64,000 nucleotides of DNA from contig JBAZTA010000002.1 in the NCBI GenBank assembly GCA_041662125.1, positions 76,154 through 140,153 of the forward strand, read 5' to 3'. The position numbers were made by a program, and so were the translations under genes. Shown here in pieces: positions 1-64,000 of this stretch. The notes under the pieces are model-generated. The model was not told where the DNA came from. It did not search any database and was given only the letters and a program-made list of their open reading frames with translations. This DNA is from Candidatus Omnitrophota bacterium. Its GTDB lineage: Bacteria; Omnitrophota; Gorgyraeia; Gygaellales; Profunditerraquicolaceae. Positions within the stretch are counted from its first letter, which is position 1; each line of letters begins with the position of its first letter.

Positions 1-1
1 C

Positions 2-3000
2 AAGCAAGTTTTGAGTATGGATAGTCAGTATGGTGATTGGGGTTTGTTTTCTTCCCGCATCAAACCGGCAACGCAGAAAATAGAACAATTCTTCGCGTCA
101 TCGCCGCTGGTATCATTAAAAGTCAGAGTTTTTGGTTTAACTGCCGCATTGCTCTGTCTTCCCGCGTTCGTGTTTGCCAGGACTTTTGAAGATGACTATT
201 ATTACCTTGAGGCTTTCCGTAATGTATTCCCTGTGATCTTGGGATTCGTTCAACAGCATTATTTCTTTATCGTCCTTGCCTCAGGGATTGCCTACGCGTA
301 TTTTGTCATATATAAACGCTGGGCAAAAAGCAGAAATAAAGAATTTACCGGGAAAGAACTTGAAGCGATGGCGGATACCGGCCTTAAAGCGGAAAATAGG
401 ACAATACAAGAAACTCTCGCTCCTTTATTGCGCAATTGTGAAAACGTTTTAAATTCCCAACGTATGACCGATGAAAGCGATCTTGATGGTATCTTAAATC
501 CGGCATTTCAAATCAATCAAATAACGCCCTTCTTTGTGAATATGGACAGGCCAGCCAGAGAAGCAACGGCAAAAATCCACGGTTCAATGGGAGAGTCATC
601 CAGGAAAGTCGCGCATAAAATTTACCGCATGCTGCGAAAAGGAATGGTTTCTCCTGATTTAAGGAGGAGCGTTTTTGTTAAATGCGATGAGATAATCCGT
701 ATTGCCCGGCATTCTTTAATATACAGTTACGGTATGCACGAGGGTAGTAATTGCCAGAAAGTGTCAGGATATATCCGTCCGCCGAATAGTTTTTGGGAAA
801 TAACCGCGATCCTTTCAGCGCCGCGCACGCTCTTTGGCCTTACCAGGGAAGGCTGGGTCAGTAGAAAGAAATATAATAAATTGGTCGTTGAGAAGCTCCT
901 GCCTTTGGGGAACACATTGGTTCCTGGTTTATACGATGAGAGCTTGATCAAGGAAAAATTAGAGCGGTACCTTAAATATATTTTCTCAGGGTGGAAGAAA
1001 TCAGAACTTGGCATTGAGATATGGTGGGGGCTTTTTAGCATGTTGCGCAGGTTGTCTACTACCATGTCATTTGCCTGGCTTGTGTATTTAATGATGCAGT
1101 CTCACCCCGCGCAGCTTGATTTATTCAGTTTTTGGAAACCGATCATGATCGCGTTATCGCCTATTTTATTGACTTGGGCAGTCTATCTCATTGCTATTAA
1201 ACTTGATATTTATTACCTATCACGATTGAAACGGTTAGATATATTAGAGCGGAAATTAAAGTCGCTTTCTGGTCAGGAATTCTTGTCCGAAGATCTGCTT
1301 CAAGGAGAGATGCTTTGTGAAGGTTATCGCCGGCTGAATAATGCCTTAGATATTGAGATCAATGGGGTAGAGCCGTCAGCGGACATTCTTTTTATTATGA
1401 CGGGAGATAATCAGGCAAATGCGCAGCGCTTGAGCCGTCATCTTGATGGATCAAAAGGAGTTCTGTGGAGAAAAGACGTTCCGGTCTTTATCGTCTCAAA
1501 TAAAGGCAGGGGCAACGGAATGTGTTTCTTAAAAACGCTGGAGCATCTTGATTTACATGCTCCCGCAGAACAATTCCTGGAAGCGTTGATGCAGGATGAA
1601 GATGCAGTATTATTGAATCCAGATTCTGGAGAGCACGGTTACCGTCATTTACGCGGAAAGAAAACCGGGGATTTAGGTGTATTCGCGTTGATCGCCGACA
1701 ATAAAGACCAGGAGTCAATGCTCAAAGAGCTTCCTTTAAAGGCTTTTGGAGGATTAACCGGCAGTATTAAAACTTTTGAATTACAGTTTTTAAATGGCTA
1801 TATTGCCTTGCGCGGGCTCAAAGAGGCAAAGAAAGAAAACCCTGGTGACAAGGATGTTTTTAACGGCGGCCTGGCGGTTTTTTGCGCGGATAGGATATAT
1901 ATCGGCCCCTTGGATTACTCAGGAGAAATTACCTTAGGCGGGGCGCTAACTTCTTATATCCAAATGAAAGTCCAGGAATTAGGCTTGTTTTTAGTTCACG
2001 GCGTTGGGGATATTGTTAAATACTTCGTGAAATTCTCTCACGATAAATTAGGCAACTACGTTGTGCGTGAAGCGGTGGGGTATATGTATGAGCTGGAGAA
2101 CCTTAAGAAACAGCAGATGCTTGCTTTTACGGGGAGCATTCTTATCGGTTTTAGAAACCCTGAAAAGATAAATACGTTGGTCAGGCTGCAGCGTGAATTA
2201 CAGAAATTTGTGATCATCCCGTATCTGCAGAAAAAACGTGTTATTCCGGAAATCAGGCTGCAGCAGGATATTTTAGTGCCGTTGATAATGACGTATCATG
2301 AGGAAGATATTTTTACCTATTTGTCCGCCCGAAAGAACCGTTTCCTGCCAATGAAACATAGAAAGTTTTACGAAAAGTGGTTTACTCATATCGAATTATA
2401 CTTTAAAACAAAGGCTCCGCTTGCTTTCCAGGTAAGCGCTCCTTATCCGAAGACTTCGGTGTACATTAAGAATACTCCTGATGAAATAAAGAATACTATT
2501 TTAAAAGATCTGCTTTTAGAGGAACAATCGTTGTATTTTCGCCAGGAAGCAGCCTCATATGAACAATTGCGGCGTTTGAATGATTGTGCCCTCGATAAAG
2601 CAGCAGCGGCAAGCCCGATGGATGTAAAAGAAATTTCTTTGGATGCCCGCAACCAAAAGATGCTTAATAAGCTCTGTGATGTCTGGATAACAGCAGTGAG
2701 AGGTTTTAAAGAAGGCCTGGAATCCAAGGCCTTAGTGGATCAATCTGAATATGATGATTTCTCCGCTTATATGAAATCAAGCGCTCAGACGATCAGTTCG
2801 TTCAGGTATGAGAATCCTAATATTGCCATGAGGGTTATCTTTCATACATTTTCCTGCGGTGATCCCTATCCGGAAGTTGATTTAGGGACGGCGTTTCAAA
2901 GCTTATCCCTTATCATTAAATTCGGCGTGAAAGAATCTCGCGATTTAGTTAAACCTTTGGAAGACCTGATAGGGATCATCGAAATCTTAAGGGGTACTAT

Positions 3001-6000
3001 TTATCAAACTAAAATACCGGTAGTTGCGCTTGCTCTTGATGGGATCCCGTCCTTATTTATACGTAAAGATGCTTTATTTAAGAATAAATCATCGTCAGCA
3101 ATATCGGTTCTTTACGCGCAAAAAGATATTTATGATTTAGTAGGTTCGTTTAAATGTTTAAATAGTATCATTGCCGGGGGCGGCGGTGATACCAAAGGGG
3201 TGATTGGCAATGTCTTTCCTTTAAAGGCGGCTTTTTCGATCCCTCAAGCTGCCGATTCCTATATATATTTCCCTAATGTGAAATATATGCTTGAGCATAT
3301 CTTCTTTGGGCCTGCTCCGACAAAATATTTCAAGTCTTTAATTGACGGTAAATTACAGTTGTTGAGCAACTGGAGAGATTCGAAATTTATTTTTGAGATC
3401 GGCCCTGAACTTACTCTTTCAGTGCCTTTGAAGAAGCGCAGGAATAAACCGGGTTATGTTGAGGTCAAGGGCCAGCCTGTTTTCGTAAACAGCCAATGGG
3501 GCGAAGGAAAAGTCGTGCGTACGTTGTCAAAAGACAATATACAGCTTTTACTGATGGATATATTGCCGGATTGGTATACGCTTGCTGACGATGCATCGAG
3601 AGTGTTTGATAAAGATTCATTAATTATTATAGGCGATATGGGGGGCGATATCCTTGCCCGTTACCCCGGCCCTATAGAGGATCATAAACATGCAGAGCGG
3701 TTTATGATCTCTGGGGTCACTGACCTCTGCCGCCTTCTCTTGGGCGCTGAATTGCAGCGGCGAGGATATACCGTTTTTGTCGCGATCTCTGCATTAGGCG
3801 GTGATTGTGAACTCAAGCGGACCGTTTCGATCTATCTTACTGAGCTTATGGAACTGGGATTTGTCAGGGCGTTGATCGATAATGTCGCGTATTACCGTAA
3901 CCATGACAGCCTTTTGCAGCGGATCAGAAAATTAGCTATTCCGGGTGAGGTCTCTCCGAATTTCTTCGAACGTATTTCAGCTTTCGCTAAAGGAGAACAG
4001 CCCTATTATGCCAAAGGTATTTCTCCGGAGAATTTATGTTTATGCGAGCCAGACCGCAGGATCAGATGTAAACCGATGCGGGGAGGATTAGATATGGAAG
4101 AAGCCCTTCCGGGCCTCTATCCTTATACGATCCTAATATATCCTTTAGATCTCATAAGTTTTATTGAAGATAAAGAATTAACCGGAAAAAGGTTAGGTTG
4201 GTGGGCTATCAATGATTACCTTGCGAACACCTTAGGATATGTGACGGAAGTGTATGGTTCAAAGATCAACGTTGAGACCGGTTCTTTGCATCGTATATTC
4301 GAAATTTATACTGCAAAGGGTAAAATAAAAGATAATGGGCAGGAGCTTCTGGCAATGGTGCTCAGCCAGGATTTCGGGATTAAGATCAGGCTTGCCGTTG
4401 CCATGGCGTTAGGCAGGAAGTTTAATAAAGTTACCGGCCCGGAGATAATAAAATTGCTTTATACCGAAGAATCAAATCCCTATGTCGTCAGTCAGATCGC
4501 TGAAGTCCTTGGAGTTATTCGTTATCGGCCGGCCCTGGCGCTTTTAGAAGCTTTGAAACGAAAGCCTAAGTCGTTCGGCGTTTGGCCATTCTTTCCGGGC
4601 AGTTTTTATCAGCATGCCGTTTCTACGATCAAAGAAAAAGCAAAAGTAGCGCTTGAGCTTATAGAAAAGGACGCCGCTTCTGCCGCATCGCCGGTCGTCT
4701 GCGGTGATTTCGGCAGCGTGTTGACGCAAAAGCAAATAGTGTCTCTTTTAGCGTCAAATGTGTTTGTTAATAAGAATCTTTTGAGAGTTTCAAACGTAAA
4801 AGTGGTTAAAATATATTCTCAAGCAAAAACTGCTCCCGAAGAGTTGGAATCCCAGTGCCCTGTTTTGGTCAACAGCGTGGCAAATGTTGTTTTATCGGTT
4901 TTGCCGTATCTATCTAAAAACCAGTTTGATCTCAATCAAATAAGAGCAAATGAGCATGCGGCCTTCCTCATGTTTGATGCTTTAGAGCAGTTTTTCCAGC
5001 AACACCTTCATTATTCAGGGATAGTTACTATTGGGGAAAAGCAGCGTTACGGCGTTCCGGGTTTAGTAGCCGCGGGTAAAAAGTTCGGAAGAGGGCCGGT
5101 AAAGGTCGAAATTGCTACGGATGTGATTGAAAGTTCTCAAAATATCACTGAACATAGCAAGAAAAACGCCTCTAATATGGCGACAGTTTTGGGAATAGGG
5201 GCAAAAGGCGATTTTATCGGCCTACCGGATGAATTGTATCTCAATAAAATAGCCGTTGGCAGCGCGGCGGCAGGGAAAGGTTTTTCGCCTCATTTAAACC
5301 AATCGGTTCGGGAAACGCTTGAAGCGTTATCTGCTGCTTTAGGAAAAAGCATTCATGAATTACGTGTCGCTCTTTTATTGCGGGACAGGCATGAAGAGTT
5401 AATCCATGAATTGATCGACGCAGGTATCAGTGTGGAGACAGAGGATCTGGCGGTTATGAAACAGGAAATTGCGCAAAAAGGAATATATAAAAACGGGAAT
5501 ATATATTTACTCACCCGAGGTGATTTTCTGCCTTTTGTCGGCCTTTACGCGGATACGTTAGATTGTATTTTAGGTGTTGGAAAGCCGACGGAAGGAGAGA
5601 TTACCTTTCATGTTACGCAGATGCTGGGCGGTCAGATGTGCTACCGCTTGGCCAGTTATGATGCTTTAAAGAATGGGGAGAATGATATTGTGCTCATCCG
5701 GGATGAGAATAATTTTAGTGAAAGAGAGATCGGTGTATTGCGCAATAGCGCTTTAACGGGCATGAGCAAGGATGCATTAAAGAAAAAGGCATACAGTGAG
5801 ATTTCTACCCATCCGCGGCTTCGTGATGCCGGGATCGCTATAGCATTCGTAAAAGATAATTATTGGGATAGAGATATTAAGGGCATTAAGGTCGATCTTG
5901 AAACGGGGGAGGTAACGGTCGATGTTTTTTGGGCAGGAGTTTCAGGGGATGCCAAGATCTTTAGGATAACATATGAATCTATGATTTCAGGAATTAAGGA

Positions 6001-9000
6001 TAAATTATTGTTTGAGCAAGATATTCAACAGAAGGCAAAATTGTATGCCGAGCTTGCCGGCTGTTATGCGGGATTCGGGCTTTTTAGAAAAGCCAAAGAC
6101 GCGATGATGGAATCTCTCAGTTTGACTCCTGAACAAAAAATGAGGAGCAGGTATCTTTCGGAGTATGCTCATTTCGAAGTACATCGCAGCCTCGTAGAAG
6201 AGCAAAAGAAATTTGCCGTCGCTAATGGGATCATGCATCTTTTACAGGCGATCACTTCCTGGGAGAACAACCTGGGGGCGCGCAGTCTTTTGAGAAGGCT
6301 TTGTAACTTCCTCGCTGATTCATATAGGATCAAAGCAGAGGCTCTTGAGAAGGTGCAGCAGCAAGATGGCGTTGAGAGGGCCAAGATGATCAGGGAAAAG
6401 TATGTTCTTGCGGAAACAAGCTATCGGGGAAGCATAAAATATTTCCCTCCCCAGGTAAAAATAGACGATGAATCTTTTAAACGCTCTGTGTCCCGGTTAA
6501 AAACAAGGTCAGAAGCTTTGGAATTAGAACGTCAGAGGCTGGAGTTTCAACTGGTAAGCTTGCAATTAAAGATCACGCAGTTGAAGCTGCATCAAGAGCA
6601 TACGCAGGGTTATTATGTGACGATAGGAGGCTTGTATGAAGAGATAGCTAAATTGTATAGCGCGTATGGGTTTCATCATCGGGCAGAAGTTTATTTAAGA
6701 AGGGCATTGAGATCGTATGAGGCCGTAAGCCAGCATTTTGGCGGGATACTGCCTACTGAAACCGTCAGAAGTATGGCTGATATCTATGTGGTGGAATATA
6801 TGTTTGAAGCCGCGCTTAAGATATACGCGCGTTTGCTGGATCCGAAGTCGGCATTTGCGGTTTTTTCTCCCAGACACGATGATTTACAGATAAGAGAAGA
6901 TTTCTATAAAGGGAAATATCTCCATGATTTTGAATCGGTCTTGCCGCACTATATTCAATGTTCGATGTTGCTTGCCAATGAGCCTGCCGAGGCGATAGCA
7001 GCGATGGAAGCAAAGACTAATGCGTGGTTGTTGTTTGCCGGTGAAGATATAAAAAGATGGGCAAAAGAAAGCCGCCTCTACGCGGATACTGAGGGCGTCT
7101 TATGGGTTAAAGAAGCGGATGCGGCAGCGCGGTTACTGGATGTTATCGTGCGTTATCAAAAAACGGGCAGTTCGTCTTCTGCGTTAGGCTTGTCTCAGGA
7201 AGTAAATAGTGTTGACGCTTTTTCTGGCCTTGCTCGAGGAAAGAAAGATGATCTGCGCCTGGGGCCTGAAGAACGCTGGTTGCTGCGCTGGATGAGTTCC
7301 TTTGATAAAGATGTTCTTGTTTCGCTTGTTGCAGAAGCTTCCCGGCAGGATATCCTGACCGCAGGGCAGCAAAAAGTTTTATTATGCGCTCTTGAAAAAG
7401 AGGCCGTATCTCCGCGCGCATTAGCTGTAGTGCTGGGGAAAGACCCATCTTCGGTCTCCCGGGGCTTAGTCGGCAGAAAAGATGCTGCTTTTGAAAAAGA
7501 AGGGGCGTATACAGGGATATGGGATCGTATCCCTGAACAGGATAAGGAGCACATTCTCGCAAATTTGTATGAAAAAATTGCGTTTCAGCCTTTGGTTTAT
7601 GCTTTAACCCCTTTTGCATTTGTCGAACCAAGGATTATCAGCGTTATAGAATATTTCATTTTTCTGGCGTTATCGCAAGGGGAATTTGAGGAACTTGCGG
7701 CTAACCTGACAGGATACCTGTATGTTTTTGAGAAGAATGGTCGATTTACTCTATCCGCTGTGGCGCAGGAATTGAAAATGAGCCGGGGTAATCTTCAGAA
7801 ATTTTTGCGGCGTCCAGTAAGAATTGAAGAATTACGGACTGTTCTTGATAAATCTCTCTATAATGCGTGGCTCCAAGCTTTGACGAACCACTATGCTCCT
7901 GTGAGCCTGAAAGTTTTATGCGGGCAGTTCTCGGATGAGCAGATAACAGGTATTGTTGTCAGGGCGGGAAAAGAATTCTTAAACGAATTGCTTGCAAAGA
8001 GAGAGCAAGAATACATTGCCAAAAAAGGAGAGGCTCGAGAAATGAAGGATATGTCAGCTGAGGACTTGAAATGTCTTATTACGGCAAGGCTGCTTGAAAA
8101 TACTGCATATAAAAAACTAGCGCAACGTTTTGGCGTGGCAGAAATAACTATTTTGAGATTTTTTGAAGGGCGTATTGAAGATCCCCGTAGCATTGAAGGG
8201 GCGATACCGCGGTTACATGCCTGGTTAATACAGAGGGAAGAAGTTACTGATGGTAAGAATAACGATCGGGTATTGCCTTCGCAAGATGATATCCCTCAAA
8301 CAAAGGTTGTTTTAGGCGAACTAACGGTTTTAGATGATGATACAAGGCAGGAAAATGACTTGCCTGTGGCGAGCGAAGAAGAGAGCGTTCGGCAAAACGA
8401 AAATGAGGGAGATCCATTGAAGCATATTCAGGACATACTTGAGCGGCTTGTATGGCTGCGGCAGCCGATGTTCCTCTCGTATCGTGAAAAGAGAGGATTT
8501 ATTGACCAGGAATTGGCAGGTATTGGGCGTTCAATACTGTGGATAATCCAAAATTTTCCGCAAACAACTCAAGAAGCTTCGTTTAAGCCTTTATGGAAAA
8601 AGGTCATCCAGGAGTTATACATTTTTAAAGATAAAGGGCTTGGTTACTCTTTACCTAATCTGGTCGCGCCTATTTTAAGCAGGAACAATAATAAGGCGAG
8701 CAGTTCTGTTTTGACGGTTTCTTCTGTGGGGCAGTTTCAGGAGAATAACGGCGCGCATAAAGCGCTTGCCGAATCTCTGCAAATCACTAAGAGATTTTAT
8801 GAATATGCTGGTTATTCCCTCTGGCACAAAACCGAGCAGCGTTTTGAAGATCGTCTTGTTGTAAATGTGGCTTATGGTTCGTCTCGCAACAGCCTTCTGC
8901 CGTCAAATAATTGCGATTTCCGTAAGCCAATCGCCGAAGATGTTATTTTGACCACAACTCGATGCGCGAACTGTATGGGAATAATAGGAGCAGGCTGGGG

Positions 9001-12000
9001 CAATAATAGGCTTTGTGGTTTTATACGCCACCAGCATCTTTATTCTCCGTTAGAGAAATCTTACCTGCCCCCTGAGGATGACAGCGTGTATGCTTTGAGC
9101 AAATTAGAAAGAATAAAAATATATTTATCTAAAATGGCCTCGAATGGAAAGATGCGTTTAGTGTTTTCATACCGCCAGGATGTGCAGAAGTATGTGGCAA
9201 TGATCCGCGATAGTTTGCTTGCGGCATATCATAACTTTGATTTACGGTTATTATTGATCGATCGTCAAATAGGCTGGGATATGGATTCCAATATCATTGC
9301 AACGGTTGATGGTATAGGGGTGCGCAGCTGGAGCATGCAAGGCCAGGAGCGCGGCCTGGTGGTCCCGTGGGATGAAATGGATTTATTGCTTGATCAATAT
9401 GCGTATGCCGTGGTCGATATGCGAGGGCAAGTGCTTGCTGCTAAAAAAGTATCGTCACCTCTTCTTGATTCGAAAGTTGAAACTAAGATGCAGAAGAGCA
9501 AGAAGTCATGGCATGATGCTGTTTTTGGCAGGAAAAAGCTTTACGTTTTCTTATCTGCTATTTTATCCCTCGCCGTTATTACGGCATATTTTCAACCTAT
9601 TATTCGCAGTAAATCATTCCAGGAAAAAACCCAAATACAGAATACAAAAACCTACCAAGGCTTCGATGTATATCAGTGGATTGAAAAATTAGCCAATGGC
9701 AATTCACAGGAAAAAGAATGGGCGCCGTACGCCATCAGTAAGACCTATGGACAAGAGTCTTTGGGGTTGCTGGTGAAAATGCTGCGGCAGAAAGATCTGT
9801 CTGATGATACTCTTGAGCGGGTTTCGCGCGTATTCTTCCTGGTCGGGCCTGATTCTATTCATATTCTGCTTAAAGAAGCTGCAAAGAAAGATCCGCGTAT
9901 GCGCGCATATGCTTATCGCATTATTGGGGCTATCGGTAAATACGGGTATCCTGAATTATTCCGGCATCTACAGGATTACCGATTAAAACCCCATGCTCTC
10001 CGAATGCTCTTGTTGATTGGCCAGCAAGAAGGGTTTACGCGTCAAGAGCTCAAGAAAGCAATTAAGGTGATCACGCATATACAAAAGAAGAATGTTTATC
10101 CGCAAGCAGTAGTTCTTTGTCTTATTAAATCCTATACGGATGATCCATCGATGATTCCGGTTATTGATAAAATTCTTAAGAAAGACATTGTTTTCCTTTC
10201 TGCGCTTCGATTAGCCTTCACTCAGCAGGATAGGGGCGCTTTTGAGTATTTGTTAAGATCCTGGAACCGTACGAATAGTGCCCGTAATCACTTTATATTT
10301 GTTGTTTTAGAAGAAAAACGCGCATTTTCAGTCCCATTCTTGGAAGCCAAACTCAACGAATATTTGCTGAACAAGCCAATTGATGCCCAGAAAGAAGAAT
10401 ATATGCTGCTTTTAGAAAAACTCGATCCGGGCGCGCATTTTAATTTTGAGCTTAAGGAAAAAGCCAAATTAACAGAAGATACGATAAAGAGGTTCTTGCG
10501 GAATATTTTCGCGCCTTCTTCCTCGCCTGTTCAGGCGGCTGAAGAAAATTCATTGAAAAAAGATTTGGGAGGAACAAGAGATTTCGCAACTGCCGTTGGG
10601 ATGATCAAGCATGAGGACAATCATCGCGCTGAAGAGTATTTGCATAAATTGCTGGAGATGGTGAGAATAAACAAATGTTTAACCTCGGAAGAACAGGCTC
10701 TCGTCAAAGATATTATTGAGAGTCCGCATGTCTTGAAAATGCTGCTTGATAGTAATAATGCCCGCTGGCTTGAGAAAAGTGCGATCAGAGGGAAACCGGA
10801 AAGTAAAGCGATCGTAGGGCTGCTCGACCGGCAAGATAACAGAGTCATCATTGCTTTAGATAAAATGTTAAGGCCGCAGAAGGATGGAGGCATCCAAGAG
10901 GGCTCTGTGCTTTTACGCAAAAGCATTTTTAAATTCATTCTTGCTGTTGCTTTTGACGGCAGTCAGCATATCCGTTACGTTGAAAGGAAAGCTTTGCCGC
11001 TGTATTATAAACAAATTAAAGCGCTCGGGCATATTGTCATTCTTGGACAGGTGCCGCAAAGCGGGGAATTAAAGATAGGCAGGAAATGGGCAAGGCTTGA
11101 TGCGTCCCTGTATGGGTTATCGAACTATTTATTAGAAATGAATAACGGTATCCCGGTAAGAATGTTTTTCTTTAAGACCCATACCGCTCTTGAATTTCTC
11201 CCGGCCGTCAATAATAAAACCGGTGGTATTGAAGTAGTTCATATGGGGCAGATATTCCGGGAAGTATTTAAAAAATTATCTGATGTTACCCTGCTGACAT
11301 ATTTAGGAAGCCTGGGAGACTTAAGTATAGGGGGCGGACGCCCGCACAGCGATGGGACGGGGTATGAACCTTCCTGGTCGCGATTTTATTATCATCCTTA
11401 TGAAAAAGTAGAAGTATTGGTAAAAGACGGTTTAGTCTGGAGGCTTACTTCTTTGGAGAGTGATCTGGACCGCGCGTATCTGAGGATCATGCATGTGCCG
11501 ACGAAGCGCATTACAACAACGGCCATAAAATTAAGCCATAAAGATGTATCCCGCCTCAGTGATGAGTATCAGATCCATAATTATCCTTTGGATCAAGCGG
11601 GAAAATTAAATATTGATTCCCAGACGGTAATGAATTTCGGGAAAAGCCGCGCTTTCCATCGGCTTACGATATATGACATCCGCAAGAATAAAAACGGAAA
11701 AGTCTTTGCGGTGGCGGCAAAGACTTTGTCAGGTGTTGATAAAAGGCTTTATATCATTTACGCGCTGCCGGATTATCCTTTCAGGTTCAATAGTGAGCAG
11801 ATCTTAGCTGTCTTTAAGATGCACCTTGCTGGAGTCCTTGAGGCGTTGCCGTTCAATGCTTTTGTCCTGGAAACGATAATCCACAAAGATCAACGTTTGA
11901 GCGTGGGAGAGTATCTGTGGCGTTTAAAACATATTGCGAACAGTATTCCCGTAAACTTAGCCCATGCAGTTGCCAGGATGATGTATGTGGCAGGAAAACC

Positions 12001-15000
12001 TGCTTTTGTGTTTCTCTGCGGCAAAGAAGGCCGGGATATTACTGATAGAAAAGGTGCCCAGGTGATCCTGGATGTACGAGCAGGATTGGGCAAAGAAGTG
12101 CAGGCTGTTGCCTTGCCCGAGGTAAGCAGATTTCTGGAAACCAGTAATGAGTTGGCTGTTCCTTTTAAGGGAGAACGGGCGAATGCCTTCGCTGAATTTG
12201 AAGAATTTATACAGGAAGAAACAGAAATTTTAAAAGAAAAGATTAAAACGTTTATCTGGGGTAAAAAAACAAACAAGATCAACAAAGAGGTCGTTTGGTT
12301 TCAGCATCGGATGTATAAGATCGCGACGATGCTTATTAATCATTTTGATAAATCAGGGTCGGTACTGGTTCAGTTGTTCCTGGACCAGTATGTCCCGGCG
12401 GATAAAGAGCAGGGCGGGTTAGAAGAAGCTATGCGGCAGTTTGGTTTAACCCATTGGATAATTAGATTTGATAATGGTTCTCAGAGGCCAACGTATGTTA
12501 CCCATGCGTTACGGCATCAGGTGAAGGAGTATAGCGAAGAAATAATAAGTTTTTGCAGGAGGAATTTGAAAGCGTATATGCCGCCTATTGGTGTTCCGCA
12601 GGCCCGCAATAATATTCTAACTTCAGAGGATCAAGCGTTCTTAAAGCATTTAGGGGTGGTTAATAATCAATCCAGGGGAAGTAATCCACCCGCAGCTGCT
12701 CGCGCGTCTTCGGCTGTTTCCGTTACTGCCGTGAACTTTCCATTATGCGGATACGTTGAGGAAGGCAGGATTTTGGCGGAAAAACGCCGTAGGGATATCG
12801 TCAACCCCCTGACTGCCGCACTTGACCTCTTAGAAAAAAGAAAAGTCTGGGGTAATCTTTTGCCGGCAGGGGCTAAGTTTAATTTTACCTACGCGTTTTC
12901 CAGAGAAAGCGATATTTTTGCCTTAAGCGCGCAATTCAAGAATGTGATAGTTTTGCCTTTAGAGGAACGCCATAATGCCAGCTTACTTTCATTTATTATT
13001 CGTCATTTTATTCACGGGAAATTCATCCGTGAGGAAATCTCTCTTGATGATAAAAAATCAAAAGTATATCGAGGAGACTTGATTTTTCTGTTGAAACTTC
13101 CTGATCAGGAGCGCGAAAATATCATGGCTTCTTTGCGGCGCTATGATTACCCGAATATGGATAGCTTTTTAGAATTAAAGGATGCTTTGGAACAAGAAGA
13201 CCTTTTACGGTTATTCGCGCTTGTATATAACGGGGGAGATATAAAGAATGGATGTGCTTTATCTATTGGTAGGAAGTTTCAGGCGCGTATATTTCAGTCG
13301 GTCATCCCGAAACTGACCAAACTTGGTGTTTCAAGGGGGAGGGTGTTGAGCCTTATCCTGGGCCTGGCGCGTGTGGCTCAGACAACTGAAGAATTCTGGA
13401 TGCTTTTAGAAGGGTTAGCCTCGATCCCCGATTGGGTAATATGTATCCCTGAAGGGAAAAAAGCTGACTTGGGTGTCTTTGTTACAAAAATGGACCAGCT
13501 GCTTTCAGAAGGAATATGGGCAATTCATTATAATCAAGCGGTATGTTGTAAAACACTCGTTGATTCGGTAAAGGAAACCCTCGAACATTTTTGGGAATTC
13601 AAAGATTTTCAGGATGAAGCGCCTAATTATCATGCAAAGAGCCGGGAGAACTATTACGCAGACCACCTGTGTATGTTAAAAGGGTTCTTGGGCCAGATTT
13701 CCGGGGTGCATAAGTTTACTTTTGTATTTAAGGATACCATTGATGTGCTTTATTTTAAGGACCATCCTTTAGGCTTGGAAGCAGTGAACCCTGTGTATAT
13801 CGCCTGCGGCGATAAAAAAGAATGCGACGGACAGGGATGCGGCTGTAAAACGATATTTGAATTTAAATATTCAGCCCGTATGGAACATCTTGCCCGGCAA
13901 ATAACCGGTTATAAGACGAGAGTTTCAGTTTTTGGGCTGATCAGCAGCGCGCAGGAAAAGTTTATGAGACAGGAGAAATTAACCAGGGATGAAGAGATAT
14001 TAAGGCAGATTAAGAATATCGTATTTTTTGCTGAGTATGACGGAGGCGGGTTGATTGCAAAACTTAATCATTTTGTTAGGCAGTATTATCACAAACGAGA
14101 CCCGTTCAAAGATAATAAGCGCTTGTGCGAGCGTAAATCCTGGAATGAGGGCGGCTTTACCGTCCGTTTCACCTTGGGAGAATTTAAGATGTTCCTTAAA
14201 GAAAATGAAGTGCCTGCTTCTCATTTGAACTGGGCTTTTGACCGGCTCGGACAGCATTATCGTAATAAAGGATTTGATGTTTATATCAGTATCAGTAACC
14301 CCAAAGGGAATGAAGAAGAGAATGCTTCTTGCAAGGAAAATATCTCTCGGCGCAGGACAAGCTCGCCAATAAGTAACCAGGGGACTAACGAGCAATCAGT
14401 TTCGCTGAAAAAGGAGCCAATAACCGTTAAGTACGGAGAAAGGATATTAGTAGGACGCATGTGGCGAAGGGTGGTTACGCTGCGTTTTGGCCATGGCCGC
14501 GTAGGGCTCTTGGATGATATCTTGCAGGCTATCGGTGATAAAACTTTTGTGGGGTGGTTAGAATATTTGCATAATAAGCGGCCGAAAGAATTAAGTGTTT
14601 CATTGGAGACGGTAGAAAAAGATACTATGCGCGCGATCATTAAGGAGTTAAAGCGCGTTGAAGATTGGCAGGACGCCCAGCAAGACAGCCTGCCGCGGCA
14701 AAACTGGCTGATGAGGTTTACTATCCCGCATCAACCCGCGCAATTGTTGCGGATCACCCGGTTGCTTCGGGAGAGGGGCATTAATATCCAATCATTTATG
14801 ACGCCCACCTTTTCCCAATATCACCAGAATATGCGTTTTATTATGCAGTTAGGGATCCCTGGAAACTGCCCTTCTGACGTAGAGTCTGTTGTCCAAGAAC
14901 TCAAGAAACATCTTAGTGATATCCCCGATTTATCGATGCATCAGGCTGAACTGGTCGACTGGCTGGTGGAATATTTAACTAAAAAAATACCGGTTAATTT

Positions 15001-18000
15001 TAAAGAGGAAACTGTGCGCCGTTTCCGTGAGGCATTAAAGATCATAACCAGGCGTCACCTGGGTGAATCGAGAAAGAACAAAAAAGATTCATATATGATG
15101 CATCCGCTTGATGTGGCGATAATCGCGGCAAACCAATTTGGTATTCGCGACGAGGGTTTATTAGAGATGATTATTTTGGCGGCGCTGCTGCATGACACTA
15201 TCGAAGACGGCGATATCAGTGACGCAGAATTGCGCAAGAGATTTGGTGATGATATTTATGCGATTGTCAACTTGCTCACCAAACGCAAAGTTAACGGTAA
15301 AGCTGACGAAATCGCGTATCTGCGTCAACTCTGTGCTGCTGTTGGAGAATTAGGCTTTATTGCCAGGTTGATCAAGATCGCCGACCGTATTCATAATCTG
15401 CAAACTCTGGCTGGTGTTGAACATGATAAAGATTTTCATCAGAAAACCATGGTTTCGACACTTGCTGTTTTTATACCCGAGGTAATTGATACGCTTGATT
15501 TTTATGCTCTCGCTGACAAAGAGCATGAGCGCGTATTACGGCAGGCTAGAGGAGTTTTCGCGCAGCAGGTTATTGATACGGCAATAGAATTACATTTCTT
15601 GAATCGAAAAGGCGAAGTGAGCTTTAAGAATTTTAAAGAGTCCAGATTAAACGGCGAAACGGGAAAACGTCCGCGTTTAATCGGGAGGGATTTAAAGAAT
15701 CTGTTTAAACGTATGCAGCAATTGGCCTCTTCAATCAAGGCAAGTTCTAGCATCAGCGCAAATCCTGTTGCCTCCCCCATTACAGTTGAAGAAGTCAGGC
15801 GCCTGGTGCGGGAGCATTTGTTGCCGGTTACCGGCGCGCGGCATACCTTAAGCCATGGAGATGATGTTTCTGACCTTGCCGGGTATTTAGCTCAGCATTT
15901 AGGGTTAGCGGAGTGGGAATCGATGATACGGATTGCCAGCCAGCTGCATGATGTCGAGAAGATACATAATAGAGAAGTATTGATGCTGGTTAATTTCCCT
16001 GGCGATTTATCCATGAATCAGCGGTTATTTGTACAGAAATATCATACTACCCCTCCGTTTATGGGAGTTAAGGCAATGGGAATAGAATTAGCGCCTTTTG
16101 TAGAAACTCTGATCGAGTTTCATCACCGCCCTCAGATGTGTAATGGGAATAATGCTATAAATACGGCTGCGCTTTGCCTTTCGTTGGCAGATCTGATCTC
16201 AGCGATGAGCGCTCCCCGGCCTTATTTTTATGTGGGAGGCAATATTGAAGATAGTAACAGTATTCCTGCTTGGCTGCGTGGTTTCTTATCCGCCAAAAAT
16301 ATTGTATTGGAAGCGCGCGTCTGGGAAGCGATCGAAGATATGGTAGTTGATAAAAGAGCCCGGATCCAGCAGATCAACGGGCTGAAGGCTGATGCGGTCG
16401 CTGATACCGCTAAGAGTTGGTTTGTTTGCGGGCAGACCCAAGAGTGCCTTGACGCCCTTGCTGAACAGATCCAAGAGTCTCGTAATCAGCAGAGAATAAA
16501 CCGTTTGTTGACTATACTTGTTGATCCAGTTGTGTCTGCGGTTTTAAGTGATGGAGAAATGAGGGCGCTCTTTGCGAAAGTTTTGTCAGCAGCACATTCA
16601 AAAGGGGAGTTAGTAGTAAATCATATGAGTGTTTTAGCTGCAATCCCCGCAATTCCCCGCCAATTTAAACAAATCTATTCAGAGATCATTTCTCGTAGCT
16701 CCTCCTCACCGCTGGCGTATTTAACAGCGGCAAAAAAATTATTTACTATACCACTTACTATTTTATTTGTAATTCCTTTGACGCTGATTTTTATAATAGC
16801 GAGTATTTTACACGAGTATGTTCACCTTTTAATGGCTAAGATATTTGGCCTGGAGACAGGAAAGGTGAGATTATTTGTGGAAGATTCGAGTTCCAATGTA
16901 GAAGTCATGGTGCAGGGAGCAGAAAACTGGAAACTTGTTTTTATATATTTGGCTGGTCCAGCTATGGATTTATTTTTAGGGGCAGTCTTTTTATTCTTGA
17001 TCTACTTGAACGGTTTTTCCTGGGGATGGCTAAAGATTTATGTTAATGTTGCACTTTTATCAGCAGCGGGGCTTCAAATACAGTCAGTAATTAATAGTCT
17101 TAACCCCAAATATAGCACAGATGAAGGCCTCAAGAGCGACGGTTATTTAGCTTTGGAGTGTATAAGAAATATTAAGGCAGGCAATAAATTTTACGATGGT
17201 GATAATTTTGATAGCTCCTCGCCGCTGACTCATTTCAATTTATCTGAGTTTGCGGATAAGCTATTAAGAAGAATGCGTGGGAAATATATACGAGGGTATA
17301 GGTATTTCTATGAGATTGCAGAAGATAGCCGTAAATGCGGTGCTTTGTGGGTCAATGATTGTAGGGTGGATGCGAATATTGGTAAGGGTGTATATGATTT
17401 TGTTTTTCCCCACCCCTTTGACCAAAATCTTGTAGTAAGGATAAGCAAATCAATTGATCTCTGGCGCCCAGTTTCAAGGAAAAAAGAATTCCAGAGGTTC
17501 CAGCAGTTGGCACGGCTCGGCATCGGGCCGCAAGCCTTCGCCTGGTGGATGCGTGATCAATACTCTTTTATGCTTGTAGAAAGAGTACAGGGCAATTCGC
17601 TGGATAAAATTGTTCAGAAACGGCTTCTTACTCAAGGAGAAATTAACTTTCTTAAGAGACTTTTGGATGTTTTGATTGAAAATAGGATTTATATAAGCGA
17701 CTTTAAACCTGCTAACATTATGTTTACTTCAGAGAAGGCTGTTATCTGTGACGCAATGTGCGCTGAAAACGCCCTTGCAGATGATCGCGCTGCACTCGCA
17801 GAGCGCTATGTTCGTATGATGCGTCCGGATCCATGGATTGACGTTGATCCTGATTTCGAATTAGAGAGGTATTTGCTTTCTTCTTCGCCGCTGGGTGAAG
17901 AAAATAGAACCATCCCCTTTTCTAAAATTGCCTCTTTGAGAGAAAAGGGTTATATCAAGAGAGAAGAAGAAGTCAGATTTCTTGCGGCACAATTAAATTC

Positions 18001-21000
18001 TAAAGATATGGCCACAAGAGAATCTGCAGGCCGCGCCATAATAGATGAGGTACTTGGAGAAGAACATAGCAATTTGCGCCTCAGGGCTTTTAAGATATTA
18101 CTCCCCATTATTGTTCCAAGAGTAATGAAAGCAGGCGCGAGGCTGCCTTGCTGGGAACAGGTCGATCTGCATACTCACACGGTAGAGTCTGACGGTTATT
18201 CTAATCCGGCAGCGGCTATCCTGGAGGCATTTGAGCGCGGTATGAGCGGATTGGCCATTACCGACCATAATACCTTCCCCGAAAACAATGAAGCTTGCAG
18301 GGCGGTTAAAATGCTTAACGATCATCTGCGTTCGTTCGGAAAAATCTTTAACCTTATTCCAGGCTTAGAGATAACCACTTATTTTGAAGGGGTAGTGGTG
18401 CATCTTTTAGTTTATCTGCCAGGGTATTACCGACGCCGTAAAGAATTATTGAAGTTTGCCTCGGCGAAGGCGCTTTTTGATAAGTTTTTACTTCACGATA
18501 GAGAACAAGTAAAGCAAACCAGGAATTTAATGGAAGCGATAAATGAGGCGTATCCTGATTTACAGATGCAGTGGCAGGATGTAGTGGCGGGTAGCCGCGG
18601 GAAAATCTACAAAATTGAGGCTACCAACGCGTTGTTTCGGAAATATCCTGATAAATTTAAAGAATACGGTAAAGCCAAAGATCTCTGGCATAAATGGCTG
18701 CCGTCAGAATTAAGGAAGAAAACAAAGGTAAACGTGGACTATTACGCCTCTTTTGAAGAAGTGATCGCATTCGTCGCGCACACCGGCTCAAAGCTTGCTA
18801 TTGCCCATCCGAATGAAATTCTAAGCGAAGAAAACAAGCTAAACAAAAAGAAAACATTTCCAAGGCTGCTTGAGCATTTGGCCGAATTAGCTAAACGGGA
18901 GATTATCAATCCGAAATCTTTGTTAGGCGTTGCCTATTACAGCGAGAAACTCACGCTTAAGAATTCGTTGCCTGATAAGCAGGTGCGTGGATATGTGTAC
19001 TATCACTACAAAAAAATAGTAAGCCGTTATCCATTCCTCAAGGGCCTATTTTTGCTTTTGCCGGAATCAGACAGCCATGGAAAGCTTTCTACTCCTGCCG
19101 GCAGGGGCAGAGATTATCCGCGTAACAGGCAGGTATACACAGGCAAGGTAATGCAGAGGGTATACCTGCCTGTTCCGACGCGGCTTGCATCTTCAGCGTT
19201 GAAAATTAAAGATATGTTTTTCTCTTTGAAGGGCGCAATACAGTTGACAGAATGGGATGATAATAGAACCGGCCTAGAAAATTATTTAGGCAAGGTTGTA
19301 TTTCCAACCGGCAGATTACATGAGGTGCGTAGTTTAATAGAAGAAAATGTTCCGCTGATTAAGATTGCGGTGGAAGGCACACATTCTCAAGAGCCGATTC
19401 CCTGGCAGGTATTTAACACCTCATTTAGAAAAATTGGAAAGAGCTTCAGCCGTGCGCTCGGATGGCCTCTGCGCCGTAAGATTAATCAATTAGCTCATTC
19501 TAAGATCAACCAGCCGTTATATGTGCTTGATTGGGGAGCCGGCAATCTAAGGGCTGCTGTAAGATTAGGGAAAATGCTCAAAGCAAGAAATGCCTATATC
19601 ATCGGCTTTGGGCAAGATTATGACACGCGACTGATTAAATGTCCTTATGATAACGTAGTGTATATTATTGATTCTGCGCCGAATTTGTTTAGCCGCATAG
19701 AAAAACTTCTGCCCGCAGGCCATACGCTTGATGTAGTTTACAGCTATCTCGGTCTGGGGCATCTGTTATGGAACGATAGAGCCGGTTTCATAGATTATCT
19801 TGAGAAATTAGCAGGATTGCTTTCACCCCATGGAGTGATTGTATTTGATGTATATGGTCAAGAACGAGATGTTTTTCTACCCTGGCGAACCCGCTTGGAG
19901 AAAACGTTTAGGCATTTTGAAGTTTCTGGTGAAGTAAAAAGAATTGTTAATGGGAAGGAATCTGAATATCGAGTGGCATTTTTTGAAAAGGATAGTGCCG
20001 CCGCTGCGCTGGATACAATAGGTCATAATACTGTTAAAGAATCAACAAGCCTTAAGATGTTAAGGTCTCAAGTAAAAGATTCCTTGCCTGTTGGAATACA
20101 AGTAATAGAAAAAAAATACAATGGCGCGAGTTTCCTTGTATCAACATTGAAAGTATTCTTTTCGGCTTTGCGAGGCGGGCACGTAAAGTATATTGTGAGC
20201 ATTTTCGCATTAATGTTAATCTTGCAGGTAAAATGCCCTTCCATTCTGCCTCAAGTGAACAAAAGAGGCGAATTAAGAGAGATAGTGATAAGGCAAGGTG
20301 GCTGGAATTTTGATTTGGCTATTTTTATAACTGGGGTAATTCTTACCTTGCTAAATTTTATGTCAGGTTTAGGGGCGAATATTCTGCCTTTTACTTCCCC
20401 TTATTTGCTGGTGTGGGTACTTAATAAATATTTCAATAAAAAACAAAGAGATAGGCTTCTTATACATGAGTGGTTGCACGCGTATCAAATAATCTTGATA
20501 TATCATGCGGGACGTAATGTGAAAAGATTCATTACTACACATATGGCTGCACTTGAAAACAACACAGCACAATTCGAGTCTGCATTGTTAAGAGACGGTG
20601 TATATATTCCTGAAGTATTACAAAAGTTTGAGAAAGAAATGAAGTCTCTGATTAGGATTTTAAGCGGTCCTGAATATAATCTTGCGACTTCTAAAACCCG
20701 TGCCCCTCATTCCGATAATACAAACCCTGTTTCCTCGCCGCTGACAGTAACAGACGGTTTTGAGGAAATCATTATCCCAGCAGACAGACAAATTCGGGCG
20801 CATATACGCCGGCAGAGAGCAGATGATACAAATGCCGACAAGCCAGTGGTAATTTCTGTCCATGGTTTAGGCTGCGTTATTGACCCAAGAAAGCTTCTTC
20901 GGTATTCTTTTCAGGAATGGCTGGGCTGGAGGCGTCCGTATTACTGGCAGAACCTTACTCATGAACAAGGTTTATTGAAGCGTGCGGCAGAAGAGTTTCA

Positions 21001-24000
21001 CGTTATTGCCTTTGAACATTTTGTGCCTACTTGGGAAAATGCCTTGTTAACGTTTGAAGAAAGGGCTGCGTATCTTACAGATGTCCATCAATACGTTTTA
21101 GATGAATTTAGCATAAAGGGGAAAAGTCTACCGCAGATATGGATGGTTGAGAGTTACGGCGCTGCTGTATTTGTTGAGTGGCTGTTGAAGAATGAGGCTG
21201 TATTAGGCCATAGCGATGGATTGGGCATCGCTCAGATATGTTACATTAATCCTGTTTTTGCTTTGCAAGAGAAAAAACAAAAGTCATTGCGTATAGTGTA
21301 TCCTTTGCATCGTTATATGGCTTGGTTACACGACAAAAAAACTTTTATGCTGGAACAGGTCTATCAAAGGTCTGCCGGGATAAAACCTTATCATGTTATT
21401 TTATCCGAGCGTCTGGAAAACGTAAGCAAGCAAATTACCCTTCCTGAGTCACGAGTGATCGCGCTCTCAGAAGATACTGTCGCTGATTTCAACGCATTAC
21501 CTGATTACTTAGCGCGAAATATCGAATACGTTACCGGAGGAGATCATTACGCTGCCATGACTAATCCTGCGGTGGTAAAAATGGCGCTTAGACATATCGG
21601 CTCTGCCGCCTCGCCGCTGGCGCTTCAGGATAAGCTACCTCTTAAGTCTAGTTATAGCAGTTCGTCAGGAATAAATGGTGGGAATAATATGCAAAATCTT
21701 CCTGAAAAGATTCTTTTAGGAAGACGAGAAGAAATTTTACGCGACATTAGGAGCACACCACTTAAAAAATATATTGGCCATCTTTGGGAGGCCGCCCTAA
21801 GAACCTGGCATGTAAGAATAGAATTTCTCCTTCGTGGAACGAAAGGTTATATATGTCCTTTTAGAATCCTACAACATGCTTTTTACTGGGATGATGGAGC
21901 TGAGATGGTTCTGAGAAGAATGGAAACTTTGGCAACTTTACTTTGTTTATCTGGAGAAGATGCTGAAAAATATATCGAATTTAGAAGATATTATGGTTTT
22001 AACCACGATCTTTTGACTTTGGAAACTACACTCGAAGATTCTTTGGTAGAAATAAAGGGGCTGCAGGATGTATACAAAATGCAGATAAAAGACAAGGATG
22101 GGGTTCAGACTTTATTGTTAGTGGGGATAAATTGCGAGCTTAAAAAAGATAGATATTTTTATTTCACTTGCGCTGATATTGGGTTGAGTGAAGAAAAGAT
22201 ATATCATTTATTCGATTTTTGGAAAGGAAAATATTTAGGAAAAATAGATGGGAAGCAAGGTCAAGCAAACGTTTTAGTAAAGCCATCAGGGTCTTTCTAC
22301 CTTCTCATCAAAGAAGCGATAGAAGATGCTCCGCAGGTGATAGCCAGTTCCAGGGAATTAACCGGGGGAATTCAGGATATTGAAAGCATCCATTGTGACA
22401 AAAACCAACGAGTTCTAAATATACGCTTTAAACAAATAAGAAATCAGAACGGGAGGATTTATTTATATCTACCTGTTGGAATAGAGGTGGCACATTTAGA
22501 GTTTAAAAATATTAAAGGGTGCTATCAGGAATGGAAACAAGGAGAGATACTGCCGATTGTTGTCATTGGGGTAGGAAAGAGAGCGAGAATAACATTACGC
22601 TATACGAATGAGCCAGATTTGGGGGCTATTATTCAACAAAAAATTATGGATATTAATAGTAGATTTGGTGATTTTATAAGAATAAAACAATTTTCAGGGT
22701 TTGATTTCAACCTGAAAAGAGATTGTATGTTTATCAAGAAGTGGCCGCAGGGGCTGCTTGGTGAAGTTCTCGAGCTTTTATCGAGCAGACATACAGATAT
22801 AGACAATATCGCAAAGCAAATCGTGTGGGGATATATTGATCGAATGCTTTCAGGGGAGGACTTATCTGATTTTGAAAAACAGGTGTACGATTCTCAGGTT
22901 TTCGAACATAAGCTAAATAAACAAGCGCGCATTTGGTTAATTACTCACATCAATGCGAAGAGGGCATTAATCGGAATTAAAGAAATATATCCTTGTTCAG
23001 GAGAGATAGCCATGGTTGACGATTTTGGGGGATTTTCAATTCATAGCAGAAGAGAACATTACACTCATTTTTCAATTTGCAGCGCCTATATTCATACTGA
23101 TTTGAATACTAAGCCGGAATGGGATGATATCGAAATGGAGAAATTGATTCCCTGGGACCAAGAGGATGACCGGTATGTGGGGTATGTATTAGTAACTGAT
23201 CACAATAAAGAAGAACAAGGCAAGGCTACAGTTAAATTTGTGTTTAAAACTTCTGACTGCAGAAGATACAATTGGGATATTCATAATGTCAAAATAGACT
23301 TTTATGAATATGTAGAATGGGCGAGTATTCCAAACGGCGATTTAATCCTTGATGTAATACCTAAAAAAATCAGTAGAAACTTGAAGAATCATGAAGCGGA
23401 TCCTCCATTAGATTTGGTACAAACCAGCAGCGAGAAGCGAGCACCGAAAGGCGAACATGCCTCCTCGCCGCTAGAAAAAGTTGAAGCAAGAAATGCAAAA
23501 ATTCCTTCAGTGCATATTGACTTTGAACATAGGACTTGGCGCGTATTTCTAAGAGAGCGGGTACCTCCTGGCCTTGTATGGTTGTGTGTCCAGAACGCTG
23601 ATTTTGGAGGATATGATCTAAGGAATTGCGATTTGTGGAGGGTATATATTAATCCCGTTCTTGAGATAAGAAATTGGCCGAAAATTATCTCAATGGCCCG
23701 TAAAGCCGCTATAGCAGCGGGGGTGCCTTTTGCGTACAAATATCCTTGTTCAATAGAAACTGTGTCAGCCGAAGAAGATGTGTTAGTGAGAGAATTTCTT
23801 AGTGACCAGAGACAAACAAAGATAGTTTTCTATTTTGTGTCTGAAGAGGATGCTTTGAAGTTTATTCAGCGTTTGCAGAAGCAGGATGGCTACAGCGAGA
23901 ATGAGGCCCGGGGGCAGGGTCCTGTCTATAATACCCCGGCGTTAGACCGGCTAGTTTCTTACGGTAAAGGATTTAAAGAAGAGAGATGGAGATTTGAAAA

Positions 24001-27000
24001 GATTATTGCTTGGCGCACAATAGAAAATGCATTTAATGCGATATATAACAGGAAGGACTTGAAGATTGCATCGTTGTGGACTGCCGTAAAAGTAGCCGTT
24101 AATAGATTAACAGGCAGAACAGAGGGGGCGCTGGCAAAACATCTTCCTACTGCAGCAAAGACAATAGATGAAGGCGCCTTGGAAGCATTGTTTGCTTTGA
24201 AAAAGCCCGCTGATATAAATTCTCTTCCTGAGCAATTCGGCCCTGTAAAAGCAGCACTTGAGTTTTTAAGAAATAACCTGCCGCAGGATGTTGAGATTAT
24301 AATCGCCGGCGGTCCGGTGCGCGATTTATTGCTGGGGTTACGTTTTAACAGAGGCGATAACGAAGCGGGGATTAAGGACGTGGATGTAATTTTAAGAAGC
24401 CCTTTAAGGAACGATCGGGAGTTAAGAGCGCTTAAGAGAGAACTTAGCAGAAAAATAGAAAGTGGGCAAGTCAGCGGCGCAGAATTAGTAAATTCCCACA
24501 TCAAGTTTAACGGCTTATATATAGATATACTTAACGTAACTATGGATAAGAAGCATGTTATCGCGTACCAAGGAAAGCCGATGGATGCGCGTATTTCTAT
24601 AAATATATTAGGCATATCTTCGCGCGGAAGATTTATTTATACCCCGCAGGCATTGCGCGATTTGCAGGAGGGGGTAATCAGGTTTGTAGGCCCAGACGGA
24701 CGGGAGATTACCGGCACAAAGGCGCTTTCTGTGCTGATGATTATCCGCGGGTTGATACTGAGGCATCAGTTTGGTTTTGCATTTACTCCATATGCGGCAA
24801 GGATTGCCGCGCGCTATGCTTATGGCAAGGTTTTAGTAAAAGATATGGAATTTAGGGAGGCTACTGATATTTTGCGTGAAATCAAACTCTTCGAACTCGT
24901 CCGCTATACCCGCAGGGTTTATTATTTGAATGGATTACTGCATTCCTTATACAAGAAGGCGTTGGATCCGCTATCGGTTACGAGGGACTTGGAGGCGATG
25001 GGCTTAGTTGGAATATTGCGGCGGTACGTTGATTTCTCCGGCCTTGAAATTCAGAGGATGTCTGGAGTTTCCAGCTCCGCCGCCTCGCCGCTGGTTTTAC
25101 GCATCAATCTTCTCGATGCGTTCAGGAAACAAGCATTTGGGCCGCAAGGCGGTATGGTTGGTATCGCTTCTTGGTTTGGAGATACATTTCATGTGGTAAC
25201 TAATGAAATTTTACATCCTCTGGCTGCTCAAATTGCGTATGAGATAGGCACGCGCGCGCATTCCGATAGACAGTTAGTATATTATGTTAACGCCGGGCAG
25301 GAAAAAGATATAGAGTTTTTGATAAACACTATCGCAAAATACATGGGGATTCATAAATATAATGGATTTGAAATTCACGTCGTAGTTACTAATGTTGATC
25401 CTCGTGGCATAGATAAAGCGAATGCAACATTGCAAAGGCTCAAAGAATGCCATCGTAATCTATTTACATTGGATTATATTGTTTTACCGTTGAATAACAC
25501 ATGTGATAAAAACGTAAATAAGTTCACTACAACCGTAAGAAGTATAGGTGGCTTTAATGGGATTATGTGTAATGTCGGTGGTGATATATGGGCACATGGC
25601 ATTGTTGCTCAGCTGCCTGGCATGCTTAGGCCTGGAGGATGGCTTCAGGTAGATGCCGACCAAAGATTTCTCGCCAAGATGCTTTGGTATTCTGGAAACA
25701 AAGGTGATTTCAGAAAGACGATTATATCCAAAGGGAATACGTTGTATTTAAGGTACCGTGACAATAACGATATTCTTAGCGAGTCTGAGAAAATCGGCGC
25801 TTCGCCGCTGGCGCAAAGACGCGTTGAGAACATTTTACCGGTCAGACGACAAGGGAAAGAGTCCGTATTAATTATCATCCTTGACGACTTTGTAATAGAC
25901 AGAGAAAGGCCTTATCATGTCCCTCACGGCATATTAATAGAAAATTTGTTAATTAGATATTGCGGCAATAATAAGCGTATACAGCTGAAACGGGTGAACT
26001 CCGAGATCTCATTGAATAAAACCATTTCTGTTTCGACATTGCAGCAAATAGAAAATATTGTAAGTGGTAATTCTTACAAATATATACTGGTGAATATATC
26101 CGACTATATGACTTTTGATAATAGCGTTTATTATGATATCCATAAAATAAATGGAATATTGCCTTTTGAATTTGTATTTGAACTGGGAAAAAAAGGCGTG
26201 TTTTTTGTAATGTGCGCGGGAAACGGGAGGCAGAATAGTCCGGGCGGCTATAGATATTACAAGCATGACAGATTGGAAAATGTGATACCCGTGGCTGCTG
26301 CAGAAATAAGCAAGACTGGATATACGAAGGCTTATTACAGTTGCTTTGGTCCTGATGTTATGTTTTGCGCAGATGGCAGCGATAGCCAGAATGCGCAAGG
26401 TACTTGTATCGCGGCGGCAAGAATATCCTTAAAGCTGTCTTCGATATTCACCCGTTGGTCTGTTAGCGAAAAAGAGGGACTGGGAATTATTGAAAGAGAA
26501 TGTATCGCCATGCCAAATGATTTTTATTTTAGACATGGCTTATTAGGCGTCGGATATGTAGAAGCCGCCTCATCGCTGGCGCCAGAAGAACGGATAAATC
26601 AACTACTCTATAGCAAGGGTATAGAAACTATTTTCGAGAAGCATAAATCAAAAAGCCCAGCATTAAATATCGAAGAATGGAAGCGAAATTTAGCAAACTT
26701 CTTGACACTTGGTTTTAAGCCGATGACTGAAATGTTTGATGGCATAGATCAGCGCAGTGATAAGGAGAAGATAACGTTCCTGCGGCAGATGATACAAGAA
26801 ATGAAAGAAGGACAATGCCGCTGCAGGCAGTTAGACGGTTTAGAATTAGAACATCTTTTTTTGCTGGAGCAACCAATTGATATAGACGCGGTATTGAGCG
26901 TACATGGTTATCTCTTAGGTAAAAGAATAATGTTTTTAACAGATCATGAGTATTTCGAGAAATATCGCAAGTTTTATGAGGAAGATGAATATATGCGTGA

Positions 27001-30000
27001 AGTTTCGCTTTATGCCGCGAAAACCGCATATTTGTTTCTCTGGGTGGCCGAGATATTGTTTCGGAATCATACTTCAACCTCCCGCATTTCTATATTCAGA
27101 GATCATGTTTTTGTCAGGAGAAGCATAAGAGACGATAATGATTTTCCTCAGGAAGAAACATTTACCGGCATACCACAAGAAGAGCTGAGTTTGATAGCTA
27201 ATTTTATTAGAGAAGATATCGATATTAGTTTTAATGGTGACAAACGGCTCTTTTATTATATTAACGCTGGGCATCAACCGGAAATCACATTCCTTATAGA
27301 GAGCATCGCCGACTATATGAAGCGTAAAGGGTATAGAGGATTTAAGGTACATGTTGTAGTAACAAATATAGTGCCACGGCGCGTAGAAAAGGCTGCAGAA
27401 ATACTCAATAATCTCGCCGCTGAGTATTCCTCTTTATTCGCGTTAGATTACATTACTTTTCAGTTGGATAATACGTTTGATGAAGGAGTGAAGCGATTTA
27501 TTCAATGTGCAAAGAATTTCGGAGGTTTTAACGGTATCTTGTGCAATGTCGGTGGAGCTACCGGCGCGTATGAGGTTTTGGCTCTTATACCTCAGGCATT
27601 GCGTAATGATGGCTGGTTGCAAGTGGATGCAAAGAAGTATACCTTGGATTGTCTCAGAAAGGCTCCAGAAGAACGAGTATTTAAATATATAGATAAAAGC
27701 TCAACTTATTTGACGATTTTTTACGGATTTATCAGCTCTTCGCCGCTGGAGTTAGGTGCATCCTCTAATTCTTCTGCGGTGGCTGCTCAATCTGGCGTTT
27801 ATTCTTTGGCGCAATTAACACAGCGATTAATAGAGGGAAGGTTTTACAAGTCGTTAATTCCTGCTAAGTCCGGGGCTGGATTGTATATTGATGATATGCT
27901 GGAAAATCATATGTATCCGCAGCCGTTGGCGCCGGAGAAAAGGAGTTCTGAAATAGATATCTTGGGCAAAAGAGGCATACTTAATTACTGTAAATTTCTT
28001 TGCTCAAGGTTCCCCGGGTTATTTATGAAATTTGGAGAATACGGAATTCTTGATAATGCATGGCGGCCAAAGCTATTATCTAAAGAGCAGGAGCGCGTAA
28101 TTTTTCTAACAGAAGTATCAGGACAGTATGCCAATCCCAGCCTTCTCTGGCATTCAGTAACCCATCTTGCGCAGATGTCAGTTGCTGCAGAACGGTTCCG
28201 GGGAGCGCGTGTTTTAGATTTGGGATGCGGAAGGGGAATCTCTTCGCTCTTTGCCGCCTTGCTTGGCGCAAAGACGGTAGTTGGAGTTGATAATGATCCT
28301 TCAGTAAAAAAGATTTTTGAAACACAAAGAGAACTAAATCAAAGCTACTCCGGAAGATCTGTATTTATTGAGGGTAGTTTTGCCGAAGCCGCTGTGACTC
28401 ATGAACTGGAGAAGTATCTGCCTTTTGATATTGTTATGGCAAATATCGGCCCGCAGCAATACGGCGATGCAAATAAGGAGGCGATCGAACTGATTGTTCG
28501 GCTAAGGCAAAAAAGATGGTCAAATGATTTTGTAGTGATAGGGAGCGGTTCTGGTATGGGGCTAACCGCATATGAGCATTGTGCAGTGCCTGGATATGAA
28601 TATAACTATCAAGAAGAGCTTGATTTTCTTCGGCTTTACTTTGCAATAAGTGAACCTCATATTATTGTCGGGCGTAGCCGTCCGTCTTTATTGTTCCCGG
28701 AACAATGGTTTCTTACTACAAGTTATTTACTCGAGGCTGCGCAGTTAAACAAATGCGCTTCTCAGCTCCCCAAAATAACATTAGAAGCTGTTATTGCAGA
28801 AATAAATAATATATCGCCTATTTATGCTTGTGCAGTAATATTGATTAACGCAAGAATTGTAGCTGGTAAGAATATTATGCGCTGTTGGATGCCTTCCTAT
28901 TATCAATATCAGATAGAGGCATCGGAAGATACAGATCCTTTTGAATTATTGAAGTTTGCTGAGCGTGTTTTACGGATTGATCATCATTCCGGTTTTGCTC
29001 CGAAAGTCAGTGAGCTGTTAAGAAAGTTTGAGAAGATATCTGCTGCCTCGCCGTTGGCGTCCTCTATAGAGCTTCTTATATTTGATTTGACTCAAACACT
29101 TTGCGAATATGGAGAATTTGGAAGAGTAAGAAAACAAATATCCTATGCATGGGCTATCCAGGAGTTATCCTGCCGAAACAAAAATTTAACAACAGCTGGA
29201 TTAGAGGAGATTATCGTAAAGCTTGATAGCCTTACCGGGGCGCTTGCATCACTGGGGCTGTCTCTTGATAAATATTTTGATTATTTAGGCCTCAATCTTC
29301 CTGTCACAGCTTATCCCGAGAGTGATCCGGAATTGCGTCAGGTTTTACTACAGGAACAAAAGAAAGGTTATCGTTTGGCTCTTGCTACTAATAATGGAAA
29401 TCTGGTTACTCAAAATATACTTCATAGCCTTGGGGTAGAGGATTTATTCTTATCTGTTATGACACAACAAAGTATGGGCAAGGGTAAGCCCGATCCAGGT
29501 ATATTTTATGAATTGTGTAAGCTGCAAGGTGTTAGTCCTGAACGGGCGGTTTCAATCGGCAATAGTAGGCAACATGACCTGGAAGCCGCAGCTCAAATTG
29601 GTATGTGGGGGTTACACGTAAATGGGCCACGAGAACTTAAGGATACTCTGCCTGGCCGGCTCGTTGAATTAAAAGAATTGAGAAATAAAATCCTGAGAGG
29701 GCGCAAGGTGATAGTGCCTGATTATTTGGTTGTACCTGTAAATTTGCGCAGCGCCTCGCCGCTAACACAAAATAAGGATGGTCTTAATTCTTTTCACAAA
29801 GCCGGCAGCTCAGCTGTCACGGCGAATTTAAAAACAAAAGAATTCTGGACAAAAGCAAAATGCGAAGAAATGCTAAAGAATCCTCCATCCAATGTTAAAG
29901 ACCCTAAAAACTCGTCTCATTGGGTCAGTGCTGGATATAGCGGTATGATAACGTTCGTATGCAGGGAATATGGAGGTTGGCCTAAGTTTATCGAGAGCAT

Positions 30001-33000
30001 GGGATATGAGCCTATTATAAGGTCCAAAGAGGTTTGGAAGCAAAAATATGAAAATTGGGGAATAGTTCAATCAATCGTTCCTGATTTAATCAAACATAAT
30101 GCTATTATCGGATACGGGAGGGTTTTAGAAGATGATGAAGTAAAAGCATTGGCTGAAGAAGTGCAGAATGGCAATAAGGCTGCCAGAGAAGTATTAATAG
30201 TTACAAATGTTCCTATGGTCATATATCGAGTGATACGACAATACCCCAGTTTCATTAACGAAAGAGATGATTTAATTCAGGTAGGTATTTATGGCCGCGG
30301 TGATAGAGTAGGCGGTCTTGCTCGCGCAGTAGAACGTTTTGAGCCTGAGAGAGGAATTCGGTTTATCTCTTTTGCATTACAATGGATTGACGCGGTTTTA
30401 TTACAAGCGGTACGAGAAATATTAAATTTACAGAAAAAAGAATTACTATGTAATTATAGCTCTCGTGAATCTTCCCAAAAAGACCCAATCAATTTAATAC
30501 CCGATAAAGCAGATGTATTTAAAATAATATCAGGCGACGCCGATTTACGCGCAAGACTATTCGAGGCTATTGAATATTTGCAATTGGAGATTTCTGAAAG
30601 GGATAAGGATATTTTGTCGCGGTTGCTTGATGCTGAAAAACAGTCATATATAGCCAACCATTATAGGATAAAACCTCAACGCGTACAGCAAATTTTTAAA
30701 AGATTGACCAAAATGTTAAAAGAAATAATTGATTCAGATGAAATTAAATATCGGTCACGCAGTGCCTCCCCGCTAGAAAGCGCAGAGCGGTTCACGCACG
30801 GACCGTATCCTTTCCAGGCTTATTGTTTCGAATATGGATCGGTAAGCGTCAGTGGATACAATAGCCAAGACAATATGATTGAAATTGAGTTTCCCTATGC
30901 GCGAAAAAAGCCGGCGTTGAAAGCGTATTATAACTCTCATAAATTTGCCTTATTAGGTTCAGAATCACATAGGCGCTTAATCGAGGAGAGATACATAAGA
31001 ATATTTAATAAAAGCGGGATAATTGACCAGCTGATTATCTATAATTATGTTAGAACGTTTTTTTCTCAAATATATAAGGAAACCCGGCTCTATTCATCAA
31101 TGCCGTCTTTCTATCAGGACGATACTGATATTTATAGGTTGAGCAAAATGCCTCAAGGTCTTAAGATTGCTTTCGAAAAAGTATTTCAGATGATAAACAG
31201 TGAGTTTAAAATTTCACCGCGAAACTTAGAAATGGCAGCGCGTATGACATTTCTTTTAGGAGATGTGCACTATTTCCAGAGCGGGAAAACTCGTTATTTT
31301 CTGCCTAACGATATTAAAGATTATCTTTTAGAAAAGATTTATCACGAGGCAGAGAAATGCATCTTCACTTTGCAGGCTGATGCAACAAAGTTGCGCGATA
31401 GAGATATGATCGGTTCATTGGCTCGGCAAATAGCAGATTTATTACAGAGTAGAAATGACGCCTTTGATATTATTAGTGTTGTGCCGTATCTAAACGAAAG
31501 AGAAAATAGCGGGATTGTTCCGCTTACTCGGGAGGTAGCTGGTAATACGCAGTCTACGTACCAGGAAGTCTTGAAAGCAATAGAATTTGAGAAGAAAGAA
31601 GAGGTGGAGAATGGAGGCGTAAGCAATAGGGTTCCTGAATATGAGGTTACGGATGTGGATTTGCGAGGCAAGAGTGTGCTTCTGCTTGATGATGCAGCCG
31701 CAGAAAGAAACGTGCATCTGGCTTGTATGGAAAGAATTCTGAGGGCAGGAGCTACTCAGGTGTTTGTAGTAAGGATCGGTAATGATTTTCAGGAAGTTTC
31801 TGATCAAAAACAATCAACCTCGCCGCTAAGATTGTCACAAGATGATAATAAAGAAGTTACCCGTCAAATTAATCTCAAACTAGAAAGCTGCGGTTTTAAT
31901 ACCTATAGGACACTTAAAACTTTTAAATTCTGGCCATGTTTATATGAAAGAGAATGGGTAATGGTTAAGGAGAAATCCGGCACAGACTATTATTATGGTT
32001 TTATCAGGTTTGGCAACCTGATATTTATTGATGAGCATATTTACTCTGATTTTTTAGGCCCTGATCTTAGAGACGTTTTGAAAACCAATTCCATACGATT
32101 AGTAAATAGCAGCGCTCATAAGATGTTTTATTATTTCCCTACGTATACGTCTCTGGCGCTTTTTGCCATGATTCATACTGTTGGTGATATGCATGTAATT
32201 GATTGTGGTTCTGGCCGCGCTGAATTATCCTTGGCGGCTCTTCGATTAAATTCCAGCGTTGATTCAATTGAGATTGATAGTACTTTGCTAGAGATCGCAA
32301 AGCTGCAAATGAAAAACAACAATTTTAAAGAGGGGATTGATTACCGTTTACTTAACGGCGACTTGAAAGATCCCTCTTTGATTGTCAAATCCCTTCAACC
32401 CCGTGGAATGAACCGGGAAATCGCTATCGTCTCAAATATTGGTTCATGGGGGATGTATTCGGTAACGAATGCCGATAGTATGAAGCTTATTCCCTATCTC
32501 CCGAATGTAAGGTTATTTATCGGCTCTGGATATAAGATTAACGAGGATGACAAATATAGAAGCATGTGTAGTCATATGGCTCTTATTGAGCAAAAGTACG
32601 GTTTTCATGTTGAGTTAGAAGTTGGTTCTTATAATTGTGCTGCCTGGGTGGCTCGTAAACCTCGCAGCAGTTCGCCGATAGATAGGCGGTTTCTTGTCCG
32701 CGAATTAGAAAAATGCCTGTATCAAATGCCCTATGGCTTACAGGACAAAATATATCCTTCTGCATTCAATGCCCGGCAAGAAAAACAAACATACGGCAAC
32801 TTCATTAAAAATCAGCTCTCCCGCATCGAAAAACAATTGCCTATTGATACGATGACGGATATTTCTAATCAAGATCTGGGTTTAGTCGTTGATCAGGCAA
32901 AGCGCCTGCATCATCAAGGGAAAATGAAGAGCCTGGCGTTTCTGTTAGCCAATATAGACAGGATACATGAAGCATTCGAAGTCTGCCTGCTTGATCAAGT

Positions 33001-36000
33001 TGTTTGGGTTAGTAAAAATGTTAGTTCTCAGGAGCAACTGTGTTTTGATAATTTTCTTAATGAAATATTTGAATACGGATTATGCCGAGGCACGACAACT
33101 AGCCTTATTGACTATGCGTTGCGCTGCAATAAGGGGCTGTTGTTTAATCCTCGTCGTAGTGACCGTACCTTATTTACCCTTGTAGAAACCACTGAAAACT
33201 ATTATTGGAGTGATGTTGCTTGCAAGAAAAATGATGTGATTTTTTCCAGCCTTGACTTCAAGAGATACAAGAGTCTTCCCGGAGCGATCAGAAAACCGAA
33301 ACCAGTAATACTTTTTTTCGATATTGAGAAACTGCCTATGTTGATAGTGAGGGCAGGCGAGAAATTGGAAATTGTCAACGGCATGCCGCGGGATATTGCC
33401 GAAGTATTCACTGCAAAATTATCACGCAGGATCGATATCGTGCGGTCGCTCATGTTTGGTTCTAAAGTCAGCATTCTTGAGGCGCTGGCAGAAGCTGGGG
33501 TGCCCGACAAAGAATATTCTTGGCTCTTTAGCCATACGGGCTGGAATGAAGCGTTATTAGCCATTTCAGGAAAATCTTTACATTCCTCTTCCCCGTCTGA
33601 GGATGATAAGAGCTCCAATAATTATCTAAAAACTTCTTTGGAGGGTGTCCCCTTGGGTATGCCGCGCAATATTTATGAAGAGCCGGATTTAGTGTATCCT
33701 TTTGATGAAAGAGGATTGATACGTCTTAAGCCAGCAGAGAATACTTTGGATCATTTAAGGATAAAATGTGCAGATGGATTGTGTTGTTTCCTGGATCCTT
33801 TTCTTGGTTCTTATCCGGATATTGAAGATGTGTTGGCAGATAAAATTCGTTCTGACTGTGAACCCCTGGGAGAAAAAATATTCTTAGCTTATTCCCCTGA
33901 AGCGATCAATGTGAAGGATATTCCTCATAAAGGTATTAGTATAAAGTGTGCGTGCGGGGGGTTAAGGACAGTATTTGACTATCGCTCTGAACATGGATTT
34001 AGTTTGTTCACCGAGTGCGCTATTTATAAAGACAGGCCTGATGAGCCTTGCCGGGCATTTCCGTATTATGACTATTGTATGTATAGCAAATATCTGCAAA
34101 AGGAAAATATGGTTTTTTATCTGCTCAGGGAATCCGCATTATCTGCAGGCAAAATTATTGCAGATTTGAGCGCTCAGCAACAGACGAAAGAGGGTGTATT
34201 TTATACGGCTCAAGGTTATGCAAAGTTAAAGCAGATGTTTTTATCAAATGGCAGATTGTCTCATATAATTCGTCTGGCAATACGAGATAAGTTTCTTGCT
34301 TTTAGCCCTCAGAAAGACGATCGCATTAGTTTTTTCAGCGAGCAAAATGATATAAGGGGAACGTCTCCGATCGCTAGTTCTTCTCCGCTGGAGGGGACTG
34401 CGGATTTATCGCGGCCTAAAATAATAAGAGACCGCACTTCAGCCCGCCTGTGTAATCTAGAGGAATATGCGGTAGTAAATGGGGAGAAGACAATAGGTAT
34501 CGGCAGTTCTGAACAGGTGATTCTTTATTTCGGCACCAAAGACAGGCCTGTTTTTGACAGGGATGGCAAGGAAATATTTAATATTTTAAGTTCCTGGTTC
34601 ATTCAATCTTCAGATGAAGTCAATTGTTCTTTTATAAAGAGCCCCTACGGCATAAACGCAAAGTTAAGGCATCAGAGGTTAAGTTTGGCCCGCGGCAACT
34701 TTAGGATGAGAGAAAATGATTCCTTGATCGTCACGCTTGATAACGTGAGAGAAAAAGCAGGGATAGAAATTACTCTTGAGAAAATAGAAAGGAATTCTGA
34801 TAGGATCTATTTTAAGGCCAAAACTGTTGGGAGTGTGTCCGTATTCACTCTTGAAGATGTGCAGGAAGCTTTTGAATGCAGGGAATTAGTTCCTTTAGGC
34901 AAGCAAAACAGGAATATGGCACGGGCGAACCAATGGTTCATCTATAATAATCCGCAGTTAAGCGAAATAGTCCCTGTCCCAGTGCGAAACCTCGCAGAAG
35001 GGCATTCTTTGGATACTACGAGCGGTTTTTGGCGCGACCTTACTAACGCCGAGCTTGAGCCTATGAAGCAAATGCATAAAAAAATTATGAATATTGCAGT
35101 TCCTGAAGAGATAAGCCGCTATTCAGATATTCCCCTGTTGGGAGATAAATTTGACAGCAGGCGCCAGGAGATCGCCAGAGAAATATCCGGATTTATCGAA
35201 GGATTGAGAGACCAATTAATTGAAAGAATATATTTGGCGAATGCCCGCATAACGAGAAAAGAAGTTGTGAGGGGAGTGACAGGAGAATGGATGGATTACG
35301 TGCTTGTTCATAAACTGGCAGAATTATCACATGAAGGAAGGCAGCAGTTCGAGAAGTTCCTACAGGAATATGTGCCAGCCAGAGACTGGGTTGTTAATAG
35401 GATCGGGGATGTTTTAAAAGAGTTAAAGTTGTCCTGCCGTAATAATGAAGAAAGAACGACTGAATTGCCGCGTATTTATGAAAGTATTGAGATGGGAAAA
35501 TATAAATTAGCGCTCGCCTTATTGCCCGATATGGATCATAAGGACGCGCGTGTTATTTTTCCGGGGTCTGCTGCTGCGCGGGAAGGGATGCCTTGGATCA
35601 TTAAAAGCTGGGATCCCCGGCACATGATTAATTATAGTAATTTTTACCGTCTCAAGACTTTTGGCAAAAAGATGATGGTTGCATCTGATTCCGCGCGCAC
35701 AGTTCTTAAAGCGCTTATGAAATGGCAGATTTATGAGCAATCTGTGGCAAGAGATAGCGAAGGGGCTTTGTTTACGCAAATTTCAATCCAGCTTAATTCT
35801 TCCGAAGAATTGGTGAAATTGATCGAGGGATTATTCTTCAGTAAAGAATATTTCAGGTATTATCAATTAGAGTCCGTTATTGCCTCTCCCGCGCCGAATT
35901 TTGAGCTTTCAATATTAGCCGAAGATAAGCCTGGCCTCATAGCCCTGGTAATTTCGGCATTATCAGATTCCGGTATCAGTATGTTCAGGTTGGCTCCGCC

Positions 36001-39000
36001 GCAGAAGGAGTCAGGATTGTTGTCTTATGAATTTATTTTTCAGCCTTCTAATACACGGCAGAGTACGCAGGAATATGAAGCCGATATAAGTAAAGCTCTG
36101 TCAGAAATAGAAGGAATAACATATGAAGTACGTTTAGTCCCGGCCATAGATATGAGTTTAAGGATAGAGGAAACCCCTGCGCATAAGCCGCAGATCGCCA
36201 GGGAAGCCCTAAAACGGCCTCTCAAAGATGCAGATTCCATAAGGCCGGGATATTATTCCATTGGCATATACGGAGGCTTAACTTTAGATGAATGCGTGGA
36301 AATAATGAAACAGGTCAAAGAAGAAAAATTTACCGCTCTTGATAGTTTTGATGAGCTTATGCCTCTGTATGAAGGCTGCGGGGTGCATTTTGTGGTGCCG
36401 AATACCTTACCAGAGAAAGCCGTTCCCACATTTATCTTTTCTGCTATGTTCGAAGGAAACACCCTGGTTATTGTATTTTCTTCTCACGAATTGGCAGATG
36501 CGCTGGCAGATAAATTTAAAGATCATCTTAGTCAGGTTTTAGAAGTAATAGCTTTTAATGAATACAGGCAGCTGCTTTATAATTGCCGCGACCATAAATC
36601 CTGGGCAGATGCGCAACGGATGACCTGGCAAGAGATTAAAGAGGGATATCCGGGTATCACCGCGCAACTGGAAGAATTATTTATTGATCATTTCTGCGCG
36701 GTCGCAGAAAGAATTATTCATAACCGTATGAGCCCATTATCAGGAGACCGAAAATCAAGAGTAATAGAAAAAATAACTAAGCTTGCCGATAAAGGCAATC
36801 AGGTTGCCTTAGATACCCTTATTTGCCTTATCCCTGAACTCTTTAGCTTGTCTGTCGAAGATAAGCTGTGTTTAGGAGACAACGCCAGGAGCGCGCTGCG
36901 TACGTTGTTGAACCTCGGTAATCCAGAAGTCGTTGAAATGCTTGAGGGATTCATTGATGACGAATCTCCCCGGCAGTATTTTATGTACGATTCGACTTTA
37001 GACAAAAGTATCGGCCTATTGATATATGCCGCAGGGTGCGGTAATAAGACGGCACTCGATGCGTTGGAGAAGAGGCTTAAGTTTTTTATAGATAGGATAA
37101 CCGGAGAAAGCAAACGAGAGTTTCGAACGGCTACGGCATATTACGCGCTCGCCGCTACTGTATCAATAAAGAATCATCTTCAGATCACACCGTATTTCCT
37201 GGTGTATTTTGACGGTAAAGAGGATTATTACTGGCATGATACTTCAGAGAGAGAATATACGATGCAAAGGCTTGCTGCGCGGGCAACAGAAGGAGATTCT
37301 TTTGTAATGAAGTATTTAGAAGAACAAATACTGATTAATCCCGCGCTTTCTTTTAAGATTAAGAAAGCCGCGATAAAGTATTGGCAGATGCAGTCTTGTA
37401 TGGTTATTTCCGGCAGCGAGCAGGAGAGAAAAAATGCTTTTCTGCTCTTAGAACGGATTAAGCAGGATCAATCTTACCCTATTCAGGTACGAAAGGCAGC
37501 AGAAGAGGCGCTTGTTAGAGTTGCGAAATTCCAAGAGAGGAAAAGCTCATCGCCTGTTTCATTGAAAGAACCAATCGATTATATAAAGGGCCTCTATGTT
37601 AAACATTTGTTGAGGGCACTCAAAAAGTCTGTGCGTAAATATTTACCTGATGAGTATGAATCGTTTTTGGAAGAAGAGAAGTTTTCGAAGCTACTCTTAA
37701 GGATATATATACTCTCTGGAAATTTTACAGAATCCGGTCATAGGTCTTTTAGCTATATGAATTGTATCGATATATTTAACTTCGCGATAGAAATAACCAA
37801 AGAGAGGATCAATCCTTTTGATGCGGTTATGGTAATACAAGCAATAAAGGGCGATCTTTATGAGGCCTTAGGGATATATAAGCAGGTTATTTTAGCCACT
37901 CGAGAAGGGAGAGTTCTCTTAACGAGGGCTGTTTTTAGTAAATTATGGGAAATATCCTCTCCACAGGATAATTTAGGTGATTCTTCGCCTCCGGGAGAAG
38001 TTTTACCGAAGGCGGTTAAAAATGGCGGCTCTTCCCCGATGGCAATAGAAACCAAGAGGGTGCTCCATGACTTAAGAAATCAAAGCAATATTAAGGATGA
38101 AAAACTCATTGAGTTCTTGGCGAGGCTACTTCGTTCGCCGAATATTCAATTTAGAAAATCAGCGGCGCGCGCCATCATTGAAGAAGTCTTAGGCGCGCAA
38201 TACAAACAACTGCGTTTATTCTCATTGGAAACTATACTCCCACTTATCGGTTTGCCCCGTTTTAGCGCTCCTTCACTCGGACAAATAGACCTCCATACCC
38301 ATACTTTGTTATCCGACGCATACGCGACTCCTTCGGCAATGGTCCTTAAGGCTTATGAAGAAGGGCTTGCGGGAATAGCCATTACCGACCACGATATGTT
38401 CCCTGACGATGATGAGGCTGAATTGGCCGTCACGAAAGTAAACCAATTTCTCATCCGCTCCGGGCAGGAATTTGTTTATATTCCCGGATTAGAAATAACT
38501 ACTCTTTTTGAAGGAGTTGAAGTTCATCTGTTGGTATATCTTCCCGGTTACCGGAAACAGCGTTTAGAAATTATGGGGCTTCCATCGGCAAGGGGCTTAC
38601 TTGATAAATTTGAGAAACTGACAGAAGTAAGAGAACAAGACGCGTTTAATTTGATGCAGGAGATCAAAAGAAGGCATCCGGAGTTGATGGTCAGCGAAGC
38701 GGCTATATGGGAGCATACGCGCAGTAAGATCTTCGATTCCTCTCCCGGCGATGCGCTTTTTGCCCTCAACCCGGGATTTTTCAAGCAAAGAGGCATTTAT
38801 AATCCGAAGGATGTCTGGTATCAATGGATATCGCCGGATAATGAATTAAAGAGGATCGCCAGCGCAGGAGAAAGGAAATATCTTGCCACTATTGAAGAAA
38901 CGATCGCGTTTGTAGCGCAGGCTGGAGCTAAACTTGCCATTGCTCATCCTAGTGAGATCATTGAAAATGAGCGTGCGAGAGGCAAAAGAGATATATTACC

Positions 39001-42000
39001 GAATCTCTTGCGTTACTTGGCTGAAAAGGTAGAGGTTGGTAAGTTACAACCAGGATCACTTTTCGGTCTTTCATATTATAGCCGCAAACTAACTGATCAG
39101 GCTGGAAGGAAATTCGTGAAGGATTGTTATTCGTGGGTTCTGGCAGAGTATCCGTTTTTGACATCGGAAACTTTCTTCCTCTTACCTGAGTCAGACAGCC
39201 ACTGGAGGCTCACCCCTGCTCCGGGAAGAGGAAATGATTACCCGGCTTATGTGCAAGAATATACCTCTACATTACTCAGGGCACTATTTACTCCTGTCTG
39301 GAGGATAGCCGCCTCTGCGCTGGTTTATGAAGGTGCTTGCACTGAGCAAGACTCTCGTCTAATATCCGGGTCGCGTCGAAGTGCGTCGCCGATGGTAGAA
39401 CAAAGGAAAATTATGATTGAAGGCCGGGAATTATTCCCTTTAATCGCTCCTACGGCCATTACACATTCTTTTGATGAATCGTGTATCGTTGTACTCTCAC
39501 CTGAAGTAGCCAGCGAATTGACCGTAAGATCAAAAACTCAATTTCTAATCTTTCTTCCGGGTGGCCTGGAATTTCTGAGGAAAGCCGCTACGTTAGATAA
39601 TGCACGGAGAATGTTGCATGATGCCGTTTTTGTTGAAAATAGCGGATTTGCAACATTGGGCCAAGCAGGAAGTTTGCAGACTCTCCCTGAAGCACTGCGA
39701 ATTCCTTTTGTTACCTTGACCCACGAGAAACTATCCGTTCGAGGACAGACAAGAAAATTTCTTATCGTGGTTAATACCAGTAAAGCTCAGGCAAAAGAAG
39801 ACGCGATAATGCTGGCGGGCGTTGGAATTCATTTCGCAAAAACCCCTTTCTTAAAGCTCGAAATAAGAAATAAAGATATGATGACCAATAATGAGGAAAT
39901 ATTTAATACCGTCAAGACATTGGTTGAGCTTAACAGGGGCATTAGGATTATTCCTCTTATTGGAAAAGAAATCCCCCGGGATATGCTGGAGGAATTGTTG
40001 GATATCGTCCAAGTTATTGCTTTGCGTATTGAATTGACAAAACCGGGTTCCCGCAGAGGTTTAGGGCTTTCTGAAGAAGAAGATAAAGTGAGGGCGGTTA
40101 TCGCCTTAGCAAGAACAATAAGGCCGGGCATTCAATTGATCGGTGAATGTGGTATTGGTGAACCTGAACATGTGCGTCAAGTATTGAAAATGGGATGTAA
40201 TGGTGTTTTAGTCAATAATGCTATTACTCAATCCGCAGACCCTATAGCGGCAGCCGTTGCTTTTAGAGATGCGGTTAGTATTGGCACCAATAAACGTGAC
40301 GGTTTTATTGCTTCCGCTTCTGCGCTGGTGGTTTGGCCGGAAGTATTCATCAGCCGCAATGAGATACTCTCAAAACCGATAATTTTCTGCAATCAGTACA
40401 CTCTTGATACGGTTAATCCGGATTCTAAAGAATTTGTCGTAGCTTCAGGTTATGCCGGAACGGATATTATTAATCTTTGGTCAGCGACTCATTTTACCCG
40501 GGCATATTTAATCAATGATTTTGAAGTCAGAATAAAGAAGTTGATCGCCCATCGCGAAAATTGGAGCAGACTCGATAAAAATTCGCTGTATTTCTGGAAT
40601 AAATATCGCCTCGGGTATAATCCTACCTCAGATTTCTATGAAGAACGGGAATTCTTTATTATCCAGGAACTTCAAGCTATGGGGTTGGCAAAAGATAATA
40701 TACGTGATATTTATTTGGATGAAAAAGGAAGGGTTGTATTGTCTTTTACGTTATTTGAGGGTGATCACGAAAGAAAGATCGTCTTTGTTAAAGATAATAT
40801 TGTTTCTCCAAGCGATAAGTTGGATAAGGAGCTGTTTGGTAAGCTAGATGCGTATTATCAAAAAGCCTGCGAAGATTCTGGCAGGGATTATCAACGATAT
40901 CTGCCGATTGTTACGCAGTGGATCAAGCCGCTGGGCTTCTTGATCATTAACCCTTATCGTCAAATAGGCGGCCATATAAATCTCTTGGCTCTTTTAGAGG
41001 TCGATTTTATGAAGAAAACCGATGCAATGGGGAAATTTCTTTCATTGCTGGAAAGCAAGATAGGAATAGATATAGGTATGTTATTAAATGAATCTCCCGG
41101 GCATGGGTGGGCTACAGAGGCGTGGCAAAAACATCCCGCTTTTTTCCCACTTTTGAAGAAAGGCAAAAGTTTAAAGCGGACAGAAATTGCCTTTGATGAA
41201 GATATCCTTTTTCCTGTAGATTATATAGCCCGGAAATCTTTGTTTGGCCATAAAAATAACAGGTTATTGGCGACTGTTAATGGAGAGGTCGTGGTTGTTT
41301 ATTCGGAACCAAATGATGACGGTTATTCTGGCAGCGATAATTATGCGGTTACGCGTAATTATGAAGAATATTCCACAGTCAAGCAGATATCAGAGGGCTT
41401 GAATTTAGTTGAAAAGAGTTTAAAAATAGCGGAAGACGCGGTTAATGCTTCTGATTATGCGGTCATTAATTCCGCAGGTATACGCATGCAACATAGTTTT
41501 TATGTGTTCTCGGGTTTAAGATTAGATGACGAGCGTTTAGAGAAACAATTTATTAAAGTCCGCCAACATTTTCTTCAGAACGATAGGGTATATGAGATCT
41601 TTGTGGCTGAAGGAGTAAGCGGGAAAGATCTGCTGGGGAGCCTGCTTTTTATGGAGCGCCTTTGGGATAGGGACACCAGAATTGCAAAGAACCGATTCTT
41701 TGATGAACGCTCAAGGATTGTAGTAAGGAAAAAACTGCAGGATCTGTTCGTCGTGCTTTACAGAAATGAGATTTCCTCTGACAAGTTCTTTTCTTCTTCT
41801 TCGATTACTTCTCACTTTAACAGGAATGATAACGAAGCTTCACTTAAGACATGGAAAATAGAGCAAATACCATTCTCTCTATGGCAGGTTATAAAGCATC
41901 AAAGAGGAGGAATAAGTACTTGTTTGTTGATGTTCGGGTTATTCTTATCGATTTTTTATGCCGTGGCTGCATATTTTGAAAGTTATAATGTTCTCTTTGT

Positions 42001-45000
42001 CCCTCTTTTTATAGTATGGGCGTGTCGTTTCTATTGGAAAAAGTTACCTGTTCTCGTTAAGAGCTTCCACGAAAAATATATTACGCCATTTAATCCGCAA
42101 ACGGATATATTTTTGTGCGACAGGAAACAAAAGATGATCTTCCGGTATCAAGGCCCGGCGTATTTTATTCACGGGTTTACTATAGAAGGCAACCATACAC
42201 TCCAAAATGGATCATTAAAAGGACTGATCTTAGACTTGGTGCGGGAACACACGTTACCTAATATACTTGTCATTTCATGCAATCCGCAGGGAGGTTTGCT
42301 GGGAGAGGTGGTAATTCCTGCTATTCATGCGCGGTCTCAGATGTCTGTTCTTTTTGATATCTGGAGTTTACTGGATCATAAAGGTTGGAGAAAAGGCACA
42401 ATTTTTTATTCAAACGACGGGTTTTCGTTCGTGAATACGCGGGGAGAAGAAATGCCGTTAGAGGATGCTTTGGAAAAAGGGGTTTTAGGCAGTGCATCTT
42501 CAGCTCTTTCCCGGCCGGGTGGCTATCCGGATCAAAGGCTGGCTTTAGTGAAAGAGTATTTGCAGGAACATGGGTTTATTACGGTACTTATTTATACGAA
42601 GCTGTTGCGGGAGAATCTTGGAATTCCAAAGGTAAACGCGAATCAAAGGCGTTTGGATTTAAAGCAGTTAGCACGGGGAAACAAAAACATCGTTGTTGAA
42701 AAGGGTCAAGACGGTAGAAAAGTTTACCGGTTGCTTCCTGAAAGCGCAGCTTCTGCGTTAGTCTCTTGGGGACAGGTGCCCGATTGGCTTTGCAGACGCT
42801 ACAGCTTTGGACTAGTACCTGGTGTGAAGGCAAGTTCCCCTGTTGAATATTCGCAGGTTAAGGCGTTAGCAGAGACAATATGGGAAGCAAAGATAGCGTA
42901 TGGAGAATATACGGCCATGGCGACTTGTCGTGATACCGGAGTCGGATCTCAAGATTCTTCAACCTGGCCAGTTAATTTCCGGGACGAGGTAATTCTGGAT
43001 AAATGCAAGAAGGAATTTATCAGCAGTATTTTTCTTTTAGCCAACGCATATAAAGATCTTTCCATTGAACAGTTATTTGATTATGTGATGAAAGTTATTG
43101 AGACGGATGAGGTAATAATCAGTTACGGTTTTATTAGAGATGAATCAGAAGGAGATGTTCAAATATATTGCCAGGATAGGCAGACAGCCAAAGTCCCGTA
43201 TATAAATCCGTTGATATTGACTGCAGAGATCGGGAAAAGCCAAGAAGTTTCTCAAAAACCAGAAAGATTACGTTGTGCAAGACCAAACTGGTATGATATT
43301 TCAGAAATGGAAAAGGCCTTGGTATTGATACAAGGCAAATACAAATTATGGTTAATCCTTAATCCTCATGCGTTACGTTGCGAAAAAGATAATGCAGTTT
43401 TAGGTTTTTATAATGATTTCCTGGAAGAATCAGCATCAGTAAGGTCTTTCGCGAGCTTTTGGCCCAGGCTTTATGGTGCTTTATTTATCCCTTCTGCTGA
43501 CCCGAAAACACATGAGGTAAACCGGGTGTCGTTAGCGTTAAATGCTGCTGTTAAACTAATAGATGCAGGCCTTGTTTTAAATAATGATAAGATTTTGGTT
43601 TTGGCTGAGTCTTTAAGTACAGAGTATGCGTTAGGAAAATTAAGTATTCTTTTGCAAAAAGCTTTGATCGTTCCAGGCCCGGAAGGAGTTATCCAGGAGT
43701 TAATTTTTAAATACCGCACCGCAAGAATAATAAAACAATTCAGTGATTGGCAAAAGGTTTGTAGTGAGCAAGAGATTCCCCTTGAACAAAAGATCGCCTG
43801 GCTCACCGTTAACATGAGAGACGCGATAATAGTAGGGTACGATTTTACGGCTCTGGATATACATGAAATTTACGAGAAAACATTATTTAAAGAAACAAGC
43901 ACTGATTTTATAGAAAGAGCGCAGGTGGAGGCTGAAATTTTTGAAGAAATTTACCGGGTAAGTTCTTCTACTCTTTCTGCGCAGAAAAAGATAATCAAAA
44001 ATATTTATAGAAGTTCTCGTTCGCTTATGACGAGCATAGCTGATCATATAAAGCTTCAGTATTATTCCGGCGTAAAGCCGTTATACATTGTTTCTGTCGG
44101 CGGTGGAGCGGGTGTGGGAAAGACTACATTCGTTGACCGGTTAAAGAGGGCATTAAACCGAAGAGGACTAAAAGTAGCAATTATACGGGAAGACTCTTTT
44201 ATTAAGACGAAAGCAGCTAGAAAGATCATTGGCACAGAATGGGATGCGTATCATATCCGGTTAGCTTCATTAAATACAGCAATGTTTCAGATTGTTAATG
44301 GTAAAACCAAAATATTCATAGAATGTTACGTGCGTAGATATCCGGATAAGTATATTCAGAGAGAGCTTGATCTGCGTGGTGTCCAAGTCATTATTTTAGA
44401 TGGCTTGCATGTGGTATCAGATGAAAACCGGTTAGGGAACCTTGCCGTATACGCGGATGTGCCTATTTTTATGGATACAGCAGTGGACGTTTTGAAAGCT
44501 TGGAGATTTCAGCAGGAGTGGGCAAAACCATATCCTCGGACATTAGAAGAAATGGAGCGGCATTGGAATGAAGGTATTCTACCTGACCTCTATGGTAATA
44601 TTTTACCTTCAATGAAAAATGCAAGATTGATTATTCATGTTAATGAAATGCGACTGATGAGGCTTGAAGCGCAAGCTGGAATTGTCACTCCCGCTTCCTC
44701 GTCACCGGCGCAGGCTTTGTTAGGGCCGGATTATACCTGGGTGGAGCGTCAAAGAAATATAGCTGATCTAGCGGCCGGTTCAGTAGGAACCATTCGCCTC
44801 AAGAATTCGGCGGTCGAGAACATTAGTATAGCGATAGAAGAGATCCAAAGGATAGGGTCACTCTCTGCGTACTATAAACTCGTGTTTCTTAACGCGGCTG
44901 ATGAGAGCGAGATCGGATTCTTGTATTTTGTAGATTTCCTTGCAGACTGTAAGTTAAGGATCTTAAGATTCTATTTAAATCAATCCATGAGAAGCAACAA

Positions 45001-48000
45001 CCTTATTTATCTTATGGTCAATGTTTTGATGGGTGAACTTATTGCGCGAAGGAATAGTTTTGAAGTGATCCCTTGCGCCTTAAAAGCGATCCCTGTTTTA
45101 ACTGAGGTTTTCCGTAAATTCGGGCTTGAATATCGTGAGTCTGAAGATAGGGTTGTATTAGATAGCGATGTTGGAGACTGGAAGCTTTATTTCAGGCGGA
45201 TCAGCCCCGTGGTTACAAAGTTAGAAGATTATTATAAAAGCGCAATACATGAGCCTGCAGGTAAAGCTTCTGGCCCTCAAGGTTCTTCTCCTCTCCAGTC
45301 AGATAATCTTACCTCTGGACCAAGTGTATTTATAGATATTGCGTCGTTAGAGATCCGCACTGAGAAATATTTGCTGACGTTTAAACTCGATTATGGTGAA
45401 AGATACCGTATTTATAAAGACGGCCGGGCCGCGGGAAGTTTTACTTTGGAATTTACCCGCGAATCGCTGAATATTTATAATATTGATATATTCCCGAATA
45501 TGCAGCGAGAGGGGATAGCTAAGGTTATATTACTTAAATTGTTTGCTTCTTGCATTGAGGCAGAGAGGCATCTTACTATTTATGATGCCGGCTGCGCGGA
45601 CAGGATCTATAACCTGGTAAAATATTATTTTTCCGAGTATCCCAAACAGATCAAGATCAAAGGCAAAACTTCTGATTACCGGGAAGTAGCATTTGATGAG
45701 GCTAAAGAACTTATAACGCCGGTATCGTCTATTATCATCAGTATCTTCCCGCGCGCCAAAGAATCAGCTTCCGCAATTACGGCCCAGAGTTTTCTCGATA
45801 GCTATCCTTTGGCTGGAAATCCTGTTCATACGTATCCGTTGTTCGTGCCTCATCAGGATGGATTGAGGTATTCTTATAACCTTAATCGGGAGGCACATGT
45901 TAGTTTAGAAAGCAATAAATATATGCTGCGGGGTTGTCTTGATGGGGCCGCGCAGGCGGTATTAGCAGGCCTTTTTAACGATTACCTTATCTCCATTAGG
46001 TCATACCTGCAAAATGCTCCTCCGGAGAAATTAATAGTAGCCGTTACCAATAGAGAATCAAACCTGCAGTTCCTTTCTTCGCGCCTGTTCGTCTCTATCG
46101 CCTCAATATATGGCAGCTCTCTCGTGTATGTCCATCCCTCTCTTTTTAGCCTTGCTTCGATCATCCAGGAAGATATTATCCGCCATATGGCCGGCTACGC
46201 GCGCGGTTTAAGTGTCCGGGAGGTTATCGGATCAACAGTCGCTTACTTTACGATACGTCCACAAAAAGCAAAACTTTTCTTAGAAACGGTTAAAAAAGAA
46301 GGGCTATTATTAGATGAATCTTATGGAAAATTAATAAAACAGGCAGGGGATATTGACAATCGACGGGCATCTTCATCTCTGGTTAGGCAAGATTCTTTCA
46401 TTCATCAACTCAACATAGATAGTACTGATGTGCCGTTTGTAAAAGAGGCGTTGGTTCATTTAATCAGGGATTACGGGCACAAAGCATCTACCCTGAGTGT
46501 TTTGGCAAAAGCGATAAGGAGCATTAAAGAAGGAAGAGGGGGTATCCCTTTTAGAATAAAGGATGCCTATTATGTGGCGAAAATGATCTTGAACTTTCAA
46601 GATGCGCTTTTTAATCCTTCTTATACGTGTAATATTTATAATCCTTTTAAGGGGTTTGCCGCAATTATTCCGTCATTGCCATTTTCTGATGAAGATAGCT
46701 TGGTATTTGCCGTATTTCCTCAAGAACAGCTTGCTTTCAGGAATAATACCGAACCAGAGAAACAGCATGTGCCAGCTGCCCTCTATTACATTGGATATCA
46801 AAATAACGCCAATAACCTCATCGTGCATACTATGCAGAGTGACCTTTTTGGCAGTTTGAAAGACGGCTGGAGAAAACGGTGTAAATTCTGGCCTGAAATG
46901 GGGATTTCATTATTGGAAAGCTATGCGCAAGAAAGAAAAATGCATGGTATTTTTATTGCGCCTGCCGCGTATCAAAAGGAAAAATGGCTCAATATTCCTG
47001 AGCATTTGGCCAAGAGGATTTATGATGAAGCTCCGTATAAGCAGGGATACGTTCCCGTCTCTCTTTATCCACAGTGTATCATAGAAACGGTTGTTTTGCG
47101 TCAGGCATGGTATAAGACAATCCTCTCGGGTTTGAGTTCTTCTCCTTTAAATAATGGTATTCATGAGACATCTGAATTAAAACACTTGAGGGTGCTCCTT
47201 GGGGGAACGTTCTCTGATAAGCGAGTAATTGATGATGCAATACGGCTTATGGGAGACAACGGCTTACGTGAACAAGGGATACTTTTGCTTCAGAAAAAGT
47301 TATGGCAGCAGAAGGGCCGTGGTTTTGAGGAAAGTGATCCTGAGTTACGTAAGTATATCTGGGAAAAGCTTATGACGGTTTCTTTCAGAGAAGGAGGTTT
47401 TATTAAGATCGTCAAGAGAAGTAGTTTGCCTTTTACCATAACCCGGCAATTGTTTAAAGAGCTGGGCCACGCGGTTATAGCCGGAACAATGCCTCAAGGA
47501 GGTTCTCTTTCTTTGGGCGGATACCTTTTTAAATTTACGCAGTATGGCGGCGTGGATTATGAATTAGAAGTGGAAGCGGGACTTTTGAAGCGCATATTCT
47601 TCATGAATGATTATTCTCTGGTAGAGTTCCTTTCGGTTCTTGACCGCTGCACAGGGGAAATTATTGATCTGCATTGCGGGAAGATCCCCCAAGGGCGTTT
47701 CAGCGGCTATCAAGATGCGGTTATAGAGGGATATTTGGGAAGAGATGGAATATTGGATTTGGCCGGCAGGCGTTGGGCTAAATTCGGCAGTGAATTCGCC
47801 TATGAAAAGGCCAGGCTTTATGTTAAAGGCGGTTTAGTGAGTCGCTGTCAATCAATGGAGTCAGAGTTTGATGAAACGTTTTCATTGATCTGGGATGACA
47901 GGAAGGATGTTTATATTGATTGCTTTTGGGCTCGATTACCTCAGCAGAAATTGAACGTTTTGCAATCGTATCACCAGATACATCTTTTTAGGTTAAGTAA

Positions 48001-51000
48001 GGATGGTTCGTTGTTATTAGGAGGAGAGGAATGGATTAATTTTGGCGAGGAATATTCTTACCGCTACGCGGATATCTTTGATATACGTAATCCAAGCGGG
48101 GAAAAAGCGTTTATATTCGGGGCTCGGGTTTGGGAAGGTGCTGATATGAAAGTTTCTAAAAGCCTCTCCGGAGTTTACGCGCTTCAAGAAGGCAGCCGTC
48201 CGCAAGATTTTATCAAAGGAGAATTATTGGCTGTTTTTGAGAAATGGAGCGATAAAAAGATGGCTCAACTGCCTACGCAGAATTACATCATTTCTCCAAG
48301 GACATTAACTGTTAACGCAGCGTTGGAATTGCAGGGGTTCGTTGCATCTTTCTCAGATGAATTTTTCTCTTGTGCTGAAGTTGAGGTTATGGTTATGGGA
48401 GGAGAAAAACGGCTGGTAAGGTTCATACGTGACAATCGTGGCGTACCGGTATTTGATAGTGAAAATAAACCGCTCGTGATAGATCTGTCTTTAGGCATTA
48501 AGGCACAGTGTTTTGAAAAAGCCAAGGCATATCAGGATAAAAGGCGCAGCACGGTACAGTCGCGTTTTAATGAGGCGGTTGGGTATTATAATAATGGAGA
48601 TGTGGAAAATACACGACAACTGCTTTCTCAAATAAATAGATCTTTTAGTCAGAGAAGAATTCTGATCGATGGAGAACGATCTCTTGTTAGGCAATCAAAG
48701 GCGTTTATTCATTGGCTGGAAACTATCCGTCTTCTGCGCCAAAAACTTTCTTGTTTGAAAGGTGAAGGCGTAACTGTTTTAAGGGAATTATTGCCTATTC
48801 TTGAACTGCGGTATTTTGAGCCGCACGCCGCGGAATATTTACAGGAAATAGAGCGTAGGATCATGGATATGGTTCAGGAGAAAGCAATGGAGGGCCTTTA
48901 TTACCGGCAGGCAATAAAGGATATCCGTCATGCCGTTACCGTAGAAGCATTGCATGCCTTGTTTTTGGATAATCTGAAAGCCTCAGGCCGGGAAGAAATT
49001 GAATTGTTACGGAGTGAAAGGCGAAAAGAGATAATCGAGCAAGAGGTTGAAGGAAAGAGCATGGTTGATTTACAGCGGATGCTTTGGAAGGAAGACGAGC
49101 TGCATCAGGATTTTGCCTTGCCTCAGGATGATCATGAATCGCGCCTCTACGTGTGGAGAAAGCTTTTAGCTCTGTCATTTGGCAAAGATACGCCCGTTCA
49201 ATATCTTAACCGGCAGGATTCCTCGAGAGCGGTTAATCGCGGAGCGTTACGCTCATTAGGCCATGTGGTGATCCGCGGAGTCTTGAAAGGCAACTTTGCA
49301 CTGCGTATTGGTGAATATAGCTTTGGCTTCCGGGGATACGCAGATTCCGCCTATGAGCTTGAAGTGGATAATGGCATCCTGCGGCAGATATTTTTCTTTA
49401 AAGACCATACGCTGTTTGAATTTTTTCCTATTATAGACAACCATACGGGTGAGGTCATTGATGTTCACCGAGGTACGATCGTTACCAATAAATTTATGCG
49501 CTACAACGATATTACGACCTTAACGTATCTGGGAGTCAATGGGCAGCTTCGTATCGGAGGCAGGCGGCCGAATATCCTGGGTGATCGTAAAAAAGGGATT
49601 TGGACTTGGGCATCTTTTGGAGAAGAATACAAATATCAAAAAGTGAAGCTCGTGATCAAAGACGGATTAATATCATGGTGTACTTCGATGGAGTCCGGCC
49701 TGGATGAACCGTTTATTTTGATCAAAGATAAACGCCAGGGGAAGTTTATTTCCTGCATCTGGGGCCGTTTCCTTGAAGAGCATTTAAATCAGTTGCGGCC
49801 ATGGCATGAGATCCATCAGAAACGCTTGACTAAAAGAGGGTTGTTGATCATGGCCAATAAGGTATGGATGGATTTTGGCGCGGATTGCGGATATGGGTTT
49901 GCCTGTGTGGATGGTATTTTAAATCCCTCTCACAAGAAAGCTTTTTTAGTGAGAGCTTACGCGAATAAAAAAGACGGGTCTTTGGTGCATAAGAAATTGA
50001 ATAAGCTTTATGCCCTCGATAATGGATTTAGTCCGGATGATTTCAAACCGGGTGAATTAATTGAAGTATTTGAGCGATGGAGTGAGAATTTAGAGGCATT
50101 AGTGTCTGTCTTTCTTCAGGGTAACTTTATTATTCAGGGCCTTACGACTGATGCCAAGGGCCGTTTTTGGTTCCGCGATTTTGATATTACCGCAGAGCGC
50201 CTTCCCGAAGTAGCAGTCGAAATTTTGGCTTTAGATAACCAGGTCGCACTTATCCGTTACCGTAATGATTCATGCGGTAGGCCTGTTTACGGTATTGATG
50301 GCAGGCTTTTTGTCGAGATTGACCTGCGGGAAGGTAGTCTCAGGTCGCAGCTCTGGCAAAAATCCCAAGCATATCAGTCGGTTCATATGCAGCGCTTAGC
50401 TGCTCGATACCGCCAGGCAGTTGCGTTGGTAAGGCAAAATGACTATCCCGGCGCGCTTCATTATTTGCATGTTTTAAAGAGCAGGCTTGAAACTGAGAAG
50501 ATCCGTGTTTCAGGTGAAAAGACTATTGCCCGCAGGGCTGATACGATCCGTGCTTTGATAGTCGAAGTTAATTCGCTGAGGCAAAAAATCAGGCGAATGG
50601 ATGAGAAAACGGCAAAGTTACTCGAAGAAGATCTTGCGGGAGTCATTCCGCAATACCTGGACGGCGGCCGCGCTGCCATAGGGGATTTACTTTCACGGTT
50701 GCGCAGGATAGAGAGAGGCTTGCGTCAGGAAAGGTTTGCACTGATGAAGCGGGTAAGAACGGCCTGTATAGAGTTGCTGCATGCGCAATCTTTAGAAGAA
50801 TTGGAAAATATAACGCTCAGCGGTTTTGATGGATCGGCGCTGGAAAAAATATCGCGGGTGAAAGAAATTAGACGTAAACGACTTCTCTCTTCCCGAGAAA
50901 AAGAACTTGTTCGAAACTTGAGGGAAGATCTGCGCCAGGCAAATGCGCTTGCGTCACTGGAGCAGCTGAGTATTGACAATGCTATTGGAGAGCCCCGTCG

Positions 51001-54000
51001 AGAGAAATTGAGCCGTCTTATTGAAGCAAAAAGGCGTGAGCTTCTGCTGAAAGGTTTAAAGCAGAAGATATTTGGCGCCCGCAGTGAATCTGAACTGGAA
51101 GATATCATTGATGACATTAATAAAGAAACGTATCCGGAGGCTATCCTGTATCAGCAGAAGCAATCCTTACGGATTAAACAATGGAGGCAGCGGCGTAAAT
51201 ATCCTGATTTAGAATCTACGAAAGCGGCATATTATAGCCGCGAGCCCGAAGAACGGACTCCTGAAGCGCTTAAGCGAAAGCTTTCTGAAGGAGGAGACTG
51301 GTGCCTTTATGATGCTGCTTGTAGGTATGGGATCCTTGAGAGGCAGTCCCAACAGGATAAAGAGCCAATCGAATTAACCGGCCATCAAAAGTTCATGCTC
51401 AAGATTTGGGAGTATTCACAAGAGAATACCTTGGATAGACAGGAAACTGATGTGTATGGTGTGAGTAACGTTGAGCTTTGGTATATGATGGTTGAAGATA
51501 ATGACGCACTGGCTCAGGAAAAGCTTCTTCAGGCATTTATGCCGAAGGCGTTTAGCTTGATGAAGAAGTTTGGCGGTGTTGATCCGCTTAACCGGATCAC
51601 ATCGGCTGAACAGGCTTTTTACAGTGATGACCTTATGGGTACGGCAATTAATACAATATTAGAGGCCCTGAGAAAATGGAACCCTGATCTATGCGTTAAT
51701 TTGGAGGATTATGTTGAACAGGAAATGCTCGTTGCCGTGCGGCAGGAAAGGAACCATCCGTTAACCAATACGCATATGACCATGTCTTTGTCTAATCCGT
51801 ATGGCAATAAGTGCGATCCAGGTGATAGGGGAGGTACTAACTTTTCTGGCAGCCGATACAAGCAATTGGAAGACAACCTTTCTGAAAATAGTGTTCCAGA
51901 TCCGGCAGAGCGTTTTGTGCGCATGAAAGAATTTCTTGAAGCGGTTGTTGCACGCGATTATCCGATTCCTGAAACTTGGGAACGAGATGAATTGTTAGAG
52001 CTTTTGTTCAGCAGGCGGGAGAAAGAAACCTTTAAAGATGATCTGCGGGATTATATAACAAGGGAAAAGCTTATGCTTTCTTCTTTGGAGCCGTTTTCAG
52101 TCTGGATGGTAGGAAGTATGGGATACCTCGGCCTGGCGCGTAAAGGAATAAGTGATGTCAATCTCTTGGTATTGACAGAAGCATCTGGGGATAAGATTTA
52201 CAAAGCTGCTCAGTATATGCAGTATGCGCTGGGAGGAACGCTTGAGGTTCGTGAAGGTCAAGACGTGACGTTATCTGTCGGCAAAAACGGTGATTTCAGT
52301 AATTTACTTTTTGAGGCTCCTGGTTTTGTTGATTTTATGCAGAGCCATTGCCTTGGCAGCGAGTTTCGCGGGTATCTTTCGGTAGATATAGTGGGAGTTA
52401 ATGGTTTTGATCAGCCGCTAAAACGTTCTTTGCAGCGGTCTTATTTACATATCGCGGAGAACCTTTATAAGCTTGGTATTAACGCTGTAGGGGTTATGGA
52501 GTCTCCTGTGGGCTACAGCCATAAAGTAGTTAAGAAAATACTTTCGGCAGTCTCGCATGATGCTCAAGAGTATGCCTATTTCGTCCATGAATTCCAGATG
52601 CGTTTCTTTGCCAAGCAGGTAAGAAAAGTATTGCGAGAACTTAATGACCAGGGGATGACTTGCCTACGGGCAAGTTCTCCTGTTTCTGCTGAACATCCCA
52701 CATCCGTATTTTACCAAAAGATCCGTCAATTCAATAAAAATCTGCGTTTGATCGTTGAGCGTGAGTTTTATACGCGTGATGATATTGAAAGGATTTTTAA
52801 TGATTCGTTTGCCGGCTGCTCAATGAGCGAGATGGCAGCTGTTGTATATTTAGTCAAAGCATTGATACTGCGATTAAGGAGTGGCAAGAGGGGCGGGCCA
52901 ATGGATCTTCAATTTATTTTATCAATGGACCAGTTTGTGGCTGAAGGCGTATTGACGCGCGAGGAGCGTTGGCAATTAAGGAATATGCGTGATTATGGGT
53001 TCATTGATAACATTTTTACGCGTTTACAGCGGCGTATACTTATTGAAGCTGAATTTATCCAACTGCCCCGTCATTCGGATGTTATGCGTTTCTCCCGGCT
53101 TGATAGAAAAAGAGCGCTCGATATTGAAAAATCTCTTAAAGCTGATTTAGCCGGTTCTCGCATCCTTTGGGTAGATGATCTGCCGCTTATCTGGGAGATC
53201 ACTGAAGCGCGCACGCAGCCGTATTTTGCGGTGATAATCAAGCCAAACGGCATAATTTCTCGTATCGTCATAAAATCACGGTTTTGTGAGATTGAAGAGC
53301 ACCATATTTCAGGAATAGTGGGGAATCAGTTGCTTGAAACAATTCAGGCGCCGAGTGTCTGGATGCAAGAGGGGGCGCGCTATGCTTATATTCGAGAGGT
53401 TGTCGGTGTAGATATTCTGGAATTCATTTGGGACTTAACGAGGCTGGATGAAGAAATACAGCGAAGATTTTTCTATGGGTTAGGATTGGCTATGGCTGAA
53501 GCGCATATTTTAGGCATGCACGACCGCCGGCACAACTTAGTGATCAATGTAGACAAATTGCGCAAATACCCGACAGAAGAATTAATCATTCTTGAAAAAA
53601 GGCCGGTTATTAATATTGACAGGGAAAGTATGCTCCATCCTGATTATCTCAAGAGAAATCCTCAGGATGATCATTATGAAGCCGCGCATGTGTATTCGTC
53701 GCTTGCTCATCCTGCGCCGCAGGTGTTCCGTAAGCATTTTGAGTGCTATCTTCAGGGTTTTGGCGATGCTTATAAGAACCATACGGAATATTTTAGGTTA
53801 GGGCAGACAGATAATCAAAAGCGCATTATTGATTTAGCGGGTACCCATGCATTGCCTGTTATTGAGCGCTTGAGGCAGGATACCAGCGGTATTGAATCAT
53901 TGGTTGATACTATACGCACGCAAATCATAAAGTTGTTAAACATTAAGCCAGGCTCTAGTTCTCCGATTCAGGGTGCTCTGTCTGTGAACGATCAGCTTTT

Positions 54001-57000
54001 GTCGAAATACCGCAGATCGCTTATACGCGTGATTGATAAAGAAATAAGCTTGAAAGATTTTCGCGCTCAGGAACGGCTTGATGGAATCGGCTCTGAAAGA
54101 AAATATATCGGGCCCATCGTAAATCAGTGGTTGGGCGTATCCGGAATGCTCTATAGCTTGCGCGATAATGTTGTTCCTGTATATGTAGATAAAATTGCTT
54201 CAGAGCGGGATGTATTGACTCCGGATGAGGCGCAATCGATCATTGTCAAAAAGATCCGGCAGCAGGCAGCTCAAAGAAAGCCAGCCATCATCAGGATAAC
54301 CAGCAGGCCCGGGGCAGATGAGGCGGAAATTATTGCCGACTTAAAGGATATTTTTTCCGGGGAGCGTGTGTTGTGGTATCAACCTCAGGAGAGGATTTTT
54401 ACGCGTCTTCAGGAAGAACTCCGCATCCCGGATGAGTTTAAATTTGAAGTCGCCGCGGTAGAGAGAGTAATAGCGCGGGCAAAAGATGATTTTGATATTA
54501 TTTTTATCCATCATCCTTATGCCTCAAGAGGCTACTATGGCTCGTTATACGATATGACTACGCCATTGCAGGCGGATATAAAGATTTTTCTGGAGTGCGA
54601 TGAGATCGAACGCCTTCAGCGTATTAAGGATTATCATCTTGAAATCGGGGAGATAGGTTTGTTAAATAAATTCTATCGCTATACGGTTGATCAGGACCGC
54701 CGGGATGCTGATTATGTAGTAGACACCTCACTCTATCCAATATCGTTAAGCGATATGTACACCTGTGAGAGACAATGGCAGATTGTTCATGAATTAAAGA
54801 GGGGAGATATTATCGAAAGGTTAGGCCGTGCGGAAATGTTCCAGCAGGATGATTTTGCTTTTATATTTGAGAATATTCGTCAGATTGCCGCTGAGTTTGG
54901 ATTGTTGCATGCATTTAATTCCGCGGTCAAAGATGAAGCGGCGATGCGTTTAAGCGAAGATGAAATAAAACAAGTCCGGTTGGGGTTAGCAAGAGAAGAA
55001 AAGCAAAGGTTCATGACGCAAAAGGAAAAGAAAATAATCGCCGAAGGAATTAAAAATTGGCTGGAAAAGTTAAATATTCATACCGTGCTCTTAGAATATG
55101 GCGTTATGGATTACTATTTTTCTCTGATCAGCACTCTTGGTGTCCGGGGCAAAGCTGTTACCTGTTATAGCGACGCCGATATTCGGCTTGTCGTTAAACT
55201 GCCCGTAACAGCGAAAGCTTGCCTGAAGGATAAAATTTCTGAGAAACTATTACATGATGACCCCGAAGCGCATTTCGCGGCATACCTTGCAGAGAGGCTC
55301 TATGGATTATCGCACCCGGGCAGCAGGTTCGGCTATTATGTTTACTTCCCTCTTAAACAAACAGGCCTTTTACATGCTTTGGCAATCACTGATTTGGAAA
55401 TTCATATTGTCCCGTTACAATTGCCTTTAGAAAGGAACCCGCAAGAAAAACAGTTAGAGCGTATTTTTGCATTGCTTTTTGGGTTGGAATACCACGGCCT
55501 GGAAATATTCGCTTCCGGTAAGAATACCTCCAGAGAAATGGTTGAAGAAATCCGCACCTGCCTGTCTGCGCAGGGCCTTGAAGAAAGGTTTATCGATTTT
55601 ATATTTACTGAAATCGATGTATTAAAAGAAAAATTTGTGAAGCATTCAAGATTATTAGAAATGTCTGGTTCGCCTGTTAGATCCCGATGTGAATTAAACG
55701 AAGCAAATATCCATTATGCCCGCGCTTTAGGCGCTCAAAGCGACAATGGCTTGAGCGTGCTTACCAAGGGCCAAGTCAATAGGAAACAACGCAGGTACTC
55801 AAACCTTTTTACCCGGGCGGCGTTAGACGATTATTATGCTGAACGCGAAGATGAAGATTTTGACTGGGATAAGATATTTGGTGAAGGTTTAGCCGCAACA
55901 GAGGATGCTTGCGCTGCTTCTCTTAAAAAGCTTTACGCGCGGTGGGAAGAGATCAGCGACCCTCCTGACCTGGATGATTGGGAAGAGTCGGATACTGATA
56001 AGATAGGCCTTCTGCGTGACCACATAAGAAAGAAAACAGGCAAAGAAGTTATCAGGTTAGATTTTAGCAGTTATCCGGATTTTTCTTACGATACTATGGA
56101 AGCGGTCAATCAGGCCATTCCCGCTGTTAAGCAGGGGCATGCTCTTGAGATCCTCTGTAACACAGTGAGCCAGTTTGATACTTTTGCTCAGTTAGTTGAT
56201 GCACAGTTCGCGCAGCAATTGAATTTTACTCCTACCGGCCAATCAAAGAATATGTCCTGCTACGGCGATGGGTTTAACTACGGGGAAATACATTTTGCTT
56301 TGCGAGACCTTTTACATAATGCCTTGGTGCATGGGAATCATTTTAAGCTTTCTTTGCCTGTTTTTTTCTTGTTCGATCTGCAGGAGCCGGAACTATCCGT
56401 ATTTGACCTGGCTTTAGGGGAAACTCCTGTTGATGTTAAACAAAGAGCAGAACGCGCGCAAATAAGCGGGCAAGGCAGGTTTATCGATTCTATCCTCGAT
56501 TTCTATAATTTTGGTTTTTACGGCTCTCTTATCAGGGATAGCCGTACAGAAAAAACCATCGGCAGACAGGTGTCGGTTTTAATGCGTAAAGATAAGCATT
56601 TAGACCCGGCGTTGCGTTCTGTGCAATTCGAATTACAGCAAGCTTCGCAGGGATTACAGGTATGGGTGATCAATGGTAAAGAGCGTCAAGAGTTAGTTGT
56701 CAATAACAGGGTTGTTGATGCCGGTGCCCAGACGGTTAAATTGATGCAATATTTGCTGGTAAGCCCTGCGTTTGATTCCCGGACGCAAGAAGGCCTGACA
56801 GGCAGGCAGCGGATCGACTGGTGGAGCTGGTTCTTTGAGAAATATTGCCGTGGTAACTCTGCCCCCTGGAAAATAGAACAAGTCCATAAAGATGCCTCTG
56901 ATGAACTGGTGAAGTTTTGCTTAACTGACCCGCAGACTATGATCCGCCTTTATTTGAGTTCTTGCACGATCGATTATGGTAAAGATTGTATCGAATGGGA

Positions 57001-60000
57001 GTATGTAATTAAGGACCGGATCTTTACGCGCACAAACCTTGAATATTACTTCCTGCTTTATACATTTATGGGGGACCTTTCTTATGCGCAAGCCACTTTC
57101 ATTACGTCCCGCGTTGAGGAGAATATTCAGGATAATGATGACGTGATCGCGTTATACAACCTTCAGGAACAAGGCAAGGCTGTTTTCTTGCGGCAGGATA
57201 AGTTGTTTAACTATTTTGCGTTTAAAACTCATGAAACCGTAGAGGTCAAGGAAATAGATCTGGGGGATAAAAGAGTCATTTTGGTCAAAGATCCCCAGGG
57301 AAGGCTTTATGGACAGTTGGGCATTGATGCCCATATCAAATTGGCCCTTCAGCAAAGCCGGGTTACCTGGGATGTTACGGAGGAAGAATCCCGGTTTTTG
57401 GCAGAGGCGATACAAGGCGTATACCCGCCAGCGGTGCTAGTACCTTTGGAATTAGGCGTTGGGAAAAATGATTATATCAGGTACATAAAGAAAGATATGG
57501 AGAGTTTTATCGAGCAAGGCAAGGGGACCTGGTGTTTCCCCGATCATCTTTTGGATATCGCGCAGCGGTTCGGCTTGTATCCATCTGACCTGATAAAAGA
57601 CGCCTTCGTGAATAAGAATTTAAGCGAGCACACGCAAATAAGATATTATACAAAACTCATCGAGAATATATTTAGAAAGCAATTCCCTATCTACAACAGT
57701 TGTTCTATTTTATATGATGAGTCTCTGGCAGGATTATTCAAACTCAAAAGCGCGGCTGATTTTGAGCAGTTAGCGAAAGATATGTGGGATAAAACCGATT
57801 GTATGCAGGTCTATTTGAACGCAGTGATGATGCCTCATGGAGCATCTTTTGAGATCGGCTCTTTGCATCAGTTCATGAGCCGGGTCATCCTTCCTGAGCT
57901 AAGCCGTATACGCCCGCAGGGTGAGCCGTTGCGCATGCTCTGTTTGGGCTGCGAAGAAGGTGCTGATGCGTATATGCTAGCCATGGAATTATTAGAAAGC
58001 GGATGGGATACAAAAGCGCGGCCTGTTGAGATCACGGGCGTTGGCATTAACCGTTTTGCGATTGAAATTGCGCAAGCCGGGCATTTTAGGCGAAATAATA
58101 TCGATAAGCTTTCCGAGGAAACAGTGAATAAGTATTTTGCTTTGGACGCAGAAACCGGATTGTATGTAATAAATAGCCGTTTGAAAGCAATGGTGAGTTT
58201 TCAAACGGCAAACTTCTTAGAAGCGCAAATCCGCAAACTCTTGGGGGGCTTTGATTTTATTCTGCTTAATCAAATGATCGATTGCTTTTCGCATGAGGCC
58301 CATATGCCAGTGGAGCGGGATATTTTAAGAGAAATGCTTTCCCCGGGAGGATTTTATACCACTCACTATTCGCCCTCGCGTGTTGTCCCGGAAGTTGAGG
58401 TTAGTATGTATCATTTAACAGATAATCCTTTCAGGGAAAGTGTTGTTCAGAAAATTTGTTCTGAGTCAAGAATTTATAACGAATATATAAAAAGTTCTTC
58501 TCCTTTGACGAGTGATTTAAAAGGCCTGACTATTCTTGTGACTGCCGGGCCAAATCAGGAGCGTATCCCTGGAAGGCCGGAGTATATTACAAATTTCTCG
58601 TCAGGCAAACAAGGATTTGCCATCGCTGCTGCCGCAAAGGCGCGAGGCGCGCGCGTTATCCTTATCGCTGGGCCTACGTATTTAGAAACTCCTGATAACG
58701 TTATAAGGGTCGATGTGGTCACTGCCCTGGAAATGAAAGAAGCGGTAGCAAAATACCTGCGCTTTGCCGATGTTTACATTTCAGCCGCGGCAGTCGCCGA
58801 TTACCGCCCGGTAAAGCTCGAGAAAGAAGGCAGGCGCGATTTTACCGTAACACTCCACAATAATCCCGATATTTTAAAATGGGTCGGCAGCCTTAAGAAA
58901 GAAAAAAGTGAGTTTTCATCTCTGGTGGTGGTTGGTTTTGCCGCAGAGACTGTGGAGCCGGGAGAAATGGTGGAAGAGGCGCGCCGTAAATTTATCGCCA
59001 AGAACATGGATTTTATTTGCGCCAATAGAGTTGGGCAGGAGGGAAGCGGATTTCGCAGTGAAAACAATAAAGTAGTAATAATCAGGGAGAATAAAGACGA
59101 TGATCATTGTTTGGAAGCGTCAAAATCCGATGTCGCCAATAAGATATTAGATGCAGTTTTAGATGTCCGTGAAAGGCGTTCGCTTGGATCTGTTATCAGG
59201 GCTGTGGAGTTGGAAGGAGAGCTTCAGGAACAAAGCCAAGCGCTGCGGTCTACCCAGCAGGCGCGGTATCCGCCGTTTGCGGGCATCGCGGGAAAAACGA
59301 TTTTGATTTCTGCCGGATCGACAGAAGAATCCATTGACGGGGTCAGGATCGTCAGCCGTGCGGTAAAGTTCGATTTACCGTACGCGATCGCTGCAATAGC
59401 TCGTATAAGTGGGGCTAAGGTGGTCCTGATAAGCGGACCAACTCATACGCCTCCTCCCGAAGGTGTCAGATTTATTCAAGTAGCTACTGCCCAAGAGATG
59501 GCAAGACAGATAAGAAAATACCTCAAGCAAGCGGATATTTTCATCAATTTAGCCCGCCCGCCTTTTATCAAACCACGGCAGCAGCAATCCCAAAAGATCA
59601 AGAAACAAGGCAAGGAACTGACACAATGGTATTTTACCTTAAACGATGGGATCTCTCGTTTAGGTGAACGAAGCAGGCATTTAAATAGGATTTTGGTTGA
59701 AGACGGATATGAGTCAGTTGATTTAAGCGAAGCGCTCTTTTTTATCAGGGCTGCGATAGCAAAAGTGCTATTTCTCGCCCAGCCTCTTTCTTTATGCGCC
59801 GCGGAAGCTCCGCAAAGGAGTTTTGAGGAATATCGGGCTATCGGAGTTTTTGTGGTGAACAGCCATGGCTTGAGAATAAACTTTTCGCCTATCGAACAGG
59901 CTTTGAGTAAAGTAAATGATTATCTTTGTGAAAAGGGCCGCTTGGCATTAGTCAGGAATGCGTTGCGTGCGCAGGGTATCCAGGCGGAAAAAATAGATGA

Positions 60001-63000
60001 GGTAGTAACGCTGGCTCAAGATTATCTTAAGAATAGAAAAATAGAACTGGAACAGCTCAAAGAGATCCAGTTTTCTTATGCCCTTTTAGATTGGTTTAAG
60101 GCTGCGCAAATCCTATCTCTTCGCAAAGGTGAGTTTGTTTCTCTGGCAGAGCGGGGGGATCTGGCGCTGGTTCTGCACCAGGTAAAGGTGCGCGTTATAG
60201 CTGCCTCATTACCGCGGCATCCGTGCGCATCATCCGCGCTTAAACAAAAGATAACTCCTGCGAAAGTATCTACGTTGTTTATTGTTGCTATCCTGCTTAC
60301 CGTAGTTAATGCCGTTGCAGTTGTCGTTGCCGCTCTCTTTGGAAGCGAGATGACCATTTATCTGGCATCATTGGTATCGAACATCATTATTGCTCCTTTT
60401 GCGGAAGAGATTTTATTCAGAAGAGTTATATTTAAAGGTTTATTGGTTGATCGGTATAAGGTCAGTACCGGGAAAAGCATTTTTATAAGCGCGGCTCTTT
60501 TCGCGGCGTATCATTTAATTATCCCGTTTTTTGCCGGAATCAGGTTTATACCTATTAAGCAATTTTTGTCCGGGGTCGTATATGCGTCTGTGTATGTTAG
60601 GACACGATCGTTACTGGCTATTATTATTCTTCATGCTGTCAGTAATATAGTTACCGAGACAGCTGTTTTGTTCGGATTTATCAATCAAATGCCTTTTTAT
60701 GCTACTGCCGTAATGTTGATCGCAAGCCTGATTTTATTCCCCCGTAGGCCTGTTAGAAAAGCTTTTTCGAGCGGTGATGAAAAAGAGAAACTCAAAGAAA
60801 AGAAAGGCAAAGTTCTTCAGGAGAAAAAAGGCGCCGCGGCAGAAGGCCGCAAAAAAGGTAAAAAGAATGCTGCTTCTCAGAAAAAATCCAGCTCAAGCGC
60901 GCTTGGGGAAACGAATAACGAAAATCTGACTTTTGAATGGGGCAAAGACCGAATAGGGCAGTATTATTGGGACGCAGGATGTATCTCTATTTATGCTACG
61001 GAACAATTATTTGTGCTTAAACTTTTTGAGAATCCTTTGACACTGCGTTTTACGTTATTGATCGATAAAGCCAAAAAAGAGACTTTGATCTTATACGGCC
61101 CGCAAATTCCATTATTCTTCTGGGAAAGAGATAGTGAGGAGCGCCAGCAGCGTTATCAGCATAGGGATGAACCGTCTCTGGCAGTTAAATTCTTTCCAAA
61201 ATACCGGGAATTGCAGATCAGGGTTAATGAAGAGGTTTTCCAAGATTTATTGAGTCAGAATTTCCCGCTTTCAGGAACCTTTCCGGTAACTATGGAGAAC
61301 GGACTGCATTGGAGATTTGTGGAACACTTTACCCCGCTATTTTCTGTCCCTCCCGGGCATAGTAATAGGATCCATATTACTGTTGCGGGTATTGTAAGGG
61401 TATATTTGGAACAAAATGCCGATACCCAAGCAATTAAAAATATCCCGGAAGTATTGCGGCAACAATATATGTATAATTTTAATAGCTTGATAGAGCTGCT
61501 TGGTTTGCTGGTGGGGTATCCTGTTAAATACCTCAAGCGATACTCGGGGCTTTCAGCTTGCGGCGCATTGCATGAGTCTGGCGATTCCTTTGTTGAAGTT
61601 CTCGAAGGTCTTTTTGACGATTTTTTAAGGATTATTCCGGTAACCTATGATGAACATAAGAAGCGGCTTGTTTACAATGTTGCCTATCCTTTAGAGGGGA
61701 ATATTCTTCTTACTAAAACTCAAATTACGGACAGTATGATGAATTATCCTGTACCTTACGGAAAAAAGGTCGCGGTTTTTGAGATGTCAGATGGCGATCA
61801 TTTAGCTTTTGCGGGAAACTTTGTCAGCTCCCTTCAGGAAGAAAATGAGGTTAGGATTTTTACCAGTGGACAGCTTCCTTTAGAGCAGGTGACAGGAGAT
61901 TATGAACCTGATGTTATTCTGGTTCCGTATTGCCCGGATGCCAGAAGGCTGGTACGTCAGTATTCCTCTGTTAGGCCGCGTGAGTTGATGGCGTTCTATT
62001 ATGCTTCCCTGGAATTACCTCTTGAGTTTAATCTCGTCTTTTCTTTTGGTGAAGAAACCGCAGGAAAAGTTGTGGAAGCTGTTGGCGCGCATAAGTCACA
62101 GCAGGAACGCAGAGATTACAAAAGTTTTACCCGGTTTATCATGCAATATACGGGCGCTTTAGCCGGTTACTACGGTTTCACGCAGAAAAAAGATGCTTAT
62201 GCTCACGCCTTTAGTGTTACTCGCATAGAAAAAGGAAAAGTTTTGCCGGTTGATCTTTCAAAACGGTATGCGCTGGCATTTGAAAAAGAAAAACCGCATG
62301 CTGGGTTTACTCCTGTTAGGATAAATAATAATACTTATGTAAGAGCTTCTCCTCCTCATCCTGATGATATAGAAATCGCCGTAGGGGGTTTGATGGCGCA
62401 GCTTGCTCAAAAAGGGATAGAGGTCACAAACTTGATCTTTAGCAGCGGTGAGCGCGGCGTAGTCTTGAGTGAGGCGCAGGAGAAAAAAGGTTTAACCGGT
62501 GCCGAGATCCGCCGTGAAGAATTATGTAATGCCACAAAAATCTTAGCTCCCGGCGGAATGGTGAAGAACATTCATTTGGATTATGACTATACCTACGCAC
62601 GAGATCCGGAGGGGACACAAGAACAGTTGTATGCACTGGAAAAGGAATTATTAAAACAGCGTTCTTCCGGTAGAAATATCCCAGAAGTGGTTTTATTTAT
62701 TCCTCATCCTCGTGACGATAATAAAACCCATAGAATATTTGCCCGGCTTTTAGAGCAGGTGTGGGGCCGGTTATCTCAAGAGCATACTATTACTGTTACG
62801 GTCATTTATTACTTGGCGCCATCAGCCGGGAAGTATAACACTTTTTTCCCGACGACATATAATGTTTTGCCGCAGAGCGCTGATAATGTTCAGATGTTGA
62901 AAAAGGTTAAGTCCGTTGAGCCGTTTAAGCGGGCAATTTCTATTATTATCCCCTCGCGGACAGGCCTTTCAGCCCAGCAAGGCCCGCACCAGATGGAATT

Positions 63001-64000
63001 CGGCGAGTTTGGGGAGAGATTTTTCCGGGAGAGTTATAAAGACGGGAAATTAGTAGTTCAGAGCATAGCGCAGCCCAAGAGAAGCGCCTCTCCGCGGGGG
63101 GACGTACTGACCCTTCCCCTGTTAGCTGGATTAATCGCTCCTTTCGATTATAAACAATTTTACCTTTACAATGAGGCATTAAATAATCATCTGTCTTCTT
63201 TCTTTTTTACCTATGAGTGGCTTATTAAAGCAGGGGTATTTTCCTTAATTTTTATTCCTGCGGGATACGTTATTTATAGGTACATTTCGTATATAAAGAA
63301 AATATCATTGAAAAAACTTCCGCCGTATTTTTATCAGTCTTTAAAGACAGCAATCTTAAATAAATTCATGCTCTGTAATCTTGCCGTGTATGGCATTGGT
63401 TTGTACCTTGCTGATCAAATTGTGGGAGCCCCAGAGTATGTTATAAAAATCTGCCCTCTCAGCAATGCTTTATTATTCATATACATAGCAATGTCAATAT
63501 TAATTTACAAAATATCTTTGGAGTCAATTTTTAGTATAGATGCAAAGATTAATCAGTATTTAATTGAATTAAAGAGAATCAGGAAAACAAAAGATAATGA
63601 TAGAAGAAATAAAAATGTCCCCATTTCTCCTTCTGTTTCAAGTTCTCCTATAGAAGAGATACCTGCGGTATTGCGCAATGTAGCGAAAATATTGCAACCG
63701 CTCTTAAAACCTGATGAAGATTTCTATTTTAACGGAGGCATCGTCAGGGATTTGCTGTTAGGGAAGTTGTTGGATATTCGCGATATAGATATTATTATTG
63801 TTACCCAGGCCAATAGCCGCGTACAAGAGATAATAGATGAATTAAAGGCTCAGGGGTTGGAGAGAGACGGTTGTATCATGATGGATGGGGTTATTTTAGA
63901 TATAGGCAGTAATGAAGATGGTAAAGGTAATATTCACAGGCATGGTGATGGGGTTATCGCTTGTTTTACCCGTATGCTCGGTAGGCCCGTGTTGGTTAAA
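2..64000 (+). CDS. Internal fragment of a giant multi-domain ORF, at least 21,333 codons, 5' and 3' ends outside the window. Mosaic of enzyme-like, regulator-like and transmembrane modules.
   Basis: Codon phase starting at nt 2 shows no stop in any of about 30 regions I translated by hand (e.g. 2-1900, 9002-9060, 15062-15240, 17222-17760, 26162-26440, 28982-29090, 29702-30780, 39782-40324, 42002-42060, 46202-46320, 57902-58300, 58502-59100, 62342-62460, 63962-64000). The ORF track lists + strand ORFs only in the other two phases and none in this phase, although an in-frame ATG sits at nt 17. That is expected only if no in-frame stop exists in the window. Codon-like composition is uniform, and diverged paralogous modules stay in the same frame. 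Confidence 0.85.
95..109 (+). repeat. First copy of the recurring inter-module linker A-S-S-P-L (gcg tca tcg ccg ctg).
   Basis: The same [S/A]SP[LIMV] peptide, frequently encoded by the identical nucleotide string tcgccgctg, recurs in frame at about 25 further positions (listed in findings). Confidence 0.6.
110..331 (+). other. Cluster of hydrophobic, transmembrane-like helices.
   Basis: Translation VRVFGLTAALLCLPAFVFA and VFPVILGFVQQHYFFIVLASGIAYAYFVIY has the length and hydrophobicity of TM helices. More TM-like helices lie at about 1030-1220 (MSFAWLVYLMMQ, IMIALSPILLTWAVYLIAI). Confidence 0.4.
4322..4570 (+). other. HEAT/PBS-lyase-like repeat block.
   Basis: GIKIRLAVAMALGRKFNKVTGPEIIKLLYTEESNPYVVSQIAEVLGVIRYRPALALLEALK fits the V-R-x-A-A-x-x-A-L-G consensus spacing of HEAT-like repeats. 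Confidence 0.3.
7682..7813 (+). other. Helix-turn-helix-like motif, one of about three in 7400-8170.
   Basis: TLSAVAQELKMSRGNLQKFLRR resembles a Fis/XRE-type HTH. Nearby are LAVVLGKDPSSVSRGL and KKLAQRFGVAEITILRFF. Confidence 0.3.
9692..10300 (+). other. HEAT/ARM-like alpha-solenoid repeats.
   Basis: Repeating units such as DPRMRAYAYRIIGAIG, LRMLLLIGQQEG and PQAVVLCLIKSYTDDPSMIPVIDKIL recur with a 30-40 aa period. Confidence 0.35.
11027..11515 (+). repeat. Copy 1 of a conserved domain of unknown function (signature GH-x-VI-x-G ... FFFK ... EF ... TGE-x-I-x-VH ... IGG-x-RP ... MES-x-LDE).
   Basis: GHIVILGQVPQSGELKIGRKWARLDASLYGLSNYLLEMNNGIPVRMFFFKTHTALEFLPAVNNKTGGIEVVHMGQIF...LGDLSIGGGRPHSD...GLVWRLTSLESDLDRAYLRIM aligns with copies at 47465 and 49259. 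Confidence 0.5.
14696..14902 (+). other. ACT-like small regulatory domain upstream of the HD domain.
   Basis: LMRFTIPHQPAQLLRITRLLRERGINIQSFMTPTFSQYHQNMRFIMQLGIP has a beta-alpha-beta ACT-like pattern. Sequence-weak. Confidence 0.25.
15062..15469 (+). other. RelA/SpoT-type HD domain, like a (p)ppGpp hydrolase or Mesh1-type small alarmone hydrolase.
   Basis: MMHPLDVAIIAANQFGIRDEGLLEMIILAALLHDTIEDGDIS...FGDDIYAIVNLLTK...IAYLRQL...IARLIKIADRIHNLQTLAG matches the SpoT HD signatures HP-x-x-VA, AALLHD-x-IEDT and LIKLADRLHNMRTL. Confidence 0.75.
15842..16162 (+). other. Second HD-type metal-dependent phosphohydrolase domain.
   Basis: HTLSHGDDVSDLAGYLAQHLGL...RIASQLHDVEKIHNREV...IEFHHRPQM has the H...HD...H...D spacing typical of HD domains. 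Confidence 0.4.
16742..17182 (+). other. Site-2 protease, peptidase M50B (SpoIVFB-like) intramembrane zinc-metalloprotease module.
   Basis: Hydrophobic helix FTIPLTILFVIPLTLIFIIASILHEYVHLLMAKIFGLETGKVRLF carries HExxH in a TM segment followed by G-x-x-V. Downstream FIYLAGPAMDLFLGAVFLF matches the AGP-x-x-N-x-x-L motif, and NSLNPKYSTDEGLKSDGY matches N-x-x-P-x-x-x-x-DG. Confidence 0.55.
17213..17227 (+). repeat. Linker S-S-S-P-L (agc tcc tcg ccg ctg).
   Basis: In-frame copy of the recurring linker, with the octamer tcgccgct conserved. Confidence 0.6.
17228..17878 (+). other. Minimal protein-kinase-like fold module (eukaryotic-like, RIO or Kdo-kinase-like).
   Basis: NLVVRISK matches the beta-3 Lys. 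EFQRFQQLARLG matches the alpha-C Glu. MLVERVQGNSL is a hinge. YISDFKPANIMF matches the catalytic loop HRDLKPANIL. VICDAM sits in the DFG position. The module is delimited by SSSPL linkers at both ends (17213-17227, 17879-17893). Confidence 0.5.
17981..19228 (+). repeat. PHP (polymerase and histidinol phosphatase) phosphoesterase module, paralog copy 1.
   Basis: VDLHTHTVESDGYSNPAAAILEAFERGMSGLAITDHNTF...IPGLEITTYFEGVVVHLLVYLPGYY...VAHTGSKLAIAHPNE carries the PHP His/Asp motifs. It aligns along its full length with 38111-39385 (about 40-50% identity by eye). Confidence 0.7.
19502..19900 (+). other. Class-I SAM-methyltransferase-like fold (weak).
   Basis: PLYVLDWGAGNLRAAVRLGKML...IIDSAPNLF...LLSPHGVIVFDVYG resembles motif I hh-D-x-G-x-G and a post-motif-II strand. 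Confidence 0.3.
20171..20500 (+). other. TM helix cluster with a second HExxH motif (HEWLH), a possible membrane metalloprotease-like module.
   Basis: IVSIFALMLILQV, LAIFITGVILTLLNFMSGLGANILPF and YLLVWVLNKYF are TM-like. LLIHEWLHAYQIILIYHAG holds an HExxH at 20466-20480. Confidence 0.3.
20732..20743 (+). repeat. Linker S-S-P-L (tcc tcg ccg ctg).
   Basis: In-frame recurring linker. Translation is TNPVSSPLTVTDGF. Confidence 0.6.
20744..21601 (+). other. Alpha/beta-hydrolase-fold-like module (weak).
   Basis: VVISVHGLGCV (HG-x-G start), MVESYGAAVFVEW (nucleophile-elbow-like) and YVTGGDHYAAMTNPAVV (C-terminal His region) appear in the order expected for an alpha/beta hydrolase. Confidence 0.3.
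21611..21619 (+). repeat. Linker (A)-S-P-L (tcg ccg ctg).
   Basis: Translation is SAASPLALQD. Confidence 0.6.
23462..23473 (+). repeat. Linker S-S-P-L (tcc tcg ccg cta).
   Basis: Translation is EHASSPLEKV. Confidence 0.6.
24200..24799 (+). other. Nucleotidyltransferase head domain of the poly(A) polymerase or tRNA CCA-adding type, copy 1.
   Basis: EIIIAGGPVRDLLLGLRFNRGDNEAGIKDVDVIL matches the PolyA_pol head signature GG-x-VRD-x-LLG ... D-x-D. Confidence 0.65.
25085..25093 (+). repeat. Linker (SSSAA)-S-P-L (tcg ccg ctg).
   Basis: Translation is VSSSAASPLVLR. Confidence 0.6.
25196..25798 (+). repeat. Unknown-function module A (YYVNAG ... F-x-IHVVVTN ... GGFNGIMCNVGG ... GGWLQVDA).
   Basis: Aligns with module A-prime at 27173-27733: YYVNAGQEKDIEFLINTIAKYMG versus YYINAGHQPEITFLIESIADYMK, FEIHVVVTNVDPRG versus FKVHVVVTNIVPRR, GGFNGIMCNVGGD versus GGFNGILCNVGGA, GGWLQVDA versus DGWLQVDA. 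Both end in an [S/A]SPL linker. Confidence 0.55.
25802..25810 (+). repeat. Linker (A)-S-P-L (tcg ccg ctg).
   Basis: Translation is IGASPLAQRR. Confidence 0.6.
25811..26566 (+). other. Subtilase (peptidase S8)-like module with the catalytic Ser replaced by Cys.
   Basis: IIILDDFVID is an Asp-box-like stretch and VPHGILIEN is a His-box-like stretch. FVMCAGNGRQNSPGGY matches the Asn/oxyanion region AAGN. NVIPVAAAEISKTGYTKAYYSCFGPDVMFCADGSDSQNAQGTCIAAARISL parallels subtilisin SVIAVGA...SFSS-G-x-x-DV-x-APG...GTSMAAPHVAG, with GTC in place of GTS. Confidence 0.45.
27173..27733 (+). repeat. Module A-prime, paralog of 25196-25798.
   Basis: See module A. About 45% identity by eye. Followed by the SSSPL linker at 27734-27748. 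Confidence 0.55.
27749..29044 (+). other. Class-I SAM-dependent methyltransferase module, PrmA-like (ribosomal protein L11 MTase type).
   Basis: AERFRGARVLDLGCGRGISSLFAALLGAKTVVGVDNDP matches motif I plus the acidic post-I residue. LPFDIVMANIG matches the PrmA F-D-h-h-h-A-N-I motif. Core at 28190-28500. Confidence 0.7.
29045..29056 (+). repeat. Linker A-S-P-L (gcc tcg ccg ttg).
   Basis: Translation is KISAASPLASSIELLIFDLT. Confidence 0.6.
29057..29755 (+). other. HAD-superfamily hydrolase-like module (beta-phosphoglucomutase or phosphatase subfamily).
   Basis: IELLIFDLTQTL is a motif-I position reading D-L-T rather than D-x-D. YRLALATNNG matches motif II (S/T). KGKPDPGIFYELCKLQGVSPERAVSIGNSRQHDLEAAAQIGM matches motifs III-IV (K ... 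G-D-S-x-x-D, here GNS-x-x-D). Confidence 0.55.
29750..29764 (+). repeat. Linker S-A-S-P-L.
   Basis: agc gcc tcg ccg cta, in frame. Confidence 0.6.
30062..30745 (+). other. Sigma-70-family module (regions 2.1-2.4 and region 4) embedded in the giant ORF.
   Basis: AAREVLIVTNVPMVIYRVIRQY...DDLIQVGIYGRGDRVGGLARAVERFEPERGIRFISFALQWIDAVLLQAVRE parallels RpoD region 2 (LVEANLRLVVSIAKKY...[41 protein letters not shown]). LQLEISERDKDILSRLLDAEKQSYIANHYRIKPQRVQQIFKRLTKMLKE parallels region 4 (...[20 protein letters not shown]). Confidence 0.6.
30761..30775 (+). repeat. Linker S-A-S-P-L.
   Basis: agt gcc tcc ccg cta, in frame. Confidence 0.55.
31622..31792 (+). other. Phosphoribosyltransferase (type I PRTase, ComF/GntX-like) module with an atypical PRPP-binding loop.
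   Basis: VTDVDLRGKSVLLLDDAAAERNVHLACMERILRAGATQVFVVRIG follows the PRT pattern (hydrophobic strand, DD, loop, helix, GA..V) but reads DDAAAERN where the canonical motif is DD-x-x-TGGT. Confidence 0.35.
32195..32455 (+). other. Class-I methyltransferase-like module (PrmA-like core).
   Basis: MHVIDCGSGRAELSLAALRLNSSVDSIEIDS is motif I. REIAIVSNIGSWG matches the PrmA-like x-h-h-V-S/A-N-I motif. Bounded by TSPL (31817-31828) and SSPI (about 32672). Confidence 0.45.
35882..36136 (+). other. ACT domain-like module.
   Basis: FELSILAEDKPGLIALVISALSDSGISMFRLAPPQKESGLLSYEFIFQP...EADISKALSEIEGITYEVRLVP matches the ACT pattern (strand, G-x-h helix, strand; D/E-D-x-P-G-h-h). Confidence 0.45.
38111..39385 (+). 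repeat. PHP phosphoesterase module, paralog copy 2.
   Basis: GQIDLHTHTLLSDAYATPSAMVLKAYEEGLAGIAITDHDMF...IPGLEITTLFEGVEVHLLVYLPGY...VAQAGAKLAIAHPSE. Co-linear with copy 1 from the N-terminal SAARAIIEEVLG helix to the C-terminal tail. Ends at the ASPM linker. Confidence 0.7.
39782..40324 (+). other. TIM-barrel phosphate-binding module, ThiG (thiazole synthase)-like or IGPS-like.
   Basis: IQLIGECGIGEPEHVRQVLKMGCNGVLVNNAITQSADPIAAAVAFRDAV resembles the ThiG C-terminus (VDAGVGT-x-SDAA-x-AMELGCDAVLMNTAIA-x-A-x-DPV-x-MA-x-AF). Confidence 0.35.
41882..42040 (+). other. Transmembrane helix cluster.
   Basis: GGISTCLLMFGLFLSIFYAVAAYFESYNVLFVPLFIVWACRFYW. Two hydrophobic helices. Confidence 0.4.
44072..44596 (+). 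other. Phosphoribulokinase/uridine-kinase family P-loop kinase module (intact Walker A).
   Basis: PLYIVSVGGGAGVGKTTFVDRLKRAL is a Walker A of PRK/URK type. VQVIILDGLHV parallels the IIIEGLH motif. PIFMDTAVDVLKAWRFQQEW parallels FVDTD-x-DVRL-x-RRI-x-RD. Confidence 0.65.
45350..45700 (+). other. Possible GNAT acetyltransferase-like fold (weak).
   Basis: IYNIDIFPNMQREGIAKVILLKLFASCIEAERHLTIYDAGCADRIYNLVKYYF resembles GNAT motif A (Q/R-x-x-G-x-A ... h-x-h-x-V ... N ... A). Confidence 0.25.
47465..49258 (+). repeat. Tandem repeat unit 1 (about 1.79 kb, 598 aa): unknown domain copy 2 plus a charged helical tail.
   Basis: GHAVIAGTMPQGGSLSLGGYLFKFTQYGGVDYELEVEAGLLKRIFFMNDYSLVEFLSVLDRCTGEIIDLHCGKI...CQSMESEFDETFSLI...WINFGEEYSYRY...GELLAVFEKWSDK aligns residue-for-residue with unit 2, which begins 1794 nt downstream. 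Confidence 0.6.
49259..51100 (+). repeat. Tandem repeat unit 2: unknown domain copy 3 plus a coiled-coil-like tail.
   Basis: GHVVIRGVLKGNFALRIGEYSFGFRGYADSAYELEVDNGILRQIFFFKDHTLFEFFPIIDNHTGEVIDVHRGTI...CTSMESGLDEPFILI...WMDFGADCGYGF...GELIEVFERWSEN. About 35% identity to unit 1 by eye. Confidence 0.6.
50402..51250 (+). other. Charged coiled-coil-like segment.
   Basis: Runs such as LETEKIRVSGEKTIARRADTIRALIVEVNSLRQKIRRMDEKTAKLLEEDL and KEIRRKRLLSSREKELVRNLREDLRQANALASLEQL show heptad-like R/E/K/L periodicity. The - strand ORF 50725-51117 is its antisense shadow. Confidence 0.4.
52082..52399 (+). other. Pol-beta-superfamily nucleotidyltransferase module of GlnD/GlnE type.
   Basis: PFSVWMVGSMGYLGLARKGISDVNLLVLTE matches the h-G-S-x-G-R-G-E-L ... 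S-D-h-D-L-h-h-L catalytic motif of GlnD/GlnE-type NTases. Confidence 0.45.
54260..54730 (+). other. Uridine-kinase/PRK-like module with a degenerate P-loop (candidate pseudokinase).
   Basis: ADIKIFLECDEIERLQRIKDY and DADYVVDT parallel the uridine kinase C-terminal motifs. The Walker-A position reads AIIRITSRPGADEAEII, with no G-K-T/S. Confidence 0.3.
56228..56401 (+). other. Possible GHKL-ATPase N-box-like segment (weak).
   Basis: NYGEIHFALRDLLHNALVHGNHFKLSLPVFF resembles the E-x-x-x-N-A-x-x-H-G N-box of RsbW/SpoIIAB/histidine-kinase ATPases. Confidence 0.2.
57854..58330 (+). other. CheR-type protein-glutamate O-methyltransferase-like module.
   Basis: GEPLRMLCLGCEEGADAYMLAMELLESGW...VEITGVGINRFAIEIAQAGHF...LSEETVNKYF...YVINSRLKAMVSFQTANFLE...GGFDFILLNQMIDCF parallels CheR (LRIWSAACSTGEEPYSLAI-x-L ... 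I-x-ATDID ... A-x-x-G-x-Y ... YF ... V-x-F ... N-L-L ... FD-x-I-F-C-R-N-V-h-I-Y-F). Confidence 0.75.
58502..59134 (+). other. CoaB (phosphopantothenate-cysteine ligase; C-terminal Dfp/CoaBC domain) module, motifs intact.
   Basis: [54 protein letters not shown]...VIRVDVVTALEMKEAV...ISAAAVADYRP...LHNNPDIL...VVGFAAET...KNMDFICANRV...GFRSENNKVVII is co-linear with E. coli Dfp CoaB ([47 protein letters not shown] ... CAAVADYR ... KNPDIV ... VVGFAAET ... KNLDLICAND ... GFNSDNN). Confidence 0.85.
59282..59662 (+). repeat. Degenerate second CoaB-like half-domain, tandem to the intact one.
   Basis: KTILISAGSTEESIDGVRIVSRAVKFDLPYAIAAIARISGAKVVLISGPTHTPPPEGVRFIQVATAQEM keeps the CoaB fold signature, but the SSGK and AAVADY motifs are lost (SRAVKFDL, INLARPPF). 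Confidence 0.5.
60266..60760 (+). other. CPBP-family (CAAX protease/bacteriocin-processing, Abi) intramembrane metalloprotease module.
   Basis: Four hydrophobic helices carry the three CPBP motifs in order: APFAEEILFRRVIF (EExxxR), ISAALFAAYH (FxxxH) and IIILHAVSNIV (HxxxN). Confidence 0.8.
60761..60907 (+). repeat. Lys/Gly/Ala-rich low-complexity basic segment.
   Basis: SGDEKEKLKEKKGKVLQEKKGAAAEGRKKGKKNAASQKKSSSSALGE, immediately after the last CPBP helix. Confidence 0.5.
62342..62800 (+). other. PIG-L/LmbE-family deacetylase module (GlcNAc-deacetylase fold, like BshB/MshB).
   Basis: RASPPHPDDIEIAVGGLMAQLAQKGIEVTNLIFSSGERG matches the A-H-P-D-D-E-x-x-G-x-G-G-T-h-A ... H-x-V signature. Downstream IPHPRDDNKTHRI supplies the H-x-x-D-H-like metal ligands. 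Confidence 0.75.
63200..63499 (+). other. Transmembrane helix cluster.
   Basis: AGVFSLIFIPAGYVIYRYI, MLCNLAVYGIGLYLADQIV and NALLFIYIAMSILIYKI are TM-like. Confidence 0.35.
63701..64000 (+). other. Nucleotidyltransferase head domain (poly(A) polymerase or CCA type), copy 2, truncated by the window end.
   Basis: DEDFYFNGGIVRDLLLGKLLDIRDIDIIIVT matches GG-x-VRDLLLG ... D-I-D. Paralogous to 24272-24430. Confidence 0.6.

Follow-up and report, generated by a model that had tools for sequence, protein, structure and literature searches.

Paralogous PHP phosphoesterase cassettes bounded by a recurring junction peptide in a giant multi-enzyme gene of an Omnitrophota bacterium

Introduction

Two segments bearing the motifs of PHP phosphoesterases lie 20 kb apart in a 64,000 nt stretch of DNA (the window) from a Candidatus Omnitrophota bacterium. 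Are these segments copies of a single unit, where does that unit begin and end, and how did it come to be present twice in one gene?

Results

Both PHP copies lie within one giant reading frame

A six-frame stop count showed that the whole window is a single open frame, 63,999 nt without a stop, with both PHP copies inside it:

2–64000, + strand, fragment of a giant gene, 21,333 stop-free codons, both ends lying beyond the window

Residues are numbered along this frame, such that residue i corresponds to nt 3i−1 to 3i+1. Pfam domains were found in frame all along the ORF, comprising FBPase_glpX, HD_4, M50, two PHP and a PrmA-like methyltransferase (MTase), together with HAD, ThiG, PRK, CheR, DFP, Rce1-like and PIG-L. 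At least 13 different families are represented, with a maximum of two copies each, whilst no Dockerin, TSP3 or cell-wall-degrading domains were detected in the window's 21 kaa (E ≤ 1e-3). The window also lacks marker genes. At ≥21,333 aa, the ORF exceeds the threshold of ≥10 kaa in a single protein that defines class 1 of Nielsen & Lui, and no single Pfam dominates by copy number, as that class also demands. A single giant multi-enzyme gene of >21,333 codons, resembling those described for Omnitrophota, contains both PHP copies.

The two copies are homologous from junction to junction

The first-pass annotation of this DNA had proposed paralogous PHP modules of moderate identity, and had let that proposal depend on a significant pairwise score. 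BLASTP of nt 17981–19228 against nt 38111–39385 returned 183 identities in 416 positions (44%; E = 6e-108), co-linear over ~405 aa, with a nucleotide identity of 52%. In the PHP HMM scan that the annotation had also suggested, both copies exceeded the PF02811 gathering threshold of 26.4 bits when scanned as isolated modules (31.8 bits for copy 1 and 28.2 for copy 2); scanned within a 5,000-aa slice, copy 2 scored 25.0 bits, slightly under the cut-off. The proposed co-linearity, from an N-terminal helix through DLHTHT and AITDH to a C-terminal tail, was also upheld, as every quoted motif was found in frame on the + strand: SAGRAIIDEVLGE at aa 6008 of copy 1 and SAARAIIEEVLGA at aa 12720 of copy 2, DLHTHT at aa 6055 and 12763, AITDH at aa 6085 and 12793, LLPESDSH at aa 6352 and 13060, and ASPM at aa 13128.

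The homology begins ~100 nt further upstream than the first-pass limits, at SSSPL and GSSPM, and ends at ASSAL and AASAL, the aligned copies being ~440 aa each. Its start is exactly the junction peptide. The flanks of the two copies are unrelated, and the 6.7 kaa separating them are not duplicated. The resulting cassettes, compared where possible with an ortholog of copy 2 in another assembly (L001), are as follows:

17879–19201, + strand, PHP cassette 1, aa 5960–6400 (BLASTP to cassette 2, Pfam PHP, AF2 model, Foldseek)
17879–17893, + strand, junction SSSPL opening cassette 1 (codons TCT TCT TCG CCG CTG)
17897–18142, + strand, N-terminal four-helix HEAT-like extension of cassette 1, containing SAGRAIIDEVLGE (AF2 helices)
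18170–18178, + strand, H-x-H of cassette 1, His6057 and His6059, equivalent to RNase AM His13 and His15 (7ug9 alignment, column check)
18815–18817, + strand, Glu6272 in HPNE of cassette 1, at the position of RNase AM Arg201 (7ug9 alignment)
19070–19078, + strand, D-x-H of cassette 1, Asp6357 and His6359, within LLPESDSH, equivalent to RNase AM Asp255 and His257
19187–19201, + strand, variant junction ASSAL closing cassette 1 (disorder in the model, stop codons of homologs)
38027–39322, + strand, PHP cassette 2, aa 12676–13107, with the same architecture as cassette 1
38027–38041, + strand, junction GSSPM opening cassette 2 (GSSPL at the same place in the L001 ortholog)
38294–38302, + strand, H-x-H of cassette 2, His12765 and His12767 (motif position, column check)
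39194–39202, + strand, D-x-H of cassette 2, Asp13065 and His13067 (motif position, column check)
39308–39322, + strand, variant junction AASAL closing cassette 2 (intact AASPL in the L001 ortholog)
39380–39394, + strand, junction SASPM, after a 20-aa spacer, opening a ThiG-like cassette

Each cassette opens with a junction, continues with a HEAT-like stretch of helices and a PHP barrel that carries a helical insertion domain, and closes with a variant junction. The AF2 model of cassette 1 (pLDDT 90.5, pTM 0.89) is disordered at residues 1–7, corresponding to the SSSPL junction, and again from residue 436, at ASSAL; the extension helices occupy model residues 6–22, 28–37, 43–56 and 60–87, with pLDDT >90. 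The top five Foldseek matches to the model were all TrpH-type PHP enzymes (probability 1.00), and TM-scores of 0.72, 0.69 and 0.65 were obtained for 3e0f, 2yb1 and 9etk. By sequence, the nearest solved relatives are 7ug9 (RNase AM) and 3e0f; PHP matches in the PDB start only downstream of the HEAT-like extension.

The metal site is complete, and a phosphate-contact residue is replaced

Using the published ligand list of RNase AM as reference (PMC9410882), a column check found all nine metal ligands (9/9) in copy 1, copy 2 and the L001 ortholog. The D-x-H of cassette 1 is the last PHP metal motif and an invariant column, and the 3e0f profile alignment runs through it (gSDsHgk). In RNase AM, Arg201 contacts the scissile phosphate, represented by a sulfate in the crystal (PMC9410882). 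Both copies have Glu at this position, as do 15 of the 16 core family members; in the alignment of cassette 1, AHPNE stands against AHPGR of 7ug9. The 5'-phosphate pocket of RNase AM contains Arg107, Arg110 and Arg141. In the HMMER alignment, in which the insertion domain aligns poorly, the first two lie opposite Val and Thr of copy 1; an invariant Arg (aa 6199) is present in this domain. The two copies scored 46.4 and 48.6 bits against NF047791 (RNase RNM), for which the equivalog cut-off is 375, and 37.5 and 41.2 bits against NF041577 (3',5'-nucleoside bisphosphate phosphatase), for which it is 400.

Free-standing genes match the cassettes end to end

The cassettes belong to a long-form PHP subfamily, characterized by the HEAT-like N-terminus and by Glu instead of RNase AM Arg201. 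The extension is conserved in all long-form members and absent from classical TrpH/RNase AM proteins. The family is rare: of 1.84 billion proteins, only 18 representatives reach E ≤ 1e-30. It also has members that are free-standing genes of 430–570 aa, and the homologs include L082 (492 aa), L083 (451 aa), L002/P0021 (571 aa) and P0005 (489 aa), the last flanked by genes on the opposite strand. The cassette junctions line up with the start and stop codons of these genes, the stops falling at ASSAL, showing that each ~440 aa cassette matches, over its full length, genes that stand alone in other genomes.

A recurring junction peptide marks the breakpoints of reshuffling

Each PHP cassette starts at a recurring junction, [SA]SP[LMIV] (also written [SA][SA]SP[LMIV]), which is present at 31 sites in the window against ~1.9 expected; the variant [SA][SA]SA[LMIV] occurs 11 times against 0.41 expected. 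The ASPM at which the first-pass annotation had ended copy 2 proved to be one instance of this 31-fold junction, and the ThiG Pfam match lies 118 aa downstream of it. Junctions coincide with predicted disordered linkers and Pfam-domain boundaries, and they mark the breakpoints of cassette reshuffling between the window gene and L001. Upstream of SSSPL, the homology between the window and L001 stops exactly at the junction, after which L001 has a different module. In L001, the ortholog of cassette 2 is fused directly to a HAD cassette through AASPL. With unrelated flanks and different neighbours, the modules have indeed been re-contextualised within the gene, as had been suggested.

The duplication is old, and both copies are constrained

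Between the two copies, third-codon-position identity is 35% and the NG86 dS is undefined, and therefore dN/dS for copy 1 against copy 2 is not estimable because of saturation. The L001 ortholog is 82–83% identical to copy 2 at the amino acid level and only 42–43% identical to copy 1, which places the duplication before the split from L001, in agreement with the great age assigned to it by the first-pass annotation. Comparison of copy 2 with this ortholog gave dN 0.11 and dS 0.50–0.62 (dN/dS 0.18–0.23). An ortholog of copy 1 was not found, and constraint on this copy is therefore deduced indirectly: Tajima relative-rate tests indicated that the two copies evolved equally fast (p = 0.20–0.75), and the family-invariant columns are kept at 31 of 33 and 32 of 33 positions. 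Together with the complete ligand sets, these data bear out the earlier claim of purifying selection on both copies. Copy 1, copy 2 and the L001 ortholog form a clade with 68% bootstrap support in a neighbour-joining tree, a distance method.

The segment downstream of copy 1

The first-pass annotation had placed an 'MTase-like segment' after copy 1, in the following region:

19202–20731, + strand, unannotated segment of 510 aa, from cassette 1 to the next SSPL junction

This assignment could not be confirmed. The segment had no Pfam match at E ≤ 1 and no match to PDB sequences, and nothing significant was obtained in NCBIfam (best E = 0.094); hhalign against the window's own MTase aligned 13 columns only, with a probability of 7%. 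The sole MTase-like feature is a motif-I-like LYVLDWGAGNLRA (YVLDWGAGN) at nt 19517–19555. The segment also contains HEWLH within a hydrophobic stretch (nt 20465–20479), and has one homolog, P0167 (353 aa), which carries no Pfam domain.

Discussion

We consider it likely that a single whole-protein cassette, a long-form PHP of the TrpH/YciV branch, is present here as two paralogous copies that are both catalytically intact, and that these arose by one ancient intragenic duplication. The duplication would most likely have occurred within this gene lineage and been cut at the junction peptide, after which both copies would have evolved at equal rates under purifying selection beside unrelated neighbours. 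Such a history suggests non-redundant roles, for example with different local partners or substrates.

The pair might instead reflect independent capture, in which the growing giant gene took up two already diverged, free-standing PHP paralogs on separate occasions. Free-standing long-form genes do exist, the cassettes are mobile, as their different order in L001 attests, and the PHP cassette also forms part of giant proteins in at least three further lineages; the bootstrap value for the clade of the two copies is also only 68%. However, among 1.84 billion representatives the copies are each other's closest relatives (44% identity, against 39% or less to anything else), and both share the same type of N-terminal junction and the same P-to-A variant at the C-terminus. 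On these sequence comparisons we regard independent capture as unlikely, and favour intragenic duplication only moderately over it. It is very improbable that chimeric assembly produced the giant ORF or the second copy, and that the 'paralogs' are divergent alleles or orthologs of co-assembled strains. Chimeras can occur in metagenome assemblies, but the amino acid and nucleotide identities are far too low for assembler collapse or mis-joining, a stop-free frame of this length with in-frame domains throughout is unlike the product of chimeric joins, and an ORF that is likewise uninterrupted occurs in L001, an independent assembly, with cassettes 72–85% identical.

The likely chemistry invites a similar weighing. 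Each cassette, whose PHP barrel is a distorted (beta/alpha)7 one bearing a helical insertion domain and presenting all nine residues that coordinate the three metal ions of RNase AM, is predicted to fold autonomously and may hydrolyse a phosphoester bond by metal-activated water attack, by analogy with RNase AM and Cv1693. The cassettes could be ordinary orthologs of RNase AM (a 5'-3' exoribonuclease) or of the pAp phosphatase, fused into a large protein: RNase RNM/AM, Cv1693 and BAD_1165 head the NCBIfam, PDB-sequence and fold matches, and the trinuclear ligand set is complete. We think this unlikely, given scores ~8-fold under the equivalog cut-offs, HP[NS]E with an invariant Glu instead of HPGR, non-basic residues opposite Arg107 and Arg110 in the HMMER alignment, the additional HEAT-like domain and a distinct C-terminal G..DYP motif. 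That one or both copies are pseudoenzymes, kept as scaffolds for structure or binding only, is improbable: giant proteins can indeed carry degenerate PHP modules, such as that of P0034, which has lost most ligands, but both copies here retain every ligand and almost all family-invariant positions, with symmetric rates and a dN/dS of ~0.2 for copy 2. Under the preferred reading of intact enzymes, the substrate probably differs from those of RNase AM and Cv1693, because an invariant Glu stands in for Arg201 and the arginines of the 5'-phosphate pocket have no recognisable counterparts in the HMMER alignment; with Arg201 exchanged, chemistry or substrate may differ from those of every characterized relative.

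Comparison with individual relatives defines what is particular to the cassettes. RNase AM (YciV/TrpH of Escherichia coli and Vibrio cholerae; 7ug9, 9etk; NF047791) is the best match at the sequence level, shares the barrel and insertion domain, and has equivalents of all its three-metal ligands in the cassettes (His13, His15, Asp20, His45, Glu72, His83, His198, Asp255 and His257). The cassettes are, in contrast, ~150 aa longer, with the four-helix extension, and lie in a giant ORF. Cv1693, the 3',5'-nucleoside bisphosphate phosphatase of Chromobacterium violaceum (2yb1; NF041577), has the same fold (TM-score normalised to the target) and the same N-terminal metal motifs, whereas the cassettes differ in HP[NS]E, in extra N- and C-terminal elements and in scores of 37–41 bits against 400. 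BAD_1165 of Bifidobacterium adolescentis (3e0f/3o0f) is the closest solved structure (Foldseek E = 4e-12), and its profile aligns over the whole catalytic domain, including GSDxHGK..G.G; however, it is only 22–23% identical to the cassettes and lacks the HEAT-like extension and, being uncharacterized, it provides no substrate assignment. The PHP pair defines a rare, uncharacterized PHP branch with an altered phosphate-contact residue, and is a target for enzymology.

The gene resembles the 'multi-enzyme metabolic cluster' class of Omnitrophota giant proteins (Nielsen & Lui 2026, doi 10.64898/2026.06.07.730766) and the Archaeovorins (West-Roberts et al. 2023, doi 10.1101/2023.11.21.568195) in its ORF of >10 kaa, its many enzyme Pfams (MTase, HAD, HD, kinases) and its long dark regions. 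It differs from the Archaeovorins and Dockerin-type giant proteins in that the part within the window has neither dockerin nor TSP3. Repeated Pfams per polypeptide are the rule in giant proteins (65%), ascribed to old, diverged duplication (10.64898/2026.06.07.730766; 10.1101/2023.11.21.568195), and paralogy as such is to be expected from current work on giant bacterial genes. Neither study mentions PHP modules, a junction peptide or cassette reshuffling.

The boundaries are the more interesting result, as they reveal a short junction peptide that marks where enzymes were stitched together, copied and reshuffled. The modules of the giant protein are whole proteins, the junction peptide replacing their start and stop codons. 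Missing information on cleavage points has blocked the structural dissection of giant proteins (West-Roberts et al., 10.1101/2023.11.21.568195); a sequence-defined boundary makes them divisible into units informatically, renders processing testable and opens the question of how genes of 60–400 kb grow. We tentatively raise the possibility that the giant gene encodes a bacterial 'polyprotein' of complete enzyme cassettes joined by a conserved, functional S-P junction peptide, which takes the form [SA][SA]SP[LMIV] in the window and RRSPSG or EGASPEW in other lineages. The junction could be the site at which a giant precursor is cut into single enzymes, or a preferred joint for duplicating, inserting and reshuffling cassettes; it could also serve both roles. 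If so, the PHP pair would be one visible product of a junction-based process, and the junction would supply the missing cleavage-point or module-boundary information for Omnitrophota-type giant proteins. Viral polyproteins offer an analogy only, likewise consisting of complete proteins in one ORF with short conserved peptides in disordered linkers, whereas the window belongs to a cellular gene of very different scale. The junction sequence is not known to resemble any viral site.

L001, the closest relative, carries the label 'uncultured Planctomycetales'; L002 and L040, two PHP-bearing loci at greater distance, carry that of Candidatus Omnitrophota.

Two paralogous copies of a rare PHP enzyme within a giant gene

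The window is one reading frame rather than several genes. A stop-free plus-strand frame fills nt 2-64000 (21,333 codons, in which all window amino acid positions are numbered), and a six-frame stop count gave 848-1,855 stops in each remaining frame. A listing of ORFs of at least 150 aa, from which ORFs running off the window ends were omitted, contains only two short antisense ORFs, confirming that the window is one open frame. GC skew is positive along the whole window. Neither the window protein nor a close relative was found in collections of 5.8 billion proteins and 1.84 billion representatives, and no identical or near-identical locus was found in GTDB species genomes, JGI/ENA metagenome contigs or IMG/VR. 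The frame concatenates enzymes that are usually separate housekeeping proteins, and approximately 85-90% of the sequence is without a Pfam match.

Pfam-annotated enzymes in the window
aa ~1658, +, FBPase GlpX
aa ~5013, +, HD_4
aa ~5594, +, M50-like (HEYVH at aa ~5610)
aa ~9389, +, PrmA-like MTase
aa ~9690, +, HAD (cassette aa 9682-9918)
aa ~13246, +, ThiG-like
aa ~14696, +, PRK/uridine kinase
aa ~19289, +, CheR MTase
aa ~19506, +, CoaB/DFP, two copies
aa ~20121, +, Rce1-like CPBP protease
aa ~20785, +, PIG-L deacetylase

The first-pass annotation described two paralogous PHP phosphoesterase modules at nt 17981-19228 and 38111-39385. The pair is real, and that interpretation is essentially right apart from the boundaries, the dN/dS of the pair and an MTase-like segment. 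Taken by itself, the pair is a rare long-form PHP enzyme duplicated within a giant gene; the part that deserves follow-up is the architecture of junction peptides and cassettes that it exposes.

All of the peptide strings quoted in the annotation were found in the single plus-strand frame. BLASTP aligned the two intervals significantly (183/416 identities, 44%; 61% positives; E = 6e-108), and the modules are co-linear all the way from the helix at the N-terminus to the tail at the C-terminus. A PHP HMM scan gave Pfam PHP scores of 31.8 bits for copy 1 and 28.2 bits for copy 2, against a gathering score of 26.4. The proposed boundaries need correction: tiled self-comparison with 300-aa tiles placed the homologous stretch at aa ~5960-~6400 and aa ~12676-~13107.

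It took an exhaustive HMMER search across 1.84 billion representative proteins to reveal the long-form family, with only 18 sequences reaching E <= 1e-30 and 62 reaching E <= 1e-10; word-indexed protein searches gave nearly no close matches. Embedded long-form modules occur in host proteins of 700-7,800 aa, and free-standing members are 430-570 aa in length (P0017, P0018, P0019, P0022, P0024, P0025 and P0005). The P0005 gene has opposite-strand neighbours on both sides.

Free-standing long-form genes (nt in further related loci)
L082, 6126-7604
L083, 953-2308
L002, 1749-3464

When the family is aligned, free-standing members have their start codons at SSPL/SSPM of the window and their stop codons at ASSAL/AASAL, and each PHP module is therefore a complete protein. 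The giant gene was also considered as the fusion of an operon that is conserved around PHP; this was rejected, as the neighbours of free-standing PHP genes match no other module of the window.

Predicted enzymatic function

By sequence comparison, both copies belong to the TrpH/YciV branch of the PHP superfamily. Among solved structures, the best sequence matches were E. coli RNase AM (7ug9, E = 7.5e-11) and BAD_1165 (3e0f); the family profile aligned the latter over the full catalytic domain, up to and including the closing GSDxHGK..G.G motif. The top NCBIfam models were RNase RNM (46-49 bits) and 3',5'-nucleoside bisphosphate phosphatase (37-41 bits), scores that are far below the equivalog cut-offs of 375 and 400, respectively. 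An AlphaFold2 model of copy 1 built from a 14-sequence family alignment (pLDDT 90.5, pTM 0.89) superseded a run with a 3-sequence MSA (pLDDT 63.8, weak fold search). The later model is confident; in it, four N-terminal helices precede the PHP barrel, which carries an insertion domain made of helices. The best Foldseek matches of this model, by target-normalised TM, were 3e0f/3o0f (0.72), 2yb1/Cv1693 (0.69) and V. cholerae RNase AM 9etk (0.65), followed by 7ug9.

We checked the RNase AM residues His13, Asp20, His45, Glu72, His83, His198, Asp255 and His257 (PMC9410882), and added His15 from the H-x-H motif. All nine metal ligands are present in copy 1, copy 2 and the ortholog in L001, the nearest related locus; the conserved C-terminal tail described in the annotation thus holds the last catalytic motif, D-x-H. 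RNase AM has HPGR, with an Arg201 that touches sulfate (PMC9410882), whereas both copies and 15/16 core family members have Glu (HP[NS]E). The RNase AM residues Arg107, Arg110 and Arg141, which bind the 5'-phosphate (PMC9410882), have no recognisable counterparts in the copies, in which the insertion domain aligns poorly. Given the complete ligand set, the Glu in place of Arg201 and 5'-phosphate arginines that could not be recognised, we predict that both copies are intact three-metal phosphoesterases outside the known equivalogs, belonging to neither the RNase AM nor the pAp-phosphatase group.

Age of the duplication and selection on the copies

The duplication was proposed to be old, and the divergence of the copies bears this out. 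Third-position identity between them is 35% and dN is about 0.45-0.55; NG86 and YN00 give no dS, and the ML estimate of dS is about 16. Because dS is saturated, the dN/dS calculation on the pair that the first-pass annotation had envisaged gave no usable value, and it was replaced by an ortholog comparison and relative-rate tests. At the amino acid level the L001 ortholog matches copy 2 at 82-83% identity and copy 1 at only 42-43%. An NJ tree places copy 1 with copy 2 and the L001 ortholog at 68% bootstrap, and the sister of this clade comprises the free-standing proteins P0018 and P0019 (35-39% identity to the copies). The duplication is therefore older than the split of the window and L001, and probably occurred inside this lineage.

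Both copies had been described as remaining under purifying selection. Tajima relative-rate tests with four outgroups revealed no asymmetry between them (p = 0.20-0.75). Ten other family members share 33 invariant columns, of which 31 are retained in copy 1 and 32 in copy 2. Copy 2 and its L001 ortholog gave dN = 0.11, dS = 0.50-0.62 and dN/dS = 0.18-0.23. These results indicate comparable purifying selection on both copies.

Junction peptides delimit the cassettes

The first homologous residues are those of SSSPL (aa 5960-5964) in copy 1 and of GSSPM (aa 12676-12680) in copy 2, upstream of which the sequences are unrelated. The pattern [SA]SP[LMIV] occurs at 31 sites in the window versus about 1.9 expected, with a 291-fold enrichment of SSSPL. 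At position -3 of the junction, which the search pattern did not cover, 24/31 sites have S or A (2.1 bits versus 0.5 ± 0.14 in random columns). A P-to-A variant, [SA][SA]SA[LMIV], occurs at 11 sites versus 0.41 expected, and both forms combined number 42 in the window, lying a median of 457 aa apart.

Junctions in the window
nt 16703, 17216, 17882, 20732, 29045, 29753, 38030 and 39383, +, examples from the pattern search
aa 6396-6400, +, ASSAL, P-to-A variant at the C-terminal end of cassette 1
aa 13103-13107, +, AASAL, P-to-A variant at the C-terminal end of cassette 2

The ASPM linker at which copy 2 was said to end is a canonical junction at aa 13128, 20 aa past AASAL, and opens the ThiG-like cassette. 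No Pfam domain crosses a canonical junction in the window, and the HAD, DFP and M50 domains start 8, 7 and 26 aa past a junction, respectively. In the AlphaFold2 model of copy 1, both junctions (residues 1-7 and 436-449) are disordered.

The junctions fall into two regional codon classes, with TCG-CCG-CTG dominating the first two thirds of the ORF and TCT-CCT the last third. Between aa 1 and 13200, junction Ser is TCG at 17/24 sites (background 12%) and Pro is CCG at 19/24 (background 35%); between aa 13200 and 21333, Ser is TCT at 6/7 (background 29%) and Pro is CCT at 6/7 (background 39%). This bias exceeds the requirement of the protein, and could reflect local homogenisation of junction DNA or its common descent. 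At orthologous junctions of the window and L001, synonymous conservation is not clearly above background in a by-eye count. Simple rare-codon pausing was rejected as a general explanation, as junctions in the 3' third are encoded by TCT and CCT, the commonest codons. The junction peptide may be a candidate processing site, a recombination joint or a mere linker.

Cassette order differs in the nearest related locus

The nearest DNA to the window, L001 (CAZPNW010000152.1, 1-16220), comes from an independent MAG and is a single ORF, open over its full 16.2 kb. L001 carries the taxon label Planctomycetales, and the further related loci L002 and L040 are labelled Omnitrophota. The L001 cassettes are 72-85% identical to those of the window at the amino acid level, and their order is different.

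Order of L001 cassettes, in window aa
1, 5010-5588
2, 11189-11494 (48% identity)
3, 5571-5966
4, 9586-9686
5, 10890-11201
6, 12495-12664
7, 12674-13108 (PHP copy 2)
8, 9678-9922 (HAD)
9, 13126-13713 (ThiG)

L001 has 15 junctions versus 0.64 expected, and the breakpoints between L001 and the window coincide with junction codons. Downstream of DPDFELERYLLS-[SA]SPL, the window has PHP copy 1 where L001 has a different module, and no ortholog of copy 1 was found in L001 1-16220. In L001 the HAD cassette is placed between PHP copy 2 and ThiG, and PHP joins HAD within a stretch of about 15 nt (GCC GCC TCG CCG CTG) that occurs in the PHP tail as well as in the HAD leader. The position of the breakpoints on junction codons suggests that cassettes move as units at junctions, in keeping with the earlier view that modules have been re-contextualised.

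In three other large proteins, the PHP cassette is bracketed by lineage-specific junctions with an S-P core: AASPL in P0034, RRSPSG in P0068 and ASPEW in P0041.

Junction peptides enriched in other PHP-bearing large proteins
P0034, 5,093 aa, [SAG]SPL x24
P0068, 5,573 aa, RRSPSG x10-12
P0041, 2,966 aa, EGASPEW x7
P0056, 7,792 aa, [RK]SPSG x3

The PHP cassette of P0034 (aa 2385-2739) has lost most metal ligands, which suggests that it is a pseudoenzyme; retention in giant proteins is therefore not automatic.

Giant multi-enzyme ORFs of Omnitrophota with MTase, HAD, HD and kinase domains have already been described, 65% of them with a Pfam repeated in one polypeptide, read as old diverged duplications (doi 10.64898/2026.06.07.730766; doi 10.1101/2023.11.21.568195). 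The PHP paralogy is a further case of such internal repeats. PHP modules, junction or linker motifs, fusion boundaries and recombination are unmentioned in these two papers, and no connection between Omnitrophota and polyproteins was found in the literature searched.

Other internal paralogs and the segment following copy 1

Tiled self-comparison found no duplication in the 6.7 kaa separating the PHP copies, and only three other, small paralog families in the 21 kaa.

Other paralog families in the window
nt 10847-12100, 47279-48511 and 49142-50101, +, three-copy family without Pfam match (aa 3616-4033, 15760-16170 and 16381-16700; 25-38% identity; two copies neighbours, about 600 aa apart)
nt 25181-25663 and 27155-27637, +, unannotated 160-aa pair (45% identity, 658 aa apart)
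nt 58502-58789 and 59270-59554, +, tandem DFP/CoaB-like pair (39% identity)

The idea that all internal paralogs start at junctions was rejected: only one copy does so in each of these three families, and duplication of a cassette at junctions is thus not universal. The first DFP/CoaB-like unit begins 2 aa past an SSPL junction.

The MTase-like segment said to follow copy 1 (aa 6401-6910, nt 19202-20731) was not confirmed by any significant profile, structure-sequence or hhalign match. No MTase match was found in Pfam (E <= 1) or PDB sequences, and neither the best NCBIfam match (E = 0.094) nor an hhalign comparison with the window's own MTase was significant. A homolog search returned one hypothetical protein, P0167 (353 aa), with the common pattern DWGAGN...GFG...SYLGL.H. 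An MTase identity is still conceivable given the Rossmann/SAM motif-I-like YVLDWGAGN (nt ~19520) and the class-I-like hydrophobic strand pattern of the segment. The segment also includes a hydrophobic region with HEWLH (HExxH; nt 20465-20479), which recalls the HEYVH of the upstream M50-like module.

Follow-up and report, generated by a model that had tools for sequence, protein, structure and literature searches.

Can a protease of the subtilisin fold work with a cysteine in the place of its serine, and does such an enzyme cut the giant protein in which it is embedded? Both questions are raised by a module of an open reading frame that spans a 64,000-nucleotide stretch of DNA (the window). 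Clan SB (S8/S53) counts, to our knowledge, as purely serine-type, and no natural subtilase with a Cys nucleophile was found in the literature searched, a search that was not exhaustive. If the reading given below is true, clan SB would gain its first member with a Cys nucleophile, and a working enzyme would be a new instance of a classic fold that has exchanged its nucleophile.

Two papers on giant bacterial proteins leave it open whether these work as single chains or are cut into pieces (10.1101/2023.11.21.568195; 10.64898/2026.06.07.730766). S8 domains have been reported in the giant proteins of Omnitrophota, and S8 and C39 domains have been proposed to cut them; information on the cleavage points is lacking, according to the 2023 preprint (10.1101/2023.11.21.568195). 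The frame described here carries a pentapeptide that recurs at the junctions between modules and supplies explicit candidate cleavage points, with the S8 module as the candidate enzyme. We give the overall reading, namely that the module is a thiol-subtilase of the giant ORF and acts on the junction pentapeptides, a probability of about 0.4.

The giant open reading frame

Frame 2 of the forward strand is free of stop codons over the whole window, against 848-1855 stops per frame in the other five frames. Pfam matches on this frame are to FBPase_glpX, HEAT, HD, M50, PHP (twice), a PrmA-type methyltransferase, HAD, Sigma70_r2 (weak), ThiG, PRK, CheR, DFP, an Rce1-like family, PIG-L, and PolyA_pol (weak). 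Giant proteins are taken here as those of more than 10,000 aa with many enzyme families, and the frame exceeds this size with 21,333 aa or more, in which no fewer than 15 different Pfam families are represented. The ORF thus matches the kind reported for Omnitrophota, in which unrelated enzyme domains stand in tandem. It extends past the window, and further proteases may be encoded there.

The product of the ORF is mostly soluble and probably faces the cytoplasm. The S8 module lies inside a long segment that has no transmembrane-like stretches, and its neighbours are normally cytoplasmic metabolic enzymes; reducing surroundings are therefore plausible for it. A search for a second S8-like module across the 21,333 aa found none, which leaves the module with Cys199 as the sole one. 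M50 and Rce1/CPBP, the remaining protease-like modules in the window, are intramembrane enzymes, and neither Pfam nor the S8 search revealed a soluble protease module other than S8 in the window. No I9 prodomain or annotated partner was found in the four neighbouring modules. The positions of the features discussed below are collected in Table 1.

Table 1. The giant frame, its S8 module, and the sites considered in the text. Positions are those of the window; residue numbers are those of the module; an arrow marks a putative cut.
Feature	Positions	Strand	Description
Giant ORF fragment	2..64000	+	21,333 codons, 0 stops, both ends open; hosts the S8 module
N-terminal junction GASPL	25796..25810	+	Immediately 5' of the S8 module; putative P5-P1, GASPL↓AQRR
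S8 (subtilase)-fold module	25811..26566	+	252 aa, without prodomain; sequence profiles, AF2 model, Foldseek
Asp25 (GAC), subtilisin Asp32	25883..25885	+	Ends first beta-strand (model strand 19-25); box VLIIILDDF
His39 (CAC), subtilisin His64	25925..25927	+	N-terminus of model helix 39-51; box VPHGILIE
Asn138 (AAC), oxyanion-hole Asn, subtilisin Asn155	26222..26224	+	CAGNG box, VMCAGNG
Cys199 (TGT), subtilisin Ser221	26405..26407	+	GTCIAAARIS box, start of model helix 198-215
Ala203 (GCA), subtilisin Pro225	26417..26419	+	Four residues past the nucleophile
C-terminal junction AASSL	26564..26578	+	Right after the last conserved S8 motif, GLLGVGYVE-AASSL↓APEE

Fold and family of the module

The module is a true S8-fold domain, divergent and compact (~250 aa), and belongs to Peptidase S8 of clan SB. 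Pfam Peptidase_S8 (PF00082), for which the gathering cut-off is 21.8 bits, matches it with a score of 22.3 bits (E 9.6e-5), over module residues 126-187 only. BLASTP against subtilisin BPN' (E 3e-4, ~24% identity over 132 residues) pairs N138 with N155 and GTC with GTS221; the BPN' sequence used in this comparison was checked via the positions of D32, H64, N155, and S221. A profile made of the module and 12 homologues matches subtilisins DY, BPN', and Carlsberg at E about 1e-16, and it pairs GTS with GTSMASP, aagN with AAGN, and HG with His64. A phmmer search with the module against the sequences of the PDB gave no match.

The structural comparison makes use of an alignment-based AlphaFold2 model (pLDDT 87.7, pTM 0.89) in place of a single-sequence model that was unusable (pLDDT 30.1). 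The best 50 matches that Foldseek listed for this model in the PDB are all subtilases, with a best E of 3.4e-7, TM scores of 0.50-0.65, and identities of 12-17%. The position of the cysteine was probed by substitution in silico. When Cys199 is replaced by Ser, the Pfam S8 alignment grows from residues 126-187 to 126-206 (profile 141-247 of 288) and the score rises to 26.1 bits; when Ala203 is replaced by Pro as well, the score is 28.1 bits. Neither of the two outcomes that would have spoken against a Cys in the Ser column of an S8 domain, a displacement of the Cys from that column or an absence of S8 similarity, was therefore found.

A preliminary description of this DNA had proposed an S8-type module with Cys in the Ser column, and the profile, BLASTP, model, and Foldseek results confirm it. 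The Asp-, His-, Asn/oxyanion, and Ser boxes that it listed, together with the strand leading to the Ser box, are all present in the translation, and the nucleophile codon is TGT, as it had stated. It had also suggested an alignment to the Peptidase_S8 HMM and a structural comparison with subtilisins; the first gives a match above the cut-off that takes in the Ser-box column once Cys199 is replaced by Ser, and the second a model that resembles subtilases. The giant frame around the module goes beyond what that description had mentioned.

The closest relatives of the module form a compact S8-like subfamily. The homologue set consists of P0001-P0017 minus P0006 (n=16) and includes the Omnitrophota protein MDP3732027.1 (Candidatus Omnitrophota), the sole named homologue. 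P0006, a protein of 3,870 aa with 12-14 short matches, was discarded as a false positive, since its Cys-spaced repeats imitate the C178...C186...C199 spacing of the module. The members of the subfamily share 24-41% identity with the module over about 235 aa, an equally short spacing between Asp and His, and the boxes VLP..R.G, hhhhD.F, HG, VN.S, NG.L, AGN, DNV, YSN.GPDV, GTS.AAP, and G.LG.G. They likewise sit in multi-domain proteins, and PF00082 is precomputed for several of them.

An orthologue of the module was sought in collections of genomes, metagenomes, and viral contigs, and none was found. Word-index searches for homologues returned nothing with the module alone and nothing with a multi-module stretch of 3,060 aa; with the alignment profile they returned just two weak generic S8 matches.

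Catalytic columns and the exchange of the nucleophile

The catalytic residues of the module occur in the order Asp-His-nucleophile. His39 is invariant in the family alignment and aligns with the His of HGTHVAG in BPN'. The column of Asn138, which lies inside the Pfam S8 match and is aligned to N155 by both BLASTP and the profile, holds Asn in all 16 homologues. The column of Asp25 holds Asp in 11 of 14 homologues; it is the least directly checked of the four columns, since the profile-to-PDB alignments shown begin after it. The strand that precedes the Ser box reads VIPVAAAEISKTGYTKAYYSCFGPDVMFCADGS. At the column of Cys199 every homologue has Ser (16/16), and at that of Ala203 all but one have Pro (15/16, the other being Thr). 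As the box G-T-C-I-A-A-A thus has Cys in the Ser column and Ala in the Pro column, the module is homologous to S8 peptidases without being a serine peptidase.

What the module does with this box is a matter of what accompanies the cysteine. Asp25, His39, and Asn138 are all kept, Cys is the one substitute for Ser that is still able to act as a nucleophile, and Ala stands where the family has Pro at the equivalent of position 225, a change that rescues thiol-subtilisin. These features tell against a pseudo-protease, that is, an inactivated peptidase in which the change from Ser to Cys has left a binding or scaffold domain of the giant protein. Conservation tells against it too: of the 40 columns conserved in the family, the module retains 29, a number inside the range of its Ser-bearing homologues (24-39). 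The 11 altered columns can, however, be read the other way, as five of them fall on the nucleophile helix, a clustering that could equally reflect relaxed constraint. The substrate strand is also atypical (NISDYM, as compared with N-x-S-l-g in the family), and non-catalytic drift does happen within the subfamily, because P0011, P0012, and P0017 have lost Asp or His. Inactivation is further favoured by the drastically reduced activity of thiol-subtilisin, an intrinsically poor amidase (PMC7921005), and it has precedents among S8 proteins in the pseudoproteases CspC and CspA of Clostridioides difficile (PMC7200643).

Taken together, the evidence leans to a functional thiol variant, because Asp, His, and Asn are kept, Cys is the only other workable nucleophile, and Pro is replaced by Ala at +4; the pseudo-protease, the other option that the preliminary description had offered, is a serious, if less probable, rival. 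Judged from its sequence, the module is probably a catalytically competent thiol-subtilase. The S221C/P225A double substitution was reportedly engineered by Wells and co-workers. Subtiligase is subtilisin BPN' with these two changes, and P225A restores the activity of thiol-subtilisin by reducing the crowding around the sulfur (PMC7921005). The sequence features by which a subtiligase can be recognised, Cys at 221 and a small residue for Pro225, are present in the module as Cys199 and Ala203, and their pairing would be a sign of adaptation rather than decay.

The same pairing bears on the thought that TGT is an artefact or a very recent lesion, produced in a serine subtilase of the ordinary kind by an error of sequencing or assembly or by a mutation, private to this sequence, that turned a Ser codon (TCT or AGT) into TGT. 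One base change would suffice and TGT is known from a single sequence, but the frame is intact over 64 kb, and an independent change from Pro to Ala is seen at a functionally coupled position along with more changes on the same helix. An origin of this kind is very improbable.

A natural peptide ligase or transpeptidase, in which an amine instead of water would resolve the thioester so that peptides are joined or cyclised, can be argued from the presence of both subtiligase changes, as thioester acyl-enzymes favour aminolysis (PMC7921005). Natural peptide bonds are, however, poor acyl donors for thiol-subtilisin, neither an acceptor nor an ester or acyl donor can be named as a candidate, and the neighbours of the module give no hint of a peptide-maturation pathway. 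Only a slim chance can be assigned to such an activity.

Junction pentapeptide

If the module is a functional thiol-subtilase, the next question is what it would cut. The pentapeptide [S/A/G][S/A]S[P/A/S][L/I/V] occurs 41 times in the 21,333-codon frame, as compared with 1.7 +/- 1.2 times in shuffles. It lies inside none of the 17 Pfam matches checked and often stands 3-10 residues from the start or the end of a domain. Conservation at the junctions is confined to the five core residues, and the codons vary. The layout would suit a processed polyprotein: a protease domain is embedded in one frame, and a short site recurs at the domain borders, including those of the protease itself.

The motif has a DNA component as well. 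The 9-nt core TCGCCGCTG, which is contained in the GASPL junction, has 10 copies against 0.46 expected. Since part of the motif is conserved as DNA, its conservation may be due in part to shared origin and not to selection for cleavage by a protease. An origin of the motif in a DNA repeat alone can be rejected only in part; the codons differ widely, but the 9-nt core is over-represented.

Two of the 41 copies, GASPL and AASSL, flank the S8 module. In the preliminary description the flanking linkers had been placed at 25802 (ASPL) and 26567 (ASSL); the second position holds, whereas ASPL starts at 25799. All modules of the frame are flanked alike, and flanking by the motif is therefore uninformative about the S8 module specifically. 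The candidacy of the module for processing in cis, which had been argued from these linkers, is plausible on sequence grounds, with a weaker case than was first made. Among the 16 further proteins with a domain of the S8 subfamily, the motif shows no enrichment (6 copies vs 2.5 expected; 8 vs 6.7 expected), so the subfamily as a whole is not tied to it. In addition, the putative P1 residue is a beta-branched Val or Ile at 15 of the 41 sites, and classical subtilisins accept Val and Ile poorly at P1. Cleavage of the junctions by the module with specificity for the junction sequence is, overall, a tentative proposition that we consider less probable than catalytic competence.

An active thiol-subtilase could instead have another substrate, such as a prey protein, a partner, or a regulatory target, with the pentapeptide as a structural linker or as the site of another enzyme. 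The P4-P1 residues of the motif argue against this, as they recall the canonical subtilisin substrates Ala-Ala-Pro-Leu/Phe, and so does the lack of a further soluble protease module in the window. Pulling in the other direction, many proteins with a domain of the S8 subfamily, 329-4189 aa in length, have no enrichment of the motif, and for giant proteins it has been noted that their S8 and C39 domains 'may cleave other protein substrates' (10.1101/2023.11.21.568195). On balance a different substrate seems quite unlikely.

Two other kinds of protease were considered for the junctions and rejected. Small residues suit the -3/-1 rule of signal peptidase I, yet Pro is present at +1 in 24 of the 41 sites, and Pro at +1 blocks this enzyme. 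M50 and Rce1/CPBP are intramembrane enzymes, whereas most junctions lie in soluble stretches.

Proposed mechanism and its implications

A thiol-subtilase that acts on the junction pentapeptides could work as follows. The module would fold within the chain, and His39 and Asp25 would activate Cys199. Junction peptides would bind with P4-P1 = (A/S)-S-(P/A)-(L/I/V), a thioester acyl-enzyme would form and be hydrolysed, and the chain would be cut after the aliphatic residue. The first cut might be made in cis at the N-terminal junction of the module itself, GASPL↓AQRR, a site 25 residues ahead of the catalytic Asp that may be compared with AHAY↓AQSV of pro-subtilisin, 32 residues before Asp32. Subsequent cuts in trans would free enzyme-sized modules. 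We infer the order, cis before trans. Extended to the whole protein, the mechanism would amount to a virus-like polyprotein strategy in a cellular organism, in which a gene longer than 64 kb encodes dozens of enzymes and an embedded thiol-subtilase cuts at (A/S)(A/S)S(P/A)(L/I/V); this broad form of the proposal is unlikely.

Should the mechanism be true, the 41 junctions of the window would be the missing cleavage map for giant proteins of the Omnitrophota type. A working module would also mean that natural evolution and protein engineers have arrived at one double substitution, S221C/P225A, and it could offer a starting point for the engineering of ligases and proteases. Should the module be inactive, it would still be a documented pseudo-enzyme of the S8 fold in a giant ORF, and an explanation of the junction motif would still be needed.

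Comparison with known systems

The module shares with subtilisins BPN', Carlsberg, and DY the alpha/beta fold, the order of secondary-structure elements, the placement of Asp, His, and the oxyanion Asn, the G-T-x nucleophile box at the N-terminus of a helix, and the C-terminal motif F-Y-x-x-G-L-L-G. It differs from them by its Cys nucleophile, by Ala for the conserved Pro at +4, by the lack of an I9 prodomain, and by a spacing of 14 residues between Asp and His as compared with 32 in BPN'. The protein that contains it also exceeds 21,000 aa, and its Pfam score as a module is barely over the cut-off. The short spacing sets it beside the compact S8-like subfamily, whose members differ in turn by an unvaried Ser nucleophile, by Pro at +4 with a single exception, and by smaller host proteins in which the junction motif is not enriched.

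Subtiligase, peptiligase, and thiol-subtilisin have both substitutions in common with the module. The engineered enzymes are laboratory peptide ligases that use ester donors, whereas the module is natural, distant from BPN' (~24% identity over 132 residues), and known from sequence. The triad replacements of CspC and CspA from C. difficile are non-nucleophilic. These proteins have an S8 fold with an altered catalytic triad as the module does; unlike them, the module changes the nucleophile only, and changes it into another nucleophile.

Viral 3C and 3CL polyprotein proteases have a serine-protease fold and a Cys nucleophile. The picornavirus 3C and coronavirus 3CL proteases provide a functional analogy, a polyprotein-embedded protease with Cys in a typically serine-type fold and a short conserved site that recurs at domain borders, both of its own borders included. 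They are viral, chymotrypsin-like enzymes of the PA clan with proven cleavage, whereas the module is cellular and subtilisin-like, of the SB clan, and its cleavage is inferred.

Finally, the giant 'multi-enzyme metabolic cluster' proteins and Archaeovorins of Omnitrophota are comparable to the window ORF with its stop-free frame of more than 21 k codons (10.64898/2026.06.07.730766; 10.1101/2023.11.21.568195). In common with the window ORF they combine unrelated Pfam enzymes with HEAT repeats, methyltransferases, peptidases, and occasional transmembrane segments. Neither paper applies the words 'linker' or 'motif' to such proteins in its running text, whereas the ORF described here has a junction pentapeptide.

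A cysteine-bearing subtilase module

Translation of window nt 25811-26566 (+, frame 2) gives a 252-aa module in which every box named in the preliminary description is present, including the TGT codon for cysteine in place of the catalytic serine (see table). The start of the upstream peptide ASPL lies at 25799, one codon from the position 25802 first assigned to it. As judged from sequence profiles and a predicted structure, the module is a true subtilase homologue with Cys in the Ser column, on which BLASTP, the profile A1 (built from the module and 12 homologues), AlphaFold2/Foldseek, and Pfam after an in-silico Cys199 to Ser change agree.

Pfam Peptidase_S8 matches the module at 22.3 bits (E 9.6e-5; cut-off 21.8 bits) over residues 126-187 only, ending before the nucleophile box. 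Whether the Cys falls outside the Ser column, or an S8 match is missing, was checked by replacing Cys199 with Ser in silico: the score becomes 26.1 bits, the alignment now runs as far as residue 206 (profile positions 141-247 of 288), and with Ala203 to Pro in addition the score is 28.1 bits. BLASTP against subtilisin BPN' (its sequence verified at the D32, H64, N155, and S221 positions) gives E 3e-4 over 132 residues, pairing CAGN with AAGN155, GTC with GTS221, and FYFRHGLLGV with FYYGKGLINV. A1 matches subtilisins DY, BPN', and Carlsberg at E about 1e-16, aligning HG with His64, aagN with AAGN, and kGTSfaaP with GTSMASP. The AlphaFold2 model from the A1 alignment (pLDDT 87.7, pTM 0.89) has the secondary-structure order of subtilisin, with strands ending at Asp25 and ahead of Asn138 and helices beginning at His39 and Cys199. 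Among the matches that Foldseek lists from the PDB, the 50 best are subtilases without exception (best E 3.4e-7, TM 0.50-0.65).

Homologues and the nucleophile helix

Searched with HMMER against the full set of 1.84 billion representative proteins, the module has only 17 matches (best E 1.4e-18, 35% identity). One match, P0006, is a false positive: the C178...C186...C199 spacing of the module resembles its Cys-spaced repeats, hence a spurious repeated match. The other 16 are compact S8-like domains (about 235 aa) of one subfamily, within proteins of 329-4189 aa; PF00082 is precomputed for several, and the sole named one is MDP3732027.1 of Candidatus Omnitrophota. The match P0008 (L001 10001-22570; 4,189 aa) is a multi-enzyme protein that joins a Ser-bearing S8-like domain to methyltransferase, DUF218, and HEAT domains; near its N-terminus (residues ~44-70) lie three tandem junction-like peptides, ASASPL-ALARSPL-AAAEASPV, and the junction motif is not enriched elsewhere in it.

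The nucleophile is Ser in 16/16 homologues and Cys in the module; four positions on, Pro in 15/16 is replaced by Ala, so that the pair reads S221C/P225A in BPN' numbering. Asp25, His39, and Asn138 are retained. The module matches 29 of 40 family-conserved columns (homologue range 24-39), and of the 11 columns at which it differs, 5 belong to the nucleophile helix (S199C, P203A, V205I, A210S, L213F). No orthologue was found in scans of genomes, metagenomes, and viral contigs, and Cys199 could be a sequencing error or a private mutation; this is very improbable in our judgement, Ala203 lying four residues on in the same helix. The module has also gained several Cys relative to its homologues (2.3% against 1.0% ORF-wide), for example in place of the Asn of YSN.GP and of the Ala ahead of AGN.

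Some homologues lack Asp or His, so catalytic decay does occur in the subfamily, and S8 pseudoproteases are known (PMC7200643). A pseudo-protease is a serious, if less probable, reading of the module, which by its residues is free of that decay pattern.

The giant open reading frame and its junctions

From position 2 to 64000 (+) the window reads through 21,333 codons without a stop, in one frame that is open at either end; the five remaining frames contain 848-1855 stops each. Across the whole window, GC skew stays positive. The modules are of free-standing-enzyme size, and several Pfam profiles begin at position 1-2 directly after a junction motif. Searching the frame for [SAG][SA]S[PSA][LIV] gives 41 copies, where shuffles give 1.7 +/- 1.2. 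None of the copies falls within the 17 Pfam hits checked; they lie at module borders (HAD begins 4 residues and DFP 3 residues past a copy, and ThiG ends at one). Since conservation is confined to the five core residues and the flanks vary, the motif looks like a recognition site rather than a flexible low-complexity linker. Looser variants (VSSPL, TSSPI, VASPI, STSPL, GTSPI) suggest that junctions number more than 41.

Codons differ between motif copies. The 9-nt core TCGCCGCTG (Ser-Pro-Leu) is nevertheless over-represented, with 10 copies where 0.46 would be expected, most of them in frame at junctions and grouped at 17-28 kb, and motif codon usage is skewed relative to the rest of the ORF (CTG 50% against 14%, CCG 67% against 33%). 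Such a bias could reflect a recent common origin of some junctions, or a function of the sequence as nucleic acid.

The S8 module is the only one of its kind in the window. M50 and Rce1/CPBP, the remaining protease-like modules, belong to intramembrane types, and each coincides with a hydrophobic-segment cluster. The domains flanking the S8 module have no Pfam or PDB sequence match; they look Rossmann- or methyltransferase-like (YY[VI]NAG..., VVVTN[VI], GGFNGI.CNVGG, GWLQVDA). The PHP modules share strings such as DLHTHT, IPGLEITT, and VHLLVYLPGY, a likeness that indicates module duplication inside the ORF. ORF residues 3543-4029 resemble at least three tandem copies in residues 15760-16962. 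The antisense ORF is probably spurious.

Features of the module and of the giant frame (window nt unless residues are named)
Feature	Position	Strand	Basis or remark
Asp box ILDDF	Asp25	+	module translation
His box PHG	His39	+	module translation
Oxyanion box VMCAGNG	Asn138	+	module translation
Strand toward Ser box, VIPVAAAE...YYSCFGPDVMFCADGS		+	module translation
Nucleophile box GTCIAAARIS	Cys199 = TGT, 26405-26407	+	module translation
N-terminal flanking peptide GASPL	25796-25810	+	sequence
C-terminal flanking peptide AASSL	26564-26578	+	sequence
Module Cys	residues 135, 178, 186, 199, 229; 26213-26499	+	comparison with homologues
Junction motif, examples of 41	95, 16700, 17213, 21605, 25079, 25796, 26564, 27734, 29042, 58493, 63638	+	pattern search
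TCGCCGCTG	101, 17219, 17885, 20735, 21611, 25085, 25802, 27740	+	exact search
TCGCCGCTG, other copies	27414 (out of frame); 3755	+; -	exact search
M50-like module, 171 aa	16781-17086	+	24.3 bits, under Pfam cut-off 27.2
Rce1/CPBP-like module	60362-60652	+	58 bits
Sigma-70 region 2, weak match	30224-30415	+	18.5 bits, under cut-off; within own junction-delimited module
Paralogous ~160-aa domains either side of S8 module	25181-25663, 27155-27637	+	43-49% identity
Paralogous PHP modules	17882-19201, 38030-39322	+	~44% identity over ~400 aa, exactly 6,708 aa apart
Repeated unannotated module family	10628-12088, 47279-50887	+	24-39% identity
Antisense ORF, 218 aa	23959-24615	-	only ORF of at least 200 aa among those listed; wholly opposite giant frame
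FBPase_glpX, HEAT, HD, Peptidase_M50 (weak), PHP (twice), PrmA-type methyltransferase, HAD, Sigma70_r2 (weak), ThiG, PRK, CheR, DFP, Rce1-like, PIG-L, PolyA_pol (weak)		+	Pfam

Possible role of the module

Standard subtilisin substrates are suc-Ala-Ala-Pro-Leu/Phe, and pro-subtilisin BPN' processes itself at AHAY|AQSV, 32 residues ahead of Asp32. Read as P4-P1, the junction motif would be (A/S)-S-(P/A)-(L/I/V), akin to such substrates. The junction GASPL|AQRR lies 25 residues ahead of Asp25; a first cut there in cis, followed by cuts elsewhere in trans, would be geometrically plausible. The module sits within a long stretch without transmembrane-like segments, amid metabolic enzymes that are usually cytoplasmic, so a reducing setting fit for a thiol nucleophile is plausible.

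Several observations count against this role. The preliminary description had set the module exactly between two linkers; GASPL and AASSL do lie on either side, but every module of the ORF is flanked in this way, so the flanking is not protease-specific. The motif is not enriched in other proteins with the same S8 subfamily (6 copies where 2.5 are expected, 8 where 6.7 are), and the putative P1 is Val or Ile in 15/41 sites. An active enzyme with a different substrate would fit the missing enrichment, the substrate-like motif speaking for the junctions; we regard it as unlikely. Further proteases may be present where the ORF extends past the window. Thiol-subtilisins are intrinsically weak amidases (PMC7921005). 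From this counter-evidence, together with the missing orthologues and the known S8 pseudoproteases, we put the probability that the module is a competent enzyme at about 0.6, and treat junction processing as a tentative candidate role.

Comparison with known systems

The ORF fits the "multi-enzyme metabolic cluster" class of giant proteins described in Omnitrophota, up to 147,155 aa (10.64898/2026.06.07.730766). An earlier paper reports S8 and C39 domains in giant Omnitrophota proteins, notes that these "might cleave the giant proteins", and states that "information about cleavage points" is lacking (10.1101/2023.11.21.568195); linkers and cleavage motifs are undiscussed in both papers. A non-exhaustive literature search found neither a natural Cys-nucleophile S8 nor a description of the junction motif. 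With the junction map, whether giant proteins are cleaved becomes directly testable; the other notable feature is the natural S221C/P225A pair.

S221C alone (thiol-subtilisin) cripples the enzyme, P225A restores activity by easing crowding round the larger sulfur, and subtiligase carries both mutations (PMC7921005); the module resembles it at both key positions. A ligase or transpeptidase is accordingly conceivable, if improbable. The module is related to S8 subtilases by descent and fold but lacks their defining serine nucleophile, and is thus classed as a subtilase-fold variant with a Cys nucleophile, not as a serine peptidase. Viral 3C-type polyprotein proteases place Cys in a serine-protease fold, inside a polyprotein and flanked by their own sites; by analogy, the module would be similar to them in concept.

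Follow-up and report, generated by a model that had tools for sequence, protein, structure and literature searches.

The DNA analysed here, a stretch of 64,000 nucleotides (hereafter the window), carries a complete but divergent sigma-70-family factor, predicted to bind core RNA polymerase and to use promoters, in the interior of one giant open reading frame (ORF). We put at roughly 0.6 the probability that this module is an alternative sigma-70 factor of ordinary type from an Omnitrophota clade and, fused in frame, one of at least 32 modules of a polyprotein-like ORF of more than 64 kb, from which it may be released at the short peptide junctions that bound it.

2..64000, plus strand: giant multi-module ORF, 21,333 codons without a stop, open at both ends of the window
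29750-30775, plus strand: sigma module, 342 aa, residues 9917-10258 of the ORF

Stop codons were absent from frame 2 over the whole 64,000 nt and numbered 848-1,855 in the remaining five frames. In addition, dN/dS values of 0.14 and 0.21 were obtained for the FBPase block, the part of the ORF on which this ratio was measurable, by comparison with an 80%-identical relative. The giant ORF is thus a real coding sequence. The same calculation was impossible for the sigma module because its nearest DNA relatives are about 46% identical and synonymous sites are saturated. One 80%-identical metagenome-assembled genome (MAG) bears the submitter's label 'uncultured Planctomycetales'. Pfam/NCBIfam-type profiles recognized more than 14 distinct families in the at least 21,333 aa of the ORF; the domains detected along it include FBPase_glpX, HD, M50, PHP, a PrmA-like methyltransferase, HAD, sigma, ThiG, PRK, CheR, DFP and CPBP, and its modules, at least 32 in number, measure 160-2,060 aa. 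In and around the sigma module no Rfam family and no tRNA was found, and promoter-like sites were about as frequent as expected by chance (43 found, 45 expected). Sites resembling terminators were somewhat more numerous than in shuffles (25 against 13.7 ± 4.0); they were short, lay on both strands and away from junctions, and were given no weight.

The sequence-only reading had placed sigma regions 2 and 4 inside this frame, correctly ordered and spaced, and profile and structure comparisons bore it out. The plus-strand translation of frame 2 contains DDLIQVGIYG...RFEPERGIRFISFALQWIDAVLLQAV and IKPQRVQQIFKRLTKMLKE at the expected place. TIGR02937, which despite its name is a model of the sigma-70 superfamily, aligned its positions 2-163 of 165 with module residues 145-325 at 43.3 bits (cutoff 42.9; E 2.8e-11). 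The check with Pfam profiles that had been proposed gave a mixed answer, since Sigma70_r2 reached 23.7 bits (E 4.3e-5), marginally under its gathering score of 24, and Sigma70_r4 had no match in the 342-aa window module, where only HTH_28 appeared (E 0.08). NCBIfam models of RpoH, SigK and RpoS matched partially (E 1e-14 to 1e-9), the sigma-factor family PHROG 351 matched at E 1.4e-15, and the family profile matched RpoS at E 3.5e-28, a second HMM stretch aligning to RpoS 210-330. This last alignment and the extension of the TIGR02937 match to position 163 place a sigma-4 domain C-terminal to sigma-2, which Pfam r4 itself recognized in the clade member P0007 and not in the window copy. In agreement with the profiles, the AlphaFold2 model (mean pLDDT 77) contained both the sigma-2 and the sigma-4 fold that had been predicted, and the best 50 Foldseek matches in the PDB were sigma factors without exception (50/50). 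No further sigma copy was found within the window by phmmer.

29837..30019, plus strand: N-terminal helical domain, residues 30-90, NPP..V.DP.NS..W...GY......GGW, one HNH_repeat (PF18780)-like unit, pLDDT 91-95
30029..30109, plus strand: clade-specific bridge W.QKY.NW..V..IVPDL, from family alignment A1
30110..30457, plus strand: region 1.2 and sigma-2 (regions 2.1-2.4); 2.2 loop with an insertion
30458..30538, plus strand: sigma-2/sigma-4 linker of low confidence (pLDDT <50, residues 239-262), without a sigma-3 domain
30539..30757, plus strand: sigma-4 domain (regions 4.1-4.2; helix-turn-helix ...SYIANHYRIKPQRVQQIFKRL...)

The HNH_repeat-like unit, single in the window module, is present in 2-6 copies in relatives; PF18780 exceeded the gathering score in P0007 (37.4 bits) and in P0018 (51.7 bits) and went undetected by Pfam in the window copy. 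In family alignment A1, residues W96, W103 and V106 of the bridge hardly vary. The 2.2-loop insertion, which reads YGRGDRVGG in the window copy, spans 9 profile positions of the family alignment. Conservation within the clade is highest in regions 1.2-2.2, which in known sigma factors bind the beta-prime clamp helices. In regions 2.3-2.4 the window module has FISFALQWIDAVLLQ where E. coli sigma-70 has FSTYATWWIRQAITR. In E. coli numbering the window copy appears to keep F427, A431, W434 and I435 and to have Y430 replaced by F, and several of the residues that melt and read the -10 element appear changed, W433 to Q, R436 to D, Q437 to A and T440 to L. These changed -10-reading residues, the marginal Pfam r2 score and the undetected r4 in the window copy count against the preferred reading.

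As to its class, the module had been described as ECF or group 3. The size was roughly right because the sigma-3 domain is absent, which is the sole ECF-like trait; the presence of region 1.2 and best scores with groups 1-3 speak otherwise. An ECF (group 4) assignment was rejected on region 1.2 and on the best matches, which were RpoS, RpoH, SigA and primary sigma factors. With group 2/3 factors (RpoS, RpoH/sigma-32, SigB/F/G, SigK), its best profile and structure matches, the module shares region 1.2, the sigma-2 and sigma-4 folds and their order, and the core-binding signature DLIQ.G...GL.RAVE.F.P. It differs from them in having a short disordered linker instead of sigma-3, a 2.2 loop lengthened by about 9 positions, an HNH_repeat-like domain at the N-terminus together with a W..KY.DW bridge, and -10-reading residues that appear altered beside the E. 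coli sequence, and in being encoded within a giant ORF.

Among the protein searches, relatives of the module were recovered solely by an exhaustive HMMER search of 1.84 billion representatives, which gave 24 matches at E<=1e-10; word-indexed protein searches returned ordinary sigma factors only, and pattern searches for the sigma module in genome contigs and metagenome contigs gave no matches. A trimmed family alignment, A2, served as the query for relatives at locus level. Where a source was named, the clade members came from Candidatus Omnitrophota MAGs, and one Omnitrophota fragment of the clade was already annotated as 'sigma-70 family RNA polymerase sigma factor, partial'. Eleven of the 24 matches are internal to proteins of 2,000-4,900 aa, several of which have two copies. 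Free-standing genes of about 410-420 aa also exist (P0007, P0013), for which no TM segment was predicted; P0007 has in-frame stops upstream and scores above the Pfam gathering scores for Sigma70_r2, Sigma70_r4 and HNH_repeat. Judged from these sequences, the sigma clade appears specific to Candidatus Omnitrophota and to comprise both free-standing and embedded copies. At locus level, an orthologue in L009 is 46% identical over 303 aa, region 4 included, and sits in an open frame of at least 6,765 aa carrying the same junction motif. The gene order around the module is also kept elsewhere:

29042..29749, plus strand: upstream neighbour, HAD-family hydrolase, aa 9681-9916, HAD_2 E 6e-13 to 9e-14

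HAD motif I, LLIFDLTQTL, begins 8 residues past this module's own AASPL junction. The MAG protein P0019 retains the HAD-junction-sigma order, and its HAD is 54% identical to that of the window. The two sigma modules can be aligned by BLAST only in regions 1.2-2.2, which means that in some lineages the DNA-reading parts are either rapidly evolving or relaxed, a further point against the preferred reading.

This concentration of conservation in the core-binding regions 1.2-2.2, together with the changed -10-reading residues of the window copy and the inferential status of cleavage at the junctions, would fit a sigma module that is never released and that serves as a tethered polymerase-binding domain, recruiting or sequestering polymerase at a membrane-anchored giant, or that is a decaying sigma-2 relic. 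We hold this to be unlikely, given that the 46% identity to the L009 orthologue extends across the entire module, with regions 2.3-2.4 and 4 included, that the clade consensus retains FSTYA..WI and a region 4.2 helix-turn-helix with the RV.QI pattern, and that free-standing members exceed the Pfam r2 and r4 gathering scores.

The preferred reading, a sigma factor released from a polyprotein-like product, draws on the junctions. The SASPL 'linkers' noticed on both sides of the sigma module are real; they are not specific to it, being 2 of about 30 copies of one junction motif.

29750..29764, plus strand: upstream junction SASPL, AGC GCC TCG CCG CTA (RSASPL at 29747-29764)
30761..30775, plus strand: downstream junction SASPL, AGT GCC TCC CCG CTA (RSASPL at 30758-30775)

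The motif [SA][SA]SP[LIVM] occurs 27-31 times in the ORF, where 1-2 copies are expected, and separates all modules, including HAD, methyltransferase, CoaB/DFP, CheR and M50. None of the listed junction positions falls inside any detected domain. A conserved motif stands at each boundary (about 30 junctions, between domains), and the positions are conserved in relatives. Both junctions of the sigma module were disordered in the AlphaFold2 model (the N-terminal 29 residues and residues 333-342). Other Omnitrophota giants have lineage-specific junctions of similar significance, RRSASG, SSSS[LI] and SSSP[VI]. Because every module is bounded by the same junction, the gene looks polyprotein-like and unlike a membrane-tethered pro-sigma.

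The junctions are also biased at the codon level. Ser before Pro is encoded by TCG in 15/30 junctions against a background of 11% (p 1e-7), and the Pro codon is CCG in 22/30 against 33%; the TCG-CCG bias recurs in L001 and L009, which makes three divergent giant ORFs together. The RRSASG junction of P0005 has the spelling AGCGCGAGCGG in 11/14 copies and lies in RNA windows that are unusually stable and partly palindromic. One way to account for such codons is that internal initiation or mRNA processing yields each module as a product of its own, the junction being a nucleic-acid signal and its peptide a by-product. The codon conservation beyond the peptide in all three ORFs and the P0005 spelling with its stable RNA windows favour such a mechanism, which we nevertheless regard as improbable. 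Shine-Dalgarno-like sites with a start codon followed 4/30 junctions (background 11.7%) and, like Met, were not enriched there. Window junctions formed no consistent RNA hairpin, their MFE of -7.2 against -5.2 being a difference that G+C alone could explain, and had no Rfam match. The degenerate junctions at aa 15096, 15714 and 19500 retain the peptide although their codons differ (TCT CCT TTA/TTG/CTC), which shows selection on the peptide, and a 64-kb open frame would be difficult to account for if ribosomes did not read through it. Initiation inside the ORF behind the junctions was rejected because neither SD-plus-start sites nor Met were enriched. A more far-reaching proposal takes the ORF for a true polyprotein, whose at least 32 proteins are freed at the lineage-specific junction and whose TCG-CCG codons are themselves selected, for instance as a signal for ribosome pausing or for processing, with the sigma factor delayed. 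This we consider possible, though speculative.

The sequence-only reading had gone further and likened the module to membrane-sequestered pro-sigma/anti-sigma systems freed by regulated intramembrane proteolysis. Both putative proteases on which it drew, S2P/M50-like and CPBP-like, are present in the same ORF, each below family cutoffs.

16700..17212, plus strand: M50 (site-2-protease)-like mini-module, 171 aa, aa 5567-5737, SSSPL on both sides
60236..60667, plus strand: CPBP (glutamic-type intramembrane protease)-like module, about aa 20079-20222, NF041647 E 8.7e-9

The M50-like module has HEYVH within a TM helix and an LAGPAMD motif; it matched Pfam PF02163 weakly (22.1 bits, cutoff 27.2) and no NCBIfam model. 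The CPBP-like module has TM helices and the motifs EEILFRR, FAAYH and HAVSN, and its matches to NF041647 and to the MrtS/MrtJ models all fell below cutoffs. A hydropathy scan found about 15 TM-like segments in the 21,333 aa, or about one per 1,000-1,500 residues, the strong ones closest to the sigma module being at aa 6731-6788 and 13974-13992. Strong TM helices are therefore absent from the roughly 3,100 residues upstream and 3,700 residues downstream of the module, and no membrane-spanning anti-sigma or pro-sequence adjoins it. 'Membrane megaprotein', the term used earlier, suits the stop-free giant frame and is only loosely true near the module, where the membrane segments are more than 3,000 residues off. 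A scan of 1,200 aa detected only HAD and a weak Sigma70_r2; in the roughly 400 residues that flank the module on each side it showed neither an anti-sigma domain nor any other regulatory one.

That the sigma module is a membrane-sequestered pro-sigma, freed by the M50 and/or CPBP protease of the same protein after the manner of pro-sigma-K/SpoIVFB or RsiW/PrsW/RasP, agrees with the occurrence of both protease-like modules and of TM segments in the ORF. We give this explanation very little credence. Besides the distant TM helices and the absence of an anti-sigma domain from the flanks, the M50-like module lies about 4,200 residues upstream and the CPBP-like module about 9,800 downstream, the M50 match is under cutoff and lacks NCBIfam support, and free-standing clade members have neither a predicted TM segment nor such a pro-sequence. 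The motif flanking the sigma module is, moreover, common to all modules, so that any processing would be generic and polyprotein-like.

According to the preferred reading, the ORF would be translated as a precursor that behaves like a polyprotein, and the sigma module would bind core RNA polymerase through sigma-2 and choose a promoter class through regions 2.3-2.4 and 4.2. It may act in the tethered state or once freed by cleavage at its flanking [SA][SA]SP[L] junctions. How much of it is available would in that case depend on the synthesis and processing of the giant protein and not on a dedicated anti-sigma/intramembrane-protease switch.

Among known systems, pro-sigma-K and pro-sigma-E of Bacillus subtilis likewise have a sigma factor within a larger precursor and, if proteolytic release holds here, activation by proteolysis. 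The precursor here exceeds 21,000 aa, whereas theirs has 20-27 extra residues; no membrane-associated pro-sequence stands beside the window module, and the putative cleavage motif is found on both sides and is common to about 30 unrelated modules. As in viral polyproteins of the picornavirus or potyvirus type, complete proteins, including transcription or replication factors, are concatenated in one frame with a short conserved peptide between them, and the motif varies by lineage, as in the co-evolution of proteases with their sites. Unlike those polyproteins, the ORF is cellular DNA with candidate cleavage sites, and its junction codons are conserved as well. The ORF also resembles the giants described as 'multi-enzyme metabolic clusters' in Omnitrophota (bioRxiv 10.64898/2026.06.07.730766; 10.1101/2023.11.21.568195). 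It spans tens of kb and contains many Pfam domains, including HAD, HD, methyltransferases and HEAT, its relatives are in Omnitrophota MAGs, and it has what characterizes giant multi-enzyme proteins of this phylum, namely at least 10,000 aa, many enzyme domains and sparse TM helices. The word 'sigma' has 0 occurrences in these two preprints (10.64898/2026.06.07.730766 and 10.1101/2023.11.21.568195), which describe no junction or cleavage motif; on cleavage points, according to West-Roberts et al. (bioRxiv 10.1101/2023.11.21.568195), information is lacking.

The junction motif now supplies concrete predicted processing sites for the Omnitrophota giants, for which the 2023 preprint leaves open whether and where they are cut. 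Giant ORFs can also be divided at the junctions in a rational manner for annotation and structure prediction. If the ORF were a true polyprotein, the sigma factor, lying about 30 kb into the part of the ORF within the window, would be available only after long translation and processing, and its late release would build a delay or feedback into transcription. As a rule, sigma factors are small proteins with regulation of their own. That giant ORFs of an uncultivated phylum repeatedly contain a complete sigma factor, in some cases two copies, represents a new way to encode one, and part of the control of transcription in these bacteria may be delivered through a polyprotein-like precursor.

Frame 2 of the + strand contained no stop codon across the whole 64,000-nt window (2-64000), a run of 21,333 codons that extends beyond both edges, whereas the other five frames carried 848-1,855 stops each; as an open frame, the 'megaprotein' is thus real. 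GC skew was positive in all 2-kb bins of the window (0.06-0.24). The matching frame was also open throughout in L007 and L008 (CAZPNW010000221.1 and CAZPNW010000065.1), two contigs of the fragmented MAG CAZPNW01 that showed 79-82% identity to window residues 1401-2500 and dN/dS values against the window of 0.21 and 0.14. Such sequence comparisons indicate that the giant ORF is under purifying selection, and we infer that it is read through as one precursor. This MAG is labelled 'uncultured Planctomycetales', at odds with the other relatives, which are assigned to Omnitrophota.

Frame-2 (+) translation of nt 29702-30850 yielded all the peptides quoted in the sequence-only reading, and the sigma-70-family module that it had placed inside the ORF was borne out by translation, profiles, AlphaFold2 and Foldseek. 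The module spans 342 aa (nt 29750-30775); its edges and N-terminal unit are as follows.

29747-29764, + strand: RSASPL, upstream edge of the sigma module
29837-30019: HNH_repeat (PF18780, 'homing endonuclease associated repeat')-like helical unit, module residues 30-90, N-terminal
30758-30775, + strand: RSASPL, downstream edge of the sigma module

In the proposed Pfam check, Sigma70_r2 scored 23.7 bits, just under its gathering score of 24, and no match to region 4 was detected. The NCBIfam superfamily model TIGR02937 aligned module residues 145-325 with profile positions 2-163 of 165 (43.3 bits, cutoff 42.9), RpoH, SigK, RpoS and further NCBIfam sigma models gave partial matches (E 1e-14 to 1e-5), and PHROGs family 351 (sigma factor) matched with E 1.4e-15. 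A profile from A1, a 16-sequence alignment of the sigma clade, found RpoS among PDB sequences (E 3.5e-28), the match being split between regions 1.2-2 and regions 3.2-4, and its alignment had 9 profile positions inserted within the 2.2 loop. The AlphaFold2 model built from A1 (mean pLDDT 77) was confident at module residues 30-90, 100-235 and 264-330 and disordered at 1-29, 239-262 and 333-342. The best 50 Foldseek matches of this model in the PDB were all sigma factors in polymerase complexes. The domains run from the HNH_repeat-like unit through a W..KY.DW bridge, region 1.2, sigma-2 and a short disordered linker to sigma-4, and this architecture lacks a sigma-3 domain. As to the suggested likeness to an ECF or group-3 factor, an ECF assignment was rejected on sequence, since the module possesses region 1.2 and its closest families belong to groups 1-3.

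Among 1.84 billion representatives searched exhaustively with HMMER, 24 proteins matched at E<=1e-10 and make up a specific clade; ~1,900 ordinary sigma factors ranked below them. Where the source gives an organism, the hosts are Candidatus Omnitrophota. Eleven of the 24 matches lay inside proteins 2,000-4,900 aa long, sigma was present twice in several proteins, and one fragment had already been auto-annotated as 'sigma-70 family RNA polymerase sigma factor, partial'. Clade members carry 1-6 HNH_repeat-like units ahead of sigma, and some proteins consist solely of such units; P0007, P0012 and P0018 are examples of proteins with the unit. Free-standing members include P0013 (410 aa) and P0007 (416 aa as called, with in-frame stops upstream); the latter exceeds the Pfam gathering scores with 35 bits for Sigma70_r2, 27.3 for Sigma70_r4 and 37.4 for HNH_repeat. 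P0019, a partial protein of 4,510 aa from MAG GCA_028710715.1, presents a HAD module (54% identity to that of the window), then a junction, then a sigma module with 45% identity across regions 1.2-2.2. L009, from a 167-kb metagenome contig and with a frame open for at least 6,765 aa, encodes a sigma module 46% identical over 303 aa, regions 2.3-2.4 and 4 included. Both P0019 and L009 are orthologue-like. The best-conserved columns of A1 lie in region 1.2 and regions 2.1-2.2 (GN.AA, DL, GGL.R), the part of sigma factors that touches the beta-prime clamp helices. These data show a complete sigma-type module belonging to a conserved clade.

The SASPL peptides noted around sigma are indeed present on both sides, but they represent a general junction motif, disordered in the model and common to all neighbouring modules. 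The window ORF contains 27 copies of [SA][SA]SP (0.95 expected) and 31 of [SA]SP[LIVM] (1.9 expected), and, cut with a slightly broader pattern, it yields 32 modules (161-2,061 aa) together with incomplete pieces at the edges of the window. The ~30 sites (nt 16700, 17213, 21605, 25079, 29042, 29750, 30761 and 58493, for example) fall between detected domains, often a few residues ahead of a domain's natural N-terminus: AASPL stands before HAD motif I, SSSPL divides CheR from CoaB/DFP, and the M50-like module has SSSPL ahead of its first TM helix. The junction position is kept in an 80%-identical relative, and the same motif was found in P0019 and L009. Other Omnitrophota giants with the sigma clade carry their own versions: RRSASG in P0005 and P0011 (SASG, 12-14 copies against ~0.1 expected), SSSS[LI] in P0014 and SSSP[VI] in P0015.

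Junction spelling in the window was non-random (TCG-CCG-CTG/CTA). TCG encoded the Ser before Pro at 15/30 junctions (background 11%, p 1e-7), and CCG the Pro at 22/30 (background 33%, p 7e-6). The TCG bias recurred in the giant ORFs of L001 (7/10) and L009 (8/15), whose modules are only ~45-54% identical to those of the window. In P0005 (L005, GCA_030697785.1, 2001-15659), RRSASG was spelled cgccgg-AGCGCGAGCGG in 11 of 14 copies, so that CGN arginine codons, elsewhere the minority, precede AGCGCGAGCGG; this spelling is partly palindromic, and RNA windows there were unusually stable. No consistent RNA hairpin forms at junctions of the window lineage. The codon conservation might stem from pausing of translation, from a processing signal or from recombination mediated by the junctions. 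At aa 15096, 15714 and 19500 the junction peptide is preserved with other codons (TCT CCT, then TTA, TTG or CTC), so the peptide is selected in its own right.

Several further features were located along the ORF.

4487-7159, + strand (aa 1496-2386): FBPase block of ~900 aa, containing FBPase_glpX
~10847-12238, 47147-48718 and 49025-50629 (aa 3616-4079, 15716-16239 and 16342-16876): paralogous blocks of ~400-500 aa
~20465, + strand (aa 6822): second HExxH motif, IHEWLH, ~35 residues past a TM pair (aa 6731-6788)
58517-59083, + strand (aa 19506-19694): DFP/CoaB domain, 260 bits, far above every other domain of the ORF
62354-62545, + strand (aa 20785-20848): weak LmbE-type deacetylase-like match (BshB2, E 1.3e-6; Mca, MshB)

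The FBPase_glpX block is 46% identical to P0019 aa 2899-3787, where it lies downstream of sigma, on the opposite side of the HAD-sigma pair from the window; since module order differs, modules have been shuffled among relatives. The three paralogous blocks, devoid of Pfam annotation, share 32-39% identity with a region that recurs within P0014 and constitute an internal repeat family without assigned function. DFP/CoaB directly follows the CheR methyltransferase module across an SSSPL junction, and this well-conserved coenzyme-A biosynthesis enzyme is apparently encoded solely as a module here. The IHEWLH site may be another membrane-proximal metalloprotease-like site. Beyond the LmbE-like site, within the last 1,300 window residues, a CCA-adding enzyme gave a weak match (E 0.03).

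The sequence-only reading had further proposed a membrane-sequestered sigma factor released by regulated intramembrane proteolysis, with M50 and CPBP proteases of the same ORF. Modules resembling both are present, but the M50-like one, which has HEYVH inside a TM helix, is weak (22 bits, cutoff 27.2; no NCBIfam match) and no link of either to the sigma module beyond that to other modules was found. They lie ~4,200 residues upstream and ~9,800 residues downstream of it, respectively. No strong TM helix occurs between aa 6788 and 13974, and no anti-sigma domain was found near the module. With proteases distant and neither a strong helix nor an anti-sigma domain nearby, this proposal was not supported.

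Giant proteins of Omnitrophota, among them a class termed 'multi-enzyme metabolic cluster' whose TM helices are sparse, have been described in two preprints (10.1101/2023.11.21.568195; 10.64898/2026.06.07.730766), neither of which mentions sigma factors. The former discusses C39 or S8 peptidase domains as possible agents of cleavage and describes the cleavage points as unknown; 'cleav' and 'linker' have zero occurrences in the latter.

All in all, the observation of a SASPL-flanked sigma module in a giant ORF was confirmed: a polyprotein-like giant gene includes a sigma-70-family factor among its modules. Internal ribosome-binding sites and start codons were not enriched after junctions, promoters were not in excess, and the scans turned up neither an Rfam family nor a tRNA. 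The ORF would be translated through as a precursor, and sigma-2 would bind core polymerase, the module acting either after release at junctions or while still tethered. Lineage-specific motifs, which resemble the protease/site co-evolution of viral polyproteins, together with free-standing homologues, suggest that the module may be released at junctions. Of the by-products of the analysis the junction motif is the most useful, because it makes the question of processing testable.

What the first reader, a model, noticed from the sequence alone, without database searches (positions are those of the whole stretch)
47465..51100. A 1.8 kb tandem duplication containing a novel conserved domain is present, with a third copy 36 kb upstream.
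Units beginning at 47465 and 49259 (offset 1794 nt, 598 aa) align along their whole length. Each holds a roughly 280 aa domain with the signature GH-x-VI-x-G ... Y-E-L-E-V ... G-h-L-+-x-I-F-F ... EF ... TGE-x-ID-x-H-x-G ... IGG-x-RP ... MES-x-x-DE ... W-x-x-FG ... GEL-x-x-VFE-x-WS, followed by a charged coiled-coil tail. A third, more diverged copy of the domain alone sits at 11027-11515. I do not recognise this domain, so it may be a new family. Its invariant His, Glu and Asp positions hint at a metal-binding or catalytic site.
Basis: seen in the sequence. Interest (0 to 1): 0.65.

Follow-up and report, generated by a model that had tools for sequence, protein, structure and literature searches.

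The report
New beta-repeat domain in giant gene
Three old copies of an unannotated, all-beta repeat domain of about 420 residues sit inside a giant bacterial gene that fills the whole window. The domain looks like a non-enzymatic binding or scaffold module that often comes just before sigma-factor-like segments, so it is a real new domain family of modest importance.

Summary
Protein segments aa 15804-16178 and 16402-16792 align at an offset of 598 residues (36% identity, E 6e-81), and a third copy lies at aa 3657-3956. The duplication shows only at protein level; DNA similarity is gone. The whole 64 kb window is one stop-free reading frame (at least 21,333 codons), a multi-enzyme giant gene of the kind described in Omnitrophota.

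The domain is larger than reported, about 400-440 aa. It is built from four internal beta repeats of about 85-90 aa. AlphaFold gives pLDDT 89 with 22 sequences.

No match was found in Pfam, NCBIfam, PDB sequences, or Foldseek against PDB and BFVD. Only 73 of 1.84 billion representative proteins match. Nearly all that carry an organism name come from Omnitrophota, and most are very long proteins.

No His, Asp or Glu is invariant across the family, so the catalytic or metal-site idea is not supported. All three copies are under purifying selection against an ortholog (dN/dS 0.17-0.19).

About 38% of assessable arrays are followed within 450 aa by a sigma-70-like segment, and this includes copy 2 in the window.

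Best reading: a non-catalytic binding or scaffold repeat module that forms a cassette with a helical linker and a sigma-like domain. The function itself remains inferred.

The parts
2..64000 (+). Single stop-free reading frame (21,333 codons, open at both ends): a fragment of a giant multi-domain gene that holds all features below
   Evidence: frame +2 has 0 stops; the other five frames have 848-1855; about 20 Pfam families, all in this frame; dN/dS 0.14-0.34 against the ortholog in every segment of 270 or more codons; one 46-codon stretch of tail 1 gave 0.95 at very low divergence.
47261..48535 (+). Copy 1 of the beta-repeat domain (aa 15754-16178): N-terminal helical lead-in plus four beta repeats of about 90 aa
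   Evidence: local HMM E 3e-205; single-repeat hits at aa 15829-15901, 15908-15987, 15993-16043; 81% aa identity to the ortholog, dN/dS 0.19
48536..49054 (+). Tail 1 (aa 16179-16351): charged, helix-prone linker that opens with a TPR-like hairpin
   Evidence: 33% charged, 55% helix formers; weak similarity to tail 2, E 9e-5; 135 aa of it absent in ortholog L001
49055..50377 (+). Copy 2 of the beta-repeat domain (aa 16352-16792)
   Evidence: E 4e-215; AlphaFold2 model of aa 16382-16792, pLDDT 89.1, pTM 0.85, four repeated eight-strand-plus-helix patterns; 86% identity to the ortholog, dN/dS 0.17
50378..51190 (+). Tail 2 (aa 16793-17063): charged helical linker
   Evidence: 35% charged, 61% helix formers; only a non-significant TPR_6 hit, E 0.14
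51191..52756 (+). Module X (aa 17064-17585). It follows the beta domain in the window and also in P0002 and P0032. It starts with a degenerate sigma-70 region-2-like segment (aa ~17159-17250, nt 51476-51751), followed by an unassigned part carrying a GSxG...SDxN motif
   Evidence: BLAST to P0002 E 4e-52 and to P0032 E 3e-47, in both directly after their beta domains; module X profile hits PDB sigma factors, best 1l0o_C sigma-F at E 1.9e-4; 12 of 16 hits are sigma factors; no Pfam hit for the window sequence alone
10805..12112 (+). Copy 3 of the beta-repeat domain (aa 3602-4037), without the helical tail and with no sigma-like segment downstream
   Evidence: E 2e-188; P0003 aligns from aa 3599; 84% identity to ortholog L002, dN/dS 0.19; no sigma-like hit within 450 aa

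Best explanation
The finding is three anciently diverged copies of a previously unannotated, non-catalytic, all-beta repeat domain. Each copy is about 400-440 aa: a short helical lead-in plus four repeats of about 85-90 aa, each predicted as an eight-strand meander plus a short helix.

The copies lie inside a giant multi-domain protein of more than 21,333 aa, of the 'multi-enzyme' type described for Omnitrophota.

Shown:
- The domain is real and each copy is conserved under purifying selection.
- It is modular. Relatives carry arrays of different lengths, with up to 19 single-repeat matches in one protein.
- It lacks invariant polar residues.
- In a large fraction of cases it sits 70-370 aa upstream of a sigma-70-like segment, joined to it by a charged or TPR-like helical linker. 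In the window this holds for the copy 1 / copy 2 pair and module X.

Inferred:
- It acts as a binding or scaffolding ('input' or docking) module rather than an enzyme.
- The cassette of beta array, helical linker and sigma-like domain is a functional unit. In it the beta array binds a partner or ligand and positions, tethers or regulates the sigma-like part.
- The tandem pair arose by module duplication inside the giant gene long before the split from the nearest sequenced relative.
For: - Repeat and copies.
- Internal repeat of about 89 aa, clean in P0072, with 307 repeat matches in the family.
- Confident all-beta model with four repeated secondary-structure patterns.
- No invariant His, Asp or Glu; the conserved positions are Gly, Leu and Phe.
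- Purifying selection on all three copies (dN/dS 0.17-0.19).
- Both tandem copies and copy 3 are kept in the ortholog.
- Family restricted to 73 representatives. Of the 30 looked up, all 11 that carry an organism name are Omnitrophota (9, including Candidatus Gorgyraea atricola) or 'Endomicrobiales' MAGs (2).
- Sigma association: 18 of 47 assessable arrays have a sigma-like segment 70-370 aa downstream. Of 21 sigma-like hits outside the window, 17 fall in that zone against 19% expected, P = 2e-9.
- Independent confirmation that these segments are sigma-70-like: Pfam Sigma70_r2 in 8 of 20 and r4 or r4_2 in 8 of 20; TIGR02937 in P0004 at E 7e-16; PDB sigma factors for module X; source names of 'sigma-70 family' for P0004, P0006 and P0010.
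- No TM-like segment lies between the beta array and the sigma-like segment in any of these cases.
Against: - No experiment and no structural homolog ties the domain to any binding activity. 'Binding or scaffold' rests mainly on the absence of catalytic signatures and on repeat-number variability.
- 29 of 47 arrays, including copy 3 in the window, have no sigma-like segment nearby.
- Stand-alone homologs (P0003, P0015) and P0072 (fused to an SF1 helicase) show other contexts.
- The window's own sigma-like segment is too degenerate for Pfam and was missed by a subfamily HMM built without it.
- The cluster representatives are partly homologous giant proteins. The positional association is therefore partly shared ancestry, and the P value overstates independence.
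- 16 of 41 Met-started family proteins begin with a signal-peptide-like segment. If cleaved or oriented N-in, this would place the domain and the 'sigma' outside the cytoplasm, which is hard to square with a transcription role.
Confidence: 0.55

Rival explanations
1. One reading: the domain is a new enzyme or metal-binding domain whose conserved His, Glu and Asp residues form an active site.
For: Within the three window copies, H40, H108, H224, E73, E183, D122 and D187 are invariant. Some stay fairly frequent across the family: E73 80%, D98 77%, D375 80%, E359 77%. The giant protein is otherwise full of enzyme domains.
Against: No polar residue is invariant among 30 near-full-length members. 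The three histidines are present in only 60-67% and are absent from clean-repeat relatives such as P0072. The conserved polar positions recur at equivalent places in successive repeats, as expected for structural positions in strands and turns. The number of repeats varies widely between proteins, which is unusual for an active-site-bearing fold. No similarity to any enzyme family was found.
Confidence: 0.08
2. The domain is an extracytoplasmic adhesion or carbohydrate-binding repeat. This is what has been proposed for periodic beta-rich regions of other Omnitrophota giant proteins, and it would serve attachment to host or prey cells.
For: It is an all-beta domain with variable repeat number. 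Of 41 Met-started family proteins, 16 begin with a signal-peptide-like hydrophobic segment and have no TM-like segment before the domain. West-Roberts et al. (10.1101/2023.11.21.568195) interpret periodic beta structures in giant proteins as CBM-like adhesion modules.
Against: In the window the copies lie in a stretch free of TM-like segments between aa 13992 and 19908. That stretch also holds PRK, CheR and CoaB-type domains that need cytoplasmic nucleotides or SAM. The domain is contiguous with sigma-70-like segments and, in P0072, with an SF1 helicase. Stand-alone P0003 and P0015 have no signal peptide. No CBM, Ig or lectin similarity was found by sequence or Foldseek.
Confidence: 0.17
3. 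The domain is an inert structural spacer with no specific partner. It would be one of many duplicated filler modules that accumulate in giant genes, and its position next to sigma-like segments would reflect only common descent of a few giant-gene lineages.
For: The giant gene contains several other ancient internal duplications. Its ortholog shows indels and block rearrangements. The published catalogue reports that 65% of long Omnitrophota proteins repeat at least one Pfam (10.64898/2026.06.07.730766). The family representatives are not independent.
Against: Purifying selection on the domains is as strong as on flanking enzyme-like regions (dN/dS 0.17-0.19). Sequence motifs are retained between copies that diverged beyond synonymous saturation. 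The domain also occurs as small stand-alone genes in genomes with ordinary gene sizes (P0003 at 588 aa, P0015 at 556 aa). The cassette recurs in proteins that share nothing else detectable with the window.
Confidence: 0.15

Closest known systems
Omnitrophota giant 'multi-enzyme metabolic cluster' proteins (Nielsen & Lui 2026 preprint, 10.64898/2026.06.07.730766; West-Roberts et al. 2023 preprint, 10.1101/2023.11.21.568195)
   Same: A stop-free ORF of more than 21 k codons. Many different Pfam families tile one polypeptide (FBPase_glpX, HD, M50, PHP, HAD, methyltransferases, ThiG, PRK, CheR, DFP, Rce1-like, PIG-L, PolyA_pol). It has scattered hydrophobic TM-like segments, ancient domain repeats with no nucleotide-level tandem repeat, and large Pfam-dark stretches. 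Homologs of the new domain that carry an organism name are Omnitrophota, including Candidatus Gorgyraea.
   Different: The nearest genome record is labelled 'uncultured Planctomycetales bacterium', so phylum membership of the source is not settled. Neither paper mentions this beta-repeat domain or sigma-like modules; a word search for 'sigma' found 0 occurrences in both.
Sigma-70 / ECF sigma factors with fused regulatory extensions (general knowledge of ECF groups with N- or C-terminal extensions and membrane-tethered sigma/anti-sigma fusions)
   Same: A sigma-70 region 2 (and often region 4) module is covalently linked to a non-sigma domain through a helical linker. In several relatives (P0004, P0007, P0022) TM-like segments follow the sigma part.
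   Different: The partner domain here is a 400-aa four-repeat beta array with no similarity to known anti-sigma, FecR, SnoaL-like or TPR extensions. The cassette is embedded in polypeptides of thousands of residues. The window's sigma-like segment lacks the aromatic region 2.3/2.4 residues (by inspection) and is below Pfam detection, so it may not be a working sigma factor.
Generic beta-repeat binding modules (beta-propeller blades, MORN/YD hairpin repeats, Ig/CBM arrays)
   Same: All-beta, tandemly repeated, variable copy number, conservation dominated by Gly and hydrophobic positions. Many of the non-significant Foldseek hits are propeller or hairpin-repeat proteins, such as teneurin, Bap1, the Ika4 design, neuraminidase and MORN proteins.
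   Different: No hit is significant (E at least 0.01, TM no higher than 0.18). The unit is about 89 aa with eight strands and a short helix. Its two halves are not similar to each other (hhalign probability 1% or less), so it is not a pair of four-stranded blades detectable by sequence. No Pfam repeat family matches.

Membership tests
Giant multi-enzyme proteins of Omnitrophota (class 1 of Nielsen & Lui 2026) | Single ORF of at least 10,000 aa | tested here: met
   21,333 codons without a stop, open at both window ends.
Giant multi-enzyme proteins of Omnitrophota (class 1 of Nielsen & Lui 2026) | Many distinct Pfam families tile the polypeptide and none dominates by copy number | tested here: met
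   about 20 different families, each present once or twice.
Giant multi-enzyme proteins of Omnitrophota (class 1 of Nielsen & Lui 2026) | [quoted passage not shown] | tested here: inconclusive
   17 hydrophobic 19-residue windows by a Kyte-Doolittle scan only. The N-terminus is outside the window and no dedicated TM predictor was available.
Giant multi-enzyme proteins of Omnitrophota (class 1 of Nielsen & Lui 2026) | Source organism belongs to phylum Omnitrophota | tested here: inconclusive
   The ortholog-bearing MAG CAZPNW01 is titled 'uncultured Planctomycetales bacterium'. Homologs of the domain with an organism name are Omnitrophota / Candidatus Gorgyraea, plus 2 from Endomicrobiales-labelled MAGs. 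No marker-gene phylogeny was possible.
Sigma-70 family (for the segment downstream of copy 2, aa ~17140-17280) | Recognisable region 2 (core-binding helices 2.1-2.2) | tested here: met
   a profile of module X hits PDB sigma factors (sigma-F 1l0o_C at E 1.9e-4, then RpoH, FliA, SigA, RpoS). The window sequence alone gets no Pfam hit, so the match depends on the profile.
Sigma-70 family (for the segment downstream of copy 2, aa ~17140-17280) | Region 4 helix-turn-helix for -35 recognition | tested here: not met
   no Sigma70_r4 or r4_2 hit for the window segment. 8 of 20 related segments in other proteins do have one.
Sigma-70 family (for the segment downstream of copy 2, aa ~17140-17280) | Binds RNA polymerase core and directs promoter-specific initiation | not testable with these tools
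   Needs biochemistry.
   none invariant among 30 near-full-length members. The histidines are 60-67% conserved; the best conserved columns are Gly, Leu and Phe.
Any curated protein family (Pfam-A, NCBIfam) | Score above the curated threshold, or consistent sub-threshold hits | tested here: not met
   no hits for the three copies; 50 single repeats give only scattered hits from one member each; homologs P0003, P0005, P0006, P0010 and P0012 have no hit over the domain.
Beta-propeller / known solved fold | Significant structural superposition on a solved or predicted structure | tested here: not met

The most novel reading that the evidence does not exclude
The beta array, helical linker and sigma-70-like cassette is a new kind of self-contained regulatory unit built into giant polyproteins. 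In this reading the four-repeat beta domain acts in cis as an anti-sigma-like clamp or as a ligand or partner sensor. The sigma-like module would be released or activated by proteolysis, for which the same polypeptide carries M50 site-2-protease-like and Rce1-like domains. The beta repeat itself would be a fold not yet represented in the PDB.
Probability: 0.12. Interest if true: 0.8.

Novelty: new variant of a known kind. Interest (0 to 1): 0.45.

Why it matters
Giant Omnitrophota-type genes are among the largest known. Much of their sequence has no annotation, and 137 of 916 catalogued long proteins have no database hit at all.

This finding defines one recurring dark-matter module. It gives its boundaries, its internal repeat of about 89 aa, a confident predicted structure and about 70 relatives. 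It also shows that the module is selectively maintained.

The work points to a recurrent cassette that joins the module to sigma-70-like segments. Those segments are not mentioned in the two available papers on these proteins. That gives a concrete hypothesis to test: does the domain dock or regulate a sigma-like module, and are such modules cleaved out of the giant precursor?

The domain is a candidate for a new Pfam family and possibly a new fold. It is not a new biological principle by itself.

Tried and rejected
- The word-index homolog search, with copy 2 alone and with the 22-sequence alignment, returned nothing. The exhaustive HMMER scan found 73 relatives, so those negatives reflect tool sensitivity.
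- AlphaFold with only the three window copies gave pLDDT 53 and was discarded. The 22-sequence alignment gave 89.
- Scans of metagenome contigs, by pattern and by exact 36-mer, found neither relatives nor the source contig.
- The genome-contig scan with the broad alignment failed for lack of conserved stretches. With A2 it found only one MAG.
- Two-blade (half-repeat) substructure was rejected by hhalign.
- AbrB/SpoVT-like, MORN-like and FecR-like resemblances suggested by eye got no support from Pfam scans of 50 repeats.
- A helix-turn-helix in the C-termini of stand-alone P0003 and P0005 was suspected by eye but is not detected by Pfam and is shared only by those two proteins.
- Gene-neighbourhood analysis of stand-alone homologs gave no shared conserved partner. 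One is followed by a Ser/Thr kinase gene, another sits after FBP aldolase and FBPase genes, and BLAST found no links.
- A search with the CoaB/DFP region, run for taxonomy, was uninformative.
- An NTase-like motif in module X has no database support.


Full report
**Context**

The window is not a set of genes. Frame +2 (starting at nt 2) is open for all 21,333 codons, while every other frame has 848-1855 stops.

Pfam scans of the translated frame find about 20 unrelated families, all in this one frame:
- FBPase_glpX, HEAT, HD_4, Peptidase_M50
- PHP (twice), a PrmA-like methyltransferase, HAD
- Sigma70_r2, ThiG, PRK, CheR
- DFP/CoaB (tandem), Rce1-like, PIG-L, PolyA_pol

A hydropathy scan finds 17 TM-like segments.

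This matches the 'multi-enzyme metabolic cluster' class of very long Omnitrophota proteins catalogued by Nielsen & Lui (10.64898/2026.06.07.730766) and the giant genes of West-Roberts et al. (10.1101/2023.11.21.568195).

**Checking the observation**

Chunked self-BLAST of the translation gives these pairs:

| Pair (aa) | Offset | Identity | E-value |
|---|---|---|---|
| 15804-16178 vs 16402-16792 | 598 aa (1794 nt) | 36% | 6e-81 |
| 3657-3956 vs copy 1 and vs copy 2 | about 12,100-12,750 aa | 30-33% | 1e-34 to 4e-34 |
| Tails, 16187-16345 vs 16801-16962 | 614 aa | 22% | 9e-5 |

At DNA level nothing remains. Tandem Repeats Finder and blastn find no repeat. Nucleotide identity over aligned codons is 49% and third-position identity 33%. 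It is an ancient protein-level duplication, not a recent 1.8 kb DNA duplication.

**True extent and anatomy**

Alignment with relatives shows that conservation begins about 30-60 aa before 'GHxVIxG' and runs for about 400-440 aa:
- copy 1: aa 15754-16178
- copy 2: aa 16352-16792
- copy 3: aa 3602-4037

The domain is itself repetitive. Overlapping HMM matches in relatives, and a weak internal hit at offset 82 aa, led to the protein P0072. There the unit is a nearly perfect 89-aa repeat present four times.

A single-repeat HMM finds 307 units in the family and 7 in the window copies. Some relatives carry 14-19 units. The two halves of the unit are not similar to each other.

AlphaFold2 with a 22-sequence alignment gives a confident model of copy 2 (pLDDT 89.1, pTM 0.85). 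It has a helical lead-in and four repeats of the same pattern, about eight short strands plus a short helix. With only the three window copies the model was poor, at pLDDT 53.

**Is it known?**

- Pfam and NCBIfam give no hit for the three copies, for homologs over the domain, or consistently for 50 single repeats.
- Profile searches of PDB sequences give nothing below E = 0.4.
- Foldseek of the confident model gives no significant match. Against PDB the best E is 0.022 with TM no higher than 0.16. Against BFVD the best E is 0.011 with TM no higher than 0.17. Many of the weak hits are propeller or hairpin-repeat proteins.

An exhaustive HMMER scan of 1.84 billion representative proteins finds only 73 relatives, 37 of them at E below 1e-30, and most are very long or truncated proteins. 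I looked up 30 of them. The 11 that carry an organism name are 'Candidatus Omnitrophota/Omnitrophica bacterium' or 'Candidatus Gorgyraea atricola' (9) and 'Endomicrobiales bacterium' MAGs (2). The novelty claim at family level therefore stands.

**Is it functional?**

A species-representative MAG (CAZPNW01, titled 'uncultured Planctomycetales bacterium') carries an ortholog of the giant gene on two contigs that are themselves entirely open frames.

All three copies are present there at 81-86% amino-acid identity. dN/dS is 0.17-0.19, similar to flanking regions. The linker after copy 1 is 135 aa shorter in the ortholog, so the linker tolerates indels while the domains do not.

**Catalytic site?**

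Across 30 near-full-length family members no His, Asp or Glu is invariant:
- H40 67%, H108 63%, H224 60%
- E73 80%, D98 77%, D375 80%

The most conserved columns are Gly, Leu and Phe. Clean-repeat relatives lack the histidines.

**Context that bears on mechanism**

BLAST of all family proteins against the giant protein showed two matches to window aa 17064-17585, which I call module X. P0002 has two tandem domains, as the window does, and P0032 has one. In both, the region directly after the beta domains matches module X (E 4e-52 and 3e-47).

By eye, module X opens with a sigma-70 region 2.2-like motif. A profile of module X hits PDB sigma factors, with sigma-F 1l0o_C at E 1.9e-4 and 12 of 16 listed hits being sigma factors.

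P0004 (Omnitrophota) has the beta domain at aa 26-420 and a TIGR02937 sigma-70/ECF match at aa 600-779 (E 7e-16). NCBI or JGI name P0004, P0006 and P0010 'sigma-70 family' proteins.

The counts for the wider family are as follows.
- A local HMM for the sigma region-2-like segment finds it 70-370 aa downstream of 18 of 47 assessable beta arrays.
- Of 21 such segments outside the window, 17 fall within 450 aa downstream of an array. Only 19% would be expected from sequence length (binomial P = 2e-9). The proteins are not fully independent, so this overstates significance.
- Pfam independently recognises Sigma70_r2 in 8 of 20 of these segments and Sigma70_r4 or r4_2 in 8 of 20.
- No TM-like segment separates array and sigma-like segment in any case. 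In P0004, P0007 and P0022, TM-like segments follow the sigma part.

The window's own sigma-like segment is degenerate. It gets no Pfam hit and no hit from a subfamily HMM built without it.

Other contexts also exist:
- Copy 3 has no sigma-like neighbour.
- P0072 fuses four repeats to an SF1 helicase.
- P0003 and P0015 are stand-alone genes of 556-588 aa in genomes with ordinary gene sizes. P0015 is followed two bases later by a Ser/Thr kinase gene.

**Interpretation**

The best-supported reading is a non-catalytic beta-repeat module that binds or scaffolds. It often forms a cassette of beta array, charged or TPR-like helical linker and sigma-70-like domain. In the window this cassette carries a duplicated beta array.

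What is shown is the anatomy, rarity, selection, lack of catalytic signature and positional association. What is inferred is the binding or regulatory role.

Three rivals were weighed.
- An enzyme or metal site is weakened.
- An extracytoplasmic adhesin or CBM-like repeat is supported by signal-peptide-like N-termini in 16 of 41 Met-started relatives. It is opposed by contiguity with sigma, helicase and nucleotide-dependent domains without intervening TM-like segments.
- An inert spacer is opposed by purifying selection and by the stand-alone genes.

The topology puzzle is unresolved: signal-like N-termini on proteins that carry sigma-like and helicase domains.

**Novelty and score**

The giant-gene context is already described in two preprints. 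The domain family and its cassette with sigma-like modules are not mentioned there or in a literature search.

I rate it a new variant of a known kind: an undescribed repeat-domain family and architecture within a known class of giant proteins. Interest is moderate (0.45). It would be higher if the fold proves new or if the cassette turns out to be a cis-regulated, proteolytically released sigma module.

Noticed in passing
window 2-64000 (+): The entire 64 kb window is a single stop-free reading frame of 21,333 codons, open at both ends, with about 20 unrelated Pfam enzyme or regulatory domains and 17 TM-like hydrophobic segments. It is a fragment of a giant gene.
   Followed up: partly
window ~30149-30781 (aa ~10050-10260): A more complete ECF-like sigma-70 module is embedded in the giant protein (Pfam Sigma70_r2 E 0.0013; a region-4-like 'ERDKDILSRLL...QRVQQIFKRL' by eye). 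No beta-repeat domain lies upstream of it. P0001 has a homologous block (BLAST E 1e-28).
   Followed up: partly
window 18017-19201 vs 38153-39322; 25181-25663 vs 27155-27637; 58502-58789 vs 59270-59554: Other ancient internal duplications lie in the same ORF. A block of about 395 aa containing a PHP domain is 45% identical at an offset of 6,712 aa. An unannotated 160-aa block is 45% identical at an offset of 658 aa. There is also a tandem DFP/CoaB domain at 39% identity.
   Followed up: no
window 16781-17095 (aa 5594-5698) and 60362-60652 (aa 20121-20217): Peptidase_M50 (site-2-protease family, sub-threshold E 1e-4, flanked by strong TM-like segments) and Rce1-like CAAX protease domains occur in the same polypeptide as the sigma-like modules. 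This may bear on self-processing of the giant protein.
   Followed up: no
L001 and L002 (MAG CAZPNW01) vs window aa 3602-18073: The ortholog is colinear around copies 1-2 but lacks 135 aa of linker 1. L002 joins blocks that are 4,000-6,000 aa apart in the window (for example L002 aa 2322-2612 matches window aa 11189-11494, and L002 aa 3471-3681 matches window aa 9586-9686 and 10890-10992). The giant gene therefore evolves by block insertion, deletion or shuffling, unless the contig is misassembled.
   Followed up: partly
family proteins P0008, P0011, P0012, P0021, P0022, P0031, P0036, P0037, P0038, P0041, P0054, P0061, P0067, P0069, P0071, P0072: 16 of 41 Met-started relatives begin with a signal-peptide-like or anchor-like hydrophobic segment. 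Several of them nevertheless carry sigma-70-like or SF1-helicase domains with no TM-like segment in between. The membrane topology of these proteins is unexplained.
   Followed up: partly
L006 10001-12467 (and L007): The stand-alone homolog P0015 (556 aa) is followed two bases later by a 264-aa Ser/Thr protein kinase gene. The pair is inserted between the leuD-like and leuC-like aconitase-family genes.
   Followed up: no
window 52200-52756 (aa ~17400-17585, second half of module X): A motif resembling the minimal nucleotidyltransferase signature (VGSMGYLGLARKGISDVNLLVL) is conserved in P0002, P0032 and the ortholog. It has no support from Pfam or from PDB sequence profiles.
   Followed up: partly
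tool behaviour (vs 25, 51): The word-index protein search returned no hits for this family, even with an alignment that contained fragments of proteins present in the same collection. The exhaustive HMMER scan found 73.
   Followed up: no

What the first reader, a model, noticed from the sequence alone, without database searches (positions are those of the whole stretch)
58502..59662. An intact CoaB (phosphopantothenoylcysteine synthetase) domain is followed in tandem by a degenerate CoaB-like copy.
The first copy (58502-59134) keeps every hallmark of Dfp CoaB (VTAGPT, SSGK, AAVADY, NPDIL, VVGFAAET, ICAN). The second copy (59282-59662) keeps the Rossmann-like scaffold (ILISAGST, AIAAIARISGAKVVLISGPT, VATAQEM) but loses SSGK and AAVADY. 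CoaB functions as a dimer, so an active/inactive tandem pair could be a pseudo-dimer. Alternatively the whole unit is non-catalytic. No CoaC (flavoprotein) half is adjacent.
Basis: partly seen in the sequence, partly recalled or inferred. Interest (0 to 1): 0.6.

Follow-up and report, generated by a model that had tools for sequence, protein, structure and literature searches.

The report
Single-chain asymmetric CoaB pseudo-dimer
Inside a giant gene of more than 21,000 codons, two copies of the coenzyme A enzyme CoaB sit side by side, and each has lost exactly the catalytic pieces the other keeps, so together they most likely form one working active site on a single chain.

Summary
Two PF04127 (DFP/CoaB) domains lie in tandem: copy 1 at nt 58514-59146 (full profile, 1.4e-53) and copy 2 at nt 59285-59680 (profile 2-131/186, 7.5e-26). 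Two corrections apply. The whole 64-kb window is one stop-free frame of 21,333 codons, open at both ends, so this is a module of a giant protein. Copy 1 is also not fully intact.

In bacterial CoaB dimers the K-x-K-K loop and the DPVR arginine act on the partner protomer's active site (PMC7794376). Copy 1 keeps all same-protomer motifs (N+SSGK, AAVAD, NPDIL, GFAAET, ICAN). It has lost DPVR (now PGRPE), and its K-x-K-K loop is shortened and degenerate. Copy 2 has lost the same-protomer motifs but keeps IDGVR and KIKK.

The same reciprocal pattern holds in all three lineages found (window; ADZX01000494.1; Ga0209417/Ga0209211/ERZ1286166). In one of them the tandem sits between CoaC and CoaD/CoaE in the same giant frame.

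Best reading: a fused pseudo-heterodimeric phosphopantothenoylcysteine synthetase with one composite active site. The evidence is computational only, and the domain packing was not verified. It is a new variant of a known kind.

The parts
2..64000 (+). One stop-free reading frame of 21,333 codons, open at both window ends. It is part of a giant multi-enzyme gene.
   Evidence: Six-frame scan. Pfam hits are scattered along it: FBPase_glpX, HD_4, Peptidase_M50, PHP x2, PrmA-like methyltransferase, HAD, ThiG, PRK/udk, CheR, DFP x2, Rce1-like, PIG-L. There are 13 strongly hydrophobic 19-mers. GC skew is positive throughout.
57866..58351 (+). CheR-type SAM methyltransferase domain, the upstream neighbour of the tandem. 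No functional link to the tandem is shown.
   Evidence: PF01739, 7e-20. NCBIfam CheR scores 40.7 bits, below its cut-off. It is not next to the tandem in the two other lineages.
58514..59146 (+). CoaB copy 1 (codons 19505-19715). A full-length CoaB fold that carries the same-protomer (cis) half of the active site.
   Evidence: PF04127 1-186/186, 181.9 bits. 1u7u 6.5e-42. AF2 pLDDT about 95 and Foldseek TM 0.91-0.92, normalised to the target, against 1u7z. Keeps 55/62 CoaBC columns that are >=90% conserved.
58565..58582 (+). Copy 1 segment IPGRPE, which occupies the family's (L/I)DPVR position. The trans-acting Asp becomes Pro and the trans-acting Arg (E. coli R206 / M. smegmatis R207) becomes Glu.
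   Evidence: Family alignment, columns 243-247. The same change occurs in all three lineages (PGRPE / PGMEE / PGYEE).
58592..58609 (+). Copy 1 NFSSGK: the catalytic Asn (E. coli N210) plus nucleotide-binding motif I. Retained.
58787..58804 (+). Copy 1 AAVADY. Its Asp corresponds to the metal-coordinating D281 of M. smegmatis CoaB. Retained.
   Evidence: Role taken from PMC7794376.
58814..58825 (+). Copy 1 KLEK, a degenerate K-x-K-K motif in a loop about 5-6 residues shorter than the family norm.
   Evidence: The same position reads TIEE in P0001 and AIKE in L084.
58862..58876 (+). Copy 1 NPDIL, nucleotide-binding motif II of the CTP-using bacterial type. Retained.
   Evidence: The motif is described in PMC12985681.
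58934..59026 (+). Copy 1 GFAAET ... ICAN, the C-terminal core strands. Retained.
59147..59284 (+). Inter-copy linker of about 46 residues, predicted to be largely one long helix. It ends in a conserved (E/A)RYPPF.
   Evidence: AF2 helix at residues 214-261. RYPPF is identical in the window and P0001. The linker is about 82 aa in L083.
59285..59680 (+). CoaB copy 2 (codons 19762-19893): the N-terminal two-thirds of a CoaB fold. The cis catalytic motifs are destroyed and the trans elements are retained.
   Evidence: PF04127 2-131/186, 7.5e-26. 5int 6.3e-17. AF2 pLDDT 88-93 for strands 1-4 in the tandem model and 84-96 through residue 130 when modelled with a CoaBC alignment. Keeps 29/62 conserved columns.
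59333..59347 (+). Copy 2 IDGVR, the retained DPVR-type motif. Its Asp and Arg act on the partner protomer's site in solved CoaB dimers.
   Evidence: columns 243-247: D and R are kept in all three lineages. Role from PMC7794376.
59357..59374 (+). Copy 2 RAVKFD, which replaces N-x-SSGK. The catalytic Asn becomes Arg and motif I is lost.
59549..59566 (+). Copy 2 LARPPF, which replaces AAVADY. The metal-binding Asp is lost.
59594..59605 (+). Copy 2 KIKK, an intact K-x-K-K motif in a full-length loop. In solved structures this loop clamps the CTP triphosphate of the opposing protomer.
   Evidence: It reads KLKK in P0001 and KIKK in L083. Role from PMC7794376 and PMC7770189.
59681..59767 (+). Possible remnant of the copy 2 C-terminal third (helix, short strand ILVED, helix). 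There is no significant sequence match, and the ICAN strand and C-terminal hairpin are absent.
   Evidence: The HMM match ends at about codon 19893. AF2 confidence falls to 37-67 here. Conservation with P0001 collapses after WYFT.
60251..60667 (+). Rce1-like/CPBP intramembrane glutamic protease module with four hydrophobic helices, the downstream neighbour of the tandem.
   Evidence: PF02517, 6e-16. NCBIfam CPBP families score below their cut-offs. Hydrophobic segments. The module is 51% identical to a module that lies upstream of the tandem in L001.

Best explanation
The two DFP domains are the two halves of a single-chain, asymmetric phosphopantothenoylcysteine synthetase (PPCS, CoaB).

Canonical CoaB is a homodimer with two active sites. 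Each site is built from one protomer's Rossmann-type nucleotide and acyl pocket (cis elements). It also needs two elements that reach over from the other protomer (trans elements): the K-x-K-K loop, which clamps the CTP triphosphate, and the DPVR arginine, which is needed for cysteine attack on the acyl-cytidylate.

Here an ancient duplication inside a giant gene fused two protomers through a helical linker of about 46 residues. One of the two sites was then abandoned. Copy 1 kept the cis pocket and lost its trans elements. Copy 2 kept the trans elements and the dimerisation hairpin region, and lost its own pocket and C-terminal third.

Proposed cycle:
1. CTP and Mg2+ bind copy 1 through SSGK, NPDIL and the Asp of AAVAD, and are enclosed by the KIKK loop of copy 2.
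2. 4'-phosphopantothenate is activated to 4'-phosphopantothenoyl-CMP, with the Asn of NFSSGK in copy 1.
3. L-cysteine, positioned by the Arg of IDGVR in copy 2, attacks the intermediate to give 4'-phosphopantothenoylcysteine and CMP.

What is shown: the homology, the reciprocal motif pattern, its conservation in three lineages, and the co-occurrence with CoaC, CoaD and CoaE in one lineage. What is inferred: that the copies pack like a CoaB dimer, that the unit is catalytically active, and which substrates it uses.
For: 1. Both domains are highly significant CoaB homologues in one continuous frame.

2. [quoted passage not shown] In the inhibitor complex, R207, D204, L203 and I292 are assigned to protomer B, while D281 and F282 are assigned to protomer A; N211 and A280 are listed among the residues shared with the active site. 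R207 is described as the 'opposing protomer' residue that gates a pocket opening onto the active site. R207Q blocks conversion of the acyl-CMP intermediate (PMC7794376; PMC7770189).

3. Take the 62 columns that are >=90% conserved in 116 CoaBC proteins. Copy 1 departs from consensus in all three lineages only at GPT->GPN, D-P-V-R -> P-G-x-E and M->Q. In addition, its K-x-K-K is degenerate and its loop has a 5-residue deletion. Copy 2 keeps T, D, R and K(I/L)KK in all three lineages, while it loses N210, SSG, AAVAD, NPD, GFAAET and ICAN. The union of both copies keeps 59/62 columns in the window.

4. The tandem is old and maintained. The three copy 1 sequences form one clade and the three copy 2 sequences form another, each 100/100 in NJ bootstrap. 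Identity between lineages is 55-57% for copy 1 and 44-46% for copy 2.

5. In the Ga0209211/Ga0209417/ERZ1286166 lineage the tandem lies in the same giant frame after CoaC (TIGR00521 positions 2-179, 194 bits) and a NUDIX domain. It lies before CoaD (99 bits) and CoaE (112 bits, above the cut-off). These are the remaining steps from phosphopantothenate to CoA.

6. The copy 1 model superposes on E. coli CoaB with TM 0.91. Copy 2 is confidently CoaB-like through the K-x-K-K region when it is given a family alignment.
Against: - No coordinates were available, so I could not check that the two copies pack like a CoaB dimer. The tandem AF2 model has pTM of only 0.60 and leaves the KIKK loop of copy 2 at pLDDT below 50.
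- The copy-2-alone model is biased by an alignment made of true CoaBs.
- The statistical support for complementarity rests on a few columns in three related lineages.
- In the window itself no CoaC, CoaD or CoaE lies within 19,500 codons upstream or 1,450 codons downstream. The nearest kinase domain looks more like uridine kinase than PanK. The pathway context is therefore borrowed from a relative.
- Copy 1 carries lineage-wide changes of unknown effect (GPT->GPN, M->Q, D->R/K after ICAN).
- The window's copy 1 still has two of the three motif lysines.
- dN/dS for copy 2 between two close relatives is 0.49, based on only 13 substitutions. This is uninformative.
Confidence: 0.66

Rival explanations
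1. Copy 2 is a decaying, functionless relic of a duplication. Copy 1 is the enzyme, working alone or by pairing with copy 1 of a second giant-protein molecule.
For: Copy 2 has lost every cis catalytic motif and its C-terminal third. The giant ORF holds several other internal duplications. dN/dS for copy 2 is not clearly low (0.49 on 13 substitutions).
Against: Copy 2 is retained, with the linker motif RYPPF, in three lineages that are only ~45-57% identical, and the copy 2 sequences form a 100/100 clade. Within it, the trans residues D, R and K-x-K-K are invariant. A copy 1 homodimer would lack the R206/R207 arginine and the lysine loop at both sites, and R207Q abolishes product formation (PMC7794376).
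Confidence: 0.1
2. The whole tandem is non-catalytic: a nucleotide- or CoA-precursor-binding, regulatory or scaffolding module of the giant protein.
For: There are no other CoA enzymes in the 21,333 codons of the window. The neighbours are a CheR-like methyltransferase and a CPBP protease. Many domains of giant proteins are reported as highly divergent, with roles that could not be inferred (bioRxiv 10.1101/2023.11.21.568195). Copy 1 has family-atypical changes (GPN, Q for M).
Against: Between the two copies, 59/62 strongly conserved CoaBC columns survive, including all residues tied to catalysis. Pure binding modules usually shed these residues. The same module sits among CoaC, CoaD and CoaE in a relative.
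Confidence: 0.12
3. It is an active single-site ligase of the CoaB type that has been retargeted. It would activate a carboxylate other than 4'-phosphopantothenate, or join a nucleophile other than cysteine.
For: Lineage-wide substitutions lie next to the nucleotide loop (GPT->GPN, M->Q) and after ICAN (D->R/K). CoaC is absent in the window and in L001. The tandem lies near a membrane protease and a PIG-L-type deacetylase.
Against: N210, AAVAD, R206 and K-x-K-K are all kept in the composite. These are the residues implicated in phosphopantothenate, cysteine and CTP handling. The pathway context in the third lineage is CoA-specific.
Confidence: 0.12

Closest known systems
Bacterial CoaB (PPCS) homodimer, the C-terminal half of CoaBC/Dfp (E. 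coli 1U7U/1U7Z; M. smegmatis 6TGV/6TH2)
   Same: Same Pfam family. Copy 1 is 40-43% identical to E. coli CoaB and superposes on it with TM 0.91 normalised to the target. Motif II is the CTP type, NPDIL. The active site is expected to be built across a two-protomer interface, with K-x-K-K and the DPVR Arg supplied in trans (PMC7794376).
   Different: There are two non-identical protomers on one chain rather than two identical chains. Only one of the two sites can be complete. Copy 2 lacks about the last third of the fold. In the window there is no N-terminal CoaC fusion and therefore no CoaC-trimer-organised dodecamer. The module is embedded in an ORF of more than 21,333 codons.
Plasmodium falciparum PfPPCS1-PfPPCS2 heteromeric PPCS (PMC12985681)
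   Same: A PPCS made from two different paralogous CoaB-type subunits that must associate to function, and that uses only CTP.
   Different: The subunits are separate polypeptides of the eukaryotic type. [quoted passage not shown] There is no reciprocal loss and no fusion.
Active/dead paralogue pairs that share interface active sites, such as trypanosomatid AdoMetDC-prozyme and deoxyhypusine synthase heteromers (own knowledge, not checked here)
   Same: An oligomeric enzyme is duplicated, one paralogue then degenerates catalytically, and it is kept because the surviving site needs the partner.
   Different: Those are different folds, and the partners are separate genes rather than a fusion. 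In the present case both copies have lost something, and the losses are reciprocal (cis versus trans).
Multi-enzyme giant proteins of Omnitrophota ('Archaeovorin' type, bioRxiv 10.1101/2023.11.21.568195; 'multi-enzyme metabolic clusters', bioRxiv 10.64898/2026.06.07.730766)
   Same: An ORF above 10,000 aa is tiled with many different metabolic enzyme domains (methyltransferases, HAD, HD, NUDIX, FBPase, peptidases), hydrophobic helices and long unannotated stretches. Domain repeats within one polypeptide are common.
   Different: The taxon of this window was not established. Neither paper mentions CoaB/DFP, pantothenate or coenzyme A. The SecA_DEAD and N-terminal C39 domains described there were not found in this window, which lacks both gene ends.

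Membership tests
CoaB / PPCS (Pfam PF04127 DFP; EC 6.3.2.5) | Significant match to the DFP profile above the gathering score (22 bits) | tested here: met
   Copy 1 scores 181.9 bits and copy 2 about 90 bits. The local CoaB HMM gives 212 and 91 bits.
CoaB / PPCS (Pfam PF04127 DFP; EC 6.3.2.5) | Complete CoaB Rossmann-type fold | tested here: inconclusive
   Copy 1 meets it: profile 1-186/186, pLDDT about 95, TM 0.91 to 1u7z. Copy 2 covers only profile 2-131/186, and its remainder is modelled at pLDDT 37-67.
CoaB / PPCS (Pfam PF04127 DFP; EC 6.3.2.5) | Same-protomer catalytic and nucleotide motifs: Asn (E. coli N210) + SSGK, AAVAD with the metal-binding Asp, NPDI(L/V), GFAAET, (I/V)xAN | tested here: met
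   All are present in copy 1 in three lineages and all are lost in copy 2. The feature is therefore met once per tandem.
CoaB / PPCS (Pfam PF04127 DFP; EC 6.3.2.5) | Partner-protomer elements: the DPVR Arg (R206/R207) and the K-x-K-K loop | tested here: met
   Copy 2 meets it (IDGVR, KIKK) in all three lineages. Copy 1 does not (PGRPE; KLEK/TIEE/AIKE in a shortened loop). Roles are from PMC7794376.
CoaB / PPCS (Pfam PF04127 DFP; EC 6.3.2.5) | Dimeric assembly with the active site at the interface | not testable with these tools
   AF2 output gave no coordinates. The tandem model has pTM 0.60, and the inter-domain loop of copy 2 is unmodelled.
CoaB / PPCS (Pfam PF04127 DFP; EC 6.3.2.5) | CTP-dependent ligation of 4'-phosphopantothenate and L-cysteine | not testable with these tools
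   Needs an enzyme assay. There is only indirect support, from residue retention and from CoaC/CoaD/CoaE neighbours in a relative.
Bifunctional CoaBC (NCBIfam TIGR00521 coaBC_dfp) | N-terminal CoaC flavoprotein domain (PF02441) fused directly to CoaB; score above 219.7 bits | tested here: not met
   Copy 1 scores 175.8 bits and covers model positions 182-391 only. There is no PF02441 hit in 21,333 codons and no phmmer hit with a relative's CoaC. In lineage L084/L162 a CoaC domain lies about 290 aa upstream, separated from the tandem by a NUDIX domain.
Multi-enzyme giant proteins as described for Omnitrophota | A single ORF of >=10,000 aa carrying many distinct enzyme Pfam families and transmembrane segments | tested here: met
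   The frame is at least 21,333 codons. About 15 Pfam families are present, together with 13 hydrophobic segments.
Multi-enzyme giant proteins as described for Omnitrophota | Origin in phylum Omnitrophota | not tested
   The window has no marker genes. The source is not among the GTDB r232 representatives: the scan pattern matches the window's own QVATAQEMA, yet no identical hit was returned. The relatives are unbinned metagenome contigs.
Multi-enzyme giant proteins as described for Omnitrophota | SecA_DEAD-like domain and N-terminal C39/S8 peptidase (bioRxiv 10.1101/2023.11.21.568195) | tested here: inconclusive
   Neither was found at E<=1e-3 in the window. However, the ORF runs off both ends of the window, so the N-terminus was not seen.

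The most novel reading that the evidence does not exclude
These giant ORFs may be 'pathways on a string'. They would encode whole cofactor routes on one polypeptide: CoaC, CoaB/CoaB', CoaD and CoaE, plus NAD salvage, as seen in L083/L084. They would also rebuild interface-dependent active sites by adding a partial in-cis duplicate that supplies only the trans-acting elements. The CoaB/CoaB' pair would be the clearest case. A second candidate is the NAPRTase in L083, which is followed by a second copy with only the N-terminal domain. If this is general, giant proteins would be a natural library of single-chain versions of oligomeric enzymes. Their repeat-rich architecture would then have a mechanistic rationale.
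Probability: 0.25. Interest if true: 0.75.

Novelty: new variant of a known kind. Interest (0 to 1): 0.55.

Why it matters
PPCS is an essential enzyme and a drug target, and its active site spans a homodimer interface. A natural single-chain version with reciprocal degeneration acts as an evolutionary 'mutagenesis' experiment. It independently marks which residues act in cis and which in trans. It also offers a one-site, one-chain scaffold for mechanistic or structural work.

The finding also bears on what giant bacterial proteins do. At least some stretches look like working cytoplasmic cofactor-biosynthesis enzymes rather than adhesins or cell-wall hydrolases. In one lineage nearly the whole route from phosphopantothenate to CoA is written into one reading frame.

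Finally, it suggests a testable reason for the many domain repeats in giant proteins: they may complete oligomer-dependent active sites in cis.

Tried and rejected
- **GTDB species-representative scan** with a copy 2/linker alignment. The 80 loci kept out of 101 confirmed were ordinary coaBC genes, with no second DFP hit in any of them and no hit to the window's own sequence. This gave no taxonomy and no extra tandems.
- **Protein search with the Rce1-like region** to find named relatives. It returned nothing at E<=1e-5. This is probably an artefact: the known relative's cluster is represented by a truncated 702-aa call (P0001) of a 2,521-aa ORF (P0270).
- **AF2 of the whole tandem**. Copy 1 and the first four strands of copy 2 are confident. 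The KIKK loop of copy 2 and everything after it is below pLDDT 50, and no coordinates were returned, so the pseudo-dimer geometry could not be tested. The copy-2-only model with a CoaBC alignment is informative on extent but is biased by that alignment.
- **dN/dS of copy 2** between L083 and L084. There are only 13 substitutions, so the result is uninformative.
- **The PRK-family domain at codons ~14696-14881 as a pantothenate kinase.** NCBIfam favours uridine kinase (54 bits) over PanK (28 bits), and both are far below their cut-offs. I dropped this idea.
- **Search for CoaC, CoaD and CoaE in the window** using relatives' domains. No hits.
- **First self-BLAST of the 21,333-aa frame**. It returned nothing, apparently because off-diagonal matches were dropped under the full-length self match. 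Repeating it with 300-aa chunks worked.
- **Simple overlap test** of 'copy 1 deviates' against 'copy 2 retains' columns. By my rough estimate, not a computed test, it is not significant alone. The argument rests on the structural assignment of those columns, not on this count.
- **Literature searches** for tandem or pseudo PPCS and for PF04127. No prior description was found.
Full report
**What is at the locus**

A Pfam scan finds PF04127 (DFP) twice in the same frame. The first match covers frame codons 19506-19694 and the whole profile (1-186/186, 181.9 bits, E 1.4e-53). The second covers codons 19763-19890 and profile positions 2-131 only (about 90 bits, E 7.5e-26).

I built a CoaB HMM locally from 116 CoaBC proteins. 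It gives the same two hits (212 bits, hmm 1-205/205; 91 bits, hmm 2-133/205) and no third copy anywhere in the window. In window coordinates the copies are nt 58514-59146 and nt 59285-59680.

Copy 1 aligns end to end with E. coli CoaB (1u7u, 6.5e-42). Copy 2 aligns only with the N-terminal ~110-130 residues of the solved CoaB chains (5int, 6.3e-17). The copies are 39% identical to each other over 96 residues. One quoted motif is misread: the first strand is VTAGPN, not VTAGPT.

The entire 64,000-base window is one stop-free frame on the + strand (nt 2-64000, 21,333 codons), open at both ends. The tandem is therefore a module of a giant protein, not a gene.

Pfam hits are sparse and heterogeneous along this frame:
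- partial FBPase_glpX
- HD_4
- Peptidase_M50
- two PHP domains
- a PrmA-like methyltransferase next to a HAD hydrolase
- ThiG
- a PRK/uridine-kinase-type domain
- CheR, directly upstream of the tandem
- the two DFP domains
- an Rce1-like/CPBP intramembrane protease, about 190 residues downstream
- PIG-L

Thirteen strongly hydrophobic segments are present. None lies between codons 13993 and 20083, the stretch that also holds the domains expected to use ATP, SAM or CTP.

This architecture matches what two preprints describe for giant proteins of Omnitrophota: the 'Archaeovorin' class and the 'multi-enzyme metabolic clusters' class. I could not establish the taxon, so that link is by resemblance only. 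Neither preprint mentions CoaB, DFP, pantothenate or coenzyme A.

**Relatives**

A word-indexed search of 5.8 billion proteins found one protein with both copies. It is P0001 (49% identity over 62% of the query), from sediment-metagenome contig ADZX01000494.1. All other listed hits were ordinary CoaBC.

An exhaustive HMMER search of 1.84 billion cluster representatives, using the linker plus copy 2, again gave only P0001 at high score (1.8e-44). Reading the sequences of four weaker listed hits also turned up a 167-aa fragment, P0154.

A metagenome scan added contigs Ga0209417_1000360 (L083) and Ga0209211_10027560 (L084). P0154 maps to ENA contig ERZ1286166:contig_1152 (L162). These three contigs represent one further lineage.

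All of these loci are also giant-ORF contexts:
- L083 is a single 3,643-codon stop-free frame on a 113.9-kb contig.
- L001 has three abutting stop-free stretches of 1,523, 2,546 and 1,551 codons.
- JGI calls a 2,521-aa protein where NCBI calls only 702 aa.

A scan of GTDB species representatives returned only canonical coaBC genes.

**The key pattern**

Published structures of M. smegmatis CoaB and CoaBC show that the active site lies at the dimer interface. [quoted passage not shown]

In the inhibitor complex, R207 (E. coli R206, in the DPVR motif), D204, L203 and I292 are assigned to protomer B. D281 and F282 (in AAVADF) are assigned to protomer A. N211 and A280 are listed among the residues shared with the active site. 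R207 is required for converting the acyl-CMP intermediate to product (PMC7794376; PMC7770189).

I aligned 116 CoaBC proteins with the three copy 1 and three copy 2 sequences. Sixty-two CoaB columns are at least 90% conserved in the family. The copies retain these columns as follows:

| Lineage | Copy 1 | Copy 2 |
|---|---|---|
| Window | 55/62 | 29/62 |
| P0001 | 49/62 | 27/62 |
| L083/L084 | 50/62 | 29/62 |

Copy 1 departs from the consensus in all three lineages only at these points:
- GPT becomes GPN.
- D-P-V-R becomes P-G-x-E, with a one-residue insertion.
- M becomes Q.

In addition, its K-x-K-K reads KLEK (window), TIEE (P0001) or AIKE (L084), in a loop five residues shorter than normal.

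Copy 2 does the opposite. It keeps T, D, R and K(I/L)KK in all three lineages, in a loop of full length. It loses the catalytic Asn (now Arg), SSG, AAVAD, NPD, GFAAET and ICAN.

Counted from the per-column table, the union of both copies keeps 59 of the 62 columns in the window. So one composite site is complete: cis elements from copy 1 plus trans elements from copy 2. The reciprocal site is dead on both sides.

**Age and maintenance**

In a neighbour-joining analysis of 123 N-terminal columns, the three copy 1 sequences form a clade in 100/100 bootstraps, and so do the three copy 2 sequences. The duplication and the division of labour therefore predate the split of lineages that are now 55-57% (copy 1) and 44-46% (copy 2) identical.

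The linker keeps a short RYPPF motif between the window and P0001.

The neighbours are not conserved. The CPBP module lies downstream of the tandem in the window but about 760 residues upstream of it in L001. In L083 a transglutaminase core follows the tandem. The tandem therefore behaves as a self-contained unit that moves as a whole.

**Function**

The best clue comes from the third lineage. The order in one frame is:

1. CoaC, in L084, directly upstream of the tandem (PF02441, 5.7e-33; TIGR00521 positions 2-179, 194 bits).
2. A NUDIX domain, whose best match, below threshold, is CoA pyrophosphatase.
3. The CoaB/CoaB' tandem.
4. A transglutaminase core (in L083, same frame).
5. A weak CoaE-like domain.
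6. CoaD, pantetheine-phosphate adenylyltransferase (99 bits against a cut-off of 103; my chunking split the domain).
7. CoaE, dephospho-CoA kinase (112 bits, above the cut-off of 65.6).
8. Nicotinate phosphoribosyltransferase and a nicotinamidase-like isochorismatase.

The frameshift-ridden contig L162 shows the same order. This places the tandem at the PPCS step of a CoA route written into a giant ORF. It argues that the unit is a working phosphopantothenoylcysteine synthetase.

In the window itself I found no CoaC, CoaD or CoaE. The PRK-type domain looks more like uridine kinase than PanK. For this particular gene, therefore, the pathway context is inferred from a relative. The unseen parts of the ORF remain unknown.

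**Structure prediction**

AF2 on the 516-residue tandem gave mean pLDDT 75 and pTM 0.60.
- Copy 1 is at about 95 and matches E. coli CoaB 1u7z with TM 0.91-0.92 normalised to the target.
- The linker is predicted as a long helix.
- The first four strands and two helices of copy 2 are at 88-93.
- The region from the LARPPF strand onward, including KIKK, is below 50. The alignment had only one homologue for copy 2.

I also modelled copy 2 alone with a CoaBC alignment. It is confident (84-96) through about residue 130, which includes the K-x-K-K loop and the following hairpin. Confidence then decays. Its best PDB match is again 1u7z (E 1e-15, TMq 0.71). That model is biased by its alignment.

No coordinates were returned, so the central geometric claim, that copy 2 packs on copy 1 like a second protomer, is untested.

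**Rivals**

- **Decaying relic.** This does not explain why copy 2 is conserved, or why copy 1 lacks residues it would need on its own.
- **Purely non-catalytic module.** This is hard to square with near-complete retention of the catalytic set across the pair, and with the CoA-pathway neighbours in a relative.
- **Retargeted ligase.** This remains possible, because copy 1 has a few lineage-wide substitutions near the nucleotide loop and because the window lacks CoaC.

I give the composite-site PPCS reading about two-thirds probability.

**Comparison with what is known, and verdict**

The closest system is the canonical CoaB homodimer. This module is the same enzyme family, with a new architecture: fused, asymmetric, one site, and a truncated partner.

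The P. falciparum PPCS1/PPCS2 heteromer is also a two-paralogue PPCS. However, both of its subunits keep the full residue set and they are separate chains.

Active/dead paralogue pairs are a known evolutionary theme. The principle is therefore not new, but I found no description of it for PPCS.

I rate the finding as a new variant of a known kind, of moderate interest. Its value lies in three things: the clean natural separation of cis and trans catalytic elements, evidence that giant proteins carry working cofactor-biosynthesis enzymes, and a testable idea about why such proteins are rich in partial domain repeats.

Noticed in passing
window 2-64000 (+): The whole 64-kb window is a single stop-free reading frame of 21,333 codons, open at both ends. 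The true gene is therefore longer. Most of it has no Pfam match.
   Followed up: partly
L084:2-1600, L083:3-10931 and L162: In a related giant ORF the CoaB/CoaB' tandem is flanked in one frame by CoaC + NUDIX upstream. Downstream lie a transglutaminase core, a CoaE-like domain, CoaD, CoaE, NAPRTase and a nicotinamidase-like domain. This amounts to CoA biosynthesis plus NAD salvage on one polypeptide.
   Followed up: partly
L083 nt ~6400-7860 (frame codons ~2134-2620): A NAPRTase (partial N-domain plus catalytic barrel) is followed by a second copy that has a complete N-terminal domain but no detectable barrel. From my own knowledge (not checked here), the active site of type II phosphoribosyltransferases joins the barrel of one subunit to the N-domain of the other. 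This may therefore be a second 'trans-element-only' partial duplicate.
   Followed up: partly
L083 frame codons ~551-733 and ~1374-1547: There are two dephospho-CoA kinase (CoaE) matches in the same frame, one weak (37-41 bits) and one strong (101 bits). This is another divergent/intact pair.
   Followed up: no
window codons 20077-20324 (nt 60230-60973) versus L001 nt 7106-7843: The Rce1-like/CPBP module is 51% identical between the two giant ORFs. It lies downstream of the CoaB tandem in the window and upstream of it in L001, so modules have been reordered between related giant genes.
   Followed up: partly
window codons 3616-3900, 15760-16178 and 16375-16792 (nt ~10847-11701, 47279-48535, 49124-50377): An unannotated module of about 280-400 residues occurs three times at 31-38% identity. 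Two of the copies lie in near-tandem. Its function is unknown.
   Followed up: no
window codons 6006-6400 and 12718-13107 (nt ~18017-19201 and 38153-39322): A ~400-residue module containing a PHP domain is duplicated at 42-49% identity, about 6,700 codons apart. Another ~150-residue repeat lies at codons 8401-8554 and 9059-9212 (45% identity).
   Followed up: no
L001 nt 3-4571, 4469-12106 and 12061-16713: Three long stop-free stretches in three different + frames abut each other. These could be sequencing frameshifts in an early assembly or a real frame change. NCBI called only a 702-aa 'coaBC' gene here, whereas JGI called 2,521 aa.
   Followed up: partly
L084 nt ~1900-2440: Part of copy 1 appears twice, in two frames (a 70-aa exact repeat relative to L083). 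This looks like an assembly duplication or frameshift rather than biology.
   Followed up: no
window nt 62354-62761: A PIG-L-type deacetylase domain (4e-13) has bacillithiol/mycothiol-pathway deacetylases as its best NCBIfam matches, below threshold. It lies about 570 codons after the CPBP module.
   Followed up: no
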